Assembly: GCA_049976445.1 (NCBI GenBank)
Contig: JBMFIF010000001.1
Coordinates: 24,634 to 88,633, forward strand
Length of the DNA: 64,000 nucleotides
DNA from: Thermoprotei archaeon
Lineage (GTDB): Archaea > Thermoproteota > Thermoprotei > Gearchaeales > WAQG01
Direction: 5' to 3'
Under the pieces are notes generated by a model that was not told where the DNA came from, did not search any database, and saw nothing but the letters and a program-made list of their open reading frames with translations. The position numbers and the translations under genes were made by a program. Positions 1-64,000 of this stretch are shown one piece after another (within the stretch, counting starts at the first letter, position 1; every line of letters begins with the position of its first letter).

Positions 1-956
1 TTCTGTTTGGAATTACCCTCGAATTACTTGCTATATCATTTAGTGCACTTGGATGGTATTTGCTTCTCAAAGCAATGAACGTGAAGCTTAGTTATATTGA
101 GAGTTTGAAAGCAACCTTAATTGCTATCTTTGGTGATATAATGATACCTACTGCATCATTAGCTGGAGAAACCTTTAGAATACTCTATGTACGGAATAAA
201 AATAATGGACAAATTGACAAACTAATAGCAACGGCTGCTTTTCAACGTCTTATATATACAGTATTACTTATAGTCCTCATAATGTTAGGAATATTTTTAA
301 ATGAATCTAATAGAACATTATTGCTTGGTTATATTTTATGGTTCATAGCATCAATGGTTTTTCTCGTAATAGTGTTGGTTTTCTTTGTGAAAAATCCAAA
401 TAAATTTGGTATGATTCTTAAGAAACTCATGATCATTTTTCATAGGATCATTAAGATTCCTAGAAGTGTAAATAAAACAATGCGTGACATAGATAATTTG
501 GTATCTGGAATTAATGAGGGTATTCAGTTAAGTAAAAATAAAAAACATTTCATATTTTTAGCTACAATAGTGATGACGTTTCAATGGATTTTTGGGTCTC
601 TAATGATATATTCTATGTTACTTTCATTAGGATATAAAAGTATAAATTATATTATTCTCCTTTCTATATACCCAATTTATTCTACGTTGACAATAATGCC
701 AGTAGGCATACCAGCAGCACTAGGAGTTGTCGAAACTGGAATGACACTATCGTTCATCATAATAGGAGTTCCACGAACAATAGCTGCAAGTGTAACACTA
801 TTAACTAGAGGTGTAATGGTCTGGTTCGATGTAATGATCTCCGGATTTATATTCATTAGAAATGGAAAATATCTAATTCAAAAAGAGGAGGAAATTAAAG
901 AATTTTATGAAGAAAAATCATATTCTACTAAGAATAGGTCTTTAATAAGAAAATGA
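1..956 (+). CDS. Integral membrane protein, flippase-like / lysylphosphatidylglycerol-synthase transmembrane domain family (UPF0104); 5' end runs off the window
   Basis: The ORF stays open in the same frame from nt 1 to the listed Met at 60. The protein is multi-helix hydrophobic (LIAIFGDIMIPTASLAGE..., a second half with PVGIPAALGVVETGMT) typical of the flippase-like domain. Confidence 0.45.
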   Translation, partial: LFGITLELLAISFSALGWYLLLKAMNVKLSYIESLKATLIAIFGDIMIPTASLAGETFRILYVRNKNNGQIDKLIATAAFQRLIYTVLLIVLIMLGIFLNESNRTLLLGYILWFIASMVFLVIVLVFFVKNPNKFGMILKKLMIIFHRIIKIPRSVNKTMRDIDNLVSGINEGIQLSKNKKHFIFLATIVMTFQWIFGSLMIYSMLLSLGYKSINYIILLSIYPIYSTLTIMPVGIPAALGVVETGMTLSFIIIGVPRTIAASVTLLTRGVMVWFDVMISGFIFIRNGKYLIQKEEEIKEFYEEKSYSTKNRSLIRK

Positions 957-998
957 AGAAAAGAATCTGACCTTATCTTTTTAGGATTCTTAAAAATT

Positions 999-1625
999 TC
1001 AGGATCTTTCTATTAATGTAGTGAACGCTGAAAGAGCTCCAAACTCAGCTGTTAGTGGATTATCACCACTACCAATTATTATTATGTCCCCATCATGAGG
1101 ATTTAATAATGTTCGTAGTCTTTCTGCTTCAATAGGATATTTTTCATTAACATTTAAATCAGGTAATAGTATTATTTGATTATTTTTTACGATTAATGTT
1201 GATGCTCCTAATGCTCCAACTAAAAGTGCAGCATCGCGTTGTTCTAGTCCGGTTTTTAATATTTTTGTGTCAATACTTCTTATTAGTAGAGCATAAGCAT
1301 GATCACCTATGGCTAAAACCGTTTTTCCTAAATATGCGCGGGAGGGTATTTTTGATTTAAGCCATAATCCCACTTCCATACCTTTATTAGTTAAAGTGCA
1401 TCCTTGCTGTTCTGTAATGATTAACCCTAATTCCTTAAGTTTTCCTAATAATGTTTTCATTGAACCTTCACCAAGTTTTAATTCTTTAGAAAGACGAACC
1501 CTGCCTATTGGTCCCAAGTCTCTTATAAGTTCTATACATTTTATTACGTGTACTGATGTATAAGATGGTTTAGGTCCTGCTGCTTTACTACTCAAGGCTG
1601 TACGTAAAATATTATTAATACTCAC
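999..1625 (-). CDS. Winged-HTH regulator with C-terminal DUF4443-like domain
   Basis: The N-terminal segment RVRLSKELKLGEGSMKTLLGKLKELGLI looks like a TrmB/MarR-like wHTH. The C-terminal Gly/Ala-rich alpha/beta domain resembles the archaeal DUF4443 architecture. Confidence 0.4.
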   Translation of the reverse strand: MSINNILRTALSSKAAGPKPSYTSVHVIKCIELIRDLGPIGRVRLSKELKLGEGSMKTLLGKLKELGLIITEQQGCTLTNKGMEVGLWLKSKIPSRAYLGKTVLAIGDHAYALLIRSIDTKILKTGLEQRDAALLVGALGASTLIVKNNQIILLPDLNVNEKYPIEAERLRTLLNPHDGDIIIIGSGDNPLTAEFGALSAFTTLIERS

Positions 1626-1745
1626 ATTATGAAAACATACACCTAAATATAAATAATTTATGCTATTTCTTGTATATTTTCTCCTTTATGCAATCATGGA
1701 TCTTGTTATCAAATTTATTAATAGGCTATAAATAAGTATACATGT

Positions 1746-2135
1746 ATGAGACTGTTAATAAAAAAGAATGATATTGAGAAAATAGTAAGAAAAGCTGTAA
1801 AATCCCCTGTTGAGTTAGCAGGATTTTTAATAGGCATTAAAGGGTCAGAAGATTTTATAGTAAAATATATATACAATGCAGATCCAAGTGATAATACTAA
1901 TGTAAGCTTTAAGATAAAACCTAACGATACATATAATGCGATTAAACAAGCTGAGTCTGAAAATCTCGAAATTATTGGAGTATACCATACGCATCCTGCA
2001 CCTCCAGAGCCCAGTTCTAAAGATCGTGAAGGTATGAAAGCTTGGCCTGGAGTCTGGCTTATAATAGATTCTCGCACAGGACGATATGGCGCATGGAACG
2101 AAAAACTTGAAAAAATCATAGTTGAAACAATTTAA
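1746..2135 (+). CDS. Minimal JAMM/MPN+ metalloprotease (deubiquitinase-like, SAMP/Urm1 deconjugase type)
   Basis: The JAMM zinc motif is intact: E...GVYHTHPAPPEPSSKD (H-x-H-x7-S-x2-D). At 129 aa it has the size of archaeal stand-alone JAMM1 proteins. Confidence 0.75.
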   Translation: MRLLIKKNDIEKIVRKAVKSPVELAGFLIGIKGSEDFIVKYIYNADPSDNTNVSFKIKPNDTYNAIKQAESENLEIIGVYHTHPAPPEPSSKDREGMKAWPGVWLIIDSRTGRYGAWNEKLEKIIVETI

Positions 2136-2239
2136 TTGTCTATTCTTAGAAGTAGGATTTTTAGTAAAATGTTGCATATTTCCTTCTTAGAATTTATATT
2201 TGTGTGCGATTAATAATTTGTTAGTTAGGAGGTTAATTT

Positions 2240-3121
2240 ATGAGAATCGCTGTATCTCAATATGTATTTCGTGTTGGTGGAGGTTTCAAAGAATTTGCTG
2301 ATCACGTAACAAGACATACTGTTAAAGCATGGCATGAGAAAGCGGAGATTATTGTTTTTCCAGAATTGATATCTCTTGAATTAATAGAAGATAAAAAATT
2401 GCTTGGGAAACCATCTATTAATTTAACTAAGATTCTTTATGATCATTACGGCAAATACGTTGAAATTTTTAGCGAACTAACAGAAAGATACGATATAACA
2501 ATTTTAGCAGGAAGTACAGTAACATTAGGTGATGATGGCAATTACTACAATACAGCACATGTTTTTAGACCTGATGGACCCATATTAAAATATAAAAAAA
2601 TACATTTGCACTTGTTTGATAAACAGATGGGGCTTCACGCAGGTAATGATATATTAACATTTAAACATAGTGAAATAATTATAGGAACTGGAATATGTTA
2701 CGATGTAGGATTCCCAGAAATCTTCAGAATAATGAGATTGGATGGTGCTGAAATATTTTTAATACCAAGTTTAGCACCTGGAAGAGGAGCATATAACTGG
2801 ATAAGATTTTCTTCACATGCAAGAGCAATAGAATCACAAGGTATTGTTGCACTTTCAAGCGGAATAGATCCTACAGGCGAGTTATTCGGATATAAACTGA
2901 GAGGGAAATCAGCGATCATTACAACAACTGATTATAATCCAAATGGATTTATAATAGAAGGTAATGAAGAAGATACAGTACTTATAGCAGATATAGATAT
3001 GACACATTTAAGAGAGATACAAGAAAAAACTGCTGCACCAGTTTTAAAAGATCTCAACTTTAAAGTATATAAAGAACTATGTGATAGAAAATGGAGCCCC
3101 AACTTTCCGCATAATAATTAA
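2240..3121 (+). CDS. Carbon-nitrogen hydrolase (nitrilase superfamily amidohydrolase)
   Basis: The catalytic E-K-C triad context is present: IIVFPELIS (Glu), KKIHLHLFD (Lys), GTGICYDVGFPE (Cys). Confidence 0.8.
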   Translation: MRIAVSQYVFRVGGGFKEFADHVTRHTVKAWHEKAEIIVFPELISLELIEDKKLLGKPSINLTKILYDHYGKYVEIFSELTERYDITILAGSTVTLGDDGNYYNTAHVFRPDGPILKYKKIHLHLFDKQMGLHAGNDILTFKHSEIIIGTGICYDVGFPEIFRIMRLDGAEIFLIPSLAPGRGAYNWIRFSSHARAIESQGIVALSSGIDPTGELFGYKLRGKSAIITTTDYNPNGFIIEGNEEDTVLIADIDMTHLREIQEKTAAPVLKDLNFKVYKELCDRKWSPNFPHNN

Positions 3122-3344
3122 AATCTCATGCATCAATAATATACCTAATCTATTGCATATTTTTGAAAAGACTAAACTAAATTAAGAAAAGAGTTGAGAC
3201 GTTTTAGAAACACTAAAAAACTTATTAGAGAAAAAGAATATTTGCCCGTATTCAAAACGAACACTGAACGTGTTCTCTAAGAAAGCTTATAAAAGAATTA
3301 GGAGCGTTTGGTAAAAGTGAGAATGAGTTAATTGAAACCTAAAA

Positions 3345-3746
3345 TTATTCCAATATTTCTACTATTATCTGATCACCATCTTTTAAGTTAAAATATGAAC
3401 GCAAGTATACAGGCGCTATAATTTCTAAAACACTTTCATCATAGTATGTTTTATCCGCCCTTATTACTGCGCCAAACATTGATCCGTTAATTTTTGCTCT
3501 GTAGCATGATACGCCAACATAAAAACGTTTACCATCAAAAAATGAATCCAGACGTATTTGTTTAAATTTTTTAATTTCATTAAAAATCTGAATACCTGTA
3601 TTTTTATCAATCTTAATATTGAGCGTACCTGGATATGGTGTGAAACCTAATTTTTCTTGTATTTGTTTTACATAATTTGTCTGAGATAGATAATAAGCAC
3701 CTTCACCTAATCCGCTAAACACCGTACCCTTTACTATAATGCCCAC
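3345..3746 (-). CDS. ribK: Archaeal CTP-dependent riboflavin kinase (MJ0056 family)
   Basis: It is 133 aa with the PYPGTLNIKI motif and overall similarity to archaeal RibK (GxGEGAYY...PYPGTLN). Confidence 0.7.
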   Translation of the reverse strand: MGIIVKGTVFSGLGEGAYYLSQTNYVKQIQEKLGFTPYPGTLNIKIDKNTGIQIFNEIKKFKQIRLDSFFDGKRFYVGVSCYRAKINGSMFGAVIRADKTYYDESVLEIIAPVYLRSYFNLKDGDQIIVEILE

Positions 3747-3811
3747 TTCACATCAATTAAAACATAAAATCTCCCTTATTTAAGTTTTGGATGTTTATAA
3801 CCACAATAAAA

Positions 3812-3826
3812 GAAATTTATATTTGT
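3812..3826 (+). promoter_or_regulatory. TATA-like box (aaatttatat) about 25 nt upstream of the tRNA-Pro(CGG) 5' end
   Basis: An AT-rich TATA-like octamer sits at the expected archaeal spacing from the mature tRNA start. Confidence 0.35.
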
Positions 3827-3845
3827 TTCTTCTATATTATTAAGG

Positions 3846-3938
3846 GGGCCGTAGTCTAGTTTGGTCTAGGAAGTTTAAAAAACCTAGAGTACCAGGCTCG
3901 GGCCCTGGAGATCGCCGGTTCAAATCCGGCCGGCCCCA
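3846..3938 (+). tRNA. tRNA-Pro (anticodon CGG) with an ~18-nt non-canonical intron in the D-stem 3' strand
   Basis: Acceptor is GGGGCCG/CGGCCCC plus discriminator A, followed by U8. D-arm is GUCU-AGUUUGGUCUA-GGAU once the intron AGUUUAAAAAACCUAGAG is removed. Anticodon arm is CCAGG-CUCGGGC-CCUGG (CGG). Variable loop is AGAUC and the T-arm is GCCGG-UUCAAAU-CCGGC. The intron forms a CUAGG...CCUAG hairpin across the junction. No CCA is encoded. Confidence 0.75.
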
Positions 3939-4031
3939 CTATATTAATGGTCGTCAGCAGCTCAATTAATCTAATTAAGAACAGGTTTCTCTAAGTAGTA
4001 GGACTTATATATTTTTTAAACGATAAATAAC

Positions 4032-5867
4032 TTGACCATTATGAAAAAGGCATATTATAGAACAATTATCAGTAGTATTATATTATTACTCATTATAATA
4101 ACATTAATAAGTAATGTTAATGTAGCCGCAGGAAAAACAGTGACTGCAGTGAGACCTACATTATTACAAAGATTTTATATGAATTCTACAAGTACTCAAT
4201 CAGACTTTAATGACCCATTTTTTGCTTTTGGAAGGGACCCGAGACCAAATCTTAGTACTAGTGGATATTGGAGTTGGCAAGATTATCCGTATAGTGTACC
4301 ATATGTAACTCCGCAAACTATTAAAATATTCACAAACGTTGCATCAAATGATATAACAAAGACGGGATATCCTCCATTAATAACAAGTAAAATTGTTAAC
4401 TTACCTTCAGGTAGTTATTCTAAAATATTGTTAAGGGTTGATGTACAATTAAAGAGTGTAATGCCTAGTAGATTAGCAGTAAATTATGATAGAGCACTCT
4501 GGATATTTGTAGATGGGGTACCACTTCTCATAGGGACAACAGCACAACGATATAGTTATACTGTAATATCGGATGTAACATTCTTATATCATCTTTTAAC
4601 TGGTACTCATAACTTTACGTTTGTACTTATAAATTATGTGATACCAAGTCTTGGACTTACTGGATATTTTATAGCAAATGTTACATTACTTTATTACCCT
4701 GGTGAAAAACCATCAAACATTGCGACAGACGTAGTACCATTATGGTCAAGTGGAATAAATAATTGGAGGTCTGGAGTTGCTTGGGCTGTACTTACATCAT
4801 CGAAGAATATAGCATTACAAAACGTGACAATACCAGGGAACATAACAAAAGCATATCTATTGCTTTATACAGAAGGCGCTTCGTATGATGAGTTTTGGTG
4901 GTCTAACATACCTACAAATCGTGAAGTCTTGGTTTATAGTGATAGTAAGTTAATAGCAGTATCACAACCGTTTCCAATAATTTACACAGGTGGTATAAAT
5001 CCGTTCATGTGGAGACCAGTACCAGGAATAAACACTTATGCATTCCAACCATTATTAATAGATATAACACCATATATACCATTCATCATCGGAACTCATA
5101 CCATAAAAGTCACTATAACTAATAACCAAAATTATTGGCTAGTCGGAGGAGCATTGCTACTTACCAAAACAAATACAACAGTAAGCTATAGGTTCTTAGG
5201 CGACAGCCCACAACTAATAGCAAATAAAACAACAAGCACAACACCAACTACAACTATATTCAATAATACAATGACATATACGAACACTGCATCACTAAAT
5301 ATTACAATAGGCTCACAAACAGTCACTTACAAAACAGAGTATAAGCTCAATTTGAACGCTATTCAATCATATAATGATATATGGTGGAATTCAACAGTAA
5401 CTCAAACATGGTATTATAAAAGTAACTGGTTAAATAAAACAGAATCCTCACGATCGTATTCATCATTAAACGTGAACTACGGTGAGATAATACAAGTATA
5501 CGGCGATATAAGTAAAGCATCGACATCGAATCCTGTACCAGCAACCTTTAGCCTTATAGCTGATCTTAACCATAAATATGTAACAGAAACAGAGCACACA
5601 AATGCAACATCACAAGTTGCTACAGTTCATGCAGAACACGTCACATCAAATTCAATATTAGCAGGAACATTAGTATTCATAAGCCCAACAGGAGCAATAA
5701 TAACAGGTATCACAACACTTAGTAGTGTAACATCAAAATCGTTAAAAACTGAAGAAACACAAAACAGTATAAAATTTGTATCATTCATGAGAGATACAGT
5801 TGGAGGAAACTATTATCCACCACTTACGTATGAAATATTCGTAGATGTGATCTCAGTAAAGTGGTAA
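4032..5867 (+). CDS. Membrane-anchored, Thr/Ser-rich extracellular glycoprotein (hypothetical surface protein)
   Basis: There is an N-terminal TM/signal anchor (IISSIILLLIIITLISNV). The protein has very many N-x-S/T sequons and Thr-rich linkers (NKTTSTTPTTTIFNNTMTYTNT), typical of Sulfolobales surface glycoproteins. Confidence 0.5.
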   Translation: MTIMKKAYYRTIISSIILLLIIITLISNVNVAAGKTVTAVRPTLLQRFYMNSTSTQSDFNDPFFAFGRDPRPNLSTSGYWSWQDYPYSVPYVTPQTIKIFTNVASNDITKTGYPPLITSKIVNLPSGSYSKILLRVDVQLKSVMPSRLAVNYDRALWIFVDGVPLLIGTTAQRYSYTVISDVTFLYHLLTGTHNFTFVLINYVIPSLGLTGYFIANVTLLYYPGEKPSNIATDVVPLWSSGINNWRSGVAWAVLTSSKNIALQNVTIPGNITKAYLLLYTEGASYDEFWWSNIPTNREVLVYSDSKLIAVSQPFPIIYTGGINPFMWRPVPGINTYAFQPLLIDITPYIPFIIGTHTIKVTITNNQNYWLVGGALLLTKTNTTVSYRFLGDSPQLIANKTTSTTPTTTIFNNTMTYTNTASLNITIGSQTVTYKTEYKLNLNAIQSYNDIWWNSTVTQTWYYKSNWLNKTESSRSYSSLNVNYGEIIQVYGDISKASTSNPVPATFSLIADLNHKYVTETEHTNATSQVATVHAEHVTSNSILAGTLVFISPTGAIITGITTLSSVTSKSLKTEETQNSIKFVSFMRDTVGGNYYPPLTYEIFVDVISVKW

Positions 5868-5944
5868 AAAATTAACATAAACTTTTTTTATTACTTTTAT
5901 GATATAATGAAAAATCATAAAAATTACTCAAGGAACCGTTTCGT

Positions 5945-6255
5945 CCCCCGAATTTATTCATAGAGATGAAGGACTCTAAAAACTATTATGAGAGGATCCC
6001 TCCACCTCCAGGTCTGCGCCCGGTAAGATTTTCCCTCGCTAATGCCCACAGAGCTTAAGCCTAATACTGGGCGTGGCATTGAGTAGTTCCGGCCGCAGGA
6101 GTCCATACTAAGGAGACATACATACGTGCTTCTAAGCTCTGTGGGCATAACCTAGTGAGCTGTTTTTGGCTCCTGGTTGTAGCTAGTCGGCCTTTGCATC
6201 GATACCATTATCCTAAGCTTTCGACTGAAGTCAGGAGCGTCTGACTTGTTTAGGA
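5945..6255. ncRNA. GC-rich (~50% GC) structured non-coding island of unknown identity; candidate stable RNA (RNase P RNA or another ~300-nt RNA); strand unresolved
   Basis: GC content rises sharply against the AT-rich background. A long imperfect helix pairs 6043-6059 (GCCCACAGAGCUUAAG) with 6129-6148 (CUUcUAAGCUCUGUGGGC) and encloses about 70 nt. A perfect 7-bp hairpin AAGUCAG-GAGCGU-CUGACUU lies at about 6228-6248. TATA-like boxes are present on both flanks. The only overlapping ORF (5954-6148) is weak. Confidence 0.35.
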
Positions 6256-6267
6256 ATTTTATAATAG

Positions 6268-6383
6268 TGGGGCCGCGGGGAGTTTCACCCTTTTCAGGGT
6301 TTTGAACCCCGGATCACCAGCGTTCCGGGAATAGGGGTATTCACCCCAGGCTGGCATCCTAATCCAGGCTGAACGACGGCCCC
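6268..6383 (-). tRNA. tRNA-Pro (anticodon GGG) with two introns: a canonical 37/38 intron (21 nt) and a T-loop 59/60 intron (19 nt)
   Basis: The minus-strand RNA reads as follows. Acceptor GGGGCCG, then U8 C9. D-arm GUUC-AGCCUGGAUUA-GGAU, then G26. Anticodon stem CCAGC / loop CUGGGG[UGAAUACCCCUAUUCCCGGAA]C / stem GCUGG. Variable loop UGAUC. T-stem CGGGG, T-loop UUCAAA[ACCCUGAAAAGGGUGAAAC]U, T-stem CCCCG. Acceptor 3' strand CGGCCCC plus discriminator A. After intron removal every arm is canonical. The D-arm and anticodon loop are closely related to the tRNA-Pro(CGG) at 3846. Confidence 0.7.
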
Positions 6384-6483
6384 GACTAAATTATTTATCT
6401 CGTAATAGTATTTAACTTTTATTGAGATTTACCTAAGATAGGTCAAGTTTTTAGCAATTCATAATATAAAAAATTAAAGATTT

Positions 6484-8475
6484 TTATTTTCCTTTAAATT
6501 TTGGTTTTCGCTTTTCAAGAAATGCACTCACACCTTCTACTACATCGTCTGTGCTGAAAAGCAGTCCAAAGAGGCTCGCTTCATATGCTAAGCCTGTCCA
6601 TATATTTGATTCAAGTCCAAAGTTTATTGCGTATTTGGCTGCCATGAGGGCCATTGGTGGTTTTTCTGCTAGCTTTAGTGCAAATCTGCGTGCTTCTTCT
6701 TCAAGCTTTTCTGGTGGTACTACATTGTTGACTAACCCTATTTTTAGGGCTTCATTTGCTGATATCATATCACCTGTGAAAATTATTTCTTTAGCCTTGC
6801 TACTTCCTGTTAATCTTGATAATCTTTGTGTCCCTCCTGCGCCTGGTATGAAACCAAGGTTTATTTCTGGTTGTCCTAGCTGTGCTGTTTCGGAGGCTAT
6901 TCTTATATCACCACTCATTGCCATTTCGAGACCTCCGCCCAATGCGTATCCATTTATGGCTATTATTATTGGTTTTGTGTAATATTCTATTTTGTTTAGA
7001 ATCTCTTGGAATTTTCTAGAAAATATTGCTGCTTTAACTGGGGTAACTCCCATAAAACCTGTTACATCAGCTCCTGCACTAAATGCTCTTCCAGAACCTG
7101 TTAATATTATGACTCTTATTCTTTCATCTTCTTCTATTTCATCTAATATTGTGTTTAATTCTTTTAGCATATCTATGTTTATTGCGTTTAAGCGTTCTGG
7201 TCTATTGAGTACTATCCATGCTAATGGTGGTTCGAGTTTTAATAAAATTGTGGAAAGCTTTCTTTCTTCAACGACGCCATATTCGTAAAATCCTTTTCCT
7301 GTTTTTCTTCCAAGTTTTCCTTCGTTAACCATTTGTTTAAGTAGTGGATCGGGCGTGTATTCTTCCCATCCTGTCATGTTTTTGAGGTTTTCGAGTGTAT
7401 TTACTACACGGTCTATACCGTATTCATCTGCATATTCTAGAATACCTTTGGGGTATCCTAATCCTAGTTTGCATGCTTTATCTATATCATCTCTGCTAGC
7501 TATTCCTTCTCTGAGTAACCATGATGCTTCGTTTATTGCAGGAGCAATTACCATTAGTGGATCTACTTTTTCTGCTTTTTCTTTTGGTATTTCTGGTCGA
7601 GCATATTTACCTGGTGCTGGATAGGTGTAAAAACCTTTTCCTGTTTTCATTCCTAATTCGTTTGCTTTAAATTTCTCTTCAAATAATGGACATGGATGAG
7701 CCACGTATCCCCGTTCGCTCATTGCTTTAAACACGAAGTAGAAAACATCTATTCCACTATAATCAGCCAATTCGAATGCTCCCATAGGGAAACCTAATTT
7801 GTAACGTACTGTCGCATCTACTTCAATAATATCAGCTTGTTTGTTAGCGACTATCCAGCATGCAGCATTAAGTAATCTTCCTAGTATTCTATTTACTATG
7901 AAACCAGGTACATCTTTTTTCACGATAACTGGTTGTTTTCCCAACTTCTTTGCTAATTCATACGTTATTTTTACCGTATCATCACTAGTTTTTTGACCCT
8001 TTACAACTTCAACCAATGGCATTAACGGTGGTGGATTAAAGAAGTGCATGCCGACAACTTTTTCAGGTCTATTTGTAGCATTGGATATCTCTGTTATAGG
8101 GAGACTGCTTGTATTTGTAGCGAGTATTGCATGTGGTGGTAAAATCTTGTCAGCTCTGGAGAATACATCTTTTTTGAGATCTAATTTTTCAGGTACTGCT
8201 TCTATCATAAAGTCTGCGTTCTTAACAGCTTCATCAAATGATAACGTGGTATGTATTCTAGAGAGGATGGAGTCAATGTTTTCTTTAATTTGCCCTTTTT
8301 CATATAATTTTCCAACACTCCATCTAATTTTTTCTATTGCGTTTTTTAGAAATTCTTCGGCTATATCGGTTACCCAAACTTCGTATCCGGCTAATGCAGC
8401 TACCTCTGCTATTCCGTGTCCCATTGTACCAGCGCCTATTACTGCAATTTTTTTAATTTGTTCAATACTCAACAT
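6484..8475 (-). CDS. Bifunctional 3-hydroxyacyl-CoA dehydrogenase / enoyl-CoA hydratase (FadB-like fusion)
   Basis: The N-terminal Rossmann motif IAVIGAGTMGHGIAEVAALAG marks a 3-hydroxyacyl-CoA dehydrogenase. The C-terminal half (LNRPERLNAIN...GGGLEMAM) is a crotonase-fold hydratase. Confidence 0.85.
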   Translation of the reverse strand: MLSIEQIKKIAVIGAGTMGHGIAEVAALAGYEVWVTDIAEEFLKNAIEKIRWSVGKLYEKGQIKENIDSILSRIHTTLSFDEAVKNADFMIEAVPEKLDLKKDVFSRADKILPPHAILATNTSSLPITEISNATNRPEKVVGMHFFNPPPLMPLVEVVKGQKTSDDTVKITYELAKKLGKQPVIVKKDVPGFIVNRILGRLLNAACWIVANKQADIIEVDATVRYKLGFPMGAFELADYSGIDVFYFVFKAMSERGYVAHPCPLFEEKFKANELGMKTGKGFYTYPAPGKYARPEIPKEKAEKVDPLMVIAPAINEASWLLREGIASRDDIDKACKLGLGYPKGILEYADEYGIDRVVNTLENLKNMTGWEEYTPDPLLKQMVNEGKLGRKTGKGFYEYGVVEERKLSTILLKLEPPLAWIVLNRPERLNAINIDMLKELNTILDEIEEDERIRVIILTGSGRAFSAGADVTGFMGVTPVKAAIFSRKFQEILNKIEYYTKPIIIAINGYALGGGLEMAMSGDIRIASETAQLGQPEINLGFIPGAGGTQRLSRLTGSSKAKEIIFTGDMISANEALKIGLVNNVVPPEKLEEEARRFALKLAEKPPMALMAAKYAINFGLESNIWTGLAYEASLFGLLFSTDDVVEGVSAFLEKRKPKFKGK

Positions 8476-8485
8476 CTTACACCTC

Positions 8486-9694
8486 CTATATCATATCAAT
8501 ACTAGTTCCAAATACTTGTCTTAATAGGCTTCTGATAACTGTTATTCTTTGTATGTCATTTGCTCCTTCATAAATTGTTGTTATTAGAGCATCTCTTAAG
8601 TATCTTTCAACTCCTGCTTCTTGATCAACACCAACTCCGCCATGGATTTTTATTGCCAATGCTGAAGCTTTTTCTGCTACTTCAGTAGCATACATTTTAG
8701 CTAGTGAAGCTGCCATTATGGCTTCAGGTCGTTGCGCGTCTGTTAATGTGGCTGCCCAGTAAGTAAGCATGCGAACTGCCTCAAGTTCTGTTAACATGTC
8801 TGCTAGTTTAAAAGCTATTCCCTCGAATGAGATTATTGGTCTTTCGAATGCATATCGTTGTAACGCATAGTTTAGTGATTTCTCAAATACCGCTTGTGCG
8901 ATACCTACACCTTGAGCAGCAATGCCAATCCTTCCATGATCATATGTTGTAACAGCAACTTTGAATCCTTCTCCTTCCTTACCTAGAACGTTTTCCTCAG
9001 GTACTTTTACATCATCAAGTATTACTTCGTTAGGTTGCTCACCTTTTAGTCCTATTACATTGAATTTTGACCCAATTTTTACACCTGGCCAATCAGCTTC
9101 TATTATGAAGAATGTTAATCCCTTCCATCTTTCTTTTCTGCTTGGTGGTGGACTTGTTCTTGCTGAAACTACTAAATATTTAGCTCTGTCTGCGCCTGTT
9201 ATGAAGATTTTTCTACCATTGATTATCCAGTAGTTTCCCTCTTTTTTAGCTGTAGCTTGTATACCTGCAACATCACTACCTGCGGCAGGTTCTGTATTTG
9301 CATGGGCCGCAAAAACTTCACCTCTGGCAATTGGTGGTATATACTTCTTTTTTTGTTCTTCAGTACCAAAAATGAGCACTGGCATTGTAAATAAGTGGTT
9401 TACCGCGATTTTTGTTGCAAATGCTGGTGAAATTCTTGAAAGTTCTTCCATAAGTATGACAAGCATCATTGCACCTCCACCTTGTCCATCGTATTCTGGT
9501 GGAATTCCGACACCCATTAGTCCCAATTCTTTTGCTCTGTTGATAAGTTCTTCTGGTATTGTATTTGTTTTTTCTATTTCCATAACTTTTGGAGCTATTT
9601 CATTTTCAGCGAATTGTCTTATCATTTTTCTGAACATTTCATGTTCGTTTGTTAGTTCTACTTTAAAGTCTAAGATATTATTAAAGGGGAACAA
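8486..9694 (-). CDS. Acyl-CoA dehydrogenase
   Basis: Full-length ACAD fold with a C-terminal catalytic-base region (YEGANDIQR); 402 aa. Confidence 0.85.
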   Translation of the reverse strand: MFPFNNILDFKVELTNEHEMFRKMIRQFAENEIAPKVMEIEKTNTIPEELINRAKELGLMGVGIPPEYDGQGGGAMMLVILMEELSRISPAFATKIAVNHLFTMPVLIFGTEEQKKKYIPPIARGEVFAAHANTEPAAGSDVAGIQATAKKEGNYWIINGRKIFITGADRAKYLVVSARTSPPPSRKERWKGLTFFIIEADWPGVKIGSKFNVIGLKGEQPNEVILDDVKVPEENVLGKEGEGFKVAVTTYDHGRIGIAAQGVGIAQAVFEKSLNYALQRYAFERPIISFEGIAFKLADMLTELEAVRMLTYWAATLTDAQRPEAIMAASLAKMYATEVAEKASALAIKIHGGVGVDQEAGVERYLRDALITTIYEGANDIQRITVIRSLLRQVFGTSIDMI

Positions 9695-9747
9695 ATATTA
9701 TCTCCTCCACATAAATACTTGTCTATACATGTTTAAAAACTATTCGT

Positions 9748-9808
9748 TTACTGGTTCGAGACTGTCCACTTATTATGTGATAGTGATGTTGTGGTTGATA
9801 GCTTATCT
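9748..9808. mobile_element. 61-bp MITE-like element, copy 1: 11-bp terminal inverted repeats GAGACTGTCCA/TGGACAGTCTC, flanked by 8-bp direct repeats ACTGGTTC
   Basis: The element has perfect 11-bp TIRs and a conserved core (cttattatgt...gatgttgtggttgat). It is flanked by an exact 8-bp duplication at 9740-9747 and 9809-9816. A second, ~88% identical copy with its own 8-bp duplication lies at 28671-28731. Confidence 0.6.
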
Positions 9809-10387
9809 GGACAGTCTCACTGGTTCTAATTCGTAAGTTAAATATCCCTCAGGTTCACGTTTTGTTACTACAACTCTAACTTTCATTCCTACTCTTAATT
9901 TTTTAGGGTCGGTCTCTCGTACCCATGCTGTAATGTTAATTCCTTCTTTTAGCCTAGCTATACCTACTGTATAATCATCGTAGTGTGAAAAGCTGTTTGG
10001 TTTTACGTTTATTATTGTGTAAGTGAGTAGTTCTCCTTCATTACTTAATTCAACCCATTCTACGTCTGATTTTCTGCATTTGGGACAATCAATCTGTGGC
10101 GGAAAATAGAGTGCCCCGCATTGTTTACATTTTGTTGCATAAAGTTTTCCATCCATTAATCCATCGAAGAATTTTCTGATTTTATCAACGCTTATTACAT
10201 ATTTTAATGTTAATTCTCGTTGGTCAATCCATTGTGCAGCTCCGCTTTTCATGTCTGGCACAACTGGTAATCCCGTTGATTTCTTTATACTTTCAACAAA
10301 TTCGTTAAACTGTTTTGTTGCTTCTTCGGTCTGTTCCTTCTGCGTTTTCTTTTTTTCAACTTTCTGCTGAGTGCTCATGATATTCAC
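9803..10387 (-). CDS. DUF35 Zn-ribbon/OB-fold protein (thiolase partner) with extended N-terminus; last codons supplied by the MITE-like element
   Basis: The Zn-ribbon CKQCGALYFPPQIDCPKCR is followed by an OB-fold. The gene overlaps the downstream thiolase by 4 nt. The terminal codons (V)RLSR* are encoded by the right arm of the 61-bp element. Confidence 0.75.
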   Translation of the reverse strand: MNIMSTQQKVEKKKTQKEQTEEATKQFNEFVESIKKSTGLPVVPDMKSGAAQWIDQRELTLKYVISVDKIRKFFDGLMDGKLYATKCKQCGALYFPPQIDCPKCRKSDVEWVELSNEGELLTYTIINVKPNSFSHYDDYTVGIARLKEGINITAWVRETDPKKLRVGMKVRVVVTKREPEGYLTYELEPVRLSR

Positions 10388-11586
10388 CTCTTAGGCTTAT
10401 CAAGAGAGAAAATTGTGACATATGCATAATGGCCTGTTCCACCTACATTATGAGCTATTGCCATACCATTTTTAATAGGTGCTTGACGTTCTTTTTCTAC
10501 TTCTTGTCTTAATTGTTTTGTGAGTTCTACAGCCATGCTGACTCCTGTTGCTGCTATGGGATGGCCTTTCGCTTTTAAACCGCCACTAAGATTGACTGGT
10601 ATGACGCCTCCAATGTAAGTCTGCTTCTCTCTGATTAATTTTACTGCTTCGCCTCTTTTTACAAACCCCAGATCCTCATACGCGAGTAATTCAGCTATAG
10701 TGAAACAGTCATGGACTTCCGCTACATCAAAGTTCTTTACGGGATCGGCTTCATTTATGCCAGCCTTTTTGTAAGCCATTTTAGCTGCTTCAACGGCGGC
10801 TCTTAAGCTAAGAAAATTATCGCGCCTGCTTAAATTAGCAGTATCATTTGCATAACCGATAGCTTTAATCCAGACAGGAGTGTCTGTAATTTTTTTAGCA
10901 ATTTCTTTACTCGCTAGTATTACTGCAGCTGAACCATCAGTTATAGGTGAACAATCAAGTAACTTTAAAGGCCATGCAATGTATCTAGATCGCATACACT
11001 CTTCTACAGTAATTTCCTTTTGAAATTGTGCTTTAGGATTTCTTGCACCATAATAATGGTTTTTGACTGCGACTTGACATAGATCCTCTTCGGTAGCTCC
11101 ATACTTAGACATGTATGCTGTTGCATAAAGAGCATAATATCCTGGAAAGGTAAGTCCGAAATTTTCGAATTCCCAAAAATAATTTCCAGCCCTACCAATA
11201 AACTCTACTACAGTTGGTGTTGGAGATTCATTCATTTTTTCGACACCCACAACTAATGCTATGTTTGCCTCTCCACTAGCTATCATATCATGTCCAAGTT
11301 TTAATGCCGCACTACCTGATGCACATGCAGCTTCAACTCTGACAGTACCCTTAGGTACAAGGTCACTATATTCTCCAACGACTACAGCAGGTAGTGGCTC
11401 ACTACTCCATGCACCAACGTTTGAGGTAACATAATAATCTATATCTTTTTGATCTATACCAGCGTTTTCAATTGCTTGTTTTATGCTTTCCCATGCAAGT
11501 TCTGCAATGTTTACATCAGTTCGTACTCCAAATTTAGAATGCCCAACACCTATTATAGCCACATTCCTACCCAAGAAAAACACCAC
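10384..11586 (-). CDS. Thiolase (SCP-x/acetyl-CoA acetyltransferase-like, archaeal DUF35-associated type)
   Basis: Thiolase fold with active-site Cys context (VEAACASGSAALK) and C-terminal motifs (NVGGTGHY); 400 aa. Confidence 0.85.
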   Translation of the reverse strand: MVFFLGRNVAIIGVGHSKFGVRTDVNIAELAWESIKQAIENAGIDQKDIDYYVTSNVGAWSSEPLPAVVVGEYSDLVPKGTVRVEAACASGSAALKLGHDMIASGEANIALVVGVEKMNESPTPTVVEFIGRAGNYFWEFENFGLTFPGYYALYATAYMSKYGATEEDLCQVAVKNHYYGARNPKAQFQKEITVEECMRSRYIAWPLKLLDCSPITDGSAAVILASKEIAKKITDTPVWIKAIGYANDTANLSRRDNFLSLRAAVEAAKMAYKKAGINEADPVKNFDVAEVHDCFTIAELLAYEDLGFVKRGEAVKLIREKQTYIGGVIPVNLSGGLKAKGHPIAATGVSMAVELTKQLRQEVEKERQAPIKNGMAIAHNVGGTGHYAYVTIFSLDKPKR

Positions 11587-11756
11587 TATAAATAATGTAT
11601 TAGATACATTATAAAGCTATCCTAGAATTCTATATCATCAAAGAAAATACGAAGCATATATACTAAACTCAGTATTATTTATGCTACTTTATCTAGACAC
11701 TTTTTATTCATGAAATTAGTGGTTAAATATAATAATATGATAAAGCAATATTTTAA

Positions 11757-12104
11757 ATGGTGTTGAACATGTCTGAAGATATCAAATCTTTAATACAAAC
11801 AGTCTATGAAAAAGCTAAATTAAAGATGGGGAGTGAAATGGCGGGTTGGAATAAAGTGTTTCAGTTTAATATAGAAGGTGGAGAACCATTTTATATAGAG
11901 TTTAAGCAGGGGAATGTGAATGTTGTTCCGGGTTCTCACAAATCTCCTACAGCAACACTTATTATGAGCAAAGAAACTCTTATTAAAATATTGAAAGGTG
12001 AATTAGATTCTATGGCGGCATTCATTAGAGGTCAAATGAAAATTACAGGAAACGTGATAGAGACTACATCGTTAAGAAAAATGATAGAAGCCGCAAAATC
12101 ATAA
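11757..12104 (+). CDS. SCP2 sterol-carrier/lipid-transfer domain protein
   Basis: 115 aa with a C-terminal SCP2 signature (AAFIRGQMKITGNVIETTSLRKM). Confidence 0.65.
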   Translation: MVLNMSEDIKSLIQTVYEKAKLKMGSEMAGWNKVFQFNIEGGEPFYIEFKQGNVNVVPGSHKSPTATLIMSKETLIKILKGELDSMAAFIRGQMKITGNVIETTSLRKMIEAAKS

Positions 12105-12132
12105 TTATTTTATTTTTTATTGTTCTTTATTT
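12105..12132 (+). terminator. Oligo-T tract immediately after the SCP2 stop (archaeal intrinsic terminator-like)
   Basis: The sequence ttattttattttttattgttctttattt lies directly downstream of the stop codon. Confidence 0.3.
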
Positions 12133-12301
12133 AATAAATCAGATGAAAGTGTTCAGGTTCGAAATTTATCCTAGGTTAATAATTTTAATTCAAAAATCAA
12201 TACATTTAATATAAAACAACATTTCATTATTTTTTCTTAAAATTATTAATACATAATAAAAAACTTTATAATCGTAGATTTCTATGTAATACTGAGGTAT
12301 C

Positions 12302-13114
12302 ATGGTTAATGTAGCTGTAATGGTTAAGGCATCACTAGATGCCAACATGATTAGAGTTGATAGTTCTGGTAAACTTCTTATTGATGAGATACCTTTGGCA
12401 ATCAGTGAGTATGATAGGAATGCTGTTGAAGAAGCTGTAAGAATAAAGGAAAAATTTGGTGGAAAGATTGCAGTTTTTTCAGTTGTTACTTGGGGACCAT
12501 TAGCGAAACGTATTAACGATACTGAATCAGTATTGCGAGAAGCACTAGCCATGGGAGCTGACGAAGGATATATGATTGCTGATGAGAGTTTAATAAACGC
12601 AAACCCGCTTCAGACAGCCATAGCACTTGCATCAGCAGTTAAAAAAACAGGTAATTATGATCTTTATCTTACGGGTGAGGCATCAATGGATGTTATTTCT
12701 GCACAAATTGCTTCCAGAATTGGAACGATCTTAAACCTTCCAACAATAACATTTGCTCGAGCTATAGAACTTGATATAGGAAATAAAAAAGTTAAGGTTC
12801 TTCGTGATCTGGAGGATTCATTACAATGGGTTGAGGCACCATTACCTGCAGTAATCAGTGTGACTGGTGAAATTAATAAAGCTAGGTTACCGATGCTCTT
12901 GCAAATACGGAGAGCATTTGCAAAACCTCTTAAAAAATTTACATTAAATGACTTAAACATACAATTGCCTGACGTTGGACATAAGCGCGAATCGGTAAGA
13001 TTATTAATAGTTTCTAGGAAAAATATAATGATAGAAGCAAGCACTCTAGAAGAAGTATCAGAAAAGTTAATCTCCAAATTGATTGAGGAGGGTGTTATAA
13101 GACCAAAAATATGA
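12302..13114 (+). CDS. etfB: Electron transfer flavoprotein beta subunit
   Basis: The MVNVAVMVKASLD N-terminus and the AMP-binding fold are typical of EtfB/FixA. Confidence 0.85.
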   Translation: MVNVAVMVKASLDANMIRVDSSGKLLIDEIPLAISEYDRNAVEEAVRIKEKFGGKIAVFSVVTWGPLAKRINDTESVLREALAMGADEGYMIADESLINANPLQTAIALASAVKKTGNYDLYLTGEASMDVISAQIASRIGTILNLPTITFARAIELDIGNKKVKVLRDLEDSLQWVEAPLPAVISVTGEINKARLPMLLQIRRAFAKPLKKFTLNDLNIQLPDVGHKRESVRLLIVSRKNIMIEASTLEEVSEKLISKLIEEGVIRPKI

Positions 13115-13127
13115 GGAGATGATATGA

Positions 13128-14063
13128 ATGGTTGAAACTGTCATAGTTTTTGGAGAAAGACCTTCATTATTAGTAGATGCTTCAGGACTTGTAGCAGAAC
13201 TATCACGAAATGGATTTAGTACCAATATGATAGGCATCACAATTAGTGATGGATCGGTGAATGAAGCAATACACTATGGTTTTGATAAACTGTATGTTAT
13301 TGAAGGAACGGTTTTACCTGATCAAATATACGAGATCATCTCTAAGATTTTTGATGATGTGAAACCGAGGTTATTAATCGGCCCTGCAACAAAAACTAGT
13401 AACGATGTTCTTGCTCGTGTTTCAGCTAAGCATAATTTACCAATGCTAACAGAGGTTATTTCAGTTTCATTAGATGGTACTAGTATTGTTTTTGAACGAA
13501 ATATTTTAGGAGGAAGAGCTGTAAGTCGAGAGGTAACATTAAGACAAGTGGCCGTTACTGTACCTATTAAGAAATTTAAGCCTTTTGAAGAAACTCAAAA
13601 GATTGCTGCCGTTGAAAAAATCTCGCCTCCAGTCTCTAATGTTAAGCTAGTAAGTTTTGAAGAGAAGAAAAAAGGTGGCGTAAATATTGAAGCTGCTGAT
13701 ATTGTTGTTGGTGTAGGAAGAGGATTTAGATCGAAGGATGATTTAAAATTGGCTTTTGATTTAGCAACAATCATAGATGCTCAAGTTGGATGCAGTAGGC
13801 CTATTGCTGCAGATCTTAAATGGTTACCTGAGGATGTGTGGATTGGAATTTCTAGCAAGAAGATACGGCCAAAACTTTATATAGCAATAGGAATATCTGG
13901 TGCTCCTCAACATATCTCTGCGGTAGATGCAAAAGTAATAGTTTCTATAAATAAAGATAAAAATGCACCAATATTCAAGTATTCAGATTATGGTGTTGTC
14001 GCGGATTTATACCAATTTCTTCCTGTATTTATTAAAAAACTTAAAGAAAAAACAAGCAAGTGA
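13128..14063 (+). CDS. etfA: Electron transfer flavoprotein alpha subunit
   Basis: A C-terminal FAD-binding region (VGVGRGF...GCSRP...IGISGAPQHISAV) typical of EtfA/FixB. Confidence 0.85.
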   Translation: MVETVIVFGERPSLLVDASGLVAELSRNGFSTNMIGITISDGSVNEAIHYGFDKLYVIEGTVLPDQIYEIISKIFDDVKPRLLIGPATKTSNDVLARVSAKHNLPMLTEVISVSLDGTSIVFERNILGGRAVSREVTLRQVAVTVPIKKFKPFEETQKIAAVEKISPPVSNVKLVSFEEKKKGGVNIEAADIVVGVGRGFRSKDDLKLAFDLATIIDAQVGCSRPIAADLKWLPEDVWIGISSKKIRPKLYIAIGISGAPQHISAVDAKVIVSINKDKNAPIFKYSDYGVVADLYQFLPVFIKKLKEKTSK

Positions 14064-16111
14064 GAGAAATGTATGTATTTTTTATTCAAAGTATCTTATA
14101 TATATTCGAGGGTATTAAACATTTTAACTTTGTTGATGATCTGGAACCTCTTGTGTACATATACACCATAATAGTTGCTGTGCTATTGCTTTATGGTGTT
14201 TATAGAAGTTTTAAATTATGGACTTATGGAGGACAAAGTATAAGATTTGATCGTTTTGGAAAACGATTGTTAAGACTTATCAAATATGGTGTACTTCAAG
14301 CGAAAGTTATAAGGCAGAAACAAGGAGGTACTATTCATGTATTTATTTATATTGGTATGATAGGTCTTTTTATAGGTACCATACTTCGTGCAGTAGAGTA
14401 TGATATATATTTACGATTTTTTGGTTCAAGATTCCTTGTTAACATTGTGTATTTAATATTTAAGCTCATGGTTAATATTTCAGGCGTTTTGGCTATTATA
14501 GGCATAGTATTAGCATTAATTAGACGAATATTCAGAACGTACAGAGATTTACCTACATCTCGAGAGGATTACCTAATTTTGATTGATCTGCTGATAATAA
14601 TAGTAACAGGTTTTATACTAGATGCGGTTAATACTTTAGATTATAGATTAGAATGGATTGACAATTGGGATATAATAGGCTTCCCTCTTGCTTTCTTCAT
14701 TAGAAGTTTCTTCGATAGTAATTATATTGAATTTTATAGAATTCTTTGGGTGTTTCATTTAACATTAGCACTTGCTAGCATTGCTCTCATACCTTTTACG
14801 AAACTCTATCATATGTTCATTAGTGGCGTTCTAAATACATTCTTTTCCAGGTTAGAAGAACCAGTCATTGCAGCTAACAAGCCAATAGTCAATATGGATA
14901 AGTTAGTAGAAGAAGGTAGGCCTATAGGAGCTGTAACGCTTTTAGATTTATCTTGGAAGCAACGAATGGATTTTGATGCTTGTACTCAATGTGCACGATG
15001 TCATAATTCATGTCCAGCAAATCTTACTGGAAAACCATTAAGTCCAATGATGGTAATGCTTGACGCAAAAAAGGAATTACATAAAAAGAATTTTGATAAA
15101 AAATTAGTACCAAGTTCTATAAATCCAGATGTTATATGGTCTTGTGTAACTTGTGGTGCATGTATTGAAGTATGTCCTGTCTTAATAAATCAAGTTGAGA
15201 CTATTATGGATCTCAGACGTGGAGTGTATTCTTCTGGAGAAAATACACCATCTGAATTACAACAAGTTTCGTATAATATAATGAGAACTGGAAATCCTTA
15301 TGGTTATAATCCTGCTGATAGGGAAACATGGTTACGTTCAGTAGTGTCTGAACTAGGTATTGAGATCGCACGTGAAGATACTGAATATGAATATATATAT
15401 TGGTTGGGTTGTAATGCAAGTTATGATCCTAATATCAGAAACGTTGCCTATAGCTTAATGAGTATTCTTAAAAAAGCTAAGATAAATTTTGCAGTAATTT
15501 TGGATGAGATTTGTTGTGGTGAGCCTGCAAGAAGAATAGGTGATGAATATCTTTTTAGAGATATTGTACAGAAGAATTCAGACATATTAGGAAGATATAA
15601 ATTTAAGAAATTATTAGTTAATTGTCCTCACGGATATAACAATTTTAAACATGAGTATGCTCAATATGGAGTAAAGATAGAGGTTGAACATCATACAATG
15701 TTGCTACAAAAACTTATAAAAGATCATAAGATAAGCCCTGAAAAAGTAAAAGAAACTGTAACATATCATGATCCATGTTACTTAGCGCGATGGAACCATG
15801 TTTTTAATGAACCAAGGGATGTGATAAAAAGCGTGGCTGATATTAAAGAGATGAGTAGAATAAAACAAAACACATTTTGTTGTGGTGGTGGAGGAGGTCA
15901 TGCTTTCTTTGATATAAAGAAAGGAGAAAGAATAAGCAAGGTAAGAATGAAAGAGGCTATAGCGACTGGTGTAAATAAAGTAGTTGTTTCCTGTCCTTTC
16001 TGTAATATAATGCTCCGCAGTGAGGCTTCAGAATTTAACATGGAAGTGATTGATATAGCAGAGCTTTTAAATCAGTCTTTAAATAAATCTGAAGGTGCTC
16101 CAAAGAAATAA
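14060..16111 (+). CDS. Membrane-bound Fe-S oxidoreductase: N-terminal polytopic (HdrE/NarI-like, His-containing) domain fused to an HdrD/GlpC-like 2x[4Fe-4S] domain and Cys-rich CCG domains. Candidate ETF-linked quinone reductase
   Basis: About 6 TM helices carry conserved His residues. Ferredoxin motifs CTQCARCHNSCP and CVTCGACIEVCP are present, plus two CCG-type cysteine clusters (CCGEPARR, FCCGGGGGHAF). Its start overlaps the etfA stop (translational coupling). Confidence 0.7.
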   Translation: MREMYVFFIQSILYIFEGIKHFNFVDDLEPLVYIYTIIVAVLLLYGVYRSFKLWTYGGQSIRFDRFGKRLLRLIKYGVLQAKVIRQKQGGTIHVFIYIGMIGLFIGTILRAVEYDIYLRFFGSRFLVNIVYLIFKLMVNISGVLAIIGIVLALIRRIFRTYRDLPTSREDYLILIDLLIIIVTGFILDAVNTLDYRLEWIDNWDIIGFPLAFFIRSFFDSNYIEFYRILWVFHLTLALASIALIPFTKLYHMFISGVLNTFFSRLEEPVIAANKPIVNMDKLVEEGRPIGAVTLLDLSWKQRMDFDACTQCARCHNSCPANLTGKPLSPMMVMLDAKKELHKKNFDKKLVPSSINPDVIWSCVTCGACIEVCPVLINQVETIMDLRRGVYSSGENTPSELQQVSYNIMRTGNPYGYNPADRETWLRSVVSELGIEIAREDTEYEYIYWLGCNASYDPNIRNVAYSLMSILKKAKINFAVILDEICCGEPARRIGDEYLFRDIVQKNSDILGRYKFKKLLVNCPHGYNNFKHEYAQYGVKIEVEHHTMLLQKLIKDHKISPEKVKETVTYHDPCYLARWNHVFNEPRDVIKSVADIKEMSRIKQNTFCCGGGGGHAFFDIKKGERISKVRMKEAIATGVNKVVVSCPFCNIMLRSEASEFNMEVIDIAELLNQSLNKSEGAPKK

Positions 16112-16119
16112 GAAATATT

Positions 16120-16539
16120 TTACATTAAATATTTTATTGAACTTATTGCCATCATAACCTCAAGCAATTTATTAAATAAACCTGTTTGAGTTACTCTGCC
16201 TATGATCTTTCCTTTTTCAACTACATACAGCCGTCTTATGTTTTTCTCGGTCATGAGTTTCCATGCTTCTGCAAATGTTGCATCAGGACTGATTGTTATC
16301 AGAGGTGATGTCATTATTTCTTTTAATAACGTTTTATTCATGTCAAGACCTTTTGCTACTACTCTCCTCAATAAATCTCTATCTGTCACCACACCGGACG
16401 GTAGATCATTAATACTCACAACTATAGACCATACTTGATTTTCTAGCATAGCTTTTAAAGCATCCATTGCTGAAAGATTACCATCTAATATTACAACACC
16501 GCTTTCCATTACATCACGAACTTTTAATGTGACTGGCAT
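16120..16539 (-). CDS. CBS-domain pair protein
   Basis: 139 aa with two CBS repeats (VVILDGNLS..., VVEKGKIIGRVTQTGL). Confidence 0.7.
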   Translation of the reverse strand: MPVTLKVRDVMESGVVILDGNLSAMDALKAMLENQVWSIVVSINDLPSGVVTDRDLLRRVVAKGLDMNKTLLKEIMTSPLITISPDATFAEAWKLMTEKNIRRLYVVEKGKIIGRVTQTGLFNKLLEVMMAISSIKYLM

Positions 16540-16578
16540 CGTATCACCAAGATATATTGATTATAAAAATATATAAAG

Positions 16579-17286
16579 TTAAATACCCAAGTAGCTTTCT
16601 TTTACTTTCGGATTAATTAAAAGTTCTTTTCCGCTTCCACTTAGAGCTATTCTTCCATTCTCAATTATATATGCTTTATCAGCTATTTTTAAAGCATTCT
16701 CAACGTGTTGTTCAACAAGTATTATAGTAATACCATACTCTTTGTTTAATTTTTGAATTAGATCAACAATCTGAAGCACAATTTTTGGTGCCAATCCAGC
16801 TGATGGTTCATCTAACATTAATAATTTAGGTCTCCCCATTAGTCCTCTAGCTATTGCAAGCATTTGCTGTTCTCCACCACTTAATGTACCGGCAAGTTGT
16901 TTTTCCCTTTCTTTTAAAATTGGAAATAGTTCATATACTATACTTAACGTTTCGTTTATATGTTTTCTTGCTTCTTTAGTATAAGCGCCCATTAAAAGGT
17001 TCTCATAAACACTCATCTCTGGAAATAACCTTCTTCCCTCAGGCACTAATATTAATCCTAATTTCACTCTATCATGAGGAGGCAAGTATGTTATGTCTGT
17101 TTGTTCGTAAATTATTTTACCCTTTTTTAATTTATGTAAACCAGAAATGCATCTTATTAGGGTAGTTTTTCCAGCTCCGTTTGAACCTAATATAGCAGTA
17201 ATCGTTCCTTTTTCAACAGTTAGGTTTATCCCCCAAAGTACTGTTACTTCACCATAACCTGCCTCAAGATTCTCTACTGAGAGCAT
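16579..17286 (-). CDS. livF: Branched-chain amino acid ABC transporter ATP-binding protein (LivF type)
   Basis: Walker A GSNGAGKTT, ABC signature LSGGEQQ and Walker B LLMLDEP are all present. Confidence 0.85.
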   Translation of the reverse strand: MLSVENLEAGYGEVTVLWGINLTVEKGTITAILGSNGAGKTTLIRCISGLHKLKKGKIIYEQTDITYLPPHDRVKLGLILVPEGRRLFPEMSVYENLLMGAYTKEARKHINETLSIVYELFPILKEREKQLAGTLSGGEQQMLAIARGLMGRPKLLMLDEPSAGLAPKIVLQIVDLIQKLNKEYGITIILVEQHVENALKIADKAYIIENGRIALSGSGKELLINPKVKESYLGI

Positions 17287-18035
17287 TAAGTCTCACCTCG
17301 TGTGTTAATTGAACGCCCTAAATATGCTTCTATTACTTTAAGATCATTAGCGACTTCATTTGGTGTTCCTTCAGCAATTTTTATTCCATTACTAAACACT
17401 ATAATCCTTTCAGAAATTTTCATGATAGCTCTCATTATATGCTCAACGATTATAATAGTTAATCCTAATTCTTTTCTAATTCTTTTTATCATTTCAAGTG
17501 CACTATCAATTTCGGCTGGTGTAAGTCCGGCAAGTGTTTCGTCTAAAAGAAGGAGTTCAGGTTCTGAAGCTAAAGCTCTAGCTATTTCAAGCCTTCTTTT
17601 TTCTGGCATGTTAAGTAAACCAGCAGGTAAGTCTGCTTTATTAATTAAGCCTGTTACCTCTAAAACCTTCTCAACAGTTTTTGCTGCATCATAGGGAGTC
17701 TTAGCGTTGTATTTACCAAAAAGAGCACCAATCATAACATTATCCTTAACAGTCATGGTTGAAAACGGTTTAACTATTTGAAAGGTTCTTCCAATACCCA
17801 TTCTAGCTATTTTATGTGGAGGTAACCCTGTAATATCTACATTCTTAAATATTATTTTTCCTTCATCTGGCTTATAAATACCACTAATTACATTAAAGAA
17901 TGTTGTTTTTCCAGAACCATTAGGCCCAATAAGGCCTAATATTTCATTTTGGTTCACTTCAACGTTTATATTATTTAATGCTATAAGGCCCCCAAATTTT
18001 TTTACTATGCCTTTTGCCTCAAGAATAATGCTCAT
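17286..18035 (-). CDS. livG: Branched-chain amino acid ABC transporter ATP-binding protein (LivG type)
   Basis: Walker A GPNGSGKTT and Walker B LLLLDE are present, and the protein has LivG-type length. Confidence 0.85.
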   Translation of the reverse strand: MSIILEAKGIVKKFGGLIALNNINVEVNQNEILGLIGPNGSGKTTFFNVISGIYKPDEGKIIFKNVDITGLPPHKIARMGIGRTFQIVKPFSTMTVKDNVMIGALFGKYNAKTPYDAAKTVEKVLEVTGLINKADLPAGLLNMPEKRRLEIARALASEPELLLLDETLAGLTPAEIDSALEMIKRIRKELGLTIIIVEHIMRAIMKISERIIVFSNGIKIAEGTPNEVANDLKVIEAYLGRSINTRGET

Positions 18036-18039
18036 GATC

Positions 18040-18993
18040 TCACCTTAAGAATCTAAATTTTCTTGCAATCACACCCATAATACCTCTAGGCATGAAAAGA
18101 ACGAGCCCTATAAGTAGGACACCAAAGATTATTGGATGAATATTAGCAAAGGATACTAATGTTGTATATTCAATTGTATAAAGTATAATACCTCCTATTA
18201 GAGGGCCAATTATGGTACCTTGACCACCTAGCATCATAGCTACTAGCATTTTCACATTATAAGTCACATCGAAATAGCCTTCCGTACTTATATATACATG
18301 TAAAATACCAGAAATTCCACCAGCAATACCAGCAATAAATGCACTTAATGCATAGGCACTAAGTTTATAAAGCCGTGTGTTTACACCTAATGCTTCAGCT
18401 GCATCTTCATTTTCGTAAATAGATCTCAATCCATAGCCAAACTTAGAATTGCTAATGTATAAAGTCATAACCATAGTTATTAACAAAAGAATCCACATAG
18501 ATATGTAAGAAGATATCGGGTCATATTTTACGTATCTAGCTAATGGAATACCATACGATCCACCTAATGCTGCAGTATTACTTATTAAAACTTTCATGGC
18601 TTCGTTCATTCCAAGCGTAGCAATCGCAAAATAAGCACCTCTTACTTTGAGTATTGGAGTACCAATTAACAATGCAAAAGCAGATGCTATAATACCACCT
18701 ATTATTGAGAAGATATAGGGATTAATTTGTAACATATAGAAATTTTCTATAGCAACAGCTGTAGCATACGCACCAATACCATAAAAAACTATATGCCCGA
18801 AATCTACGTATCCAGTAAATCCTGTTATCATATTGATACTATATGTAAGTACTAAATATTCCAACATTATAAATAGTACTGGTGTGAAGACTGGAAATTC
18901 GATAAATAATATTATTGTTATTATTTCGAAGATTATAAGAATTAACACATCGGTCTTATTTAAATAAATCATTTCTTTAATATGTCTAAACAT
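18040..18993 (-). CDS. livM: Branched-chain amino acid ABC transporter permease (LivM type)
   Basis: Polytopic permease positioned within the liv operon. Confidence 0.8.
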   Translation of the reverse strand: MFRHIKEMIYLNKTDVLILIIFEIITIILFIEFPVFTPVLFIMLEYLVLTYSINMITGFTGYVDFGHIVFYGIGAYATAVAIENFYMLQINPYIFSIIGGIIASAFALLIGTPILKVRGAYFAIATLGMNEAMKVLISNTAALGGSYGIPLARYVKYDPISSYISMWILLLITMVMTLYISNSKFGYGLRSIYENEDAAEALGVNTRLYKLSAYALSAFIAGIAGGISGILHVYISTEGYFDVTYNVKMLVAMMLGGQGTIIGPLIGGIILYTIEYTTLVSFANIHPIIFGVLLIGLVLFMPRGIMGVIARKFRFLR

Positions 18994-18997
18994 AATT

Positions 18998-19861
18998 TCA
19001 CCTCTTTGAGAATATTCCTGTCGGCCTTATTATTAACACAACTACCAGAATTATAAATGCTATAGCCGGGCTCACTCCTGTAGAGTAGTATGTGCCTGTA
19101 AGACTTTCTGCCTCACCAATTATTATACCACCTAAGAATGTGCCCAATGGATTGCCTAAACCACCTATCACTACTACTGAAAATGCATACAGCGTATATA
19201 TGTTACCTAGATATGGAGTGAAAGGTGTTGTTAATGCTATTAGCGTTCCTCCCAATATTGTAAGCATCACACCAATTCCCATGCTTATTGCATATACTCT
19301 ATTTACACTTATCCCCATAAGAGATGCAGCTTCATCATCTTGAACAGTAGCTCTAATTGATCTTCCTAAATAGGTAAACTTAAGAAACATGAGAAGTGAG
19401 ATCGTAATTATTATTGCTGTAATTGAAGCAATCAATCTATCACCTATTATTGTTATATTACCAATACTGTAGGATGGATAAAGTATTGGTAATCCTCTTA
19501 TATCAGCTTTCCAGTATATAAGCATTAAATTTTCTATCATCAATGCTAGACCAAAAAGTACTAATAATGATGAAAGTTCCGGAGCTTTCACAACTCGTTT
19601 CACAAGAGAAAAATATATCAATAGCCCTATGAGAAAACCTAATGGTAATCCTATTATCAGTGAAGAGAGCGGATTCATTTTATAGATTACAAACATCCAA
19701 AAGGCAATGTATGCACCGAGTATTGTTAGTGTTCCATGTGCTATATTAATTATTCGCATCACACCCCAAATCAATGTTAACCCTAATGCAATCAGACCAT
19801 ATATTGATCCCGATAAAAATCCATTTATTAATGCTTGAATTAAAATCTGAAATTCATTCAT
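18998..19861 (-). CDS. livH: Branched-chain amino acid ABC transporter permease (LivH type)
   Basis: Polytopic permease positioned within the liv operon. Confidence 0.8.
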   Translation of the reverse strand: MNEFQILIQALINGFLSGSIYGLIALGLTLIWGVMRIINIAHGTLTILGAYIAFWMFVIYKMNPLSSLIIGLPLGFLIGLLIYFSLVKRVVKAPELSSLLVLFGLALMIENLMLIYWKADIRGLPILYPSYSIGNITIIGDRLIASITAIIITISLLMFLKFTYLGRSIRATVQDDEAASLMGISVNRVYAISMGIGVMLTILGGTLIALTTPFTPYLGNIYTLYAFSVVVIGGLGNPLGTFLGGIIIGEAESLTGTYYSTGVSPAIAFIILVVVLIIRPTGIFSKR

Positions 19862-19909
19862 GGACTCTAATCACCACGTAAAAAATAAAAGAATTTTAAA
19901 TTATTTTCG

Positions 19910-21214
19910 TTAACCCCATGCAGGTTTAGGATATAACGGTTGAGCTGACGCTGCTTCTGGAGGCCAAACAGTATATTTTTTTCCATTCTGCCATTGTATT
20001 AAAACCATTTTGTGTGCTATTTGCAGTCCAGTTACAGGATCTATTTTAAACTCACCAAAGAATGTTTTTAAATCAAGAGTATTAAAAGCATCACGCACCT
20101 TCTTAGAATTAAGACTTTGAGCTTTTTCTATTGCAGCTTGAAGTACTAGCCCTGCCATAAAACCACCAGCTGAGTGATAAGTTGGGGTTTCATTAAACAT
20201 CGATTTATACATTTGTATAAAATCTTTAACTGAAGGCCCATAAGTTGCGTTATATTTAACGTCAGGTTCCCATTGAGAAGGCCCAAATATATAATTGGCA
20301 TCAGCACCTAATGATTGATAGAAACTATCTTCTGGTGCAGCAACTATGATTGAAAATAATTTTGCATTGACATTCAATTGTTTTGCTTGTTTTATTAATA
20401 ATACCCCATCAGCGAAGTGCCCACCACCTATTATCGCATCAGGATTTGTGGCTTTTATACTAGTTAATATTGGAGATAGATCAGTGGCAGTTGATGGATA
20501 TTTATCATAAAAAACGACAGTAAATCCGTTCTGTTCTGCATATTTTTTAGCACCTTCAGCTACCGAAGCTGAAAACACATCATCACTATAAACTATTGCA
20601 ATTTTTTTGGCACTGGGATCTTTAGCTTTAATAAGATCAAGCGTTGACCAAAGGTATTCTGAACCTGGAGTATATACTTGGACGACATACTTGTATCCCT
20701 GTTGATGGATGCTATCAGCAGCCGCACCAGTAGTAACTATTACTTTGCTATGCGCTTCAGCTATAGCTGCAGCAGTAAGGGCTAATGGGCTCGAATAAGG
20801 TGATATGAGAAAATCAACATTATCTTGAGTAATTAGCTTTTCATAAAGTGCTGTGACTTGGTCTTTCTTACTTGCATCGTCATAATATATTATTTTTATA
20901 AAGTACCTGGTTCCATTAACGATTATTCCACCAGTTTTATTATTTACCCAATACTGCCATAATTGGATACCATGTAATTGCCTTGTTCCTTCAACAGCAT
21001 ATGAACCAGTTAAAGATGTTGTAAAACCAACTTTAATTATACCTGTTGGCATAGTAGTGGCAGTTGTTGTAGTCGTAACAGTTGTTTTAGTAGTGGTAGT
21101 TGTAACTGCTGCAGGTCCTCCTCCACCAAATAAAGCATACCATGCAGCTATTATTGCAACTATTACTATTATCACTATTATTATTCCGGTTAGACGAGAA
21201 ATAGCACGCTTCAT
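19910..21214 (-). CDS. Branched-chain amino acid ABC transporter substrate-binding protein (LivJ/K-like) with N-terminal membrane anchor and Thr-rich linker
   Basis: A type I periplasmic-binding fold follows a TM anchor and a TTTTTKTTVTTTTTATT linker, as is typical for archaeal solute-binding proteins. Confidence 0.8.
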   Translation of the reverse strand: MKRAISRLTGIIIVIIVIVAIIAAWYALFGGGGPAAVTTTTTKTTVTTTTTATTMPTGIIKVGFTTSLTGSYAVEGTRQLHGIQLWQYWVNNKTGGIIVNGTRYFIKIIYYDDASKKDQVTALYEKLITQDNVDFLISPYSSPLALTAAAIAEAHSKVIVTTGAAADSIHQQGYKYVVQVYTPGSEYLWSTLDLIKAKDPSAKKIAIVYSDDVFSASVAEGAKKYAEQNGFTVVFYDKYPSTATDLSPILTSIKATNPDAIIGGGHFADGVLLIKQAKQLNVNAKLFSIIVAAPEDSFYQSLGADANYIFGPSQWEPDVKYNATYGPSVKDFIQMYKSMFNETPTYHSAGGFMAGLVLQAAIEKAQSLNSKKVRDAFNTLDLKTFFGEFKIDPVTGLQIAHKMVLIQWQNGKKYTVWPPEAASAQPLYPKPAWG

Positions 21215-21553
21215 TTTTTATAGCACCAAAATTTTTATCATATTCACTGTTTATAAAGTTTGCTATATTTTCTTATAGAATTATTCAAACATAAAATCTA
21301 TATACTAAAAGATTTCCTCTATGCCTTAAAGAGTTAGACTTTCATCTTGTTGTAATTTTTATAGTTTAGTTATCTATTAAAAATTCAAGAATTAAATAAA
21401 AAGCAGATTATATAGTTGAATGATCTTTATTTCTGTGACATATAAATTTAAAAAATATATTTATAAATAGCAGAATTTTTAAATTTGTTTTGATGATTTT
21501 TGTAACTAATTATTTTGTAAGTAATTTTATCTTTATTTTTTCTGTTATGAGGC

Positions 21554-22219
21554 TTGGTGATACTAGTGCGTGTATCAACTGTGGTGTATTCGGCAATTTT
21601 TGGGAGTTTAGCAGCATCTATTACTATGCTTAAGTTGGAAATACCATTTCCTGTGCTTCCGTATTTAAAGTTTGATTTTGCAGAGATTATTGATGTTTTT
21701 GCATTTTTAGTTTTTGGTCCTGTTGTTGGTCTTGTCACGACTACGATACATTGGTTGTTGCTTAATTTTCATACTGAGTGGCCTATAATTGGTCCTTTGA
21801 TGAAGTATGTCGCTGTTCTTTCTATGGTATTAGGGTTTTGGGGTGGTTCTATATTGTATAAGAGATTTAACGGTTCATCGATACGTGGTCTTATTGTGTC
21901 TATGATCATTTTTGGTTCGTTAGTTCGTGTTATGTTCATGACTTTGGCTAATATAATTGTCATATATCTTATTTATGGTACTGGTTTCTTTAGTTACGCT
22001 AACTATTTATTAAGTAGGTTAGGTTTGTTGTTACAGGGTGATTTTGCAATACTTTTTTGGATTTTAATATTTACGGGAATTTATAATGTGGTTCATGTTT
22101 TTATCTCAACTATACCTGCTTATAGTGTATTGAAGTATGTGACACCTATGTTTCCGGTTAGAGTGTCTGATGTGTGGGTTTATAATTTTATTAAGGATAG
22201 AGGCTCAAAACGTATCTGA
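21554..22219 (+). CDS. Small polytopic membrane protein, ECF-transporter S-component-like (putative vitamin uptake); likely GTG start
   Basis: About 6 TM helices in 221 aa, with loose RibU/ECF-S resemblance. It sits in a 340-bp AT-rich divergent intergenic region. Confidence 0.3.
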   Translation: MVILVRVSTVVYSAIFGSLAASITMLKLEIPFPVLPYLKFDFAEIIDVFAFLVFGPVVGLVTTTIHWLLLNFHTEWPIIGPLMKYVAVLSMVLGFWGGSILYKRFNGSSIRGLIVSMIIFGSLVRVMFMTLANIIVIYLIYGTGFFSYANYLLSRLGLLLQGDFAILFWILIFTGIYNVVHVFISTIPAYSVLKYVTPMFPVRVSDVWVYNFIKDRGSKRI

Positions 22220-23290
22220 TATCTTTTTAACTTTTCCAGTATTTTCTGTTGGTTGTATACCTGTTAATAATTTTATTAAATTTTGTTTAAATGTTCGTGA
22301 GGAGAGTAGCATAAGAAACCTCTTTACTGCTGGATTCTTAATTGATTGATTATTGATTACAAAGTCGTATTCTTCTAGAACTAGTGGTATAAAGTCTAAG
22401 CCGTATTGATCTGCAACTGTTCTTATTCCTAACCCTACATCGGCATATCCTTTAAGTATTATTTGGGCTATTTCAGCGTGTGAGTTAGCTTCATGAGGGT
22501 AATATCGTATAGAATTTTTTGCATCTTCAAAATTAATCCGAAGCTTTTCTGCTGTTTTGTAAAGTAATGCCTCAAAGAGTATTCTTGTTCCTGAGCCTAC
22601 ATTTTTATTTACGAAAATTCCTTTTTTAGCAATAATGTCAGCTATGTTTCTTATTCCTTTTGGGTTACCTTTTCTTATTATTAATCCCTGCTCTCTTTTA
22701 TACCCTTTTACAAATGTTATGTTTTTCAGATTGAGCTTTTTTATGTAAGGTTCATTGTATTTTTCACTTTCTGGATCTAACAGATGTATTCCTGCAATAT
22801 CAGCCTTTCCTTTTTCTACACTCATTAGACCGTTTAAAGATCCTACATTTTCTACATGAAATCTCAGTTCTGGGTTTTTTGATGCCATCATCTTTAATGC
22901 TAATTCTACACCGGGACAGTGGCTGCCAACAATACTTATATCACTATCAATAACGTATTTTTTGAAAACATCTTGCAATTCTATTGATGCATATTTTGTA
23001 AATAGTTCATATCTTCTCAATAATTCTTCACCTGTTATGGTTAATTCTGTCCTTCCACCAAATTTTCCTCCTCTTACTGTGATCACTAATGGTATTTTTA
23101 AGGCATTACTAGTCTCATTAAGTTTTTTCCATGCATACCTGTATGATACATGTATTTTTTTAGCAGCTAGGATTAAAGAACTGCTTCTTTTTATTTCTTT
23201 AAGTAATTCAATAAGTTCTTCATCGATTACTACATTGTTAAAAATAAAATTAAGCTTAGTTTGGAGTTTAAATTGTAGCATATTTTCCAC
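22205..23290 (-). CDS. Transcriptional regulator: ModE-type N-terminal HTH fused to a periplasmic-binding-protein-like (oxyanion-binding) domain
   Basis: The N-terminal LILAAKKIHVSYRYAWKKLNE matches the ModE HTH. The C-terminal ~240 aa form a PBP-like fold. It neighbours the wtp/mod-type ABC transporter. Confidence 0.55.
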   Translation of the reverse strand: MENMLQFKLQTKLNFIFNNVVIDEELIELLKEIKRSSSLILAAKKIHVSYRYAWKKLNETSNALKIPLVITVRGGKFGGRTELTITGEELLRRYELFTKYASIELQDVFKKYVIDSDISIVGSHCPGVELALKMMASKNPELRFHVENVGSLNGLMSVEKGKADIAGIHLLDPESEKYNEPYIKKLNLKNITFVKGYKREQGLIIRKGNPKGIRNIADIIAKKGIFVNKNVGSGTRILFEALLYKTAEKLRINFEDAKNSIRYYPHEANSHAEIAQIILKGYADVGLGIRTVADQYGLDFIPLVLEEYDFVINNQSIKNPAVKRFLMLLSSRTFKQNLIKLLTGIQPTENTGKVKKISDTF

Positions 23291-23404
23291 ACTACTAAAA
23301 CATCACTAAGTTTGCTAATAACCTTTTATTAAGATTGGTTTAGAATATTTCTTATTGTAAGCCTTAGAAAGTGTAAGCATAATTTTTCTATCAACAGTTT
23401 ACAT

Positions 23405-24544
23405 TTATAGTAATAATGCTGCCTGTTTTATAATAGGATCTGTGAACTCGTTTCTTTCATTTATTATCGAGTGCTTTCTTAAATGTTGTAGTATTTCGTA
23501 GAGAACTCTGTTACTTATCGATCTTCCTTCAATATTTTCTAACTTGTTTTTTATTAATCCCCATTCTTTTACGTCCTGTGCTAATAATTTTAATACTGTC
23601 TGATATCTCCTGCTAATACGTTGTTTAATGAAGTTTTCTAGTTCTGTCTTTGCTAATTCTATAGCCTCCTGCTTTATTGTCTTAATACTTTCTATTCCGT
23701 GTAGTCTCATGTAACCATAATATGTAAGCCAACCAATAATACCATCTAATTCTTTTACAACTTCTTCTAACTCTTTTCTTGATATTTTTACATTATTCTC
23801 GTTGAAACCCTTCTCAAGGAAATCTATTGATTCATCATGTGTGAATTTTCTGGTCCTAATCTCAATAAAAGGCCTACCATAGAGTGGTGAACTTGTATTT
23901 TCAAAGAATCTATGTAAAAGACCCATTTCCGAGCCTGTTAAAACAAAAGTAAGGTTTTCGTGATAATCATATGAATGGGCTATGGCATTAATAAGCTCCA
24001 ATTCAATTGTACCTCCTATTCTTTGGAACTCATCAAAAACAATTATAACTCTTGTATTAGCTTCGATTCCGGCTTTATTTATTAACTTAAAAATCTCTGA
24101 TAGTAAAAGTCTATCTTTACCCCAATCAAACGATATACCTACACCTGATATTGAGACACCTTTAAATCCATATATGAGATTTTTTAAAGATTCAATTAAA
24201 CTTTTGAACCTAGATATTGAAGAAATTAGTTCGTTTAATCCTTTAGAAAGCAAAACATACAATTCCTTTCTTGATAAAAATCCTTCCCTGACATCAATGA
24301 AAATGTAAGGTTTTTTGGATTCTTCTAAGCTCGTGAGTACAAGAGAAGTTTTTCCAGTCCTTCGTAATCCGCTAACGACGATTAATTGCGTATCAAAAGA
24401 TTTCAGTAATAGATTCAATTCATTATCAAAGTTGTATAAATCCTTTTTAGATCTTTTAGGTTTAATGTCAAATAACATATTTCCACACCGAAAATAAGTT
24501 TCGTAACGAAACTTTATAAATCTTTCTACAAAAGTCTGTGACAC
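23405..24544 (-). CDS. Archaeal ATPase (Arch_ATPase/PF01637 with C-terminal DUF234 wHTH)
   Basis: Walker A GLRRTGKTS and Walker B IVFDEFQ are present, with the characteristic C-terminal DUF234 domain. Confidence 0.7.
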   Translation of the reverse strand: MSQTFVERFIKFRYETYFRCGNMLFDIKPKRSKKDLYNFDNELNLLLKSFDTQLIVVSGLRRTGKTSLVLTSLEESKKPYIFIDVREGFLSRKELYVLLSKGLNELISSISRFKSLIESLKNLIYGFKGVSISGVGISFDWGKDRLLLSEIFKLINKAGIEANTRVIIVFDEFQRIGGTIELELINAIAHSYDYHENLTFVLTGSEMGLLHRFFENTSSPLYGRPFIEIRTRKFTHDESIDFLEKGFNENNVKISRKELEEVVKELDGIIGWLTYYGYMRLHGIESIKTIKQEAIELAKTELENFIKQRISRRYQTVLKLLAQDVKEWGLIKNKLENIEGRSISNRVLYEILQHLRKHSIINERNEFTDPIIKQAALLL

Positions 24545-24786
24545 TCTAAAACAAGCATCGTTTTAAAATTGCAAATCTAAAATTCTTATCTAGCATTATC
24601 TTTTAAAGATAAAAAAACTATACGCTCAATGGTCTTGTTTTAATGATGCTTAGGCTATTTTAACGTTTAATGTATGATTATTTGCGCTCATTATCATGGT
24701 TATTCTATGTGTTTTTAGGTACTAAATGGTTTCTATGGACTTCATCCATCAACTAATGTAGTTAAATTTATATTCGATATGAATTA

Positions 24787-25824
24787 TTGTACATATCGGT
24801 GATTTTTGTGGGATTATGGGATAAGTATGGAAAAGTCATTATGACAATAGTCACGATAATAGTGTTCATTATTGGTTTTTATGGAGGTTACATGTACGGA
24901 TATAATAATGGTTTTTATGGAGCGTCTTTAAATGTTTTTAGAGTAGTTCATGCTGGTAGTCTTACAGTACCTTTTCAGCAAGTTGAGAGTATGTTGAAAA
25001 ATAAGTATCCTAACTTGGTTATTGATGATGAAGCTTTTGGAAGTGTTGATGCAGTTCGTCAAGTAACTGATTTGGGTCGTGAGTTTGATATTGTTGGTGT
25101 GGCTGATTATTATGTAATACCAGCCCTTATGATACCTAAGTTTGCAAATTGGTATATTGTTTTTGCTGGTAATGAAATGGTTGTTCTTTATACTAATAGG
25201 AGTAAGTATGCTTCAGAGATTAATGAAAGTAATTGGTATAAAGTAATTACACGTTCAGGAGTTATTGTAGGAGTTTCAGATAAAGATAGAGATCCCAGCG
25301 GTTATAGAGCAGTATTAGTTACTAAGCTTGCTAGCATGTATTATTATCATGATAATCATACGTTGTATGATGTGCTTTATAAAGATAAATATTCCAAAGG
25401 TGAACTTGTAATAAAACCTAAAGAAGTTGATTTATTAGCACCTTTAGAATCTGGACAAATTGATTATGTAATATCTTATTATTCGTTAGCTGTGCAACAT
25501 CATCTGAATTATGTGACTCTTCCTCCTCAGATTAATTTAGGAGATCCAAAATATGCCGAGATTTATTCTAAAGTTTCGGTTGTAGTTAATGATAAGATCA
25601 TAGATGGCAAACCAATAATGTACGCGTTGACAATACCTTATAATGCTCCTAACAAGAAGTTGGCAGTAGAATTCATTAAGATTCTTTTATCTGAAGAAGG
25701 TAGGAAGATCATGGATTTAAGTGGACAGAAAAGTTTTTCTCCGGCTTATGTTTATGGTAATGAGAATTTGCCAAACGAGTTAAAAGATTTATTATCTTCT
25801 GAGTTAACACCAATTCCTGGTTGA
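24787..25824 (+). CDS. Tungstate/molybdate ABC transporter substrate-binding protein (WtpA/ModA-like)
   Basis: An N-terminal anchor is followed by the VVHAGSLTVPF motif of oxyanion-binding proteins; 345 aa. Confidence 0.65.
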   Translation: MYISVIFVGLWDKYGKVIMTIVTIIVFIIGFYGGYMYGYNNGFYGASLNVFRVVHAGSLTVPFQQVESMLKNKYPNLVIDDEAFGSVDAVRQVTDLGREFDIVGVADYYVIPALMIPKFANWYIVFAGNEMVVLYTNRSKYASEINESNWYKVITRSGVIVGVSDKDRDPSGYRAVLVTKLASMYYYHDNHTLYDVLYKDKYSKGELVIKPKEVDLLAPLESGQIDYVISYYSLAVQHHLNYVTLPPQINLGDPKYAEIYSKVSVVVNDKIIDGKPIMYALTIPYNAPNKKLAVEFIKILLSEEGRKIMDLSGQKSFSPAYVYGNENLPNELKDLLSSELTPIPG

Positions 25825-25830
25825 GGGATT

Positions 25831-26649
25831 ATGCGTAATTTAACGTTCTTATTAGTATTTTTTTCATTGATTTCATTTTTTAGTATTTTATTTATTTTAT
25901 TGCCTATTTTTTCTCTTTTATTAAGTAGTTCTCCGCATACTTTAATGTATTATGTTGCTGATTCGCAGGTAATGTCTGCTATTTTAGTTACTATTTTATC
26001 AGCTGCGTTTGCTGCTATTCTTTCATTTATTTTTGGTACACCATTGGCTTATATTTTAGCTAGGTATGATTTCCTAGGCAAATATATTATTGATTCTATT
26101 GTCGAACTTCCTATGATAATTCCTCATTTAGTGGCAGGAATATCATTATTAATAGTGTGGGGTCCAAGGGGTTTGCTTGGAACAATTTTATCGTCCCAGG
26201 GCATTAAAATTACTGATACGTTTTTTGGAATTGTGATAGCAGAGTTATTTGTTAGTTTTCCGCTTTATGTGAGGTCTGTTGAGAGTGCTATTAAACTTAT
26301 TGATCCATCGTTGGAGAAAGTATCTAGAACTTTGGGTGCTTCTCATGGTTTCACTTTTTATAAAATTGTATTGCCTCTTATAAAGAATTCTGTTTTTACT
26401 GGTCTCATAGTATCATGGGCTCGTGGAATAAGCGAATTTGGTGCAGTAATAGTATTAACTTATGTAATACTTTATGGACCTTTTTCTGGAAGCATGCCTG
26501 CACCAGTTCTTATTTACAATGAATTTACAACAAGAGGATTGTACAGTGCGTTGCCAATAACATCATTATTGGTATTAGTGAGCTTAGTGTTGTTTATAAT
26601 ATTTAAGATTATTCAGCGGAGAGGTAATGTTTATGGTCCTTATGGTTAA
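25831..26649 (+). CDS. Tungstate/molybdate ABC transporter permease (WtpB/ModB-like)
   Basis: The EAA-loop region (GASHGFTFYKIVLPLIKNSVFTG) is present in a 6-TM permease. Confidence 0.8.
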   Translation: MRNLTFLLVFFSLISFFSILFILLPIFSLLLSSSPHTLMYYVADSQVMSAILVTILSAAFAAILSFIFGTPLAYILARYDFLGKYIIDSIVELPMIIPHLVAGISLLIVWGPRGLLGTILSSQGIKITDTFFGIVIAELFVSFPLYVRSVESAIKLIDPSLEKVSRTLGASHGFTFYKIVLPLIKNSVFTGLIVSWARGISEFGAVIVLTYVILYGPFSGSMPAPVLIYNEFTTRGLYSALPITSLLVLVSLVLFIIFKIIQRRGNVYGPYG

Positions 26650-27694
26650 GGATTTGCGTGTCAGAGTTGGTTCTTTTATGTTACGAGACATATCGTTCAA
26701 AGTACCTAATGGTTCGTACATGGTAATATTGGGTCCTACTGGTTCTGGAAAAACTACTTTACTTGAAAGTATAGCTGGATTAAAACCAATCATTAGAGGT
26801 CAAATGTTTATCGATAATGTCGAAATAACCAACTTACCACCTGAGAAAAGAGATATCTCGATGGTATTTCAAAATCTTGCCTTATTCCCTCATTTGACAG
26901 TTTATGAAAATATCGAATATGGATTATTAGCTAGAGGTTTTTCTAGAAAAGTTCGAGAAGAGAGAGTAAGTGAAATGCTTAAACTTTTTGAATTAGAACC
27001 TTTAAAAAACCGTCGTGTAACGAACTTAAGTGGCGGTGAAAAGCAACGTGTAGCATTAGCTAGAGCTTTAGCTGTCAAACCAAAAGTTATCTTACTAGAT
27101 GAACCATTTTCTTCTTTGGACGTAAATACAAAGAAACAATTTTGGAAGGAAGTTAAAAAATTATTAAAATATTATGAAATACCAGTATTACATGTGACAC
27201 ACGATCAAGAAGAGGCTATGTATCTAGGTGAAATAATTGCCGTAATGGAGAATGGTACTATTATAGAACAAGGATCTGTTGATCAGATCTTTTTAAAACC
27301 TAGGAGCAAATTTGTTGCGGAATTTCTCCAGTATCAGAACATATTTACTGGTGTAGCAAAAAGTAATGAAAACAACATGAGTACAATATCTATTGATGGT
27401 GTTAAATTTTTTATTCCTGGAAAATATGATGGTCGTATAATGATAGGTATTAAACCTGAAAATATATTAATAAGTAAACTAATACCCGAATATTCTACAG
27501 CACGAAATATACTAAAAGGTTCAATAACTTCAATTGAACCACTTGGTCCTACAATGATAATAACTGTAAATATCAATAACTTACCGATCAAAGTTATGAT
27601 AACGCGAGGTTCTTTTGAGGAGCTCGAATTAAAACAAAACGATATGGTCTATCTTATAATAAAAGCATCTTCTATCATAGTTTTAAGCGAATAA
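26627..27694 (+). CDS. Tungstate/molybdate ABC transporter ATP-binding protein with C-terminal TOBE/Mop domain (WtpC/ModC-like)
   Basis: Walker A GPTGSGKTT, signature LSGGEKQR and Walker B ILLDEP are present. A C-terminal TOBE-like beta domain follows. Confidence 0.8.
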   Translation: MFMVLMVKDLRVRVGSFMLRDISFKVPNGSYMVILGPTGSGKTTLLESIAGLKPIIRGQMFIDNVEITNLPPEKRDISMVFQNLALFPHLTVYENIEYGLLARGFSRKVREERVSEMLKLFELEPLKNRRVTNLSGGEKQRVALARALAVKPKVILLDEPFSSLDVNTKKQFWKEVKKLLKYYEIPVLHVTHDQEEAMYLGEIIAVMENGTIIEQGSVDQIFLKPRSKFVAEFLQYQNIFTGVAKSNENNMSTISIDGVKFFIPGKYDGRIMIGIKPENILISKLIPEYSTARNILKGSITSIEPLGPTMIITVNINNLPIKVMITRGSFEELELKQNDMVYLIIKASSIIVLSE

Positions 27695-27696
27695 TT

Positions 27697-28617
27697 CTAT
27701 ACTTTCATAATGTTTGTTATTAATTTTTCTGATATAACATCTTGATTTCCTGATATTATCAATGAAGCAATGTAATTTCCAAATTGAAGACATAAACCTA
27801 ATGGTAAATTCTTCAAATATGCAGCATAGAAACCTGCTATAAATGCGTCACCTGCACCCTTTACTGATAATACCTTTACTTTGAATGCTTTTTCTTTAAT
27901 TACATTATCCTCAAAAATAGCAAGAGAACCTTTAGAACCAAGCTTTATGACTTTTATAGGAGGCTTCATGCTAGCTAATTTACTAACTGCTTCTTTTATA
28001 CTCTGCGAATTAGTTAATGTTATGTATTCTTCAACATTCCCAAATAAGAACGTTAATTTTTCTAATACACTATTAAGATATTCCTTTTGTATATTTTTTA
28101 TTCTTGGAAACAGATCTAAACCAATTTTAATATTCTTTTTAGACAATACATTAAGTAATGTCATAAATTCATCATAATCAATAAGTTCTAATGCATACCC
28201 TGATACATGAAATATTTTTGGGTTGGTATCCTGTATCTTTTCAATATATTTATTAATTTTTGATCCAATATGATAAATCGCTCTTCGTGCACCACTCTTA
28301 TTAATAATACTTATCACAGTATATACTTCATTGTCATGATGAACAGTTAATAATAAGTTTTCTTTTCCTATCTCGCATTCTACGAAATTTTTTAACAAAT
28401 TACCTACCGGATTATCGCTTAGTGATGAGATAAACATAACAGATAAACCAAGCTTTTTAGCGATCCGTGCAACATTACTTCCTGAACCCCCAAGTGATAT
28501 ATCAACCTTTTTAGCTTCTCTCTGATTACCTAAAATTTCAATGTTTTCAGAATAATACACATCAATATCTAAGCATAAATCTCCTATAACTACTAAATCA
28601 TAATTGAGATCTGCCAT
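27697..28617 (-). CDS. PfkB-family carbohydrate/nucleoside kinase (ribokinase-like)
   Basis: The N-terminal GDLCLDIDVY and C-terminal GAGDAFIAGF motifs are both present. Confidence 0.75.
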   Translation of the reverse strand: MADLNYDLVVIGDLCLDIDVYYSENIEILGNQREAKKVDISLGGSGSNVARIAKKLGLSVMFISSLSDNPVGNLLKNFVECEIGKENLLLTVHHDNEVYTVISIINKSGARRAIYHIGSKINKYIEKIQDTNPKIFHVSGYALELIDYDEFMTLLNVLSKKNIKIGLDLFPRIKNIQKEYLNSVLEKLTFLFGNVEEYITLTNSQSIKEAVSKLASMKPPIKVIKLGSKGSLAIFEDNVIKEKAFKVKVLSVKGAGDAFIAGFYAAYLKNLPLGLCLQFGNYIASLIISGNQDVISEKLITNIMKV

Positions 28618-28670
28618 ATCCTATAGTTAAAGAAAGTTAGTATTTTTAAATATTAATGGATTACTACACA

Positions 28671-28731
28671 GAGACTGTCCACTTATTATGTAGAAATGAT
28701 GTTGTGGTTGATGGCCTATCTGGACAGCCTC
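28671..28731. mobile_element. 61-bp MITE-like element, copy 2 (TIR GAGACTGTCCA / TGGACAGCCTC), flanked by 8-bp direct repeats ACTACACA
   Basis: It is ~88% identical to the copy at 9748-9808. An exact 8-bp duplication is present at 28663-28670 and 28732-28739. The element is inserted about 54 nt upstream of the pfkB-family kinase start, distal to its TATA-like box. Confidence 0.6.
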
Positions 28732-29144
28732 ACTACACACTGAAGTTAAAGTTTTAAGAAAAGTCTGATTATTTTTACTTACTGTAATTATTTTTAATGT
28801 TTTATACCTTATTTGGAAAGTGCTTGTTGCATAATTCGTGCGTGGTTTTGTGGAGCGTTTCGCAGTCTCCTCCAATCTCATAATACTTACCGGTAGGATT
28901 TGATGTATGCTAGTTAGGAGTGTTCATTAAAACTGTGAGAAAACATCATCAAATTCTTAACTCATAAGAATACTCAGCATAGAAAGCACACCAAAAACGC
29001 ATCAGAATTATGCAACAAAGCATTGGAAAGAATACTCTTTTTATTATATGATAAGATTTGAAGTATTATTCCTAATGTTTTATTTGTTTTGTTGTCTTTT
29101 ATTTTTGTTCTGAACATAACGAAAATGTTTTATTTTAGGATTAT

Positions 29145-30200
29145 TTGGTGATATTTATGGTTAGAGTTTCCATAGTTGGCGGTTCGGGATACAATGGAGG
29201 AGAATTATTAAGGATCTTAGCAAATCATTCGAAAGTCGAAGTTACTTATGTGACTTCTAAAGAATATGTTGGGAAACCTATAACTTTCGTACATCCGAAT
29301 TTGAGAGGATTTTATTCTTTAAGGTTTTCAGAGTATAATATAGATAAGCTAACTAATCTATCAGATGTAGTGTTTCTATCTGTACCACATGGCGTCTCAA
29401 TGACTTTAGTTCCGAGTCTTTTAAATGTTGGTTTGCGGGTGATTGATCTTAGTGCTGATTATAGACTTAAAGATCCTGAACTCTATAAGATCTGGTACGG
29501 GATTGAGCATCCACAACCTGATCTCTTAAGTAAGGCCGTTTATGGGCTACCGGAGCTACATTTTGATGAGTTGCAGAATGCTAGTCTGATAGCATCTCCA
29601 GGTTGTAATGCGACCGCTTCTATATTAGCTTTGGCACCTCTTGCAGCTAATGGTTTGGTTTACGGTAATGTCATTGTTGATATAAAGGCTGGTAGTAGTG
29701 AAGGTGGTTCTAAACCTACTGCAGGTAGTCATCATCCAGAGCGTGAGCATGCTATCAGGCCTTACGAAGCAGAGGGACATAGACATGTTGCTGAAATCGA
29801 GCAAGAATTAAATCGAATTTCTAAGAAAATTGGAAAAGTGAGTCTTATTCCTCATGCTGTAAGTAGTGTAAGAGGTGTACTGGCTTCTGCGCATGTTTGG
29901 GTTGAGTCTGTGTTAAGTGATTTAGATTTATTAAAAATTGTTTCAGGATTTTATAAGGACAGGAAGTTTATTCGTATTGTGAGAGGGTTTCCTCAGTATC
30001 CAGATCCAAAGTATGTGATTGGAAGTAACTTTGCTGATATTGGTTTTGCTTTTGAGAAGCGTGTTAATAGGGTTACTATTTTTGCGGCGTTGGATAATCT
30101 AATTAAGGGTGGTGCTGGGCAGGCAGTTCAGGCGTTTAACATATCTATGGGATTTGATGAAGGAGAGGGTCTCATGACACCTCCTTTAAGGCCGGTGTGA
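29145..30200 (+). CDS. lysY: N-acetyl-gamma-glutamyl-phosphate / [LysW]-aminoadipyl-phosphate reductase
   Basis: The N-terminal VSIVGGSGYNGGELLRIL and the catalytic Cys context (SPGCNAT) are present. Confidence 0.85.
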   Translation: MVIFMVRVSIVGGSGYNGGELLRILANHSKVEVTYVTSKEYVGKPITFVHPNLRGFYSLRFSEYNIDKLTNLSDVVFLSVPHGVSMTLVPSLLNVGLRVIDLSADYRLKDPELYKIWYGIEHPQPDLLSKAVYGLPELHFDELQNASLIASPGCNATASILALAPLAANGLVYGNVIVDIKAGSSEGGSKPTAGSHHPEREHAIRPYEAEGHRHVAEIEQELNRISKKIGKVSLIPHAVSSVRGVLASAHVWVESVLSDLDLLKIVSGFYKDRKFIRIVRGFPQYPDPKYVIGSNFADIGFAFEKRVNRVTIFAALDNLIKGGAGQAVQAFNISMGFDEGEGLMTPPLRPV

Positions 30201-30203
30201 ATT

Positions 30204-30995
30204 ATGGTTATCGTTGTGAAAGCTGGTGGTAGGGTTATAAAAAATAATCTGAACAAATTGATCAAGAGTATTGCATCTTATCAGGAAAAATTAATTTTTG
30301 TTCATGGTGGTGGTGACCAAGTGACCGAGTATAGTAAAAGGATGGGTATAGAACCTAAATTTATTACGTCACCTGAGGGTGTTATGAGCCGTTATACCTC
30401 CCGAGAGGAGTTGGATATTTATGTTATGGTGATGAGTTTAATAAATAAAACAATCACATCAATGTTAATAAGTTTTGGTAAAAAGGTTATAGGTATTACT
30501 GGTATCGATGGTGCTATTTTTACTGCAATTCGAAAGAAAAAGGTTATGATTGTGGATGAGCGTGGACGTAAGCGAATCATCGATGGTGGTTATACTGGAA
30601 AAATTAACGATGTAAATTTTAGTTTGATTAATGCTTTACTTGGTCTTGTTGATATTGTTGTGATCTCCCCAGTAGCTATTGATGTTTCTGAGGGTGTTCC
30701 TCTTAATGTTGACGGTGATCAAGTAGCAAAAGCTATAGCTATAAGCGGTAAAGTTGAGAGATTGATTTTTCTTACTGATGTTGATGGTGTGATTTTCGAT
30801 AATAGATTAGTAAAGCATCTTTCTGTTAACGAAGCGATAGAAATAGTCTCCAAAATTGGCCCTGGCATGAATAGAAAGCTTCTTATGGGGTCTGAGGCTA
30901 TTAATGCTGGAGTGCATAAGGTGATAATATCCTCTGGTTTGGTGGATGATCCTATAGGTAATGCATTAAATGATGGAGGGACCGTTATTGAATAA
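30204..30995 (+). CDS. lysZ: Acetylglutamate kinase-family [LysW]-aminoadipate/glutamate kinase
   Basis: Amino-acid kinase fold (VVKAGG...FVHGGG). Confidence 0.85.
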   Translation: MVIVVKAGGRVIKNNLNKLIKSIASYQEKLIFVHGGGDQVTEYSKRMGIEPKFITSPEGVMSRYTSREELDIYVMVMSLINKTITSMLISFGKKVIGITGIDGAIFTAIRKKKVMIVDERGRKRIIDGGYTGKINDVNFSLINALLGLVDIVVISPVAIDVSEGVPLNVDGDQVAKAIAISGKVERLIFLTDVDGVIFDNRLVKHLSVNEAIEIVSKIGPGMNRKLLMGSEAINAGVHKVIISSGLVDDPIGNALNDGGTVIE

Positions 30996-31410
30996 GATTG
31001 ATGAGAAGGATTTGAAAATACTTAGTATTTTAAGAAAAAATGTGAGGACTCCATATACCGTAATCGCAAGAGAGCTTAATGTGAGTGAGGCTGCTGTGAG
31101 AAAAAGAGTGGAAAAATTAATACGAATGGGTGTAATAAAAAGGTTTACGATTGATTATGAATTAAAGAATGAAGTGAGGGCAATTGTAATGGTTAAGACA
31201 ATGCCTCCAATAAGTACACCAGAGGTTTCTAAGAAAATCATTGCTATTGATGGAGTAGAGGCAGTTTATGAGACTACTGGAGATTATGATATACTGGCTA
31301 TAATAAGGGGAAATAATATTGCAATGATTAATAAAAGTATCGATGCAATAAGAAGTATTGAGGGGGTTTCTGGTACGAACAGTATGATTGTTTTAAGAAC
31401 GTGGTTATAA
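30970..31410 (+). CDS. lysM: Lrp/AsnC-family transcriptional regulator (lysine-cluster regulator LysM-like)
   Basis: The Lrp/AsnC HTH (LKILSILRKNVRTPYTVIARELNVSEAAVRKRVEKL) is followed by a RAM domain. Its position inside the lys cluster supports the call. Confidence 0.75.
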   Translation: MMEGPLLNKIDEKDLKILSILRKNVRTPYTVIARELNVSEAAVRKRVEKLIRMGVIKRFTIDYELKNEVRAIVMVKTMPPISTPEVSKKIIAIDGVEAVYETTGDYDILAIIRGNNIAMINKSIDAIRSIEGVSGTNSMIVLRTWL

Positions 31411-31509
31411 CATTAACATGCAGTATTGTTTCTATTTCGAACGATTTTCAATAAAAATGCTTTTATTCATCGTACTGAGATGTGTAAAGTCTGGAGGTGA
31501 TAATGGGCA

Positions 31510-31674
31510 ATGATCGCTCGATGTCCATTATGTGGAGGAAATGTAAAAGTTCCAGATGATGCGTTGCCTGGAGAAATCGTAGAGCACAGCTGTGGTGCGA
31601 CTTTAGAGGTACATGTAAATGATGGTAGTATAATACTGAAGTTGGCAGAGATTGGAGAGGATTGGGGAGAGTGA
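31510..31674 (+). CDS. lysW: Amino-group carrier protein LysW (54 aa; absent from the ORF track because it is under 60 aa)
   Basis: Translation is [54 protein letters not shown]. It has a Zn-ribbon CPxCG...C and the C-terminal EDWGE tail used for substrate attachment. An SD-like GGAGGTGA lies 5 nt upstream of the ATG. Its stop overlaps the lysX GTG start (GTGA). Confidence 0.75.
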
Positions 31675-32519
31675 ATTTAGGAATAGCATACGACTTTCTA
31701 CGATGGGAAGAAAATGATATAATTAATGAGGCAAAGAATCGCCAAATTAGGATCACCCCGATTTATTTAAAAGATTTCTCTATTAATATAAACGATGGAT
31801 TAAATTTGGACATAGATGCTGTAATTCAAAGGGGAGTTAGTCATAGTAGAGCATACACTTCTACTATTCTTTTTGAATCAAAATCATTATTTGTAATTAA
31901 TCCATCTCATGTATTGGAAATATGTGAGAATAAATTATATGTTACTTCAGTATTAGCTAAAAACAATATACCTGTTCCTAGGACTGGGATAGCTTATAAT
32001 AGAGATGAAGCTATAAAATTAGCTCAAAAAATTGGGTATCCAGTTGTTATTAAGCCAATTGATGGTAGTTGGGGCCGAATGGTTGCAAAAGCTGATGATG
32101 AAGATACGTTAAGAAGCCTTTTGGAATATCAGGAATATTCAAACACATCGTTTAAAAGTATCTTTTATATTCAAGAATATGTAAGAAAACCTAATAGGGA
32201 TATAAGGATTTTTGTAATAGGTGATGAGGTTCCCGTGGGTATATATAGAATTAATGAAAAAAATTGGAGGACGAATACAGCATTGGGCGCAAGAGCGGAA
32301 CCATTAAAGATCGATGATAAGTTAATTGATTTATCTTTAAAAGTTAAAGAAAGTATAGGAGGTTTATTTTTAGGTATTGATATTTTTGAGGATCCATTAC
32401 GAGGATATTTAGTTGATGAGGTTAATGGAATTCCTGAATATAAGAATACTGTACGTGTTACCGGTTTTAACGTTTCTGGTAAATTGTTAGAAAAAATAGC
32501 AGAGGTTGTTAAACGTTGA
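31671..32519 (+). CDS. lysX: RimK-family ATP-grasp ligase LysX (ligates alpha-aminoadipate to LysW)
   Basis: The RimK/ATP-grasp fold begins (V)[15 protein letters not shown] probable GTG start sits at the GTGA overlap with lysW; the ORF track's 31662 start is in the same frame. Confidence 0.8.
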
Positions 32520-33673
32520 AATTGGTTAGTTTTTTTGGTAATAGAGGACTCAAAATTGTTAAAGGTGAGGACCAATACGTATGGGATGAAAATGGTGTCA
32601 AATATCTTGACCTACATACTGGACATGGTGTAGCTTTCCTTGGTCACAGGAATAAAATTGTTGTTGAATATTTAAACAGACAAATGAATGAGATAATGAC
32701 TTTAACTACGGCTTTCTCATCATCAATACGTGACGAAATGTTAAGCGAGCTTGAATACGTGAAACCTGACGGACTTGATAACGTTTTTCTTTTGAACAGC
32801 GGTAGTGAAGCTGTAGAATTGGCAGTAAAAATTGCTAAAAAGATTACAAAAAGAAAGAAGTTTGTCGCTTTTAAAAATTCTTTTCATGGCAGGACTTTTG
32901 CAGCCTTATCTCTCACATGGAATAAAAAATATAGAGAACCTTTTGAACCTCTTATGGATGATGTTATATTTGCTGAATTCAACAACATTGAATCATTAAA
33001 AGTTGTAGATGATACAATTGCAGGAATAATAGTTGAGCCAGTTCAAGGTGAAGGAGGTGTTATACCTGCTCAGCTAGATTTTATGAAAGCCTTAAGGGAT
33101 ATTGCTGATAATACTGGTAGTATTCTTATAGTAGATGAAGTTCAAAGTGGATTTGGAAGAACTGGAAAAATATGGGCATATCAACATTTTAACATAAAAC
33201 CAGATATAATGACTGCCGGTAAAGCTATAGGTGGAGGTTTTCCAGTAAGTGCAGTATTCATGCCAGACTGGATTGCCAGTAAGCTGGATGAAGGTGATCA
33301 TGGTAGTACGTATGGTGGAAATCCACTTGCTATGGCTGCTGTTACTGCATCAGTAAAAGTTTTAAAAAATGATAATGTGATTAATAATGTTAGCGAGAAG
33401 GGGAAAAATTTTATTGACCTACTTAAGGTTAATTTAAAAGATTTTGATATTGTACGTAATATTAGAGGTCTTGGATTTATGATAGGAATTGATATGCGTA
33501 TAAATCCATCAAGTATCATAAAAGCACTTCAAGAAGAGAGGATTTTATCACTTAAGGCTGGAGTAACTACTATTAGATTTTTACCACCATACATGATAAC
33601 ATATGATGATATGAGGAATACTGTTGATACGTTAAGAAAAATATTTCAAAAAATTGAAATGAAAGCTGCATGA
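32516..33673 (+). CDS. lysJ: Class-III aminotransferase (acetylornithine/[LysW]-aminoadipate-semialdehyde aminotransferase)
   Basis: PLP-lysine context ([11 protein letters not shown]) and the class III fold are present. Confidence 0.85.
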
Positions 33674-35179
33674 TTATAATGCTAGAGCAATACCCTCGCT
33701 TCTTGGATCAGACGTACCAGCATACACTCCTCGTACATATTCAATGATATTTGCTATTCCTACACTACTACTGTAATATAGTAATGTTTCTATTTTTATC
33801 TCATTACTTTTGGGTAATTGCAGTCTTCCCTCAATAATTGCACTAAAGTATTTATTCCACTCTGTTAACATAAATCTTGGTGCATCTACAGCTTTAGAAA
33901 TGTTCATATTGTAGGCAACAATATTTTCAAGTATCTCAGAGTGAATCTGAGGTCGTAGATCACCACCTGCACATCCGATGATAAGTTTTCGTTCGCCTTT
34001 TTCTGCTAAAAGTACTGAAAGTGTGTGTAAAGGTCGTCTACCTCTACCAGGTCTATTTGGAGATGAAAGAAATTTAGCAAACCCTGCGCCTCTATTTTGA
34101 AACGGTATTCCTTTAACTACTATTCCTGATCCAAATGGATAAAAGAGGCTTTGAATAAATCCTACCATATTACCAAACTTATCAGCTACTGCAAAGAATG
34201 TTGTGTCAGCACCTTTTAATATGCCACCTTTAAGCTTCTCCTGTATTCTGTTTCTTAGATAATTTTTAGAGAGAAGTTTCTCGATAGGTATTTGAGAAAA
34301 TCTTGGATCTCCAAGAAATGCATCACGGTCTTCATATGCCAATCCTGTAATTTTCAATTGTAATTCAATTCTTTGTGGATCATTAAAATCTAGCCTATCG
34401 ATGTTAGCTTCCTCTATCATGGATAAGATTTCAAGTGTTGTAATACCTTGAGTATTAGGTGGTAATTCATAAATATCGTAACCTCTATATTCTGATCTTA
34501 ATGGTCGAACAGGTTCACCTTTATAAACTCTTAAATCCCTAATATCTACTGGTACGTCTTGTGCTCTTAAGCCATCAGCAAGTTCCCTTGCAAGTTCTCC
34601 TTTATAAAATTCTTCAGGTCCAAATTTACTGATCTTTTTCAACACTTCACCTAAATCTTTTTGTATAAACCAATCACCAGATTTAAAATTCCCATACAAC
34701 TTGTTCCAACTTTGATAACTGGCAAGAATATTTTTCGAAGCTTCTATTGCACGCGCTAACTCATCGCTAACTGGAAATCCATTAACTGCTAATGATATTG
34801 CTTGTGAAAGTAATTCTTCAAGATTTTTTGTGCAATACTTATCATAAACCCACCGCCATAAATCGACTAAGCCTGGTATTGTAACAGTTAATGGTCCACG
34901 CACTGGTGCAATGCTTATGTATTCTTTTTCATCGAACCCTGAGGGAGCAGGTCCTGAACCATTATAACCTATAATACCATCCGGTGTTATTGCAAGTATA
35001 AAACCATCACCACCTAATCCGCCAGTATGGGGAATTACTACTGAAAGAACTGAACTTATTGTGATGGCTGCATCGAATGCGTTCCCTCCGTTTTCGAGTA
35101 TTTTAATTCCAGCCATTGATGCATGATAATTTTGCGATACAACAACTCCATTTTTGCCATAAACTGTAAAACCTGGCAT
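33674..35179 (-). CDS. ggt: Gamma-glutamyltranspeptidase family protein
   Basis: The GGT fold carries the nucleophile Thr context (GADTTFFAVADKFGN). The stop codon abuts the lysJ stop, with zero intergenic spacing in a convergent arrangement. Confidence 0.8.
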   Translation of the reverse strand: MPGFTVYGKNGVVVSQNYHASMAGIKILENGGNAFDAAITISSVLSVVIPHTGGLGGDGFILAITPDGIIGYNGSGPAPSGFDEKEYISIAPVRGPLTVTIPGLVDLWRWVYDKYCTKNLEELLSQAISLAVNGFPVSDELARAIEASKNILASYQSWNKLYGNFKSGDWFIQKDLGEVLKKISKFGPEEFYKGELARELADGLRAQDVPVDIRDLRVYKGEPVRPLRSEYRGYDIYELPPNTQGITTLEILSMIEEANIDRLDFNDPQRIELQLKITGLAYEDRDAFLGDPRFSQIPIEKLLSKNYLRNRIQEKLKGGILKGADTTFFAVADKFGNMVGFIQSLFYPFGSGIVVKGIPFQNRGAGFAKFLSSPNRPGRGRRPLHTLSVLLAEKGERKLIIGCAGGDLRPQIHSEILENIVAYNMNISKAVDAPRFMLTEWNKYFSAIIEGRLQLPKSNEIKIETLLYYSSSVGIANIIEYVRGVYAGTSDPRSEGIALAL

Positions 35180-35257
35180 TGAATATCATAGTATTATAGT
35201 TTTACTACATATTTAACTTATTGTATATTAGTTATAACAGCATTTCGTTAAAATATT

Positions 35258-36160
35258 TTAACCTATACTTTTTATGATTTCTTCCTCATTCTCCCTCTGT
35301 TTCTCATGCATTATTCTTCCTGGCCGTACTTTTATCATACCTAATCCTATTTCCCTTCCTTTTCCAACACCAATAAACTCTGCATATGCTAAGAGTCTTG
35401 CTATAATATTCCTTGTTTCAAGATTAAGTTTTTCATCAACTTTATATACGCACCAACCTATAAACCCTCGTATTACATGTTTGTGATCGTTGTTTCGTAC
35501 TATAATTGTTACTGGGTTTAAATAATATCCAGCTTCATGTATGTAGCTGTATGATATTTTGTTTATATTTTTTATGTCAATTTTCATGTCATTTGGTACA
35601 TGTTTATTCCAATGTAATGCAATATTTGATATTAAAGTATGAGGAAGGGGAAAAAGCCTTAACCATGATTTTGTGGTAGGCATTGGTATTTTAATTATAA
35701 ACTGTGTTGGTGTCATGAAATCTATTCTGAAATCGCCTGTAAGGTTTATCAATAACTCATTGATATTAATACTTTTAACTTGTGATGCTACTAAAAGTAT
35801 ACTAGTATTATAGAGTGAAACACGCCAACCGCTCGATATATTTTTCATAAAAAAATCTTGTAACTCATTAACAGGATTTTTGGATAAAAATGATACATAA
35901 AAGACGTATTTTTTTCCTGCATATAACAAAACTGGCGATGATTTTTTCCCTGCATTTCGAAATTTATATATAGGCTTATTATTGCTCATAACAGGTGATA
36001 CTGTTAAATTGCTTAATGCATTGCTAGCAATGATATTCGAAACTATGGTCTCATGATTCTGTATATTCTTAAGTATGAGTTTTGATATTATCGACGTGAA
36101 ACTATCTACAGTAATAGTGGATTCAGGTATAAATTCTAATGTTATACGTGTCATATACAT
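35258..36160 (-). CDS. cas6: Cas6-family endoribonuclease homolog (orphan, no CRISPR array or other cas genes in the window)
   Basis: The C-terminal glycine-rich loop GVGKGREIGLG matches the Cas6 GhGxxxxxGhG signature exactly. Upstream motifs RIDFMTPTQF and RLFPLPH resemble Cas6 beta-strand motifs. At 300 aa it has Cas6 size. Confidence 0.55.
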   Translation of the reverse strand: MYMTRITLEFIPESTITVDSFTSIISKLILKNIQNHETIVSNIIASNALSNLTVSPVMSNNKPIYKFRNAGKKSSPVLLYAGKKYVFYVSFLSKNPVNELQDFFMKNISSGWRVSLYNTSILLVASQVKSININELLINLTGDFRIDFMTPTQFIIKIPMPTTKSWLRLFPLPHTLISNIALHWNKHVPNDMKIDIKNINKISYSYIHEAGYYLNPVTIIVRNNDHKHVIRGFIGWCVYKVDEKLNLETRNIIARLLAYAEFIGVGKGREIGLGMIKVRPGRIMHEKQRENEEEIIKSIG

Positions 36161-36231
36161 TTCATTATCACACCATGTATCGTTAAATAATTATACATAC
36201 AGAAATAAATAGATGCCTATTTTTTTATTTA

Positions 36232-37032
36232 TTGAGAGAAATGGTTTTCAGTAATTTAAATGATCTTATATATAAATCAATACAACGTTTTATGGACGAA
36301 CCTAGTTTAATAGAAACTACTGCTAAATCTGTACTTTTTGTGGGTGATACTCATGGTGCTGTAGACGTTACACAGAAGGTTCTTCGAGAGTATAGAGGTA
36401 TTGTTGATTTAATAGTATTTCTTGGTGATTACGTAGATAGAAGTGATACAGGTCTTGATAACCTTGAACTTATATTAACAGCTAAGTTAAGAGATCCAAA
36501 ACACATAATAGTATTACGTGGTAATCACGAAAGTCCAATCACTAATTATTATTATGGATTCTATGAAGAAGTTTTAGTAAAACTAGGTTCAGGATCGTAT
36601 AATCAATTCGTGGAGTTATTTTCTGTAATGCCATATTCTATAAAGGTAAATGGCATATTAGGATTGCATGGTGGTATTCCTCGCAATGTAGAAAACCTCT
36701 CTGAAATTGCGAAACTACAAAAAGGTGATGAAGAACCAAAAAATCCTATAGCATTTCAGGTTCTCTGGAATGATCCTAGCCCAGATATCAGAGGCTTTGA
36801 ACCCAGCCCGCGAGGCTCGGGTATTTATCTTTTTGGAATGGATATTGCTGAGAAGTTTCTAAAAAAGAATGAATTATATATGCTAGTTAGAGGACACGAA
36901 GTTTGTTTTGAGGGCTATAGAATTGATTTTAACGGATTAGTAATAACAGTCTTTTCGAGTCGATATCATGGTGGATATGCAGGGGCATTGCTAGTAAAAG
37001 ATGATAATGAATTGAGATTTTTAACACTCTAA
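36232..37032 (+). CDS. Calcineurin-like metallophosphoesterase (PPP-family Ser/Thr protein phosphatase-like)
   Basis: GDTHG, GDYVDR and GNHE motifs are present in the canonical order. Confidence 0.7.
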   Translation: MREMVFSNLNDLIYKSIQRFMDEPSLIETTAKSVLFVGDTHGAVDVTQKVLREYRGIVDLIVFLGDYVDRSDTGLDNLELILTAKLRDPKHIIVLRGNHESPITNYYYGFYEEVLVKLGSGSYNQFVELFSVMPYSIKVNGILGLHGGIPRNVENLSEIAKLQKGDEEPKNPIAFQVLWNDPSPDIRGFEPSPRGSGIYLFGMDIAEKFLKKNELYMLVRGHEVCFEGYRIDFNGLVITVFSSRYHGGYAGALLVKDDNELRFLTL

Positions 37033-37084
37033 TGTTCAATTAAAGGATTGACTGCATGATTAGTTTAAATATGGATTTAATTGA

Positions 37085-39574
37085 TTACTCTCTTATGTAT
37101 TGTTGTATGTCACTTTTTATTTTTTCAAGCAATACTTTTGCATGTTCATGTTCTTTTGCATCAGCATATATTCTTATTATCGATTCATCTAATGATGGAG
37201 TAACAAATACCCATCCACTTTCAAATTTTATTCTTAACCCTCTCATAAGATCTGTTATGTTGTTCATGTAATTGTAATATAATTTCTCTAAAATTGAAAT
37301 TCTTAAGTTTGCTGGACAATGTACTTCTTCACTAATAAATTGTATTGATGGTAATGAATCAACGATTTCTGATAATTTAATCTTATGTTCAGCCATATAG
37401 CTAATTATATGAATGAGTGAGGCTATTGCATCAAAACCCAATATAATATTACTAGTGATGTATCCGCCATCCTCATCACCAGCCCACTGTGCATCATTAT
37501 TTTTTATAGCTAAGCCTAATGAGTAAGATGAGATATCAGTCCTCGTTAAAGAAATATTATATCTATCTGCAAACTCATTAATACGACTGGATATACTCAT
37601 TGGAATAGCAAATTTCTTTACGTTAAAGTCAGAAGCTATCATCATCATTAACATGAGACTTTGTAGTCCACTTAAAGTTCTTCCTTTTTCATCAACTATC
37701 AGTAATCTTTCACCACTTTGATCAATGATAAATCCTGCACTGGCTTCTGTTGATCGCACAACTTTATGCATAAAGGAACTTAATTCGCTTCTTTTCTCAC
37801 TAGTTCGATAACCGATTTCGGATGCTAAGTTTATTAAAATTGTATCTATACCTAATCTACTAAGAAGCTGTGGTAAGATAAGAGAAGTTGTGCCCTGGCT
37901 TAAATCAATAACTATTCTTTCACGCCATCTATTTAAAGGTGAGATGTCAATGGATTTGTATATATAATCCTCGTAAGGTTCATAAACGCGAGATGGGTAA
38001 TATATATCGCCAACAATGTTATAATCCACTCTTCTATAATCTTCTCTGTAAACCAAATTTTCTATTTTTCTTTCTATAATTGGATTAATATTAAGCCCAC
38101 TTGAATCATAAATCTCAATATGCATAACATCTGGTAATGTATTATGCATTCTAATATGAACACCATATTCTGATGAAGATTGCACAACAAAGAGCCTACT
38201 AAGTGGAGACGGTATAGCCCTTAAATTATACACATTTGCACCCGCAGATAATAGACCCGAAATAAAAGCTCGTTTAAGCATTCTTGATGCTTTCATCATA
38301 TCCCTACTTGCAGTGATCACAGAGCCTGGTTTTACTATAGTAGCTAATGCGGCACCTATTTTTGATGCAAGTTCAGGTGTAATCTCTATGTTAGCTATAC
38401 CATCAATACCGTGAATACCGAACAACTTTTTAACACTTTTAATACTCGCGGTTATATCTGAACTAATAGTAAGACCTGATTCAATGTTCTTCTTTGGCCA
38501 AATTCTAACACCGGATTTTATTATTACATCATTACCAATTGTACACTCATCACCAATTACTGACCCTTCATAAGCATATACACCTGACTTTATAGTAACA
38601 TGTTCACCAACTATTGATCCGCTTAATTGGGAACGTGAACCAACAAAACTTCCACTCCATATAATACTATGCTCTATTTTTGTTCCTCTCTCTATAATTA
38701 CATTATCACCAATCACCACATATGGTCCTATAACTGTGTTTTCTTTAATCGTCACATTAGACCCTATTAAAACAGGTCCTATTATCATTGCCGTTGGATC
38801 TATTGAACATTCGCTTCCAATGTATATTTTATCGTCAAAAGGTTTGGATAATATCCTAATTCCTTTTAAATTATCCAACAATTCTTCATGAACTTTTCTA
38901 TATTGCTCAGTATTTCCAACATCCTTCCAATATCCATTGTGAATATAACCATATACTGGATAATCTCTTTTAAGCAAAAGAGGTATTAAATCACGACTGA
39001 AATCAAATTCTGATCCTTTAGGAATCAACTCTAATACTTCCGGCTCTATTATATATATGCCTGCATTTATAGTATTAGAAAATACTTCACCCCATCCCGG
39101 CTTTTCAATAAACTTTTTTAACCTCCCTTCATGATCAAGCAACGCTACACCAAATTCTAATGGATTCTCAACAGTAACTAAAGCCATCGTAAAAACTGAA
39201 CCCTTACTTTTATGAAAATCAAGCATGCTACCTAAATTAATATCAGAAAACAGATCACCACTAACCACTATTAACGTATCATCCAATCCATCAAATATAG
39301 CTCTCACACCACCAGCCGTACCCAAAGGCCTATCTTCAATCGAATATTTTAAACGAACATTCCACCTAGAACCATCTTCAAAATATCCAGTAACAATAAC
39401 AGGAAGGTAATGTAAAGTAACATAAATATCTCTTAAATTTGTCTCAGATAAACGCTCAACAGCATATTCCATTAAAGGCTTATTAAGTAGAGGTACCATA
39501 GGCTTAGGCCTATTAATTGTCAACGGTCTAAGCCTAGTACCTTCACCACCAGCCATTATTACAGCTTTAGTCAT
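37085..39574 (-). CDS. Bifunctional sugar-1-phosphate nucleotidyltransferase (with left-handed beta-helix) fused to a phosphohexomutase (PGM/PMM family)
   Basis: The N-terminal MAGGEGTRLRPLT nucleotidyltransferase motif is followed by hexapeptide repeats. The C-terminal ~450 aa are an alpha-D-phosphohexomutase fold (FGIHGIDGIANIEITPE...). Confidence 0.7.
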   Translation of the reverse strand: MTKAVIMAGGEGTRLRPLTINRPKPMVPLLNKPLMEYAVERLSETNLRDIYVTLHYLPVIVTGYFEDGSRWNVRLKYSIEDRPLGTAGGVRAIFDGLDDTLIVVSGDLFSDINLGSMLDFHKSKGSVFTMALVTVENPLEFGVALLDHEGRLKKFIEKPGWGEVFSNTINAGIYIIEPEVLELIPKGSEFDFSRDLIPLLLKRDYPVYGYIHNGYWKDVGNTEQYRKVHEELLDNLKGIRILSKPFDDKIYIGSECSIDPTAMIIGPVLIGSNVTIKENTVIGPYVVIGDNVIIERGTKIEHSIIWSGSFVGSRSQLSGSIVGEHVTIKSGVYAYEGSVIGDECTIGNDVIIKSGVRIWPKKNIESGLTISSDITASIKSVKKLFGIHGIDGIANIEITPELASKIGAALATIVKPGSVITASRDMMKASRMLKRAFISGLLSAGANVYNLRAIPSPLSRLFVVQSSSEYGVHIRMHNTLPDVMHIEIYDSSGLNINPIIERKIENLVYREDYRRVDYNIVGDIYYPSRVYEPYEDYIYKSIDISPLNRWRERIVIDLSQGTTSLILPQLLSRLGIDTILINLASEIGYRTSEKRSELSSFMHKVVRSTEASAGFIIDQSGERLLIVDEKGRTLSGLQSLMLMMMIASDFNVKKFAIPMSISSRINEFADRYNISLTRTDISSYSLGLAIKNNDAQWAGDEDGGYITSNIILGFDAIASLIHIISYMAEHKIKLSEIVDSLPSIQFISEEVHCPANLRISILEKLYYNYMNNITDLMRGLRIKFESGWVFVTPSLDESIIRIYADAKEHEHAKVLLEKIKSDIQQYIRE

Positions 39575-39654
39575 ATATATAGATTACAATTAGAAGCTTA
39601 AATTTATTTGTGTCTGTTTTTTTATTTTTAATATAGCCTGATGATGAACCTGTC

Positions 39655-42600
39655 TCACGCGTCTGAATTAATGACGTTTCCTGGGAGAGCTGAGGGCATT
39701 GCCTTCCTTTTAATTAAGTTTGTTAATTGATTCTTTGATGTTATCCATTTAAGGCTTTCTATAAATGCTTCTGCTGTAGCAATGTTTGTTATAACTGGTA
39801 TTCCTAGTTCGACTGCGCGTCTTCTTATTATGTATTCATCTTCTAGCATTACTGAGTATTTCTCAAGTGATAGTGAGCTTGGTATATTGATCACTAGATC
39901 TATTGATCCTTCTTTGAGATATTCGCTAATGTTTGGGTGTCTGGTTTTTTCATGAAACTTATAAATAATCTTTATGTTATCTATCCCATGCTCCATAAGG
40001 TACTCTGCAGTATGTTCTGTTGCAATAATATTGTAACCCATTTCCTTTAATTTAAGAGCTACGTTAAGAATTTTTTCTTTCATTTCTTTACCGCCTACTG
40101 ATATAAATATATTTCCTCCATGTTTTGGTATTTTATATCCTGCTGCTATTAATGCTTTAGCTAGTGCTTCATGGAAATCATCTCCAAAGCATGCAACTTC
40201 TCCTGTAGATTGCATTTCTACGCTAAGAATTGGATCGGTACCGTCTAATTGCATAAATGAAAACTGCGGAACTTTTACGCCGAATCTTGTTTTTGTTTCC
40301 ATATTGATATTGTTAGGTAGTTTTTTCCCAACTAATGCGCATGCCGCTAATTTCATAAGGTTAGTGTTGATGGTCTTTGATACGAATGGCATTGAGCGCG
40401 AGGCTCTTAGGTTACATTCTATAACGTATACATCACCGTTTTTGGTAAGATACTGAATGTTAAATGGCCCCTTTATGTTTAGGGCTTTAGCTATTTTTAT
40501 TGTGTACTCGATGATTTTTTCTTTTATTTTTTGTGTAATTCTTATTGGTGGTATGACCATTATTGCATCTCCTGAATGTACTCCGGCTGGTTCAATATGC
40601 TCTATTATTGCTCCTATTACTACGTTATCCCCATCAGACACGCCATCGACTTCAATTTCCATTGAGTTTGTAAAGAATTTGCTGATGACTACTGGATGTT
40701 CAGGGCTTATTTTTGTCGCTTCTACTATGTATTGTTTAAGTTGTGTTGGTGTCCATATAACTTTCATTGCAGCTCCGCTAAGTACATATGATGGTCTTAC
40801 AAGTACTGGATAGCCTACTTTTTGTGCAAAATGTTGTGCTTCTTCTAAGGTAGTAAATTCTTTCCATGGTGGTTGTTTGATATTTAGCGTGTCTAGTAAT
40901 TGGCTGAATTTTGCTCTATCCTCAGCCTTATCAATATTGCTACTATCTGTTCCAAGGATTTTTGCTCCCCATTTTGCTAGCTTTGGTGCTAAACTGTTAG
41001 CTGTTTGTCCTCCAACATTTACTACTATTCCTATTGGTTTTTCTTTTTCATAAATGTCAAGAACTCTTTCTAATGTTAATTCTTCGAAATAGAGTTTATC
41101 ACTCATGTCATAATCGGTTGATACTGTTTCAGGATTGCAGTTTATGACTATAGTTTCATCGAATCCTTCAGCTTTTAATGCCCATACCATGTTCATTGTG
41201 CACCAATCAAATTCTACTGAACTCCCTATTCTATATGGTCCTGCCCCAAGAACTATAACTTTACGTTTATCTGTGGAGAAATCAATATCGTTGAAGTCTC
41301 CATTATACGTGATATACAAGTAATTTGTTTTCGCTGGCCATTCTGCGGCTAGTGTATCGATCTGTTTTATGACAGGGTTAATATTAAGCTTTTTCCTAAG
41401 ATTTCTAATATTTTCTTCACTTGAGCCTAGGCATTTTGCAATTTGTTTATCAGAGAAACCCAATTGTTTTGCTTTCTTGATTACATAATATAATGTTTTC
41501 TCATCTATATTGATTGTTTTTTCTTTTAAGGTAAGGAGTTCTTTTTCCATGTCTACTATATTTTTTATTTTATTGATAAACCATGGATCAATTTCAGATA
41601 ATTTAGAGATCTCTTCTATACTTAATCCTTTTTTAAGTGCTTTAACAATGTAAAGGAGTATTTCATCTGTAGGGTTAGCGAGCATTTCTTTTACTTTTTC
41701 TAATGATATTTCATCATCTATTTCATCATCATTATAATTTGCTACTAATCCGTCTAATCCTATATCGAGCATTCTTACAGCTTTTTGTAATGCTTCTTCA
41801 AATTTTCTTCCAATAGCCATTACTTCACCTACTGATTTCATTTGTGTCCTTAATCTTCTATTAACTTTCGGAAATTTTTTAAAATCCCACCTAGGAATTT
41901 TTACAACAACATAATCAAGCGATGGTTCGAATGCCGCTGTTGTAATTCCAGTTACATTATTTATTAGCTCCGGTAGTGTGTAACCTAAGGCCAGTTTTGC
42001 GGCTATGTATGCTAAAGGATATCCTGTGGCTTTAGATGCTAATGCCGATGATCTAGACATTCTTGGATTAACCTCGATTACATAATATTTGTTAGTATTA
42101 GGGTCTAAGGCGAATTGTACGTTACATTCTCCAACAACATTCAATGCTTGGGCTGCCTTAATAGCTGCGCTACGTAGAATATGATATTCTTTATTGTTTA
42201 ATGTTTGCGATGGAGCAACAACAATGTTATCACCTGTGTGAACACGCATTCCTAATATATTTTCCATATTACAAACTACTATACAGTTATCCTCATAATC
42301 TCTCATTACTTCATATTCTATCTGCTTAAGACCTCCTAGATATTCTTCTATGAGAACTTCTTTTATTAAACTGTGAGCTAGCCCCTTTTCGACAATATTT
42401 ATAAGTTCTTCTTCGTTTTGGGCAACACCGCCGCCTTTCCCTCCAAGTGTAAAAGCAACTCTTATCATTACAGGATAACCAATCTCTTTCGCAACAGTTT
42501 TTGCTTCCTCTAATGAATGTGCACTTTTACTTTTTGGTACTGGTAGTCCTGCTTCTATCATAACTTTCTTAAAACGTTCTCTGTCACTAGCATTCTCAAT

Positions 42601-42966
42601 AGTCTCTACTGATGTACCAAGTACTTTTACATTATATTTATTTAAAATACCCATTCTAGCGAGCTCAACACCACAATTTAAAGCTGTCTGGCCGCCAAAC
42701 GTTAGAATTATGCCGTCAGGGCTTTCTTTTTTAATGACCTCTTCTACATATTCTGGTGTTACTGGTAAGAAATAAATCTTATCAGCCATGTTTTCATCAG
42801 TTTGTATGGTTGCTATATTTGGATTTACTAATATTGTCTCTATACCTTCTTCTCTTAGTGCTTTGAGACATTGACTACCAGAATAGTCGAATTCTCCTGC
42901 TTCACCTATTTTGATTGCGCCGCTCCCAAGTATTAGTACTTTTCTTATGCTTGTGTTTTTAGGCAT
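39655..42966 (-). CDS. carB: Carbamoyl-phosphate synthase large subunit
   Basis: Duplicated ATP-grasp halves plus the MGS-like domain; 1103 aa. Confidence 0.9.
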   Translation of the reverse strand: MPKNTSIRKVLILGSGAIKIGEAGEFDYSGSQCLKALREEGIETILVNPNIATIQTDENMADKIYFLPVTPEYVEEVIKKESPDGIILTFGGQTALNCGVELARMGILNKYNVKVLGTSVETIENASDRERFKKVMIEAGLPVPKSKSAHSLEEAKTVAKEIGYPVMIRVAFTLGGKGGGVAQNEEELINIVEKGLAHSLIKEVLIEEYLGGLKQIEYEVMRDYEDNCIVVCNMENILGMRVHTGDNIVVAPSQTLNNKEYHILRSAAIKAAQALNVVGECNVQFALDPNTNKYYVIEVNPRMSRSSALASKATGYPLAYIAAKLALGYTLPELINNVTGITTAAFEPSLDYVVVKIPRWDFKKFPKVNRRLRTQMKSVGEVMAIGRKFEEALQKAVRMLDIGLDGLVANYNDDEIDDEISLEKVKEMLANPTDEILLYIVKALKKGLSIEEISKLSEIDPWFINKIKNIVDMEKELLTLKEKTINIDEKTLYYVIKKAKQLGFSDKQIAKCLGSSEENIRNLRKKLNINPVIKQIDTLAAEWPAKTNYLYITYNGDFNDIDFSTDKRKVIVLGAGPYRIGSSVEFDWCTMNMVWALKAEGFDETIVINCNPETVSTDYDMSDKLYFEELTLERVLDIYEKEKPIGIVVNVGGQTANSLAPKLAKWGAKILGTDSSNIDKAEDRAKFSQLLDTLNIKQPPWKEFTTLEEAQHFAQKVGYPVLVRPSYVLSGAAMKVIWTPTQLKQYIVEATKISPEHPVVISKFFTNSMEIEVDGVSDGDNVVIGAIIEHIEPAGVHSGDAIMVIPPIRITQKIKEKIIEYTIKIAKALNIKGPFNIQYLTKNGDVYVIECNLRASRSMPFVSKTINTNLMKLAACALVGKKLPNNINMETKTRFGVKVPQFSFMQLDGTDPILSVEMQSTGEVACFGDDFHEALAKALIAAGYKIPKHGGNIFISVGGKEMKEKILNVALKLKEMGYNIIATEHTAEYLMEHGIDNIKIIYKFHEKTRHPNISEYLKEGSIDLVINIPSSLSLEKYSVMLEDEYIIRRRAVELGIPVITNIATAEAFIESLKWITSKNQLTNLIKRKAMPSALPGNVINSDA

Positions 42967-44104
42967 ATATTCTCACCATATTATGTTTGTGTATCTTTTC
43001 TCTAAAGATATCAAAGACAAAGAGTGTATCATATGGTCCTGGTGATGCTTCAGGATGGAACTGGACTGCTAAGATTGGTTTATTTTTATGTTTTATACCT
43101 TCTACAGTCTTATCATCGGCGTTTATCCACCAAACTTCTAAGCCAGTATTTTTTAATGAATCAGGATTTACTGCAAAGCCATGATTCTGACTAGTAACAT
43201 AACTTTTTTTAGTTATGAGATTTATTGAAGGTTTGTTTTGGCCTCTATGACCATACTTTAACTTAAAAGTATCAGCGCCCATTCCTAATGCTAATATTTG
43301 ATTACCAAGACATATGCCCATGATTGGAATATTCATGTCTATAAGTTGACGGGTTAGTTCTATGGTTTCAGTAAAACTTCTAGGATTGCCTGGTCCATTA
43401 CTTAAAACTATACCTTTTGGATTATAAGCAAGGACTTCATCAATATTAGTGTTGTAAGGTAATCTGATTACACGAAATCCCTTTTCTATTAAATTTCTTA
43501 TTATGCTGACTTTAACTCCACAATCAATAAGTACGATAGTTTCATTTCCGTTACCATAAATGATTGGTTTTTTAGTTGATACTTCATGAGCAAATTTTAT
43601 TTCATCATAACGTTTCGTATTCTTCAATTCATTAATTAAGTTATCAATTGATATATCATTTTGTGAAACCTCTAATATTCCCATCATAACACCTTTGGAT
43701 CTTAGTCTTTTTGTTAATTCTCGTGTATCGATACCTTGTATGCCTGGCACTTTCTCTTCATATAACCATTCATGAAGTGATTTCTTAGATAAGACATGAC
43801 TTGGAGCATCACAGGCTTCATAAACGACTAATCCATTAACCTGTATTCTTTCTGATTCAAAATGTAATGGCAAACCCCATGAATCTTTTATGTTGTAACT
43901 AGGAACACCATAATTGCCTATTAAAGGATAAGTCATAACAAGTATCTGTCCACGGTATGATGGATCAGTTAATGCCTCTGTATATCCAGTCATTCCTGTA
44001 TTGAACACTACTTCACCAATAACGCGTTTCGGATATCCGAAACCTTTACCTATCCATACACTGCCATCCTCAAGTACTAGTATGGCATTTAGTGATTCTG
44101 TCAT
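42959..44104 (-). CDS. carA: Carbamoyl-phosphate synthase small (glutamine amidotransferase) subunit
   Basis: A class I GATase with catalytic Cys context (GICLGNQ). It overlaps carB by 8 nt. Confidence 0.9.
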   Translation of the reverse strand: MTESLNAILVLEDGSVWIGKGFGYPKRVIGEVVFNTGMTGYTEALTDPSYRGQILVMTYPLIGNYGVPSYNIKDSWGLPLHFESERIQVNGLVVYEACDAPSHVLSKKSLHEWLYEEKVPGIQGIDTRELTKRLRSKGVMMGILEVSQNDISIDNLINELKNTKRYDEIKFAHEVSTKKPIIYGNGNETIVLIDCGVKVSIIRNLIEKGFRVIRLPYNTNIDEVLAYNPKGIVLSNGPGNPRSFTETIELTRQLIDMNIPIMGICLGNQILALGMGADTFKLKYGHRGQNKPSINLITKKSYVTSQNHGFAVNPDSLKNTGLEVWWINADDKTVEGIKHKNKPILAVQFHPEASPGPYDTLFVFDIFREKIHKHNMVRIYA

Positions 44105-44332
44105 TAATCTCTATCCTTATATGGAAAGAATACATTTTATTTAAATATATTCGAATATTTTGATAATTTTTAGAAACAGGAATAACATTACTGCTGAATA
44201 CAATAAACTAAACAAAATAAATATTGATGAAAATTTTGTTCTAATTATAACGTTTTTTGCAAAAGATTTAACGAATGTATCATAAAAATTATATTTGATT
44301 ATACTTCATATACAAATACGCAGGTGAACAAT

Positions 44333-44512
44333 ATGGCCATAAAAGTAATGTGCCAAGTATGTGGGGGAACAATTACGATACCTGATGATGCAATAGTAGG
44401 AGAGATCGTATCATGCCCAGATTGTGGAATTGATTATGAGGTTTCTCAAATTAATAATGGTAGTATTCAATTAAAAATAGCAGAAGATATAGGAGAGGAT
44501 TGGGGAGAATAA
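44333..44512 (+). CDS. Second LysW-like amino-group carrier protein (ArgW-like), upstream of argX
   Basis: Translation is MAIKVMCQVCGGTITIPDDAIVGEIVSCPDCGIDYEVSQINNGSIQLKIAEDIGEDWGE. It has the same Zn-ribbon plus EDWGE architecture as lysW at 31510. An SD-like AGGTGA lies before the ATG; the ORF track starts it 9 nt earlier at a GTG. Confidence 0.7.
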   Translation: MAIKVMCQVCGGTITIPDDAIVGEIVSCPDCGIDYEVSQINNGSIQLKIAEDIGEDWGE

Positions 44513-44527
44513 GGAGCGATCTACGGG

Positions 44528-45385
44528 TTGGTGAATTTAATAATACTGTATGACAGAATCAGATGGGAAGAAAAACAAATAGCAGAAGAAGCCAAAGCTT
44601 TAGGCGCCACAGTAACTATGATAGACGTTAGATCACTACCATTAGAAATCACATCTAATTCCATTAAAAAGGAATTTGATGGTGTTGTCTTACAAAGATG
44701 CGTAAGTCATACACGCGGAATTTATTATACTGCAATACTTGAAGAACACAATGTTAATGTTATCAATAGTTTTTTTACTACAATGATTACAAGTAATAAA
44801 CTTCTTACAACATTAAAGTTAGTTAAAAATAACATACCTACACCTAAAACTGGTGTAGCTTTTTCATACGATGCAGCTTTAAAAATTGCGAAAGATATAG
44901 GATATCCTGTTGTTATAAAACCGATTTTAGGCAGTTGGGGAAGATTAGTGAATAAGGCGAGAGATCAAGATGAGCTCTCGTCCCTTCTTGAAGCAAGAGA
45001 ACTGTTTTCTGATCCTTTATATCAAGTTTACTATCTGCAAGAATATGTAAAAAGGCCTCCAAGAGATATAAGAAGCATAGTTGTTGGTGATGAAATTATC
45101 GCAATAACTTATAGATATCAACCTGAAAACGATTGGAGAACAAACGTTGCAAGGGGAGGTATAGTTGATAAAGCATATCTTTCTGATGATGAACATGAAA
45201 TTATTCTTCGTGCAGCTAAGACAGTTGGTGGAGGTATTCTTGGTATTGATGCGATGGAAAGTGATAGAGGCATTTTAATTCATGAGATTAATGGAACAGT
45301 AGAATTCAGAGGGGCTGCATCAGTATGGGGAAATATAATACCTAGATCAATAGCTGAATACGCCATAAAAAGAGCTAAGAACTGA
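44528..45385 (+). CDS. argX: RimK-family ATP-grasp ligase, ArgX-like (glutamate-LysW ligase)
   Basis: MVNLIILYDRIRWEEKQ... is a paralog of lysX. It sits in the carAB-argGH neighbourhood. Confidence 0.7.
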   Translation: MVNLIILYDRIRWEEKQIAEEAKALGATVTMIDVRSLPLEITSNSIKKEFDGVVLQRCVSHTRGIYYTAILEEHNVNVINSFFTTMITSNKLLTTLKLVKNNIPTPKTGVAFSYDAALKIAKDIGYPVVIKPILGSWGRLVNKARDQDELSSLLEARELFSDPLYQVYYLQEYVKRPPRDIRSIVVGDEIIAITYRYQPENDWRTNVARGGIVDKAYLSDDEHEIILRAAKTVGGGILGIDAMESDRGILIHEINGTVEFRGAASVWGNIIPRSIAEYAIKRAKN

Positions 45386-45435
45386 AAAATAATATATGAA
45401 ATACAAATTTTTCTCTTCCTAGGTGTATAAAGGTA

Positions 45436-46548
45436 ATGATTACTCACAAAGAGTTGCTTGTTAATATGATAAAAATCTATTCGCCAAGTAATAAAGAGGA
45501 TAATATTAGATCATACATAAACAAATTGCTCAATGAAGAGTTTAAGGCTGATAAAACGTATATCGACAATGCCGGAAATATAATTGGAATCTATGATGGT
45601 ATAGAACCTACAATTTTGCTCTCAAGCCACATGGATACAGTACCTGGTGAGATTAATGTAAAAGTTGATAGGGAAAAAATTTACGGAAGAGGAGCATCAG
45701 ATGCAAAAGGACCCTTAGCAACATTCCTCTATTCATCATACTTATTAAAAAGGGTAGAAAACTATCCGTCAAAAATAATAGTAGTTGGTACAGTTGATGA
45801 AGAAGGAGAAAGTAGGGGAATAAAGGAATTGCCTAATACCCTACAAAAATTAGACATCAGACCCTCATATGCAATTTTTGGTGAACCAGGGGGTGCTAAT
45901 GTCATAACAATAGGATACAAAGGAAGAATACAATTACGTATAAAACTATTTGCCGAAAGCTATCATGCATCATTACCAAATGCTCCAAATGTTATAGAGA
46001 ACATGATGATAATACTCAATGCTTTAAAAAACTATGAAAAAGAATTTAAAACATCTAATAATTTCACCTCCATAACAATAACACCCACAATTATAACTGG
46101 CGGTCATGCAACAAACGTAACACCACGTGAATGTGAGATAGTATTAGACATACGTATTCCACCAACAAAATCAATAAACGAATTCTTATCAAACATAATT
46201 AACATAGTTAAATCTAATACTAATTTGAGAAATGAATGCATTGTCGAGGATTTTACTGAACCTTACCAATCAAATATTTCAACTCCTTTGGTCACTGCAT
46301 TTCGTGAAGCTATATTGCAAATAACCAACATAGACGCAAGATTCATAAGGAAGAGTGGAACTGGCGAGATGAATATTTTTGCTCAAAAATATGATATTCC
46401 AATTATAACATATGGTCCTGGAGATCCAAAAGTATCTCACACGGATAATGAGCACATTCTCTTATATGATTACGAATTAGCAATTAAAATCGTAAAACAA
46501 GCACTTTGGAAGCTTCAGAAAATACAAGAAAAGAGAAACCTCAAATAA
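45436..46548 (+). CDS. lysK: M20-family [LysW]-lysine/ornithine hydrolase (ArgE/LysK-like)
   Basis: M20 metal-binding motifs are present (SSHMDTVPGE, GASDAKGP, DEEGES). Confidence 0.75.
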   Translation: MITHKELLVNMIKIYSPSNKEDNIRSYINKLLNEEFKADKTYIDNAGNIIGIYDGIEPTILLSSHMDTVPGEINVKVDREKIYGRGASDAKGPLATFLYSSYLLKRVENYPSKIIVVGTVDEEGESRGIKELPNTLQKLDIRPSYAIFGEPGGANVITIGYKGRIQLRIKLFAESYHASLPNAPNVIENMMIILNALKNYEKEFKTSNNFTSITITPTIITGGHATNVTPRECEIVLDIRIPPTKSINEFLSNIINIVKSNTNLRNECIVEDFTEPYQSNISTPLVTAFREAILQITNIDARFIRKSGTGEMNIFAQKYDIPIITYGPGDPKVSHTDNEHILLYDYELAIKIVKQALWKLQKIQEKRNLK

Positions 46549-46693
46549 ATACTAGATATAACTGACATCCAATGACACCTTCTCTGCCCTGAAGAGCGAA
46601 GCTTTCATCTTTTGTAAACTGAATATGATATGTAGTTAGATATTGATAAGGAAAAGTTAATATGCGTATTATGTAATATGTTGTGAGGGCTCA

Positions 46694-47380
46694 GTGAAAA
46701 GCGAATTAAGCATTGCAAAGGTTGTGCGTAGTGTAGTTAACACGCATCCATCGTTAATAGATTGTCTTAGGAATGGTACTCTAAATTATACTGCAACTGC
46801 TAAAATGTTGAGAGATGAGGTTTCAAAGTTAATGGGTACTGATGTTGAGGTTGATGCCATTAAGATGGCGTTGATACGTTATAGTGAGGAGCTTAAAGAA
46901 GATTTAGAGCGTATTGAAAATAATGTTAGGAAGGTTTTAGCTGAAAGTACGCTTCAAATGCGGAATGACGTTGTCGTGGTTACAACAAAATGGGAAAATG
47001 TTACGGGAAAGTTAGATACGATAATTCGTGTGTCGGGTGGTTCTAGATTTTTCCAGATCACTCAGGGTATTAATACGTTTACTATTGTTATTGAAAAAAA
47101 GATGGAGAAGGATTTGGTATCTATCATTGGTGAGCATAATGTGAATAGTATTATCAGAAATCAGAGTGCGATAATACTCTTGAGTCCAGAGGAAATAATA
47201 TCAACGCCTGGAGTCATAGCTTATACCACGTGGCTTCTTTCGAAAGAAGGCATTAATATAACTCAGATTATTTCGTGCCATCTGGATACAATCTTCATAG
47301 TGAGTCAGGAGCAAGCTTTAAAAGCATATAAAGTACTTGAGGATTCAATAAATAATATAAGACGGTTCATTGATGAATAA
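46694..47380 (+). CDS. ACT-domain-containing putative regulatory protein
   Basis: The C-terminal beta-alpha-beta-beta-alpha-beta-like segment (GVIAYTTWLLSKEGINITQIISCHLDTIFIV) is consistent with an ACT domain. It lies upstream of argG. Confidence 0.35.
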   Translation: MKSELSIAKVVRSVVNTHPSLIDCLRNGTLNYTATAKMLRDEVSKLMGTDVEVDAIKMALIRYSEELKEDLERIENNVRKVLAESTLQMRNDVVVVTTKWENVTGKLDTIIRVSGGSRFFQITQGINTFTIVIEKKMEKDLVSIIGEHNVNSIIRNQSAIILLSPEEIISTPGVIAYTTWLLSKEGINITQIISCHLDTIFIVSQEQALKAYKVLEDSINNIRRFIDE

Positions 47381-47484
47381 TTTCATCTAAATGAAATTAA
47401 GTATGTTCTAGTTGAAACACAACCGTTTTTAATTGTTATTCTCATCACGTAATTTATATCTAATACTATTGGATAAAGTAGTTT

Positions 47485-48720
47485 ATGAAAAAGATAGTGT
47501 TAGCATACTCAGGAGGATTAGATACTTCAGTGTCGATAAAATGGTTGCAGGAAAAATATGGATATGAAGTTATTACTGTCACATTGGACGTTGGTCAAGG
47601 TGAAGATTTTGGAGAGATAGAGAAGAAAGCTTATGAAATAGGAGCTGTTAAACATTATACTATAAATGTATTGGATGAGTTTGTAAGAGATTATATTAAT
47701 CCAGCGATAAAAGCTAATGCTCTTTATCAGAATAAGTATCCATTAAGTAGTGCTTTATCTAGACCTTTGATATCGAAATATTTGGTCAAGATTGCGGAAA
47801 AAGAGAATGCTGAGGCTGTTGCTCATGGTTCTACAGGTAAGGGTAATGATCAAGTTAGGTTTGAAGTAACTATTAAAGCATTAAATCCTAACTTAAAGAT
47901 CATAGCACCTGTAAGAGAATGGAATTTAACTAGAGAAGAGGAGATAGAGTATGCGAAAAAGCATGGAATTCCTATAAGAGCTACTAAGAAAAGCCCATAC
48001 AGTATTGATCAGAACCTATGGGGTAGATCAATTGAAGGTGGTGTTTTAGAGTATCCTGAAGAGGAACCACCATCAGATGTATTTGAGTGGACTGTGGATC
48101 CTGTAAAAGCTCCTGATACGCCAGGCTACATAACTATTGGTTTTCGGGACGGAATCCCAATAAGTTTAAATGGTGAAGAAATCGATGAAATTGCTTTAAT
48201 CTCTGAGCTTAATCGTATTGTGGGGATGCATGGTATTGGAAGGATTGATCATATGGAAGATAGACTAGTCGGTATAAAGTCGAGAGAAGTTTATGAATGC
48301 CCAGCAGCCTTAGCTATCATTGAGGCACATAAAGATTTAGAGAAATTTGTTCTTACACGGCATGAAAATAATTTAAAAGAAATGATAGATCAAACATGGA
48401 CTCAGCTTGTCTATAGTGGTTTATGGATGGAACCTTTAAGACTCGATCTTCAAGCTTTCATAGATTCAACACAAATACCTAGAGTTAGTGGGCAGGTTAC
48501 ACTCAAATTGTTTAAGGGCGGTATGCGTGTGGTTGGTAGGAAAAGTGATTATGCGTTGTATGATTTAAAATTATCAACATATGATGCCTCATCAACATTT
48601 AATCAGAAGGATGCTATCGGATTTATAGAGCTTTGGGGTCTTCAAACTGTTACTGCTCACAAAGTATTAAGGATGGTTAATGAAAATGCACGAAAAACCA
48701 TGGGAGTCGAGATTAAGTAA
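47485..48720 (+). CDS. argG: Argininosuccinate synthase
   Basis: The AYSGGLDTS P-loop and the full ArgG fold are present. Confidence 0.9.
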   Translation: MKKIVLAYSGGLDTSVSIKWLQEKYGYEVITVTLDVGQGEDFGEIEKKAYEIGAVKHYTINVLDEFVRDYINPAIKANALYQNKYPLSSALSRPLISKYLVKIAEKENAEAVAHGSTGKGNDQVRFEVTIKALNPNLKIIAPVREWNLTREEEIEYAKKHGIPIRATKKSPYSIDQNLWGRSIEGGVLEYPEEEPPSDVFEWTVDPVKAPDTPGYITIGFRDGIPISLNGEEIDEIALISELNRIVGMHGIGRIDHMEDRLVGIKSREVYECPAALAIIEAHKDLEKFVLTRHENNLKEMIDQTWTQLVYSGLWMEPLRLDLQAFIDSTQIPRVSGQVTLKLFKGGMRVVGRKSDYALYDLKLSTYDASSTFNQKDAIGFIELWGLQTVTAHKVLRMVNENARKTMGVEIK

Positions 48721-50170
48721 TAAAAAGAAAGCTTTAATACTTATTAAAGAAGCTGAAAGAGATCTAAAGAATGATAAAAATTTAATACCTTATGAAATAC
48801 TTGTCAATGAAGCACATGTAATAATGCTCTATAGAGTTGGGATTTTAGAAAAAAGTGATGCACTAGCAATCCTCAAAGCTCTTGAAGAATTTTATAACGA
48901 GTGGATGAGTGGTAACATACAACTTAATCCAGAACTTGAGGACATACATTTTCATGTTGAATCATATTTAATAAATAAATTGGGAATGCGCATAGGTGGT
49001 AAGCTTCATACAGCAAGAAGTCGCAATGATTTAATAGCTACTGATATCAGATTATATCTCAGAGATGCTATAAATCAATTCTCACAAGAGTTATTAAACG
49101 CTATGGAAAAGCTGCTTAGCATTGCAGAATCTAATATAACAACTATCATACCAGGATATACTCATATGCAGCAAGCTCAGCCAATAACATTAAGTCATTA
49201 TTTAATAGCACAAGTAAATCAGTTAATGCGTACTTATCAAAGGTTGCGCGAATCGTACGAAAGAGTTAATCTTTCGCCCTTAGGTTCTGGAGCGTTGGCT
49301 GGAGTTAATTGGCCTATAGATAGAGAACTGGTTGCTCGGTATCTGGGTTTTTCTGGTATTATTGAAAATTCATTAGATGCAATAACATCTAGGGGCGAAA
49401 TTGAAACAGAAATATTATCTAACTTAGCAATATTATTTACTCAACTTAGTAGAATTGCGGAAGATATTATATTCTGGTCATCTCAGGAAAGCAGGCTAAT
49501 AGAGCTGGATGATTCTTACGTGGGTATTAGCAGTATTATGCCTCAAAAAAAGAATCCTGAAGCAGCAGAAATCATAAGAGCTAAATCATCAGAACTCTAT
49601 GGAAACTTAATTAAGGTATTAATAGTAATGAAAGGATTACCGACCGGATATAATAAAGATATGCAGGAATTTAAAGGAATTTTACAAGAAAGTTTTGAGA
49701 TAACAAAGTTAAGCTTACAATCTATTGTTGGCATGATAGAGACGATGAAGATCAATAACGATGTATTCGTAAATTCTCCCTCAATGACATATACCCTTGC
49801 TACTGATATAGCTGATATATTAGTAAAAAAGTTGGGAATATCATTTAGAGAAGCACATCAAGTAATCGCTTCAGCAGTTAAACGTTCACAAGGTAAAGGT
49901 CTTACCATCGAACACATAATCTTATCATTAAGTGAGGTGCTAGGTATAAGAATTTATGATATACCTGAATTAAAACTAAACCCAGAAATGAGTATAAACA
50001 TGAAAATCAGTAAGGGGAGTACTAACCCTAATGAAAACATAAAGATGTTGGATAAACTTAAAAAAGCAATAATAAAGGAAAGAAACATATTGAACAGTGA
50101 GATTGAGCGAATTAATGCATCACTAAAAATACTAAAAGAGGATGTTAAAAAATTAGCGGAATTATCTTAG
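48680..50170 (+). CDS. argH: Argininosuccinate lyase (with ~40-aa C-terminal coiled-coil-like extension)
   Basis: Fumarase/aspartase family signature (GSSIMPQKKNP). Confidence 0.85.
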   Translation: MKMHEKPWESRLSNKKKALILIKEAERDLKNDKNLIPYEILVNEAHVIMLYRVGILEKSDALAILKALEEFYNEWMSGNIQLNPELEDIHFHVESYLINKLGMRIGGKLHTARSRNDLIATDIRLYLRDAINQFSQELLNAMEKLLSIAESNITTIIPGYTHMQQAQPITLSHYLIAQVNQLMRTYQRLRESYERVNLSPLGSGALAGVNWPIDRELVARYLGFSGIIENSLDAITSRGEIETEILSNLAILFTQLSRIAEDIIFWSSQESRLIELDDSYVGISSIMPQKKNPEAAEIIRAKSSELYGNLIKVLIVMKGLPTGYNKDMQEFKGILQESFEITKLSLQSIVGMIETMKINNDVFVNSPSMTYTLATDIADILVKKLGISFREAHQVIASAVKRSQGKGLTIEHIILSLSEVLGIRIYDIPELKLNPEMSINMKISKGSTNPNENIKMLDKLKKAIIKERNILNSEIERINASLKILKEDVKKLAELS

Positions 50171-50256
50171 CATTATTTTGATAACCTGAATATAAATATT
50201 TCTCTAATATGATTGGCAACATATTTATATAAACGTAATTACTAGAAATATGTCAA

Positions 50257-51057
50257 GTGGGGTGTCATGAACCGCCAATATTTGGAGGGGCAAATCATGC
50301 CCCAATGGGAATTGAGTGCCCACCAATTTCATTAAAAGACCTTCTCCTACCAAAAAATATAAACAACAAACTTGAGAGTGAAAAAGTTTATTTACGGTTT
50401 CTTGAAATCACTAAAGAATTAAATAACTGGCATGCAGAGTCGGCATTTTCATCACTTAATATACTTATATCACTATATAGTGATTGGATAAACGAAGACA
50501 GATTCGTAATATTAAGCAAGGGTCATGCTTCACTAGCACTCTATACAATATACCTTGAAATGGGAGTAATTAACGAGAGTGATATAAAAACCTTTGGACA
50601 GCCTGGTTCTAAATTGCAACCGCATCCAGAGGGTAGAAGCTTACCAGGCATCTTAGTTTCGACTGGTTCTTTAGGGCAGGGTCTTTCAATAGCTGCAGGT
50701 TTAGCATTTTCATCAAGAATTGATAAGCGTAATATTGAGATTGCTGTAGTGATCGGTGATGGTGAGCTAGATGAAGGACAGGTCTGGGAAGCAGCCGCAA
50801 CAATTTCATCAAATAAGCTTGATAACATCATTGTCTTAATAGATAGGAATCATAAACAGTTAAGCGGTGATACTGAAAGCATAAAGAATAAAGAACCTTT
50901 AGATATGAAGTGGGAGGCGTTTGGATGGTATGTTTTAAAGGTTAACGGTAATAATAAAGATGTAATAACTAATGCATTAACGAAAGTTTCAGAAGTTAAA
51001 GGAAAACCAAAAGTTATAATTGTTGAATCGTGCGATAGAAAATTGTTTGGATATTAA
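50257..51057 (+). CDS. Transketolase, N-terminal (TPP-binding) subunit
   Basis: Split archaeal transketolase; TPP-binding motif GDGELDEGQVWEA. Confidence 0.85.
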   Translation: MGCHEPPIFGGANHAPMGIECPPISLKDLLLPKNINNKLESEKVYLRFLEITKELNNWHAESAFSSLNILISLYSDWINEDRFVILSKGHASLALYTIYLEMGVINESDIKTFGQPGSKLQPHPEGRSLPGILVSTGSLGQGLSIAAGLAFSSRIDKRNIEIAVVIGDGELDEGQVWEAAATISSNKLDNIIVLIDRNHKQLSGDTESIKNKEPLDMKWEAFGWYVLKVNGNNKDVITNALTKVSEVKGKPKVIIVESCDRKLFGY

Positions 51058-51075
51058 AGGGGGAGGTTACTCCCG

Positions 51076-52026
51076 GTGACATTATCAGGCCAGAGTATGT
51101 TTAGTTTTAGGGAAGCTTTTGGACAAGCTCTTTTGGAATTAGGAGAACGTGTTCCTAATTTAGTGGTGGTTGATGCCGATGTTTTTAAATCCACTAAAAC
51201 ACAATACTTTGCAAAGAGATTCAGTGAACGTTTCATTACTGTAGGGATAAGTGAACAAGACTTAGTGGATGTAGCAGCAGGCTTAGCGCTTGGGGGAAAG
51301 ATACCCATTGCATCAACTTATGCAATGTTTATGATGCGTGGATGGGAACAGATAAGAAATACTATAGCTAGGGATCATTTAAATGTAAAACTTGTTGCAA
51401 CACATGGAGGTCTTTCAGATCATTTAGATGGTGCATCACATCAATGCTTAGAAGATATCGCAATAATGCGCGTTATACCAGGAATGACTGTTTTAGTTCC
51501 AGCTGATGACATAGCTACTAGGCAATTGCTTTTTCAATCAATAATCGAGCATAGAGGCCCTCTTTACATGCGATTAGGACGTGATAATGCTTATCGTATA
51601 TATGATAATAATACGGAGCTTAAAATAGGACATGCAAAGTTAGTTAGAGAAGGATCTGATATAACTATCGTAGCAAATGGAACTATGGTTGCAATAGCTT
51701 TAGAAGTAGCTACATTGCTGAAAGAGAAAAACATAAGTGCTGAAGTTATTGACATGCATACTGTAAAACCTCTTGATGTAAATATACTTATACATAGTGC
51801 CTCAAAAACTGGTAAGGTTGTTACTATAGAGGAGCACAATATTATTGGTGGTTTAGGTAGCGCTGTGAGTGAAACATTAAGCGAGTGTAAGCCTGTAATG
51901 ATAAAGAGAATTGGTATAATGGATGTTTTTGGGACTGCTGGAAGAAGTTATGAAGAACTTTTAAGGTATTTTGGTCTAGTTCCAGAGCATATTGCAAGGA
52001 ATCTGGAGGTGTTTGTTAATCAATGA
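51076..52026 (+). CDS. Transketolase, C-terminal (pyrimidine-binding) subunit
   Basis: Transketolase central and C-terminal domains. Confidence 0.85.
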
Positions 52027-52817
52027 AGCTTAAATTTGTAACTAAAGATTTTAAAGATAAAACTGTTATTGATATAAATGGTGTAAGAATCGGAGAAAAA
52101 CCTATTGTAATAGCAGGTCCGTGTTCTGTAGAATCTGAAGAGCAAGTTGTACAAATTGCTAAATTTGTAAAAGAACATGGTGCTTCAATGTTACGTGGTG
52201 GAGCATTTAAGCCAAGAACTTCACCATACAGTTTTCAGGGTCTCGGTGAGAAAGGTTTAATGTACTTAAAAAAGGCATCAGAGATTACTGGATTACCTAT
52301 TGTTACTGAAGTTCTCGATCCTAGAGATGTGAAGCTAGTAGAGAAATATGCTGACATGTTACAGATTGGGGCCCGTAATATGCAAAACTTTCCATTATTA
52401 AAGGAGGTGGGAAGGTCCTTTAAACCTGTTCTTCTTAAGAGAGGATTTGGTGCTACAATAGAAGAGTTACTTTCAGCAGCAGAGTATATTATGAAAGAAG
52501 GTAATATGAACGTAATATTATGTGAACGAGGTATCAGAACTTTTGAAACTTCGACAAGGTTCACGTTAGATATTGCTGCTGTTCCAGTTCTTAAAGAATT
52601 AACACATCTACCAGTAATCGTTGATCCTAGTCATGCAGCTGGTAAAAGATCACTGGTTCCTCCTTTAGCAAAAGCAGCATTAGCAGCTGGTGCTGATGGT
52701 ATAATTGTGGAGGTTCATCAAGATCCTGATCATGCTCTTTCAGATGGTTTACAGAGCCTTACATTAGATGGTTTTAAAGATATGATGGAGGAGTTGAAAA
52801 GATGGAAGTTAATATGA
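52023..52817 (+). CDS. 3-deoxy-7-phosphoheptulonate (DAHP) synthase, type I-beta
   Basis: The KDO8P/DAHP synthase family fold is present ([26 protein letters not shown]). Confidence 0.8.
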
Positions 52818-53875
52818 AAATTTCAGATAATATAAACACAAAGATAATAATAGATCGTAATTTGCTTAATCATTTAGATAATCTAGTAGAGGATTTAAGG
52901 CCTCATAAAATTGCAATAATTACTGATCCATTGGTTGCGGATCTCTGGCTTCCAATAGTGAAAACAGTATTAGACAATTTAGGAATTGTCTTAAAAATAA
53001 TAATAGTTCAGAGAGGGGAGAAAGCAAAAACTTTCAGTACTTATAAGAGAATATTAAGAGAACTTATTGATTTTGGTTTTACTAGAAAATCTTTAATCAT
53101 AGGATTTGGTGGGGGATCAATTTGTGACTTGTCTGGTTTCGTTGCTTCAACTTATATGAGAGGAGTACCATTAATCCTGATACCTACAACATTATTAGCT
53201 CAAGTTGATGCTGCAATAGGTGGCAAAAATGGTATAGATTTTATAGGGAAGAATATGGTAGGTACATTTTATTATCCATTAAAAATAATTGTTGATCCGA
53301 ATGTGCTCAATACATTGGATACGAGGGATTTTCGAAGTGGTTTAGCAGAGATAGTGAAAAGTGCAGTTATAATGGATAGGGAATTCTTTAATGAATTAGA
53401 GGTAAATGTGAATAATTTAAAGGATCCGAATTCAAGTTTATTTACATATGTTATCGCTAAAAGTATTCAGTTAAAGGTGAAAGTTGTTGAGTCTGATTAT
53501 AAAGAAAATAATCTTCGTATGATATTAAACTATGGTCATACTATAGGTCATGCGTTAGAGAAAAGTTCGAAGTTTAGGATTAGGCATGGTTATGCTGTAT
53601 CAATAGGTATGGTTGTTGAGGCATTTATTGCAACTAAAGTATTAGGATTTACAGAAAATGAGACACTTCGTATTAGTAGTTTATTAAGTTCTTTAGGGTT
53701 ACCAACAAAATTTTCATCAGATCTTGAGATATTGATAAAAAATATGGAGCTAGATAAAAAGTTCTGGTATAATAAGCCTTTGATGGCTTTACCTAAAAGT
53801 ATTGGTCATGCTGAGCTTGTTAACGTTGAATATGGGGTGATTAAAGAGTGTCTAGAAAAATGTGTTTATCAATAA
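52802..53875 (+). CDS. aroB: 3-dehydroquinate synthase
   Basis: AroB fold with [13 protein letters not shown]; operon context. Confidence 0.85.
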
Positions 53876-54531
53876 GTGGTAATAATATAAGCGAAATAGC
53901 TGAAAAGCTTACTAAGCTTGATGCTCAATTGGTTGAAATACGATTAGACAAAATACAGAATTTATATGAGGTTATAAATAAGGCTGCTGAGCTGGTGCAT
54001 GAATTTTCATTTAAGCATGATCTTATAGTTACTGTAAGGAGCAGCATTGAAGGAGGATTTTTCTCAAATGGTGAGAAGGCACGTTTACGTATTATTTCTG
54101 AGCTTATTAGAGCAAAACCAAAATATGTTGATATAGAATTACGTTCACCGATAGCTAAGGATGTTATAAAATTAGCTGAAGAGAATGGTGTCAGTGTTAT
54201 TTTGTCATATCATAATTTCTCGGAGACACCAAACCTTAAAGAATTACGGTTAATCGCAGAGCGAGGTCTTAGACTTAATTCCTCGTTAGTAAAAATTGTT
54301 ACAATGGCACGTAGTTATTATGATAATATTACTATGTTAAGACTCGTATCAGAAACTCCAGGTAAAGTTGTGGGATTTTGCATGGGAGAACTAGGCATAC
54401 CCTCACGCATTCTTGCGCCATTCTTTGGAGCACCGTTCACTTATGTATCTTTTGGTGAAGAAGCTATAGCACCAGGACAGATTGACGGAACGGCGGTGAG
54501 GGAAATATGGAAATTAATGAAACTCATCTAA
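53848..54531 (+). CDS. aroD: 3-dehydroquinate dehydratase, type I
   Basis: 227 aa with a type I DHQase fold and catalytic Lys region; operon context. Confidence 0.75.
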   Translation: MSRKMCLSISGNNISEIAEKLTKLDAQLVEIRLDKIQNLYEVINKAAELVHEFSFKHDLIVTVRSSIEGGFFSNGEKARLRIISELIRAKPKYVDIELRSPIAKDVIKLAEENGVSVILSYHNFSETPNLKELRLIAERGLRLNSSLVKIVTMARSYYDNITMLRLVSETPGKVVGFCMGELGIPSRILAPFFGAPFTYVSFGEEAIAPGQIDGTAVREIWKLMKLI

Positions 54532-55388
54532 ACAATGAAGAAAAAATATTTAACTATTATATAATAGGATATCCAGTAAACCATACAATCAGTCCAAAAA
54601 TTTATAATGAGATATTTAAAATTTGGAATATTAATGCAAAGTATAGAGCGTTACCAGTAAAACCTGATGAATTATCAACAAAAATAGCATTATTAAAAAA
54701 TCAAAACATAAGAGGGTTTAATGTTACAATACCTCATAAGGTAGCTATCATGAATTTTTTAGACGAAATTACTCATAATGCAGAATTGATTGGTGCTGTG
54801 AATACTGTGATTAATAAGAATGGAAGGTTCGTTGGTTTTAATACTGATGCTATTGGGTTTATTAATGCATTAAAGCGTCATGTAAGCTTATCATTTTCTA
54901 AAAGTGTTATAATAGGTGCTGGTGGTGCTGCTAGAGCCGCTATTTATGAATTGTCAAAGTACTCTGATGAAATACATGTGTTTAGTTTAAGCGGAGACTC
55001 TGCAATAAATACTGCTAATTATTTTAGAAGTATGGGTTTTAATGTGATAGGACACAAAGCAGAAACAAAGCATTATTCAGAAATTTTACCTAATGTAGAT
55101 TTAATAGTGAACGCTTCACCTGTAGGAATGTTAAATCAGGATGAGATACCAATTCCACCAAAACTTGTGAAAGAAGGAATAGTGATAATGGATATGGTTT
55201 ATAATCCATTAATGACTAAGCTTATTAGAGTTGCATTAGAAAAGAATTGTAAAGTTATTGATGGGTTGTGGATGTTAGTTTATCAAGCGATTGAAAATTT
55301 GAAACTATGGCTTGGTTTTAAACCTTCTGAAATTTTACTTAGAACTATAAGTGAACGATATCTCATTGGGGATAATCATGAAAGGTGA
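54507..55388 (+). CDS. aroE: Shikimate 5-dehydrogenase
   Basis: N-terminal shikimate-binding domain and Rossmann motif (IGAGGAARA). Confidence 0.8.
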   Translation: MEINETHLNNEEKIFNYYIIGYPVNHTISPKIYNEIFKIWNINAKYRALPVKPDELSTKIALLKNQNIRGFNVTIPHKVAIMNFLDEITHNAELIGAVNTVINKNGRFVGFNTDAIGFINALKRHVSLSFSKSVIIGAGGAARAAIYELSKYSDEIHVFSLSGDSAINTANYFRSMGFNVIGHKAETKHYSEILPNVDLIVNASPVGMLNQDEIPIPPKLVKEGIVIMDMVYNPLMTKLIRVALEKNCKVIDGLWMLVYQAIENLKLWLGFKPSEILLRTISERYLIGDNHER

Positions 55389-56235
55389 GAGCACAGCGTT
55401 TGGTGCAATAAGTGTAGTAAATGCTATACCAACTGGAATAGGAGCCTCAGCAGGCATAAAACTAAAAGTTCACGTTAAGGCAGAGATTATTGATGAGAAT
55501 TCATTAAAGTCATCTATAAAGGTAAATGATGAGAATATTATTATCGATAATAAATTAATTAATGCTTCATTCAGTCTACTTAAACAAGAATTTAAAATTC
55601 AAAATGGTCTGTATTTAGACATAAATTCTGAAATACCCATTTCAAGAGGACTTAAAAGCAGTAGTGCTGTTGCTAATGCTATTATAGATGCATCTCTTAA
55701 AGCGTTTGGTATCAATTTAAGAAAACACGATATTATAAAACTTGGTATAAAAGCTGCTATAAATGCAGGTGTTACAATTACAGGAGCATTCGATGATGCT
55801 TGCGCCTCAATGTTTGGGGGCATTCACGTAACTGATAATAGATCATTTAAAATCTTATCCTCATATGATATAGAAGAGATGAAAGTTGTAATATTAGTCC
55901 CATCTTATCATACACCTAAATCTCTGATAGATAAAGATGCTTTTAAGAAAATAGGAAATCTGATGCAGATACCCATTAATCTTGCTTTGAAAAAGCAATG
56001 GTTAGATGCTCTAACCCTTAATGGTCTTTTAGTTTCTCTACCTCTAAAGATAGATTTAGCACCAATATGGGATGCTTTAAGATCAGGTGCTAAAGCTGCA
56101 GGGATAACTGGTACAGGGCCTGGAATAGTATCGGTAACTGACGAACCGAAACTGATTATAGATACTTGGAGAAAATATGAAGGAAAGATAATAGTAACAG
56201 AAACAAGGAGGCTAGAATATGATGATCTATTATGA
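55351..56235 (+). CDS. aroK: Archaeal GHMP-type shikimate kinase
   Basis: GHMP kinase motif (PISRGLKSSSAVANA); the position matches archaeal aro operons. Confidence 0.75.
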   Translation: MNDISLGIIMKGESTAFGAISVVNAIPTGIGASAGIKLKVHVKAEIIDENSLKSSIKVNDENIIIDNKLINASFSLLKQEFKIQNGLYLDINSEIPISRGLKSSSAVANAIIDASLKAFGINLRKHDIIKLGIKAAINAGVTITGAFDDACASMFGGIHVTDNRSFKILSSYDIEEMKVVILVPSYHTPKSLIDKDAFKKIGNLMQIPINLALKKQWLDALTLNGLLVSLPLKIDLAPIWDALRSGAKAAGITGTGPGIVSVTDEPKLIIDTWRKYEGKIIVTETRRLEYDDLL

Positions 56236-56244
56236 AAAATTTGT

Positions 56245-57504
56245 TTGGTGGTTAATATGAGAATTAAAGTGTATCCTGCAAGGTATTTGGAAGGTGTACT
56301 ATCTGCTCCACCTTCAAAAAGTTATACACATAGAGCACTTTTTATAGCACTTTTAACTAATGGAGGATCAAGTATACTTAATATGTTAAATTCAGCAGAT
56401 ACTAATGCTAGTATGCAAGCTGTAAGAGCTTTTGGTGGAAAAATAAAAAATAATGTAATAATAGGTGTAGAGAAGCCTATAGAACCTGATAATGTAATAA
56501 ATTGTAAAGATTCTGGAACTACAATAAGGTTTGCTGCATCAGTAGCATCGTTAGTGCATGGTTTAACAATACTTACAGGCAGCAATTCCCTAAGAAAAAG
56601 GCCTATGAAACCACTTGAAAATGCATTAGGACAATTAGGTGCACTTGTTGTAACAAGAAATGGAAAACCGCCATTAGCAATAGTTGGCGGGAAAATTGTC
56701 TCTGATAATATTGAAATCGATGGTTCAGTATCATCTCAGTTCATTTCTGGATTATTAATAATATCACCTAAGATAGGATTAACTGTAAATGTGGTGGGAA
56801 AAATGATTTCTAAGCCATACATAGATATGACGATACGAACGATGAAATCTTTCGGTGTGACCGTTAAGCAAGACGGTATGATGTTTACTGTAGAACGCCA
56901 GCCATACAAACCTACCACATTTACTGTGCCAGGAGATTATTCATCAGCAGCTTTTCTATTTGCAATTGGTAGTCTTCTGGGACGTGTACGTGTTTTAAAT
57001 TTAAAATCAGATGATGTACAAGCTGATAAAATGTTCATTAACATAATTAAAGAAATGGGCGCTAAAGTGAGTATTGGATTAGATTACGTTGATGTTGAAA
57101 GAGGTGCCTTAGAAGGTATTGAAGTTGATTGTTCCGACCTGCCTGATATAGTACCTATTCTTTCGGTACTTGGTGCTTATGCTAAAGGCAAGACTATTAT
57201 TAAGGGCATTTCACACTTAAGGTTTAAAGAGAGTGATAGAATAAAAACAACTAGTGAAAATCTTAGACGGATGGGTGTTGACGTTAAAGATGGTGCAGAT
57301 TATATTGAGATTAAAGGTCGTGAGAAGTTAAAAGGAGCAACGCTAAATTCATTTGGTGATCATAGAATCGCTATGGCTTTTACTGTTGCTGCATTAGCTG
57401 CAGAAGGATATAGTATAATTAAGGGTGTTGAAAGTATTGTTGATTCTTATCCATCATTTTTGGATCATGTAAAAATATTAGGCGGGAACATTGAGGTGAT
57501 GTAG
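56245..57504 (+). CDS. aroA: 3-phosphoshikimate 1-carboxyvinyltransferase (EPSP synthase)
   Basis: N-terminal LSAPPSKSYTHRALF and the full EPSPS fold. Confidence 0.85.
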   Translation: MVVNMRIKVYPARYLEGVLSAPPSKSYTHRALFIALLTNGGSSILNMLNSADTNASMQAVRAFGGKIKNNVIIGVEKPIEPDNVINCKDSGTTIRFAASVASLVHGLTILTGSNSLRKRPMKPLENALGQLGALVVTRNGKPPLAIVGGKIVSDNIEIDGSVSSQFISGLLIISPKIGLTVNVVGKMISKPYIDMTIRTMKSFGVTVKQDGMMFTVERQPYKPTTFTVPGDYSSAAFLFAIGSLLGRVRVLNLKSDDVQADKMFINIIKEMGAKVSIGLDYVDVERGALEGIEVDCSDLPDIVPILSVLGAYAKGKTIIKGISHLRFKESDRIKTTSENLRRMGVDVKDGADYIEIKGREKLKGATLNSFGDHRIAMAFTVAALAAEGYSIIKGVESIVDSYPSFLDHVKILGGNIEVM

Positions 57505-57516
57505 ATTCTTGGTGTA

Positions 57517-58590
57517 ATGTTTAGAGTTTCACTTTTTGGAGAGAGCCATGGTAAGCTTGTAGGCGTATTAATTGAAGGTTGTCCACCAGGTTTAAGAATT
57601 TCAGAAGAGGATGTACAAAAAGAGTTAGATAAGAGGAAACCTGGTTCAAGTCTTTATGTTAGCCAGAGGAAGGAGGAAGATAGAGTTGAAATTCTTTCGG
57701 GCATATTTAATGGTTATACTACAGGAGCCCCAATTACCATGGTAGTTTGGAATAAGGATGTTATTTCTAGTAGTTACGAGATGATACGTTATACTCCAAG
57801 ACCTGGTCATGCTGATTACGTTTCGTACATCAAATACAAGGGATTTAATGATTATAGAGGTGGTGGTATTTTTTCTGGAAGGATAACTGCAGGTTTAGTG
57901 ATGGCTGGTGCTGTGGCTAAGAAACTTCTTTCTTCATATAATATAGAAGTATACTCTTATATTACGAGTATTGGGCCTATAGAATCTCCTCTAATGACAT
58001 TAAATGAAATTAAAGAGAATGTATATAAAAGTCCGGTTCGATGCCCTCATGCTGAAACGAGTAATAGAATAGAAGATTATATTAAAACAATAATAAAGGA
58101 GGGTGATAGTGTGGGTGGTATTATAGAGACTATAGTATTAAATGTTCCTGTTGGCTTGGGTGAACCACCTATTGATACACTTGATGGAGATTTAGCAAAA
58201 GCCATGTTTATAATACCAGCAATAAAAGGGATAGAATTCGGTGCAGGTTTTAAATTATCTAAGATGAAGGGAAGTGAATCAAACGATCCTTACATTATTA
58301 GTAATAATAAAATTGTTACATTAACTAATAATGCTGGTGGTATTAATGGTGGAATTAGTAATGGTATGCCTATTATTTTTAGAGTTGTTGTTAAACCTAC
58401 ATCATCAATAAGGAAAAAGCAAAGAACTGTTGATCTTTTAAAAATGGAAGAAACTGAACTTATTGTTGAAGGACGGCATGATCCATGTATAGCAATTCGT
58501 GCTGTTCCTGTTGTCGAATCAGTTACAGCGATAGTCGTTGCTGATCATCTACTTAGGTGGTTGTCATGGAGTGGGAAAACGAACTCATGA
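57517..58590 (+). CDS. aroC: Chorismate synthase
   Basis: N-terminal FGESHG and the conserved core. Confidence 0.9.
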   Translation: MFRVSLFGESHGKLVGVLIEGCPPGLRISEEDVQKELDKRKPGSSLYVSQRKEEDRVEILSGIFNGYTTGAPITMVVWNKDVISSSYEMIRYTPRPGHADYVSYIKYKGFNDYRGGGIFSGRITAGLVMAGAVAKKLLSSYNIEVYSYITSIGPIESPLMTLNEIKENVYKSPVRCPHAETSNRIEDYIKTIIKEGDSVGGIIETIVLNVPVGLGEPPIDTLDGDLAKAMFIIPAIKGIEFGAGFKLSKMKGSESNDPYIISNNKIVTLTNNAGGINGGISNGMPIIFRVVVKPTSSIRKKQRTVDLLKMEETELIVEGRHDPCIAIRAVPVVESVTAIVVADHLLRWLSWSGKTNS

Positions 58591-58802
58591 AAATGAGAAA
58601 ACAGATAGATACTATAGACGATGAAATAATAAAACTTCTAAATAAAAGAATGCAGCTCTGTAAAGAAATAGGAGAAATAAAAAGAATGAGAAGTATACCG
58701 ATAGAAGATTGCAAAAGAGAGAATGAAATATTACAAAAAGCTGGGATCTTTAAATCAGTTTTTAAAGAAATAATAAGTTTATGCAAAGACCTTGAAAAGT
58801 AG
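58557..58802 (+). CDS. Chorismate mutase (AroQ class, small)
   Basis: RKQIDTIDDEIIKLLNKRMQLCKEIGEIK is the AroQ helix signature. It overlaps the aroC 3' end; the true start is probably an internal Met. Confidence 0.7.
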   Translation: MVVMEWENELMKMRKQIDTIDDEIIKLLNKRMQLCKEIGEIKRMRSIPIEDCKRENEILQKAGIFKSVFKEIISLCKDLEK

Positions 58803-58854
58803 ATAATTTCTCCTAAGGACAAGACTTTAAGTATGAGATAATGGTGTTCAGATT

Positions 58855-59700
58855 ATGTTGAATGTAGGAATAATCGGTGGAGCAGGTAAGATGGGTTCAT
58901 GGTTAGCTGCACAACTTAAAGAAAAGCATCACATTATAATATATGATATTAATGTAGATCAGATGTATAAGGTAGCAATGCAATTAAATATAGATTATGA
59001 AAAGAAATTAGAAGCTTTAGTTAAGAAAAGCAATATGATAATAGTAGCGGTTACACTTAGTAAAGTTTCAGATGTACTTTTAGAGTTATTATCGTTCACT
59101 TTAGATAATAAAATAATATTTGATATTGCATCTTTTAAAAGAAATATCATACCAATATACTTAAAGTATCCTAGAACTGTATTTGTGTGTTCTGTGCATC
59201 CTCTTTTTGGTCCAGGAGCTAAAACAATTAAAAATGCTCCAATAGTTATCATTCCAATACCAGGTAGAGAAAATGATGCAAACAGTGTGAAACAATTTTT
59301 TGAAATGCTTAATACAAATACGATGATGATAGATTGGGAAACGCATGATAATATTATGGGAATAGTATTAGGAATACCGTACATAACAGGTCTCTCGATT
59401 GCTATGACCATTAAAGATAATGAAGAATTAATTAAAAAACTTTCTGGAACATCTTTCAAGTTCTTTTCTCTGTATATAAACGCTATGTTGAGCGAAGATG
59501 CAAACCTAATATCAGAGATTGTGACAAACGAATCATCAAAGAAGGCAATAGAAAATTACATAAATATCATGAAAGAAATTTCTAAATTAAGGGATAATGA
59601 ACTTCAAAATCTCATTTTAAGTTTAAAAAATCAATTAAGTATTAACTATGATTCATATAAAAAGATTTATAATATTATTTATTCTCAAGATCTTCTATAG
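58855..59700 (+). CDS. tyrA: Prephenate dehydrogenase
   Basis: Rossmann motif VGIIGGAGKMGSWLA plus the TyrA C-terminal domain. Confidence 0.75.
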   Translation: MLNVGIIGGAGKMGSWLAAQLKEKHHIIIYDINVDQMYKVAMQLNIDYEKKLEALVKKSNMIIVAVTLSKVSDVLLELLSFTLDNKIIFDIASFKRNIIPIYLKYPRTVFVCSVHPLFGPGAKTIKNAPIVIIPIPGRENDANSVKQFFEMLNTNTMMIDWETHDNIMGIVLGIPYITGLSIAMTIKDNEELIKKLSGTSFKFFSLYINAMLSEDANLISEIVTNESSKKAIENYINIMKEISKLRDNELQNLILSLKNQLSINYDSYKKIYNIIYSQDLL

Positions 59701-60654
59701 TGTTGTTTCTATTCCTAAACCTTTCTTTTTTGCTTCATTGTAAACCCAAACTGCAGTGGCTACATCAAATATTGCTGCTCCAACAGATTTAAAGAATGTG
59801 ACCTCTGTAAAACTTTGCCTTCCCTGTATCTTGCCTACTAGGAGATCAGATAATTCATAAATGGAACTTAGTTTAATGAGACCTTTATCAAGAGGCACTT
59901 TTAGATCGCCAGATTTTATTGCATCATCCTTAAAATCAACGAATATTTTATTAGCGCGTAATACCGCATTTTCGTCAATTTCTCTAGTTTCAGGTGAGAA
60001 TGAACCAATACCATTAATGTGAGTTCCATCTTTTATTAATCTTCCATCAAAAACGGGTTCATGTGAAGTAGTTGTAGTAATAATTATGTCGGCGTTACTA
60101 ACATACTCATTAGGATTATCCATAGGCTTAACTTCAATACCAAGCTTTTCAGACATTTCTCTAACATAATTTTCTAAACTTGGTTTATGAGAATCATAAG
60201 CATAGATAATTTCGATCTTCCTAACTACTTGAAGTACGGTAACTTGAGCTCTACCTTGAACACCACAACCATAAACTGCAACTACATGAGAATCTTGTCG
60301 CGAAAGTTTGTCAGCTGCAACAGCACCAATGCCACCAGTACGCATTGCGGTTATATAATCACCATCCATTAATGCAATTAAACTACCGTCTTCAGGGTCT
60401 ATAAGTCCAATAAACGCTCTAATCGTTGGCTTTTTGATTGGGTTAAAGAACACGCCCTTAAAACCAAGCGCATTCTCACTTTTCATATAGGAAGGCATCA
60501 AGCCAAAAGAGCCTACTCTAGAGTCAATCCAAACCCTAGAAGGAAGTGTTACCTTGCCTAAACCACGATCCACAAAAACTTTCTCAACAATTCTTACAAC
60601 ATCTGTAGGTTTAAGCAACTCTTCAACTATATTACGCGGTATTATAAGAACCAT
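59695..60654 (-). CDS. Ornithine cyclodeaminase / mu-crystallin family protein
   Basis: OCD/mu-crystallin fold with Rossmann motif (VAVYGCGVQGRAQ). Confidence 0.75.
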   Translation of the reverse strand: MVLIIPRNIVEELLKPTDVVRIVEKVFVDRGLGKVTLPSRVWIDSRVGSFGLMPSYMKSENALGFKGVFFNPIKKPTIRAFIGLIDPEDGSLIALMDGDYITAMRTGGIGAVAADKLSRQDSHVVAVYGCGVQGRAQVTVLQVVRKIEIIYAYDSHKPSLENYVREMSEKLGIEVKPMDNPNEYVSNADIIITTTTSHEPVFDGRLIKDGTHINGIGSFSPETREIDENAVLRANKIFVDFKDDAIKSGDLKVPLDKGLIKLSSIYELSDLLVGKIQGRQSFTEVTFFKSVGAAIFDVATAVWVYNEAKKKGLGIETTL

Positions 60655-60928
60655 GTTTAATCAAAAATAATTTTGGAGACAGAAATAAATAAACCTAACT
60701 TAATTAATACATACTCATTCTGAATCGCAAAAATTTCTAATTTAAGGTTTTATTAATCTTATTCATGTATCTTCTAAACCTTTGCACTACTCTTGAGATA
60801 GGAGTAGACAATAATGCCCCCCCGTCTTAAAATGCAAAGTTTTCATTTTTGTAATATTGATAATATTTTTTATTCTAAACATTTATAGCTAATATTTAGA
60901 AATGGACGTGGCAACTTAAGGTTTAATC

Positions 60929-62020
60929 TTATATTAACGTTATGCTTTTGAAATTACCCTCTTTAACAAGAATTGGCCCTGCATCTGGTAGTCTTATCCA
61001 ATAATATCCTGCTTCTACTGCATTGTATTTCTTGGTGAGTGGTATTTTTTCGTTAAATGCTAATTTGATATAGATCCATGGCATATTACAACCTAAATGT
61101 GCATAAAAGTTATTTGTTGTATAAAATCTTCCTGCATTTATTTCTGTTACTGATGGTATGCCATTTTTGTTAGCTTTCATATCAACACCGAATACTCCAT
61201 TAGGTTTATCATCAATTGCTTTTATTGCTTCTGTTCCTATTTTATTCACTAGTTCATTATGAACAGTTACTGCAACCGATGGTGTTGATGTTTGCCCACT
61301 TGGTGTAATGTTCCCAAATAGGTATTCTATTCTTTTTCTTGCCTGTGAGACTATCAGCTCTCCATCTTTCCAAATGCTTTGAAAAGCAAATTCTTCGCCA
61401 GGAAGATATTCAGATATCATAAAATCTTCGTATACTAAGCCTTCCTTTTTATTCCAATAATTTATCCATTCTATAATCTGTTCTGGAGAATAAGCAGGTA
61501 ATGATGCTCTTGATCCTGCTCCTTTTAATGCTCTAACCCAAACTCTGCCTTTTTCATCCTTTAATTCATTGTAATATTTTTTTATAGAACTCACATCTTC
61601 AATTTTATAAGAGATCGGTGCTGGAACATTCTTATTTTTAAGTATTTGATTTGTCTTGATCTTATTTTGAGTTGTTTCGATTGTTTCATGTTTTGGTAAA
61701 AATGTTTTCGCGTCGATTTTCTCTCTATTCTTGGATATCATGAACACTTCAATATCTGGTTGTGCGTGCACAAATTCTATTTTCTCCATGTGAATTAATT
61801 TATTTACTACGTCTAAGTATCTTGAATCTGTTGCTTTTGGTATGATATAAGATTTATCAGCATCAACTAGTTCTAAATGATATTTGTTAATATCTGTTGC
61901 TACAATGTAAAACTTCTCAGTAGCCATTCTTAATGATTTTATAAAGTTGATTCCTGCAGATCCTCCTGCACCTAATACAAGGATGCGCTTTTCCATACTA
62001 TGAACACTCCCTATATTCAT
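60929..62020 (-). CDS. ATP-grasp domain protein (carboxylate-amine ligase-like), function unknown
   Basis: The N-terminal Rossmann-like pre-ATP-grasp (ILVLGAGGSAGINFI) and a central ATP-grasp fold are present. Confidence 0.45.
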   Translation of the reverse strand: MNIGSVHSMEKRILVLGAGGSAGINFIKSLRMATEKFYIVATDINKYHLELVDADKSYIIPKATDSRYLDVVNKLIHMEKIEFVHAQPDIEVFMISKNREKIDAKTFLPKHETIETTQNKIKTNQILKNKNVPAPISYKIEDVSSIKKYYNELKDEKGRVWVRALKGAGSRASLPAYSPEQIIEWINYWNKKEGLVYEDFMISEYLPGEEFAFQSIWKDGELIVSQARKRIEYLFGNITPSGQTSTPSVAVTVHNELVNKIGTEAIKAIDDKPNGVFGVDMKANKNGIPSVTEINAGRFYTTNNFYAHLGCNMPWIYIKLAFNEKIPLTKKYNAVEAGYYWIRLPDAGPILVKEGNFKSITLI

Positions 62021-62048
62021 GAAATTAGACCCTAAATAAAAATAAACC

Positions 62049-62062
62049 TCTTTTATAATAAT
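62049..62062 (+). promoter_or_regulatory. TATA-like box (cttttataataatg) about 25-30 nt upstream of the 62.1 kb GC-rich island
   Basis: A canonical archaeal TATA-like octamer (TTTATAAT) lies at the right distance from the first GC-rich nucleotides (GGGGTTCGGG at about 62094). Confidence 0.35.
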
Positions 62063-62087
62063 GTTTTAACTAAGATTGTGTAAAGGT

Positions 62088-62380
62088 TAAATCTGGGGTT
62101 CGGGTTTCATTGGGCTTGATATCAAGCTATATCAAGCCCTCTCCCTTGGCATCATAGCCCTCAGGACCCCTTTTCATCGGGATCCATATCACTGGGCTCC
62201 GCCCGCCCGGGGTGACCCCAACCCACAACTCCACCCTCATCGATTCCTCCGGTTCATAGCTGTGGGGAAACCCCCGCATCCTGGCTTTCGAATGTGCGCC
62301 CCACTTGGGTCTTCACCACATACCCGCATTTGGGACGCTCTCTTGCATCACCGTGCTTCAATAAAGGAACTAAATCAACC
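62088..62380 (+). ncRNA. GC-rich (~55% GC) structured RNA candidate, ~290 nt, unknown identity (possible RNase P RNA-like or novel stable RNA)
   Basis: There is no ORF in this region. An abrupt GC island sits in AT-rich context. A perfect 11-bp hairpin GGGCUUGAUAU-CAAGCU-AUAUCAAGCCC is present, plus a GGGGAAACCCC hairpin and a GGGGUGACCCC hairpin. Short RNase-P-like strings (GGGCUCC ... GGGUGA ... AACUCCACCC) occur, but the P4 consensus GGAAAGUCCGGGC is absent. An upstream TATA box sits at the correct spacing. Confidence 0.35.
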
Positions 62381-62663
62381 CTTATAAACCTTTCTGAAAC
62401 CTAAAACAGCTCCAGAGAGGCTTATCCTTGCATTGAGATTATAACGTTTTTAATTATAGAAATTAAGATTGTTCCTTCCTTTTTAAAAGTTCAATGCACT
62501 ATTTCATTAAACTGTTCATAAAGGTCACCCAAGGAGACCTCCAACTTTATTCGTGGAGTAACTGCCTTATTCTAGAGTAGTCTTTGTATGTCATGTAAGG
62601 TTTAAGTATTCTGTTCTATAAGTAGTTGTGTAAGAAAATTTTATCATGAAAAGCTGAGACTAC

Positions 62664-64000
62664 CTATTCTAGTGTAAATTTTGCTATAGCGGTTTTTTCT
62701 TTTATCTTAAAACTGTGTTTTATTCCATTTATTAAAATGTTTTCTATGCCAGATCCATTTAAAATATGTAATTCAATATTTTTGAAAGAGGGTTTATAGT
62801 TTTTGTTTAAAATTTCAGTATCGACTATAATTTCGTTGTTATCTCGAATAATTTCTACTTCGGCTTCGAAATATTCCCCTTTCTGATATTTCAATGTTTC
62901 ACCATCGTCATCATATACTCGTGTCTTTACTTTCTTAGTAATGAATGTTTCGATTTTAATTGGATCCCAGGGTTCGTATGCATTTTCTTTAGGATCAGTT
63001 GTAAGTATTGCTGTATTTTCTCTAATAAAGATTGGTATTATTTCAAGAGAAGCTTTAACTAAATTCCAGCCATGGTTAAGTATTTCTCCGTCCCAGTAAT
63101 CATACCATTTGACTTCTGGTAAATATACAGCTCTAGCTTTAATGCCTGGAGCTAATATTGGTGCTATTAGAAGAGCTTCTCCTAGCATGAACTCATCGTC
63201 TATGTCATAGCAATTTTCATCGGAAGGAAATTCGGTTGAAAGTGTTCTCATTATAGGAAGACCTGTTCTGTGCGCATCTATAAAAAGTCTGTAGATATAA
63301 GGAAGTAGTTTATATCTAAATTTAATAGTGTTTTTAATTATTGTCTCGAATGGTTCTCCAAAAACCCATGGTTCATGCCTTCTAGCATTAATATCACTAT
63401 GATTTCGGTAAAAAGGATAAAACGCTCCTAATTGGTGCCATCTGACCAAAAGTTCTGGATCAGTATCATCGCTAAACCCTCCAACATCAGCTCCCACAAA
63501 AGGTATACCTGAAAGACCTAAGCTAAGAAGTTGAGGAATGCTAATTTCCATATGTCCCCAATCTGCTTGATTATCTCCTGTCCAGACTGCTGCAAATTTT
63601 TGAATCCCTGCAAATCCTGATCTAGAAAGTATGAACGTCCTTTTATCTTCATATACTTTTTTGAATCCTTCATATGTGGCCAAATTTTCTAGAAGCGAGT
63701 ATGCATTATGTATCTCATCGTGATGGATCATATTTCCTTCATCATCTTTATGTATAGCATTTATTTTTATGTATCCAACGTTTTTATTAACCATAGCTGT
63801 TGATATTTTTGAAATTTCTGAAATAATGTTTAAACCTACATTTCCATTACCGCTAATGATACTTGGTAATTGTTCGATAATATCTTTTAATGGGTCTATC
63901 ATTAGAAATATTGAAGGCTCATTCATATCAAGCCAAATTCCATCAATACCTTGTTTAATCCATCTAGCTATGTATGACGACCATAACTTTCTTACTTCTG
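62664..64000 (-). CDS. malA: Alpha-glucosidase, glycoside hydrolase family 31 (MalA-like); N-terminal part lies beyond the window
   Basis: GH31 motifs are present: GIWLDMNEPS (nucleophile Asp, continuing upstream of the listed Met) and AVWTGDNQADWGHM. The reading frame stays open to the window edge. Confidence 0.8.
   Translation of the reverse strand, partial: EVRKLWSSYIARWIKQGIDGIWLDMNEPSIFLMIDPLKDIIEQLPSIISGNGNVGLNIISEISKISTAMVNKNVGYIKINAIHKDDEGNMIHHDEIHNAYSLLENLATYEGFKKVYEDKRTFILSRSGFAGIQKFAAVWTGDNQADWGHMEISIPQLLSLGLSGIPFVGADVGGFSDDTDPELLVRWHQLGAFYPFYRNHSDINARRHEPWVFGEPFETIIKNTIKFRYKLLPYIYRLFIDAHRTGLPIMRTLSTEFPSDENCYDIDDEFMLGEALLIAPILAPGIKARAVYLPEVKWYDYWDGEILNHGWNLVKASLEIIPIFIRENTAILTTDPKENAYEPWDPIKIETFITKKVKTRVYDDDGETLKYQKGEYFEAEVEIIRDNNEIIVDTEILNKNYKPSFKNIELHILNGSGIENILINGIKHSFKIKEKTAIAKFTLE

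Follow-up and report, generated by a model that had tools for sequence, protein, structure and literature searches.

The window (the whole 64-kb stretch of DNA analysed) carries two divergently oriented genes, a solitary cas6 and a phosphatase gene, with 71-80 bp between them. The phosphatase ORF spans 36232/36241-37032 on the forward strand (266/263 aa), the TTG at 36232 being an alternative start. The pair is flanked on one side by a gene for gamma-glutamyltranspeptidase (GGT) and on the other by one for an NTP-transferase/phosphomutase fusion. The features of the locus are as follows.

35180-35257, reverse strand: spacer between cas6 and the GGT gene, 78 to 241 bp long across lineages.
35258-36160, reverse strand: cas6, solitary gene (300 aa; Pfam, TIGR01877 and PADLOC matches above cut-offs, AF2 model, Foldseek, dN/dS).
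35801-36145, reverse strand: N-terminal RRM domain, Cas6_N (residues 6-120; Pfam PF17952).
35333-35725, reverse strand: C-terminal Cas6 domain (residues 146-276; Pfam PF10040).
35339-35371, reverse strand: glycine-rich loop GVGKGREIGLG (residues 264-274; matches GhGxxxxxGhG and is aligned to the SsoCas6 loop).
35261-35320, reverse strand: clade-specific acidic C-terminal tail (residues 281-300; clade alignment).
36161-36240, no strand assigned: divergent intergenic region of about 80 bp with AT-rich, TATA-like elements (read directly from the sequence).
36241-37032, forward strand: PPP-family (PP1/PP2A-like) Ser/Thr protein phosphatase (263 aa; Pfam Metallophos, PDB matches, motifs).

The ORF at 35258-36160 on the reverse strand encodes a genuine, divergent Cas6. 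It matched Pfam CRISPR_Cas6 (53.9 bits, cut-off 25), Pfam Cas6_N (29.3 bits, cut-off 27) and TIGR01877 (64.6 bits, curated cut-off 58.65), as well as the PADLOC Cas6a model (E-value 2.6e-25), and the 300-aa Cas6 homologue proposed in a preliminary description of this DNA thus passed the curated cut-offs of both Pfam and TIGR01877. The C-terminal domain contains the motifs F-x-TP (148-151), HWN (183-185) and RGFxGW, and the positions that are near-invariant throughout the family (F148, P151, P171, W184, G232 and G235) are all present. The glycine-rich loop that had been pointed out in that description aligned with the loop of the family, where G266 and G274 never vary and G272 hardly does (133 aligned sequences).

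A search of PDB profiles matched the Sulfolobus solfataricus Cas6 structures 3zfv and 4ill at E-values of 3e-31 and 1e-29. The AF2 model, for which the 133-sequence alignment was used as input (a five-sequence clade alignment gave a pLDDT of 40), reached a pLDDT of 93.1 and a pTM of 0.89, and consists of two tandem RRM/ferredoxin-like domains, i.e. the RAMP fold. The best Foldseek matches to this model were again 4ill and 3zfv (TM 0.69-0.79), and ranks 1-33 and 35-36 were all Cas6 entries. In the acidic tail, residues E286, E290, E293, E294, I296, K297, I299 and G300 are invariant in the clade and a helix was predicted for residues 289-298 with low confidence in the model; in close canonical relatives, the tail after the G-loop strand is short and unconserved, with no conserved counterpart to the acidic tail.

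The gene stands apart from any recognizable CRISPR-Cas system, as the preliminary description had observed for the 64 kb. No tandem CRISPR arrays or mini-arrays and no interspaced direct repeats of at least 22 nt within 120 nt were found in the window, Rfam searches returned no matches, and sequences resembling crenarchaeal repeats did not exceed the shuffled controls. Among the 58 ORFs of at least 90 aa, the cas models matched this Cas6 ORF alone. A further 6.6 kb beyond the right end of the window held neither an array nor a cas gene, and the same was true within 10 kb on either side of the L001 and P0004-lineage loci as well as on the shorter contigs of the remaining clade lineages. PADLOC matches labelled Csa3/CARF/CasR were rejected, as they are confined to the HTH of an AsnC-type regulator at 30970-31410, and matches to mad3, AriA and PtuA came from ABC-transporter ATPases at 16582-18035. 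Elsewhere in the window, an archaeal ATPase at 23408-24544 gave a weak match to PDC-S27 (1e-8).

The Cas6 belongs to a narrow clade (68-100% identity) of five lineages, found in MAGs and metagenomes only, with at most 32% identity to relatives outside it. The identical protein occurs in four NCBI MAGs, and other carriers of the lineage are the MAG with MEM3833442.1 (on a 160-kb contig) and, for the P0004 lineage, a GEM MAG. Assemblies with the protein include GCA_049973215.1, GCA_049970455.1 and GCA_049700375.1 as well as those with MGB9728319.1, MGC8948703.1, MGC9067494.1 and MGC9164162.1. Contigs of a genome collection yielded no orthologue when scanned with the clade alignment, and a search using the C-terminal portion of the NTP-transferase/phosphomutase recovered only homologues of 20-24% identity, almost all bacterial; the lineage is therefore apparently absent from that collection. 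In the family tree, the clade stem ranks among the two longest internal branches, at 0.66 where the median is 0.09. The housekeeping synteny around cas6 is common to all five lineages and, in L018, the block of NTP-transferase, phosphatase and Cas6 is intact despite rearrangement of the genes upstream.

Across the five lineages, the cas6 ORFs are intact and full-length, with dN/dS of 0.06-0.16 at dS of 0.5-1.5; the neighbouring genes gave similar values (0.03-0.12). Slow, housekeeping-like evolution of this kind is not typical of cas genes. Cas6 is clearly conserved and in use. The solitary position and the replacement of catalytic residues (see below) might be read as the marks of a decaying, functionless remnant of a lost CRISPR-Cas system. 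However, the purifying selection on cas6 already contradicts such decay, and with it stand the occurrence of the same protein in four MAGs and the conservation of the promoter region and of the start codon (M1 at 36158-36160, kept in all five lineages), so that we regard a remnant as very improbable.

When the intergenic region between cas6 and the phosphatase gene is compared over the five lineages, the consensus is about 75 nt long and 52 columns are invariant. Upstream of the cas6 ATG, at 12-15 nt, there is a GGTG motif. Judged from these letters, the region probably comprises two back-to-back promoters. An earlier candidate, a single TATA box shared in both directions, was dropped because it required a 272-aa start of the phosphatase, which cannot be encoded in two of the five lineages. 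On the other side of cas6, the conserved stretch of the spacer is the 45 bp or so adjoining the GGT start, which suggests that GGT has a promoter of its own and that cas6 is monocistronic.

The preliminary description had also named a calcineurin-like phosphoesterase, GGT and sugar-nucleotide enzymes as neighbours, and these identifications hold, with GGT and the NTP-transferase/phosphomutase fusion in place and a Pfam Metallophos match of 94 bits for the phosphoesterase. More precisely, the latter is, by its matches and motifs, a full-length PPP-family Ser/Thr protein phosphatase of the PP1/PP2A type: residues 6-255 matched PP1/PP2A chains in the PDB at E-values of 1e-35 to 1e-38, and the motifs GDTHG, GDYVDR, GNHE, HGG and RGHE are present.

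That description further suggested a functional link between the two divergent genes. Such a link could take the form of a phosphatase that heals the 2',3'-cyclic phosphate ends produced by Cas6 cleavage or that dephosphorylates Cas6 itself, both genes being driven by a shared bidirectional promoter. The divergent layout with its highly conserved 80-bp intergenic region in all five lineages, the persistence of the three-gene block in L018 and a faint NCBIfam match of the phosphatase to the Pnkp phosphatase family (E-value 0.023) are in keeping with this. However, the enzyme is of full-length PP1/PP2A type (E-value about 1e-38), and archaeal PPP phosphatases act as general pSer/pThr phosphatases, in Sulfolobus too (PMC5007285). 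The pairing with Cas6 is restricted to loci where the phosphatase is at least 82% identical and the whole region is syntenic, i.e. to one narrow lineage, and around the more distant phosphatase homologues (32-54% identity, 22 metagenomic loci) the 6 kb to either side held none of Cas6, NTP-transferase and GGT. The pair is thus not conserved outside the local synteny. The GGT promoter region is conserved to a similar degree, and the conservation of the cas6-phosphatase promoters is therefore not special. A full-text search of the literature on the Sulfolobus phosphoproteome and PP2A turned up no paper that also named Cas6. The functional link thus fared poorly and we consider it improbable; the pairing looks like ordinary local gene order.

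Residues of the active site were mapped to SsoCas6 by the PDB profile alignment together with the family alignment. In SsoCas6, each mutation of five basic residues (K25, K28, K51, R231/232 and R269) costs at least 10-fold in activity, K28 being the single most important; K28A lowers activity more than 200-fold and K51A 40-fold (PMC3652601). Two of the five have basic equivalents here, namely K27 (36080-36082), aligned to K28 with the states K/K/R/K/K in the clade, and R269 (35354-35356), aligned to R269 with the states R/K/K/K/K. The others are replaced: I24 (36089-36091) is aligned to K25 and varies between I and T across the clade, S50-N51 (36008-36013) is aligned to K51-P52 and is invariant as S-N, and H228 (35477-35479) is aligned to R232 with the states H/H/H/S/R. 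At most two of the five basic residues are kept by 21 of the 131 other family representatives as well, which makes the clade unusual but not unique. The column of K51 is K or R in 108 of 131 representatives and non-basic in the remaining 23, which take in one whole subfamily, and the loss of this residue need not imply a changed function.

At the position of the catalytic His of PfuCas6, Cas6e or Cas6f type, the clade has no conserved His; H36 is present in the window's Cas6 alone among the clade sequences. Characterised active crenarchaeal Cas6 enzymes are likewise without a catalytic His (PMC3652601), so its absence here is no bar to membership of the family. The preliminary description had set as a check a Cas6 profile match together with a conserved catalytic His and G-loop; the match and the loop conservation were found, while the His that it assumed is absent, as is normal for the crenarchaeal subfamily.

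The reading that we favour, holding it with about as much doubt as confidence, is that of a free-standing, chromosomally fixed and vertically inherited crenarchaeal Cas6 of the His-less kind, acting in trans as a crRNA maturase. In the 80-bp divergent region the gene would have a promoter of its own, from which it alone is transcribed. The product, which by model and fold match is predicted to form two RRM domains and a glycine-rich loop, would bind CRISPR repeat RNA and release crRNAs by metal-ion-free cutting, as homology suggests. Cutting would rely on the retained Lys27 (the equivalent of SsoCas6 Lys28) and the loop Arg269. The enzyme would most probably serve arrays and effector modules elsewhere in the genome; cas6 would have left its mobile cas neighbourhood and now be passed on by vertical descent along with housekeeping genes. 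The PP1/PP2A-type phosphatase next to it is then probably a mere neighbour. Counting for a trans-acting maturase are the family membership at curated cut-offs, the profile and fold matches to Sso Cas6, the equivalents of K28 and R269, the near-invariant positions, the intact ORF under purifying selection and the relatives of about 30% identity that sit in cas operons. Counting against it are the lack of an array, a repeat-like sequence or a cas gene in 64 kb plus 6.6 kb, the replaced equivalents of K25, K51 and R231/232, the long stem branch and an evolutionary rate about as slow as that of the housekeeping neighbours. As a matter of general knowledge, most archaea have CRISPR-Cas, and arrays elsewhere in this genome are accordingly likely.

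The main rival, which we take to be possible though clearly less probable, is a co-opted Cas6 that, after its departure from a cas locus, acquired a remodelled active site and, within core RNA metabolism, binds or slowly cleaves cellular, non-CRISPR RNA independently of CRISPR immunity. The preliminary description had proposed both functions, action in trans and co-option. Co-option would account for the housekeeping synteny in all five lineages, for dN/dS and divergence that track those of the neighbours, for the stem branch, and for the replacement of the K25, K51 and R232 equivalents on a retained RNA-binding scaffold with a conserved acidic tail peculiar to the clade. The gene contexts of Cas6 homologues point the same way: all three relatives that keep K51 and have readable context lie in cas operons, and a second solitary homologue (P0125), which is phylogenetically separate, has S-N at K51-P52 and is set amid housekeeping genes. 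Its independent Ser-Asn is a hint that Cas6 proteins no longer engaged in CRISPR immunity may be recognizable by the loss of Lys51. There is also a precedent in S. solfataricus Cas6-3, which cuts the non-CRISPR transcript ncRNA60 (PMC4041471). However, no candidate substrate was found and the window offered no repeat-like sequence, the K28 and R269 equivalents are retained, the K51 column is non-basic in the 23 representatives mentioned above, the comparison of contexts covers five cases only and the general prior for CRISPR arrays in an archaeon is high. In its fullest form, which we regard as rather unlikely, co-option would mean that the gene left a cas operon, lost the equivalents of the catalytic Lys51, of Lys25 and of Arg232 in a burst of change, gained the acidic tail, and then became a fixed core-genome gene for a domesticated binder or slow processor of cellular RNA.

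If the protein acts in trans, the locus is a clean case of cas6 as a fixed, vertically inherited gene of the core genome, under housekeeping-like constraint and no longer coupled to the mobile modules for effectors and adaptation. Since solitary cas6 genes have been described before, the case would be useful rather than surprising. If the genomes lack CRISPR arrays, a Cas6 domesticated to act on a cellular RNA would be more noteworthy, and loss of the Lys51-Pro52 motif would provide a simple sequence marker for finding others.

Among known systems, the phosphatase can be likened to Sso-PP1 and Saci-PP2A through the PPP signatures GDxHG, GDxVDR and GNHE, a likeness drawn via PP1/PP2A catalytic subunits and not from these two enzymes directly; it reads GDYVDRS where the PPP signature has GDxVDRG. 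The nearest relatives of the Cas6, with 29-32% identity and the same domain pair, come from uncultured Thermoproteota and Nitrososphaerota. P0160 (about 30% identity) belongs to a type I-D-like operon with a large adjoining CRISPR array (repeat GAAGAATCCTAAAAGGAATTGAAAG), P0157 (about 30%) lies downstream of csa1-cas1-cas2-cas4 and P0008 (about 30%) is the last gene of a type I-A operon. These three keep K-P at 51-52 and close their type I-A or type I-D-like operons or adaptation modules, whereas the clade has S-N and lies among housekeeping genes. The gene for Cas6-3 of S. solfataricus is close to cas genes and its substrate ncRNA60 bears repeat-like sequence, unlike anything in this window.

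Closest in both sequence and fold is Cas6-1 of S. solfataricus (Saccharolobus; SSO1437, PDB 3ZFV, and SSO2004, PDB 4ILL). The identity is only 15-17% in the Foldseek alignments, the equivalents of Lys25, Lys51 and Arg231/232 are replaced and the acidic C-terminal tail is extra here, and this gene is vertically inherited amid housekeeping genes, the 64 kb holding neither an array nor another cas gene. Cas6-1 is a free enzyme and not a subunit stably bound in Cascade (PMC4041471), as the free-standing Cas6 here would be too. Both proteins nevertheless share the two-RRM architecture, the glycine-rich loop, the lack of a catalytic His and the equivalents of Lys28 and Arg269.

The preliminary description had read the 300-aa protein of this locus as a Cas6 homologue divergently paired with a metallophosphoesterase gene and lacking a nearby array or cas operon. 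The two open reading frames (ORFs) are divergent, with 71-80 bp between them, in a window with a G+C content of about 33%:

35258-36160, minus strand: cas6, 300 aa
36232 or 36241-37032, plus strand: phosphatase, 266 or 263 aa

The Cas6 identity was borne out by Pfam (CRISPR_Cas6, 53.9 bits against a gathering cut-off of 25; Cas6_N, 29.3 bits, cut-off 27), by NCBIfam TIGR01877 (64.6 bits, cut-off 58.65) and by PADLOC, in which 16 Cas6 models matched, headed by Cas6a (2.6e-25). A profile of the clade to which the protein belongs and its nearest relatives matched the Sulfolobus solfataricus Cas6 (SsoCas6) structures 3zfv (3e-31) and 4ill (1e-29). An AlphaFold2 model built on a 133-sequence alignment (pLDDT 93.1, pTM 0.89) was searched against the PDB using Foldseek; 4ill and 3zfv ranked first (E about 1e-17, TM 0.69-0.79) and other Cas6 structures followed. 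The near-invariant positions of the family (F148, P151, P171, W184, G232, G235, G266, G272 and G274) are all kept. The protein is a real Cas6, rightly recognised and already so labelled in public annotation: an identical protein in NCBI metagenome-assembled genomes (MAGs) named 'Thermoprotei archaeon' is annotated as Cas6.

A word-indexed search returned only five full-length relatives (68-100% identity), and two scans of a collection of species-representative genomes did not recover the lineage. Searched exhaustively with HMMER, 1.84 billion cluster representatives gave 172 matches at E ≤ 0.001, with a single cluster for the clade (610 bits), the next match at 156 bits, and the nearest sequences outside the clade at 31-32% identity. 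A neighbour-joining tree built from 137 family members recovered the clade as monophyletic. Its stem, at 0.66, ranks among the two longest internal branches (median 0.09, 95th percentile 0.32, maximum 0.662), and the sister group was not resolved, the family member P0007 taking that place in 12 of 40 bootstraps.

The solitary position was likewise confirmed. Tandem Repeats Finder reported only trivial repeats of 2-3 copies in the window; no interspaced direct repeats (22 nt or longer, within 120 nt) were found, nor any Rfam family at gathering thresholds, and the top matches of three crenarchaeal CRISPR repeats equalled those in shuffled sequence. When all 58 window ORFs of at least 90 aa were searched with PADLOC, cas models matched the Cas6 ORF alone. 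Matches to Csa3/CARF/CasR were rejected as they cover residues 5-72, the helix-turn-helix, of an AsnC-type regulator (30970-31410), as were matches to mad3/AriA/PtuA, which stem from ABC-transporter ATPases. The sole other defence-library match not due to a generic domain is a 379-aa archaeal-type ATPase (23405-24544, minus strand), with weak similarity (E 1e-8) to PDC-S27, a candidate defence family. An overlapping locus extends 6.6 kb past the right end of the window and carries GH31, PIG-L, GH1 and Phe-tRNA synthetase genes but no repeats. At the right edge, an ORF of 420 aa (62664-63926, minus strand) looks like the C-terminal portion of the GH31 glycosidase, starting internally; the enzyme has 767 aa in a sister assembly (L050:5688-7991). 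ARAGORN also called a 95-nt tRNA-Phe with anticodon AAA at 3845-3939, where Rfam gave no tRNA at its gathering threshold; the call may reflect a tRNA with an intron or may be wrong.

In all five lineages of the clade, an NTP-transferase/phosphomutase gene, the divergent phosphatase and cas6 occur in the same order, followed, where the contig continues, by gamma-glutamyltranspeptidase (GGT) and then LysW/LysX/LysJ genes. One related locus (L018) has different genes upstream of the NTP-transferase, with the three-gene block intact. The window contains two separate LysW/LysX-type amino-group-carrier gene sets (29145-33673 and 44200-46548), in both of which a LysW zinc ribbon accompanies a LysX ATP-grasp protein; one includes a kinase, semialdehyde dehydrogenase, aminotransferase and AsnC-type regulator, the other an M20 deacylase, and they flank carbamoyl-phosphate synthase genes.

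Pairwise dN/dS of cas6 among the five lineages was 0.06-0.16 at dS 0.5-1.5, and 0.03-0.12 for the phosphatase, NTP-transferase, GGT and LysJ, ratios that are approximate because dS is near saturation. Amino-acid identity was 68-89% for Cas6 and 74-96% for its neighbours, with broadly similar grouping of lineages. Thus cas6 is a functional gene in vertical descent with its neighbours, under only slightly weaker constraint. That the gene is a decaying remnant is excluded by this purifying selection.

The neighbouring product (Pfam Metallophos, 94 bits) matches eukaryotic PP1/PP2A catalytic subunits over nearly its full length (E 1e-35 to 1e-38) and carries the motifs GDTHG, GDYVDR, GNHE, HGG and RGHE, and is thus a PPP-family Ser/Thr protein phosphatase. 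Sulfolobus members of this class include Sso-PP1 and Saci-PP2A, the latter being one of only two protein phosphatases of S. acidocaldarius, and acting globally on growth, cell shape and motility (PMC5007285). The suggested functional link with Cas6 was not supported. When metagenomes were scanned using the alignment of the phosphatase, 24 loci were returned, of which only two, both from this lineage (100% and 82% identity), had Cas6, NTP-transferase and GGT nearby; the other 22 (32-54% identity, some perhaps paralogues) had none of the three within 6 kb on either side. A full-text literature search on Sulfolobus, phosphoproteome, PP2A and Cas6 together gave no paper naming Cas6 with the others. 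There is no positive evidence for a Cas6-phosphatase module beyond local synteny, although the test is imperfect.

Across the five lineages, 52 columns of the 80-bp divergent region are invariant. The region includes AT-rich TATA-like elements and, 12-15 nt ahead of the ATG of cas6, a GGTG motif; the M1 start is conserved. The spacer between Cas6 and GGT ranges from 78 to 241 bp and is conserved only over about 45 bp by the GGT start, and such promoter-proximal conservation is normal in the lineage. On the simplest reading, cas6 would be monocistronic, its own promoter lying back-to-back with that of the phosphatase. A seven-T run at 36220-36226 is shorter in three sister lineages, where the gene caller adds 9 residues to the phosphatase and arrives at 272 aa. 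As this extension cannot be encoded in the window or in the related locus L017, the conserved ATG at 36241 is likely the true start, in which case the similarity upstream is at the DNA level (promoter).

Crenarchaeal Cas6 enzymes lack a catalytic histidine; in SsoCas6 the rate falls more than 200-fold with K28A, 40-fold with K51A and at least 10-fold with each of K25A, R231A and R269A (PMC3652601). These residues were mapped through the PDB profile alignment and the 137-sequence alignment.

SsoCas6 active-site residues and their counterparts (family counts out of 131)
K25: window I24; clade I/T; family K/R 71/131
K28: window K27; clade K/R; family K/R 97/131
K51-P52: window S50-N51; clade invariant S-N; family K/R 108/131, P 102/131
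R232: window H228; clade H/H/H/S/R; family R/K 92/131
R269 (loop): window R269; clade R/K; family R/K 111/131

Of these residues, the clade keeps the most critical lysine and the arginine of the loop, and has lost three supporting basic ones. This pattern is unusual but not unique: 23 of the 131 representatives lack K/R in the K51 column, including a coherent x-R-A-P-K/R-R subfamily (P0067, P0071, P0106, P0107, P0123 and P0131), and 21 keep at most two of the five basic residues. The replacements suggest a slower or altered catalytic centre; inactivity is not proven. A further feature of the clade is a conserved acidic C-terminal tail, at residues 281-300, that is absent from close relatives.

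We regard the solitary protein as best explained as a free-standing Cas6 of crenarchaeal type, a putative crRNA maturase acting in trans. Most archaea carry CRISPR arrays, which favours this reading. Against it stand the remodelled active site, the length of the stem branch, evolution in the manner of a housekeeping gene, and some 70 kb free of CRISPR elements. Co-option for cellular RNA is the main rival. A second solitary homologue, P0125 (L053:10001-10834 and L054:10001-10834), is 24% identical to the window protein; in two MAGs, the flanking 10 kb to each side contain neither an array nor a cas gene. It lies among housekeeping genes (MetRS, radical-SAM, AdoMet-decarboxylase, peptidase M18 and LigT), and it too has Ser-Asn in place of Lys51-Pro52, on a separate family branch, which speaks for co-option. 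So does the placement in cas operons of all three K51-keeping relatives with readable context, but five cases are too few to conclude. We consider it rather unlikely that the clade is something more interesting than an ordinary Cas6.

Relatives sharing about 30% identity occur as ordinary genes within operons. P0008 closes a type I-A operon, P0157 is preceded by csa1-cas1-cas2-cas4, and P0160 is preceded by a Cas10d-like/Csc2/Csc1/Cas3/Csa3 set and has directly after it a large CRISPR array in which the 25-nt repeat GAAGAATCCTAAAAGGAATTGAAAG occurs at least 44 times. This array (L010:11328-15500) lies about 0.5 kb downstream of P0160, and beyond it come genes resembling a second effector module, a RAMP protein gene among them. 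The solitary clade is a new, narrow and divergent group of Cas6 proteins, unusual in its genomic setting and partly remodelled in its catalytic site.

What the first reader, a model, noticed from the sequence alone, without database searches (positions are those of the whole stretch)
44324..46548. Second LysW-type carrier protein gene next to argX and lysK in the carAB-argGH neighbourhood
Two ~55-59 aa Zn-ribbon proteins ending in EDWGE are present. One is lysW in the lysYZMWXJ cluster at 31.5 kb. The other sits immediately upstream of a second RimK-type ligase (argX-like) and the M20 hydrolase lysK. In the characterised Sulfolobus system a single LysW serves both lysine and arginine synthesis. 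A dedicated second carrier adjacent to argX suggests pathway-specific carrier specialisation, i.e. an ArgW. The two proteins differ throughout except for the Zn knuckles and the acidic tail.
Basis: partly seen in the sequence, partly recalled or inferred. Interest (0 to 1): 0.55.

Follow-up and report, generated by a model that had tools for sequence, protein, structure and literature searches.

The report
Second LysW carrier beside ArgX-type ligase
This uncultured hot-spring archaeon carries two intact genes for the small carrier protein used to build lysine and arginine, one beside the lysine-loading enzyme and one beside an arginine-type loading enzyme that came from a different archaeal lineage; every other archaeal locus I compared has only one carrier.

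Summary
The window encodes two LysW-type Zn-ribbon carriers ending in EDWGE. LysW-A (31510-31674, 54 aa) lies in lysY-lysZ-lysM-lysW-lysX-lysJ. LysW-B (most likely 44333-44512, 59 aa) lies in lysW-ligase-lysK-ACT-argG-argH, divergent from carAB.

By the published 5-residue specificity motif, ligase A is LysX type (F-I-T-N-T) and ligase B is ArgX-like (I-T-V-G-A). Both carriers are under purifying selection. The two-carrier layout recurs in at least two further lineages, so it is neither a pseudogene, an annotation gap nor an assembly chimera.

The interpretation needs correction:
- The organism is an uncultured "Thermoprotei" MAG, not a characterised Sulfolobus.
- Ligase B is not an ortholog of Sulfolobus ArgX.
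- The B module (lysW, ligase, lysK, and lysY in one relative) is of Nitrososphaeria type, so it is probably a xenolog rather than a local paralog.
- The two carriers are 58% identical.
- Specialisation cannot be complete: the only lysK in the window is in module B, and the only lysZ, lysY and lysJ are in module A.

An ArgW role at the loading step is well supported by context but is not tested biochemically. This is a new variant of a known system, of moderate interest.

The parts
29145..30200 (+). lysY (LysW-aminoadipyl/glutamyl-phosphate reductase), module A; the only copy in the window
   Evidence: 64-68% identical to Metallosphaera and Sulfolobaceae-like LysY in the same gene order. Pfam Semialdhyde_dh is recorded for the ortholog in L099.
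30204..30995 (+). lysZ (carrier-bound amino-acid kinase), module A; the only copy in the window
   Evidence: 59-64% identical to Sulfolobaceae-like LysZ. Pfam AA_kinase is recorded for the ortholog in L099.
30970..31410 (+). lysM (Lrp/AsnC-type regulator), module A
   Evidence: 70-74% identical to Sulfolobaceae-like LysM and 90-91% to the relatives L050/L051. Pfam HTH_AsnC and AsnC_trans_reg are recorded for the ortholog in L099.
31510..31674 (+). lysW-A: carrier protein of the Sulfolobales type (3 Cys plus His), C-terminus IGEDWGE
   Evidence: NF041070 scores 75.5 bits against a cutoff of 75. The best solved-structure match is S. tokodaii LysW, 3vpb_E, at 75.8 bits. dN/dS is 0.02-0.18. NCBI annotates it as LysW/ArgW, MGB9728323.1.
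31662..32519 (+). Ligase A = lysX. The likely start is the GTG at 31671, which overlaps the lysW-A stop as GTGA.
   Evidence: TIGR02144 scores 356.9 bits. The specificity motif is F-I-T-N-T and the GSWGR motif is present. It sits inside the Sulfolobaceae LysX clade with 100% bootstrap support. The ortholog in L099 is called with a 4-nt overlap onto lysW.
32516..33673 (+). lysJ (aminotransferase), module A; the only copy in the window. No lysK follows it: a convergent gamma-glutamyltranspeptidase gene (33674-35179, minus strand) comes next.
   Evidence: 61-65% identical to Sulfolobaceae-like LysJ. Pfam Aminotran_3 and G_glu_transpept are recorded for the orthologs in L099.
39655..44104 (-). carB (39655-42966) and carA (42959-44104), transcribed divergently from module B
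   Evidence: ORFs. Pfam CPSase families are recorded for the orthologs.
44105..44332 (.). carA/lysW-B divergent intergenic region. It holds a conserved AT-rich box TCATAAAAATTATATTTGA, GGTGA 4 nt before the ATG (4 nt between them), and the perfect palindrome ATATTCGAATAT (44147-44158).
   Evidence: Alignment of four lineages. The palindrome occurs only once in the window, but a single hit is not above chance: 44 of 100 shuffles gave at least one match. Any function is inferred.
44333..44512 (+). lysW-B ('argW' candidate): 59-aa carrier with 4 Cys (CQVC...CPDC) and C-terminus IGEDWGE
   Evidence: NF041070 scores 92.3 bits. It is 100% identical to P0001, which NCBI names LysW/ArgW. dN/dS is 0.08-0.21 across four lineages. 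The nearest homologs outside its own clade are Nitrososphaeria LysW at 60-67%.
44528..45385 (+). Ligase B: an ArgX-like Glu-carrier ligase of the Nitrososphaeria type. It is not a Sulfolobus ArgX ortholog.
   Evidence: TIGR02144 scores 302.6 bits. The motif is I-T-V-G-A and GSWGR is present. It is 43% identical to ligase A, about 35% to StArgX and SaArgX, and 57-59% to Nitrososphaeria ligases.
45436..46548 (+). lysK ([carrier]-lysine/ornithine hydrolase, M20); the only copy in the window
   Evidence: TIGR01902 scores 273 bits against a cutoff of 163. It is 41-43% identical to Nitrososphaeria LysK and 31-34% to Sulfolobaceae LysK.
46694..47380 (+). ACT-domain protein (DUF7523 plus ACT_7) between lysK and argG; role unknown, possibly regulatory
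   Evidence: Pfam hits. A homolog lies next to argG in Nitrososphaeria, Acidilobaceae and Sulfolobales-MAG loci.
47485..50170 (+). argG (47485-48720) and argH (48680-50170)
   Evidence: ORFs. Pfam Arginosuc_synth and Lyase_1 are recorded for the orthologs. ArgG is 62-66% identical to the Nitrososphaeria-type protein and 51% to the Sulfolobaceae one.

Best explanation
The window holds a mosaic carrier-protein (AmCP) pathway for lysine and arginine, built from two carrier-ligase pairs.

Module A (lysY-lysZ-lysM-lysW-lysX-lysJ) is the native, Sulfolobaceae-type lysine module. LysX loads alpha-aminoadipate onto the C-terminal Glu of LysW-A.

Module B (lysW-B, ArgX-like ligase, lysK, ACT, argG, argH, divergent from carAB) is a Nitrososphaeria-type arginine module. 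It was probably acquired by horizontal transfer and replaced the native ArgX and LysK. Ligase B loads glutamate onto the C-terminal Glu59 of LysW-B.

The window has only one lysZ, lysY and lysJ (module A) and one lysK (module B). Both carrier-bound substrates are therefore presumably processed by the same kinase, reductase, aminotransferase and hydrolase. Ornithine then goes on through ArgG and ArgH, via an ArgF that is not in the window, using carbamoyl phosphate from CarAB.

LysW-B thus acts as an 'ArgW' at the loading step. It has been kept either because it is the co-adapted partner of its xenologous ligase, or because it gives the arginine operon its own carrier supply independent of the LysM-linked lysine operon, or both.

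Shown here: the gene content, the motifs, the phylogenetic affinities, the conservation and the purifying selection. Inferred: the substrates, the carrier-ligase pairing, and the sharing of downstream enzymes.
For: - Two intact carriers, each directly followed by a ligase carrying the GSWGR tail-binding motif.
- Ligase A has the motif F-I-T-N-T, the LysX type; SaLysX ends in N-T according to PMC10433800. Ligase B has I-T-V-G-A and shares I, V and G with the ArgX type I-Y-V-G-F from PMC12998189 Table 1.
- Ligase B clusters at 78% bootstrap with Nitrososphaeria ligases that sit as argG-argH-lysW-ligase(I-I-V-G-A)-lysY-lysZ-lysJ. A separate F-I-T-N-S/T ligase lies beside homocitrate synthase and lysK in those same loci.
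- The adjacent lysW-argX pair (Nmar_1287/1288) has been proposed as the arginine route in Nitrosopumilus maritimus (PMC6038301).
- Xenolog evidence: in relative L047 a lysY inside module B is 70% identical to Nitrososphaeria LysY but only 52% to the module-A LysY. Window LysK is 41-43% identical to the Nitrososphaeria protein against 31-34% for Sulfolobaceae, and ArgG is 62-66% against 51%.
- Conservation: both carriers lie on one contig in GCA_038881895.1. The same layout can be stitched from L050/L051 and L047/L048, which overlap at 99.6%. The B module is also present in L001.
- dN/dS is 0.08-0.21 for LysW-B and 0.02-0.18 for LysW-A.
- G+C is uniform at about 33% across both modules.
- Carrier type tracks the adjacent ligase type in the loci examined: 3 Cys plus His with F-I-T-N-T in 22 of 22 distinct cases, and SCPDCG with I/V-x-V/I-G-A in 21.
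- After the presumed transfer, the redundant lysY, lysZ and lysJ copies of module B were lost step by step, but the carrier stayed with its ligase in all four lineages.
Against: - There is no biochemical evidence at all.
- The specificity motif matches the validated ArgX motif at only 3 of 5 positions. No enzyme of the I-x-V-G-A clade has been characterised in the literature I could read.
- Carriers of both types are naturally shared by two ligases elsewhere: one LysW serves LysX and ArgX in Sulfolobus, and there is one LysW per locus beside two ligases in Nitrososphaeria and Aigarchaeota-type loci. Strict carrier-ligase exclusivity is therefore not required by the family.
- The two carriers share 58% identity and the same EDWGE tail.
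- Only 64 kb of the genome is visible. A Sulfolobaceae-type argX, a second lysK, or further lysZ, lysY or lysJ copies could lie elsewhere.
- The related loci were recruited by exact 8-residue patterns, so they are not an unbiased survey.
- The direction of transfer is inferred from nesting in a neighbour-joining tree with moderate support (78%).
Confidence: 0.6

Rival explanations
1. The carriers are redundant. Both ligases accept either carrier, and lysW-B persists only because it travelled with the transferred operon. On this view it provides extra carrier dosage or arginine-operon-controlled expression, with no biochemical discrimination between the two carriers.
For: - A single LysW serves two ligases in every other lineage examined and in Sulfolobus (PMC10433800).
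- The carriers share 58% identity, an acidic character and an identical EDWGE tail.
- The downstream enzymes in the window must already accept both carriers.
Against: - The carrier was retained with its ligase in four diverged lineages while the other redundant genes of the transferred module (lysZ, lysJ, then lysY) were lost.
- LysW-B is under clear purifying selection.
- Carrier type correlates strictly with the clade of the adjacent ligase.

None of these points excludes a purely regulatory or dosage benefit.
Confidence: 0.3
2. Module B's carrier and ligase do not make arginine. They would serve another carrier-dependent product, such as a non-proteinogenic amino acid as in the Streptomyces AmCP secondary-metabolite pathways, or act as a second lysine route.
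For: LysW-like carriers are used in secondary metabolism in Streptomyces; this rests on my own knowledge (Hasebe et al. 2016) and that paper was not read here. The motif I-T-V-G-A is not identical to any characterised type.
Against: - The genes sit between carAB and argG-argH and are followed directly by lysK.
- Orthologous ligases in Nitrososphaeria are also fused into argGH clusters.
- No biosynthetic tailoring genes are nearby.
- No other ArgX candidate is visible in the window.
Confidence: 0.05
3. The arrangement is an artefact: a metagenomic mis-assembly joined a Nitrososphaeria fragment to a Sulfolobales-like contig, or one copy is a decaying pseudogene.
For: The sequence comes from a MAG, and module B has Nitrososphaeria affinity.
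Against: - The same junctions (GGT-Cas6-...-carB-carA | lysW-B-ligase) occur in independent assemblies from NCBI, JGI, ENA and Logan.
- G+C is uniform at about 33%.
- Both ORFs are intact with dN/dS well below 1.
Confidence: 0.02

Closest known systems
Sulfolobus acidocaldarius / Sulfurisphaera tokodaii LysW system (one common carrier, LysX plus ArgX, shared LysZ/Y/J/K; Ouchi et al. 2013, as cited in PMC10433800 and PMC12998189; structure 3VPB)
   Same: - Module A has the same gene order, lysYZM-lysWXJ, at 60-74% identity.
- The carrier is of the same 3 Cys plus His type.
- Two pathway-specific ligases feed one shared set of downstream enzymes.
- The arginine ligase sits beside carAB and argGH.
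   Different: - Sulfolobus has one carrier. Its argX directly follows carB (argG-argH-carA-carB-argX) with no lysW nearby.
- Here the arginine ligase belongs to a different clade (about 35% identity; motif I-T-V-G-A instead of I-Y-V-G-F).
- Here that ligase has its own 4-Cys carrier.
- Here lysK has moved to the arginine module.
Nitrososphaeria (Thaumarchaeota) lysW-argX clusters, e.g. Nmar_1287/1288 (a predicted arginine route, PMC6038301), and the thermophilic Nitrososphaeria loci L032-L041 and L083-L092
   Same: - The carrier type is the same (SCPDCG, 60-67% identical).
- The ligase clade and motif are the same (I-I-V-G-A, 57-59% identical).
- lysW lies immediately upstream of the ligase, next to argG and argH.
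- LysK, and the LysY of relative L047, are closest to these lineages.
   Different: In those loci the single LysW also serves a second, LysX-type ligase in the same cluster, so there is one carrier. Here a separate Sulfolobales-type carrier-LysX pair coexists with it.
Haloarchaeal ArgW/ArgX pathway (Natrinema gari J7-2; PMC10433800)
   Same: A LysW homolog dedicated to arginine synthesis and loaded with glutamate by an ArgX; this is also the source of the name ArgW.
   Different: Haloarchaea have only that one carrier and make lysine through the DAP pathway. Their ArgX motif ends in A-L. No second carrier coexists.
Thermococcus kodakarensis bifunctional LysX/LysW (structure 5K2M; Yoshida et al. 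2016, as cited in PMC12998189)
   Same: The same carrier chemistry, with shared downstream enzymes for the Lys and Orn branches.
   Different: One carrier and one bifunctional ligase (motif Y-I-T-N-A), against two carriers and two ligases here.

Membership tests
LysW/ArgW amino-group carrier protein (NCBIfam NF041070, Pfam PF21344) | Profile match above the curated cutoff | tested here: met
   LysW-B scores 92.3 bits and LysW-A 75.5 bits, against a cutoff of 75. PF21344 is precomputed for P0001.
LysW/ArgW amino-group carrier protein (NCBIfam NF041070, Pfam PF21344) | Zn-ribbon with two metal-binding knuckles | tested here: met
   LysW-B has CQVC...CPDC (4 Cys, as in Thermus and Thermococcus LysW). 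LysW-A has CPLC...H-S-C (3 Cys plus His, as in S. tokodaii LysW 3vpb_E). Metal binding itself was not tested.
LysW/ArgW amino-group carrier protein (NCBIfam NF041070, Pfam PF21344) | C-terminal EDWGE motif ending in the Glu that is ligated to the substrate | tested here: met
   Both proteins end in IGEDWGE followed by a stop codon.
LysW/ArgW amino-group carrier protein (NCBIfam NF041070, Pfam PF21344) | Covalent loading of Glu or AAA on the C-terminal Glu by a LysX/ArgX ligase | not testable with these tools
   This needs an in vitro ligation assay with mass spectrometry.
Sulfolobus-type ArgX (glutamate-LysW ligase, UniProt Q4J8E7/Q970U6 clade) | Membership of the ArgX clade | tested here: not met
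   Ligase B is about 35% identical to StArgX and SaArgX. It scores lower against 3vpb_A (155.8 bits) than against Thermus LysX (203 bits). The neighbour-joining tree places it outside the crenarchaeal ArgX clade, which has 99% support.
Sulfolobus-type ArgX (glutamate-LysW ligase, UniProt Q4J8E7/Q970U6 clade) | 5-residue specificity motif I-Y-V-G-F | tested here: inconclusive
   Ligase B has I-T-V-G-A, a 3 of 5 match. It clearly lacks the LysX residues F, T and N.
LysX/ArgX RimK-type ATP-grasp ligases (TIGR02144) | Profile match above cutoff, plus the GSWGR motif that binds the carrier's EDWGE tail | tested here: met
   Ligase B scores 302.6 bits and ligase A 356.9 bits, against a cutoff of 275.6. 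GSWGR is present in both.
LysX (alpha-aminoadipate-LysW ligase) | Specificity motif F-I-T-N-S/T | tested here: met
   Ligase A has F-I-T-N-T and sits inside the Sulfolobaceae LysX clade at 100% bootstrap. Ligase B does not have this motif.
Dedicated 'ArgW' (a carrier used only for arginine, as in Natrinema gari) | The carrier is required for arginine synthesis but not for lysine synthesis | not testable with these tools
   Only the context is available: lysW-B is in an operon-like arrangement with the ArgX-like ligase, lysK, argG and argH. This needs genetics or biochemistry.
LysK/ArgE [carrier]-lysine/ornithine hydrolase (TIGR01902) | Profile match above cutoff | tested here: met
   273.1 bits against a cutoff of 163.1. 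The narrower model NF003367 scores 267.9 bits, below its cutoff of 363.

The most novel reading that the evidence does not exclude
The two carrier-ligase pairs are truly orthogonal: ArgX-like ligase B uses only LysW-B, and LysX uses only LysW-A. One shared set of LysZ/Y/J/K enzymes accepts both carriers. Carrier identity would then tag and partition the lysine and arginine fluxes through common enzymes, and each flux could be controlled separately through carrier supply. That would make this a natural two-carrier AmCP system, created when a xenologous carrier-ligase pair displaced the native ArgX.
Probability: 0.25. Interest if true: 0.65.

Novelty: new variant of a known kind. Interest (0 to 1): 0.48.

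Why it matters
Current models of carrier-protein-mediated lysine and arginine synthesis describe one carrier per organism. The carrier is either shared by both pathways (Sulfolobus, Thermococcus) or used for one pathway only (Thermus, haloarchaea).

A lineage that stably keeps two carriers, each tied to a pathway-specific ligase while the downstream enzymes are shared, is a natural experiment. It bears on which steps of the pathway read the carrier's identity.

It also records a mosaic pathway built by horizontal transfer: a Nitrososphaeria-type arginine module grafted onto a Sulfolobales-type lysine module, with stepwise loss of the redundant enzymes but not of the carrier. This is directly relevant to the 'patchwork' view of how the Lys and Arg pathways evolved.

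Finally, it supplies four proteins (two ligases and two carriers) for a simple, decisive 2x2 specificity assay.

Tried and rejected
1. I treated ligase B as a Sulfolobus ArgX ortholog and rejected that: about 35% identity, a better match to Thermus LysX than to 3vpb_A, and exclusion from the ArgX clade.

2. I considered a local duplication of lysW. This is unlikely, because the B-module genes (ligase, LysK, and the LysY of L047) have Nitrososphaeria affinity.

3. I considered an annotation gap or a pseudogene and rejected both. NCBI annotates both genes as LysW/ArgW, and both are under purifying selection.

4. I considered an assembly chimera and rejected it on the basis of independent assemblies and uniform G+C.

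5. The genome contigs and metagenome-contig scans with LysW-A used exact 8-residue patterns. They therefore returned only 38 and 49 loci and did not return the source genome itself. They are not a census of LysW copy number per genome.

6. Literature:
- Ouchi 2013 and Yoshida 2016 are not held in the library.
- The hits for 'two lysW' refer to unrelated things: different genes called lysW in gamma-proteobacteria, and two LysW monomers in a LysY crystal complex.
- No paper in the library describes two LysW carriers in one archaeon.

7. The first neighbour-joining run with Biopython's distance calculator timed out. I repeated it with a numpy distance routine.

8. The palindrome ATATTCGAATAT occurs only once in the window and a single hit is not above chance, so no regulon could be inferred from it.

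9. Modelling the carrier-ligase complexes was not possible.
Full report
**Observation**

The window contains two LysW-type genes, and no other ORF ends in (D/E)WGE behind a Zn ribbon.

LysW-A (31510-31674, 54 aa) has the Zn ligands CPLC...H-S-C and ends in IGEDWGE. LysW-B is listed mechanically as 44324-44512 (GTG, 62 aa). It most likely starts at the ATG at 44333 (59 aa), which follows GGTGA and matches the database protein P0001. It has CQVC...CPDC and also ends in IGEDWGE.

Both pass the curated cutoff of NCBIfam NF041070, 'alpha-aminoadipate/glutamate carrier protein LysW/ArgW', with 92.3 and 75.5 bits against a cutoff of 75. The second Zn knuckle is in fact one of the places where they differ.

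**Surroundings**

Module A is lysY (29145) - lysZ (30204) - lysM (30970) - lysW-A - ligase A (31662, probably starting at the GTG at 31671, which overlaps the lysW-A stop) - lysJ (32516). A convergent gamma-glutamyltranspeptidase gene follows. There is no lysK in this module.

Module B is transcribed divergently from carA and carB (39655-44104, minus strand). It reads lysW-B - ligase B (44528, 15 nt after the lysW-B stop, preceded by GGAG) - lysK (45436) - an ACT/DUF7523 protein (46694) - argG (47485) - argH (48680). G+C is uniform at about 33% across both modules.

**Which ligase does what**

The published 5-residue specificity motif, in Thermus LysX numbering 182/192/203/258/259, has three known forms (PMC12998189 Table 1):
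- F-I-T-N-S for LysX. SaLysX ends in N-T (PMC10433800).
- I-Y-V-G-F for Sulfolobus ArgX.
- Y-I-T-N-A for the bifunctional Thermococcus enzyme.

Aligned to Thermus LysX, ligase A reads F-I-T-N-T and ligase B reads I-T-V-G-A. Both carry the GSWGR motif that binds the carrier tail. Ligase A is therefore a LysX. Ligase B lacks all the LysX-specific residues and shares three of five with ArgX.

**Ligase B is not a Sulfolobus ArgX ortholog**

- It scores 155.8 bits against S. tokodaii ArgX (3vpb_A) but 203 bits against Thermus LysX.
- It is about 35% identical to StArgX and SaArgX.
- Its nearest relatives outside its own small clade are 'LysX' proteins of Nitrososphaeria, Conexivisphaera, Methanomethylicia and Bathyarchaeia, at 50-59%.
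- In a neighbour-joining tree with 100 bootstraps, ligase B and its orthologs form a 100% clade. That clade is sister (78%) to the I-I-V-G-A ligases of thermophilic Nitrososphaeria.
- It lies outside the crenarchaeal ArgX clade, which has 99% support.
- Ligase A sits inside the Sulfolobaceae LysX clade at 100%.

**Comparative architecture**

Every other lineage sampled shows one carrier per locus together with two ligases.

| Lineage | Gene order |
|---|---|
| Sulfolobaceae (lysine cluster) | lysYZM-lysW-lysX-lysJ-lysK |
| Sulfolobaceae (arginine cluster) | argG-argH-carA-carB-argX; argX overlaps the end of carB; no LysW-like ORF within 10 kb |
| Acidilobaceae and a Sulfolobales MAG | lysZY, then divergently lysW-lysX-lysJ-lysK-argX' |
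| Aigarchaeota-type and other Thermoproteota | argX(..GF)-lysY-lysZ-lysW-lysX-lysJ-lysK |
| Thermophilic Nitrososphaeria | ACT(-)-argG-argH-lysW-ligase(I-I-V-G-A)-lysY-lysZ-lysJ-lysM-HCS-ligase(F-I-T-N-S/T)-lysK |

The window combines the Sulfolobaceae lysine cluster, minus lysK, with the front and back of the Nitrososphaeria-type cluster.

Carrier type follows the adjacent ligase type in the loci examined. The 3 Cys plus His carriers always precede an F-I-T-N-T ligase (22 of 22 distinct cases). The SCPDCG carriers precede I/V-x-V/I-G-A ligases (21 cases). These loci were recruited by exact 8-mer patterns, so they are not an unbiased sample.

**Origin of module B**

- In the relative L047/L048, module B also contains a lysY between the ligase and lysK. 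That LysY is 70% identical to Nitrososphaeria LysY and only 52% identical to the module-A LysY.
- Window LysK is 41-43% identical to Nitrososphaeria LysK, against 31-34% for Sulfolobaceae LysK.
- ArgG is 62-66% against 51%.

Module B therefore looks like a xenologous arginine module of Nitrososphaeria type, not a local duplicate. Its redundant genes appear to have been lost stepwise: lysZ and lysJ in all sampled relatives, and lysY in the window, L049 and L001. The carrier has stayed with its ligase throughout.

**The arrangement is real and conserved**

- NCBI annotates both carriers in the source MAG, as MGB9728314.1 and MGB9728323.1.
- In GCA_038881895.1 both lie on contig JAVZOV010000004.1, as MEM3833437.1 and MEM3833446.1. 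The second is misnamed 'sulfonate ABC transporter'.
- Loci L099 (module A) and L049 (module B) from that contig overlap at 100% identity.
- L050/L051 (module A, LysW-A 91% identical) overlap L047/L048 (module B) at 99.6% over 6.5 kb, which indicates a third lineage with both carriers.
- L001 carries the same module B.
- dN/dS is 0.08-0.21 for LysW-B and 0.02-0.18 for LysW-A.

Pseudogene, annotation gap and chimera are thus excluded.

**Mechanism (inferred)**

1. Ligase B ligates glutamate to Glu59 of LysW-B. LysX ligates alpha-aminoadipate to LysW-A.
2. Both carrier-bound substrates are then processed by the single LysZ, LysY and LysJ of module A.
3. They are released by the single LysK of module B.
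4. Ornithine proceeds to arginine through ArgG and ArgH, via an ArgF that is not in the window, using carbamoyl phosphate from CarAB.

Carrier specialisation, if it exists, is therefore confined to the loading step. I estimate 0.6 that LysW-B is the arginine-branch carrier loaded by ligase B, and about 0.25 that the two pairs are strictly orthogonal.

The main rival, at about 0.3, is functional redundancy, with retention of lysW-B for dosage or for operon-specific expression. That rival draws support from the fact that single carriers naturally serve two ligases in all other lineages.

**Comparison with what is known, and novelty**

The chemistry and all the protein families are known. 'ArgW' is an existing name for the sole carrier in haloarchaea (PMC10433800), and it already appears in NCBI's family label. 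An adjacent lysW-argX pair is the predicted arginine route in ammonia-oxidising archaea (PMC6038301).

Three things are new:
- Two carriers coexist in one primary-metabolism system, each linked to a pathway-specific ligase.
- The pathway has a mosaic Sulfolobales/Nitrososphaeria origin.
- The native ArgX and LysK appear to have been displaced.

I found no description of such a two-carrier archaeal system in the searchable literature, but the key primary papers were not available. My verdict is a new variant of a known kind, with interest of about 0.5.

Noticed in passing
window 46694-47380 (+): A 228-aa DUF7523 plus ACT-domain protein lies between lysK and argG. Homologs lie next to argG in Nitrososphaeria (on the opposite strand), Acidilobaceae and Sulfolobales-MAG loci, but not in the Sulfolobaceae argGH-carAB-argX operons. 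It may be an amino-acid-sensing regulator of the arginine cluster.
   Followed up: partly
window 44147-44158 (carA/lysW-B intergenic region): The perfect palindrome ATATTCGAATAT is invariant in the four lineages aligned and occurs only once in the window. A single occurrence is not above chance. It could be an operator of the divergent carA and lysW-B promoters.
   Followed up: partly
L047/L048 10852-11895 (+): This relative keeps a second lysY/argC paralog inside module B. It is 70% identical to Nitrososphaeria LysY and 52% to its own module-A LysY. The window, L049 and L001 have lost it cleanly: only 50 nt separate the ligase from lysK in the window.
   Followed up: yes
window 35258-36160 (-): A solitary Cas6 gene (Cas6_N plus CRISPR_Cas6 in the orthologs) sits at the same position in all relatives. 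No CRISPR array or other cas genes are present in the 64 kb.
   Followed up: partly
window 59695-62020 (-): An ornithine cyclodeaminase/mu-crystallin family gene (59695-60654) lies next to a PylC-like ATP-grasp gene (60929-62020). This is an unusual pair whose function is not obvious, located about 10 kb from the arginine genes.
   Followed up: no
GCA_038881895.1 JAVZOV010000004.1 (L099 10001-10165): The LysW-A ortholog MEM3833446.1 (and MGC8948707.1 in another MAG) is named 'sulfonate ABC transporter' in NCBI. This is an annotation error for a 54-aa LysW.
   Followed up: yes
window 31510-31674 compared with L052-L059, L010 and L031: LysW-A of this lineage has a linker one residue shorter before the tail ([12 protein letters not shown]) than Sulfolobaceae LysW (LRLAEQ[IV]GEDWGE). 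In this it resembles the Acidilobaceae carriers ([12 protein letters not shown]).
   Followed up: no
window 3845-3939 (+): ARAGORN calls a 95-nt tRNA-Phe with anticodon AAA. The length suggests an intron-containing archaeal tRNA whose anticodon may have been misread.
   Followed up: no
window 6484-16111: A fatty-acid beta-oxidation-like cluster: a fused 3-hydroxyacyl-CoA dehydrogenase/enoyl-CoA hydratase, an acyl-CoA dehydrogenase, a thiolase, ETF alpha, and a CCG/Fe-S oxidoreductase. An aromatic amino-acid (shikimate pathway) cluster follows argH at 50.2-58.6 kb.
   Followed up: no

Follow-up and report, generated by a model that had tools for sequence, protein, structure and literature searches.

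A GC-rich island in a Thermoprotei contig as a very probable ORF-less mini-insertion sequence with a predicted TnpB guide-RNA scaffold

A short GC-rich island lies towards the end of a 64,000-nt stretch of a Thermoprotei contig (the window, meaning the whole stretch of DNA analysed), between an ATP-grasp/PylC-like gene and a GH31 alpha-glucosidase gene, the two neighbours already named in a first-pass annotation. That annotation had described the island as an unexplained stable RNA candidate of about 55% GC, one of two GC-rich islands in the window, and its account of the composition was borne out. The island is 55-61% GC against a window background of 33.7%, with values of 0.575 and 0.545 in the 200-nt windows over 62100-62399 and of 0.25-0.39 on either side. 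Within the 64 kb, only this island and positions 5951-6400 hold at least 48% GC over more than one 150-nt window, a single window at 54351-54500 only just reaching 0.48. The perfect 11-bp hairpin and the two other hairpins read from the sequence earlier are likewise present. The features seen at the locus are as follows.

60929-62020, minus strand: ATP-grasp/PylC-like gene, one flank of the island
62052-62059, plus strand: TTTATAAT box, outside the element described below; sequence common to no homologue
62112-62139, minus strand: perfect 11-bp hairpin (GGGCTTGATAT at 62112-62122, ATATCAAGCCC at 62129-62139)
62209-62219: GGGGTGACCCC hairpin
62264-62274: GGGGAAACCCC hairpin
62127-62279, minus strand: 50-aa ORF, a remnant of a TnpB C-terminal tail by BLASTP and tblastn
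62664, minus strand: stop of the GH31 alpha-glucosidase gene, which continues past the window end; other flank of the island

Two of the features thought to mark an independent RNA gene were only partly upheld. The TTTATAAT box, taken to be the island's own TATA box, exists, but it lies 36-43 nt beyond the end of the conserved unit at 62095 and homologues do not have it; it probably belongs to the promoter region of the ATP-grasp gene. Similarly, the island holds no intact gene, as had been stated, but it does contain the minus-strand 50-aa ORF. Nor were the supposed RNase P-like fragments supported by Rfam, which gave zero matches in the whole window at gathering thresholds and zero matches inside the island when 61900-62700 was searched on both strands at E<=10, so that the island is assigned to no Rfam family. 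The island was also unmatched in phage and plasmid collections (blastn) and in two pattern scans of viral contigs.

Scanning metagenomes with a 21-base pattern taken from the island returned 13 loci; homologues are found in many contigs of hot-spring archaea, and the contigs that host them range from 36 to 56% GC. By blastn and MAFFT, the 13 loci have only the island in common (75-85% identity), set in unrelated flanks, and one contig (L009) carries two copies. Minus-strand similarity stops sharply at ...AATGAAACCCGAACCCC (window position 62095) in every copy; beyond ...GAACCCC, or a close variant of it, the copies diverge completely. We also noted a second family copy at L039 1312-1575 (JGI 3300019821), which is 83% identical, 5´-truncated and adjoins an IS630-like DDE_3 transposase gene. 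It comes from the sample that also yielded a window-identical contig (L002), so that this community, and possibly the same genome, holds several diverged copies.

The protein remnant ties the island to TnpB. The 50-aa ORF is 76% identical to residues 380-428 of the TnpB encoded in L013 (BLASTP, E 2e-24), and the minus-strand translation of 62294 to 62133 is 74% identical to TnpB residues 377-428 (tblastn, E 1e-21). A further remnant, seen by tblastn in frame -2, corresponds to the region of the first zinc-ribbon CxxC in the L013 and L014 TnpBs, and no additional TnpB or TnpA similarity was found by tblastn within the 64-kb window. A weak tblastn match had raised 62400-62360 as another tnpB coding remnant; this candidate was rejected, as nucleotide alignment identifies the stretch as left end and promoter, window positions 62423 to 62360 aligning with sequence upstream of tnpA in L014, where that element has its left end and promoter.

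Full-length copies were found at three loci (L013, L014 and L041), with tnpB genes of 436-485 aa in which the conserved segment covers the last ~60 codons. In L013 (ORF 234-1544, core 1365-1556) and L014 (ORF 3527-4840, core 4664-4855), the segment is on the coding strand of 436/437-aa ORFs and reaches 12-15 nt past the stop, the scaffold thus overlapping the 3´ end of tnpB; in L041, the tnpB ORF spans 3501-4958 and the core ends at 4855. The L013 and L014 proteins score 54 and 52.5 bits with Pfam Cas12f1-like_TNB (cutoff 26.3), and 58 and 53 bits with NCBIfam guided_TnpB, below its cutoff of 100. Over 92% of its length, one of these proteins shows 38% identity to a Sulfolobus islandicus plasmid protein annotated as 'RNA-guided endonuclease TnpB family protein'. 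With the L014 TnpB as query, 288 relatives were obtained at E<=1e-10, mostly of 420-440 aa and with Pfam MJ0013 and TNB domains, from MAGs assigned to Fervidicoccaceae, Ignisphaera, Zestosphaera, Desulfurococcaceae, Sulfolobales, Thermoprotei and Methanomethylicaceae. The window-type tail is present in 107 of the 120 best relatives among these 288; an apparent rarity of full-length TnpBs with this tail was an artefact of a short 55-aa query, which returned short ORFs only. Upstream of the L014 tnpB lies a gene for an IS607-family serine transposase (NF033518, 200 bits, cutoff 110; Pfam Resolvase), and tnpA is absent from both the window copy and L041. The L014 tnpA appears, when read by eye, to be frameshifted near its 5´ end (L014 2945-3100), with MEVLRPKEVCERLSISYTTLR, then a stop, then YYVKRGYIKPVLNPGGKWRF in the +1 frame, which is either a sequencing error or a sign of an inactivated transposase.

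L041, the closest full-length relative found, was reached through the C-terminal tail of its TnpB (P0163), which shows 90.6% identity to the window remnant; it is a contig of a Thermoprotei MAG with a 1.43-kb tnpB-only element at 3428-4855. Aligned with L041 and with the shorter L038 copy discussed below, the island resolves into the following parts, all read on the minus strand.

62095-62421: whole predicted mini-element, 327 bp, no intact gene; delimited by its match to L038 and L041
62421 to 62345: left end with promoter, TATA and tnpB ATG; aligns with L041 3428-3504 (89.7%)
62388 to 62382: TATA box TTTATAA, a conserved left-end motif
62348 to 62346: ancestral tnpB start codon ATG; tnpB ATG of L041 at 3501
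62345 to 62274: zinc-ribbon coding remnant, out of frame; aligns with L041 4507-4579 (89.0%)
~62339 to 62297: hairpin inside the zinc-ribbon remnant, in both MFE and centroid folds
62289 to 62095: scaffold to right end; aligns with L041 4661-4855 (91.9%)
62285 to 62095: putative omega/reRNA scaffold core, 191 nt, by covariance model; right end ...GAACCCC
62139 to 62112: the perfect 11-bp hairpin, last scaffold stem and consensus helix 8
62094 to 62075: presumptive guide segment AGAUUUAACCUUUACACAAU, flank directly 3´ of the right end

Given that the three aligned blocks are collinear with L041, the window element corresponds to an L041-type element with two internal deletions. The larger, of ~1.0 kb, begins just past the start codon, and the smaller, of ~80 bp, takes the zinc ribbon's second half together with the final RuvC motif; overall, ~1.08 kb of interior is absent relative to L041 while both ends are kept. 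We conclude, with a probability of about 88%, that the island is a 327-bp non-autonomous mini-insertion sequence, running from 62421 to 62095 on the minus strand and derived from a TnpB element of the IS607/IS1341 type, which is widespread among thermophilic Thermoproteota. Its limits, 62095-62421, replace those of 62088-62380 first given for the island. A stable RNA fold carried on a mobile element in an AT-rich thermophile genome would account for the high GC content.

The same deleted form is found elsewhere. Positions 257-582 of L038, a 40% GC contig from another sample, are 95.8% identical to the window element over 330 nt, with homology ending at both of the same boundaries and unrelated sequence on either side. 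Since this locus is unrelated to the window, the mini-element has moved as a unit after the deletions had arisen. Other mini forms are present in other contexts in L008, L009 (two copies), L016, L020 and L021, the left-end motif GGTTTATAAGGGTTG preceding the scaffold by 40-110 nt in each; the motif is conserved in L008, L016, L020 and L021 and mutated in both L009 copies. The family also includes ~1.4-kb copies with tnpB alone, frameshifted, in L019 and L030-L037, and several members are decayed, one L009 copy (L009a) having a 32-nt deletion, L018 having lost its 5´ half and L030-L037 carrying the frameshifts.

The flanks of the window copy read ...GGATAA / element / AGATTT... and those of the L038 copy ...GTAGAA / element / TATAGC..., so the joined empty site of the window copy would read ...GGATAA + AGATTTAACC.... 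No target-site duplication and no inverted termini are visible at either the window or the L038 copy, which fits the IS607/IS605 superfamily. A direct repeat that seemed to flank the element, AAAGGTTAAATC / AAAGGAACTAAATC, was dismissed as a target duplication, its second copy lying inside the element, downstream of the TATA box. No TAM consensus was derived from ten left-end flanks, which are A-rich at -1/-2 in seven of the ten cases, with GGGGC in L041.

That the island encodes a structured RNA is very probable, judging from folding and alignment. The strand of the RNA is the minus strand, opposite to that first proposed. The minus strand folds with an MFE of -115.8 kcal/mol (z -3.25) and a centroid structure almost identical to the MFE structure, compared with -93.8 kcal/mol (z -2.56) for the plus strand. 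It is also G-rich, the plus strand being C-rich (GC skew -0.25 to -0.32), and structured RNAs of thermophiles are usually G-rich. In addition, the TnpB remnant is read in the minus-strand sense, and this strand carries a conserved TATA box of its own.

An RNAalifold consensus of the family has eight helices and 41 pairs; one helix closes the structure by pairing GGGGGUU, close to the 5´ end of the core, with the terminal GAACCCC beside the presumptive guide. Pairing is kept in 95.3% of cells across 15 distinct sequences and falls to 27-55% when partners are slid by 1-3 columns. The compensatory changes that had been proposed as a check were observed: 11 of the 41 pairs are altered on both sides, compared with 3.4 ± 1.3 in shuffles, none of 500 shuffles reaching 11, in a sample of 15 distinct but related sequences from which the structure itself was derived. 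In helix 8, both partners differ in three of the seven pairs counted, as with G-C to A-U and A-U to G-C in L013 and L017. Variability across the 50 remnant codons is 0.141, 0.104 and 0.118 at positions 1, 2 and 3, with no third-position excess, and paired columns vary less (0.085) than unpaired columns (0.149); in this small and related sample, both observations favour constraint at the RNA or DNA level over constraint on a peptide.

A covariance model built from ten family copies finds one copy in the window, at 62095-62285 on the minus strand, aligned over all 192 model positions with a score of 215 bits, close to the 225-229 bits of TnpB-linked copies and well above the 134-146 bits of decayed copies. 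The minus-strand TATA box lies ~26 nt upstream of the beginning of the GC-rich part, and by archaeal TATA-to-start spacing we take transcription to start near 62359, about 26 nt past the TATA box. Thus, although the first-pass annotation was right that the island encodes a structured RNA, it erred on the kind of RNA as well as on its strand and promoter. The RNA is very probably the omega/reRNA scaffold of a TnpB, located at the transposon right end and carried here in an ORF-less mini-element. As none of the Rfam models of omega/reRNA type (HEARO, RAGATH-18 and the IS605-orfB motifs) matches, this assignment rests on position and structure.

TnpBs of archaea and bacteria use a reRNA derived from the right end of the element, and the published layout is that of a segment overlapping the tnpB 3´ end and stopping at the right end (10.1101/2023.03.06.531077; PMC8612924). 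The scaffold of the present family resembles the omega RNA/reRNA of ISDra2 TnpB, AmaTnpB and SisTnpB1 in being sense to tnpB, overlapping its last codons and ending exactly at the right end, after which the next ~20 nt of flank differ from copy to copy, as a guide would. Conserved structure with compensatory changes and thermophilic archaeal hosts are further points in common. The guide role of 62075-62094 is inferred from this known layout. Unlike those systems, the window has only tnpB remnants, the family sequence falls outside curated Rfam families, RNA-guided activity is predicted, and the TnpB clade (MJ0013 plus Cas12f1-like_TNB) scores below the guided_TnpB cutoff (58 vs 100 bits).

Elements without ORFs that often encode omega RNAs and require their use in trans have been described as PATEs (10.1101/2023.03.14.532601). 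Like the PATE-like IS200/IS605 mini-elements of Geobacillus stearothermophilus (Meers et al., 10.1101/2023.03.14.532601), the window element keeps both parental ends and the guide-RNA scaffold, has lost the protein gene, has copies at several loci, and would need TnpB and transposase in trans. It differs in being archaeal, in a parent whose complete form has an IS607-type serine transposase (L014) where the PATE parent has a Y1 transposase, and in a deletion by which the element's own promoter comes to lie ~70 nt upstream of the scaffold. IS607-family elements combine a serine-recombinase TnpA with TnpB (eLife 2018, PMC6188088); the full-length L014 copy follows this order, with an IS607-family TnpA followed by tnpB, and the window and L038 copies likewise show neither terminal inverted repeats nor a target-site duplication, whereas the window copy and L041 are without tnpA. 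The omega RNA of IscB (HEARO, RF02033) is also a transposon-borne guide-RNA scaffold, but the island does not match it, and the guide here would lie 3´ of the scaffold, as for TnpB, in contrast to the 5´ guide of IscB.

The way the element would work can be proposed from these parallels. Transcription would begin at ~62359 and read through the scaffold into the flank, giving an RNA that would comprise the scaffold and the ~20-nt guide AGAUUUAACCUUUACACAAU (62094 to 62075). This RNA could act only if it were loaded in trans by a TnpB encoded in a full-length sibling copy at another place in the genome; so guided, the TnpB would cut the empty site left by excision, favouring retention of the element. 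Movement of the element would likewise need a transposase supplied in trans.

The same origin is compatible with an inert element, a dead deletion relic that was recently inserted, gives no useful transcription, is not used by TnpB and is drifting to decay. Many family members are visibly degraded, neither TnpB nor TnpA is encoded within the 64-kb window, and relatives with ATP-grasp genes 73-76% identical to that of the window are without the island, as a recent lineage-specific insertion would predict. The good conservation of the window copy may also reflect youth alone. Against this, the copy scores with TnpB-linked rather than decayed members of the family in the covariance search, its TATA box and scaffold are intact, with a 90-96% match to L038 and L041, several independent mini forms all keep promoter and scaffold, and the mini-element moved after its deletions had arisen. 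On balance we regard an inert relic as rather unlikely. The notion that the transcript has been co-opted by the host, the outward-reading promoter driving or regulating the downstream ATP-grasp gene on the same strand, draws on gene order: in the two nearest relatives (L003 and L005) a 339-aa gene abuts the start of the ATP-grasp gene, and in the window the mini-element occupies that place instead. This argument is purely positional, the AT-rich stretch with TATA-like boxes before the ATP-grasp start could itself be the promoter, and other copies of the element sit in all kinds of contexts, which makes co-option improbable.

The 50-aa ORF at 62127-62279 might instead be read as a functional small protein derived from the TnpB tail, as gene callers predict similar ORFs of 39-95 aa in many copies, the sequence recurs in 56 clusters of short predicted proteins, and a good many copies keep the frame open. 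Yet third codon positions do not vary in excess, the copies disagree in start, stop and length, with some ORFs running on into the flank, the segment coincides with the covarying RNA structure, and the same tail is the plain C-terminus of full-length TnpBs; we consider a functional peptide very improbable. The reading from which this work departed, an independent stable RNA of the host, either akin to RNase P or a housekeeping RNA of a new kind, with plus-strand transcription from TTTATAAT, accounts for a GC-rich island in an AT-rich genome, for the better-than-shuffled folding of both strands (plus strand included, at z -2.56) and for a TATA-like box at 62052-62059. It is contradicted by the lack of any Rfam match, the RNaseP_arch and type T models included (E<=10, both strands), by the position of the plus-strand TATA beyond the conserved unit, by homologues at unrelated loci that overlap tnpB on the opposite strand, by the absence of the island from the syntenic position in relatives and by the weaker fold of the C-rich plus strand, and we judge its chances to be minimal. 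The remark made with that proposal that the island could prove to be a GC-rich remnant, such as a degraded integrated element, came close to the mini-element found.

The genomic setting was approached through the ATP-grasp protein. A synteny search of genome contigs with this protein gave three loci, in which the gene order differs and none has the island; the sources are the Thermoproteota MAG PSS.bin.16 and Crenarchaeota SCGC AAA471-B05 'YNPFFA'. The closest genomes by this search are thus YNPFFA-type Thermoproteota and not Sulfolobales, the order in which a comparison had been suggested. In L003 (ATP-grasp at 2619-3680) and L005 (10022-11083), the 339-aa gene finishes at or just within the start of the ATP-grasp gene that it precedes, two further genes follow, and none of these neighbours occurs in the window.

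Elsewhere in the window, the second GC-rich island, at 5.9-6.3 kb, has no sequence in common with the island at 62 kb and shares no motifs with it beyond chance, although shared motifs had been thought worth looking for. The minus strand of this second island gives a sub-threshold match over the full HEARO model (RF02033; 45.9 bits, E 3e-8, gathering threshold 83) at 6023-6245; a PNGase-like gene (4032-5867, plus strand) ends on one side of it, a fatty-acid oxidation gene (6484-8475, minus strand) lies on the other, and no IscB-sized ORF adjoins the segment. This HEARO-like segment may be a second orphan transposon guide-RNA module, in which case both islands may have one explanation as orphan modules of this kind. 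On the plus strand, 6270-6385 is a GC-rich segment of ~115 nt with a terminal stem (GGGGCCG...CGGCCCC), directly after a TTTATAAT box and with no Rfam or tRNA assignment. A 93-nt direct repeat at 9729-9821 and 28642-28734 (81% identical) holds an internal inverted repeat, GAGACTGTCCA...TGGACAGTCTC, and could represent a further small element, repeated or mobile, or else a regulatory site common to both places. ARAGORN predicts a 95-nt tRNA-Phe with anticodon AAA at 3845-3939 on the plus strand; the Rfam tRNA model stays below threshold everywhere in the window, and the prediction is either a doubtful call or an intron-containing gene.

The element is of a kind already described, an ORF-less mini-insertion sequence bearing an omega RNA, and it differs from the described cases in its uncultured thermophilic Thermoproteota host, its IS607-type parent and an RNA outside Rfam. 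An apparent unknown stable RNA can therefore be struck off the list, with no bearing on a major open question. A larger and distinctly unlikely role is that of a successful guide-only parasite of the TnpB transposons of hot-spring archaea. If this were so, the deletions would have set a guide-RNA scaffold directly under a transposon promoter, the resulting units would spread between Thermoproteota lineages by exploiting full-length elements for nuclease and transposase, perhaps redirecting the TnpB of those elements, and in the present genome the transcript, reading outwards, might supply the ATP-grasp gene as well. As a rule for recognition, where the genome of a thermophile is AT-rich, a GC island free of ORFs can be the end of a TnpB transposon that encodes its guide RNA. 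For the family, an archaeal TnpB clade now has a defined scaffold, exact element ends, a covariance model and natural minimal promoter-scaffold units, and these could aid the design of guide RNAs for thermostable TnpBs.
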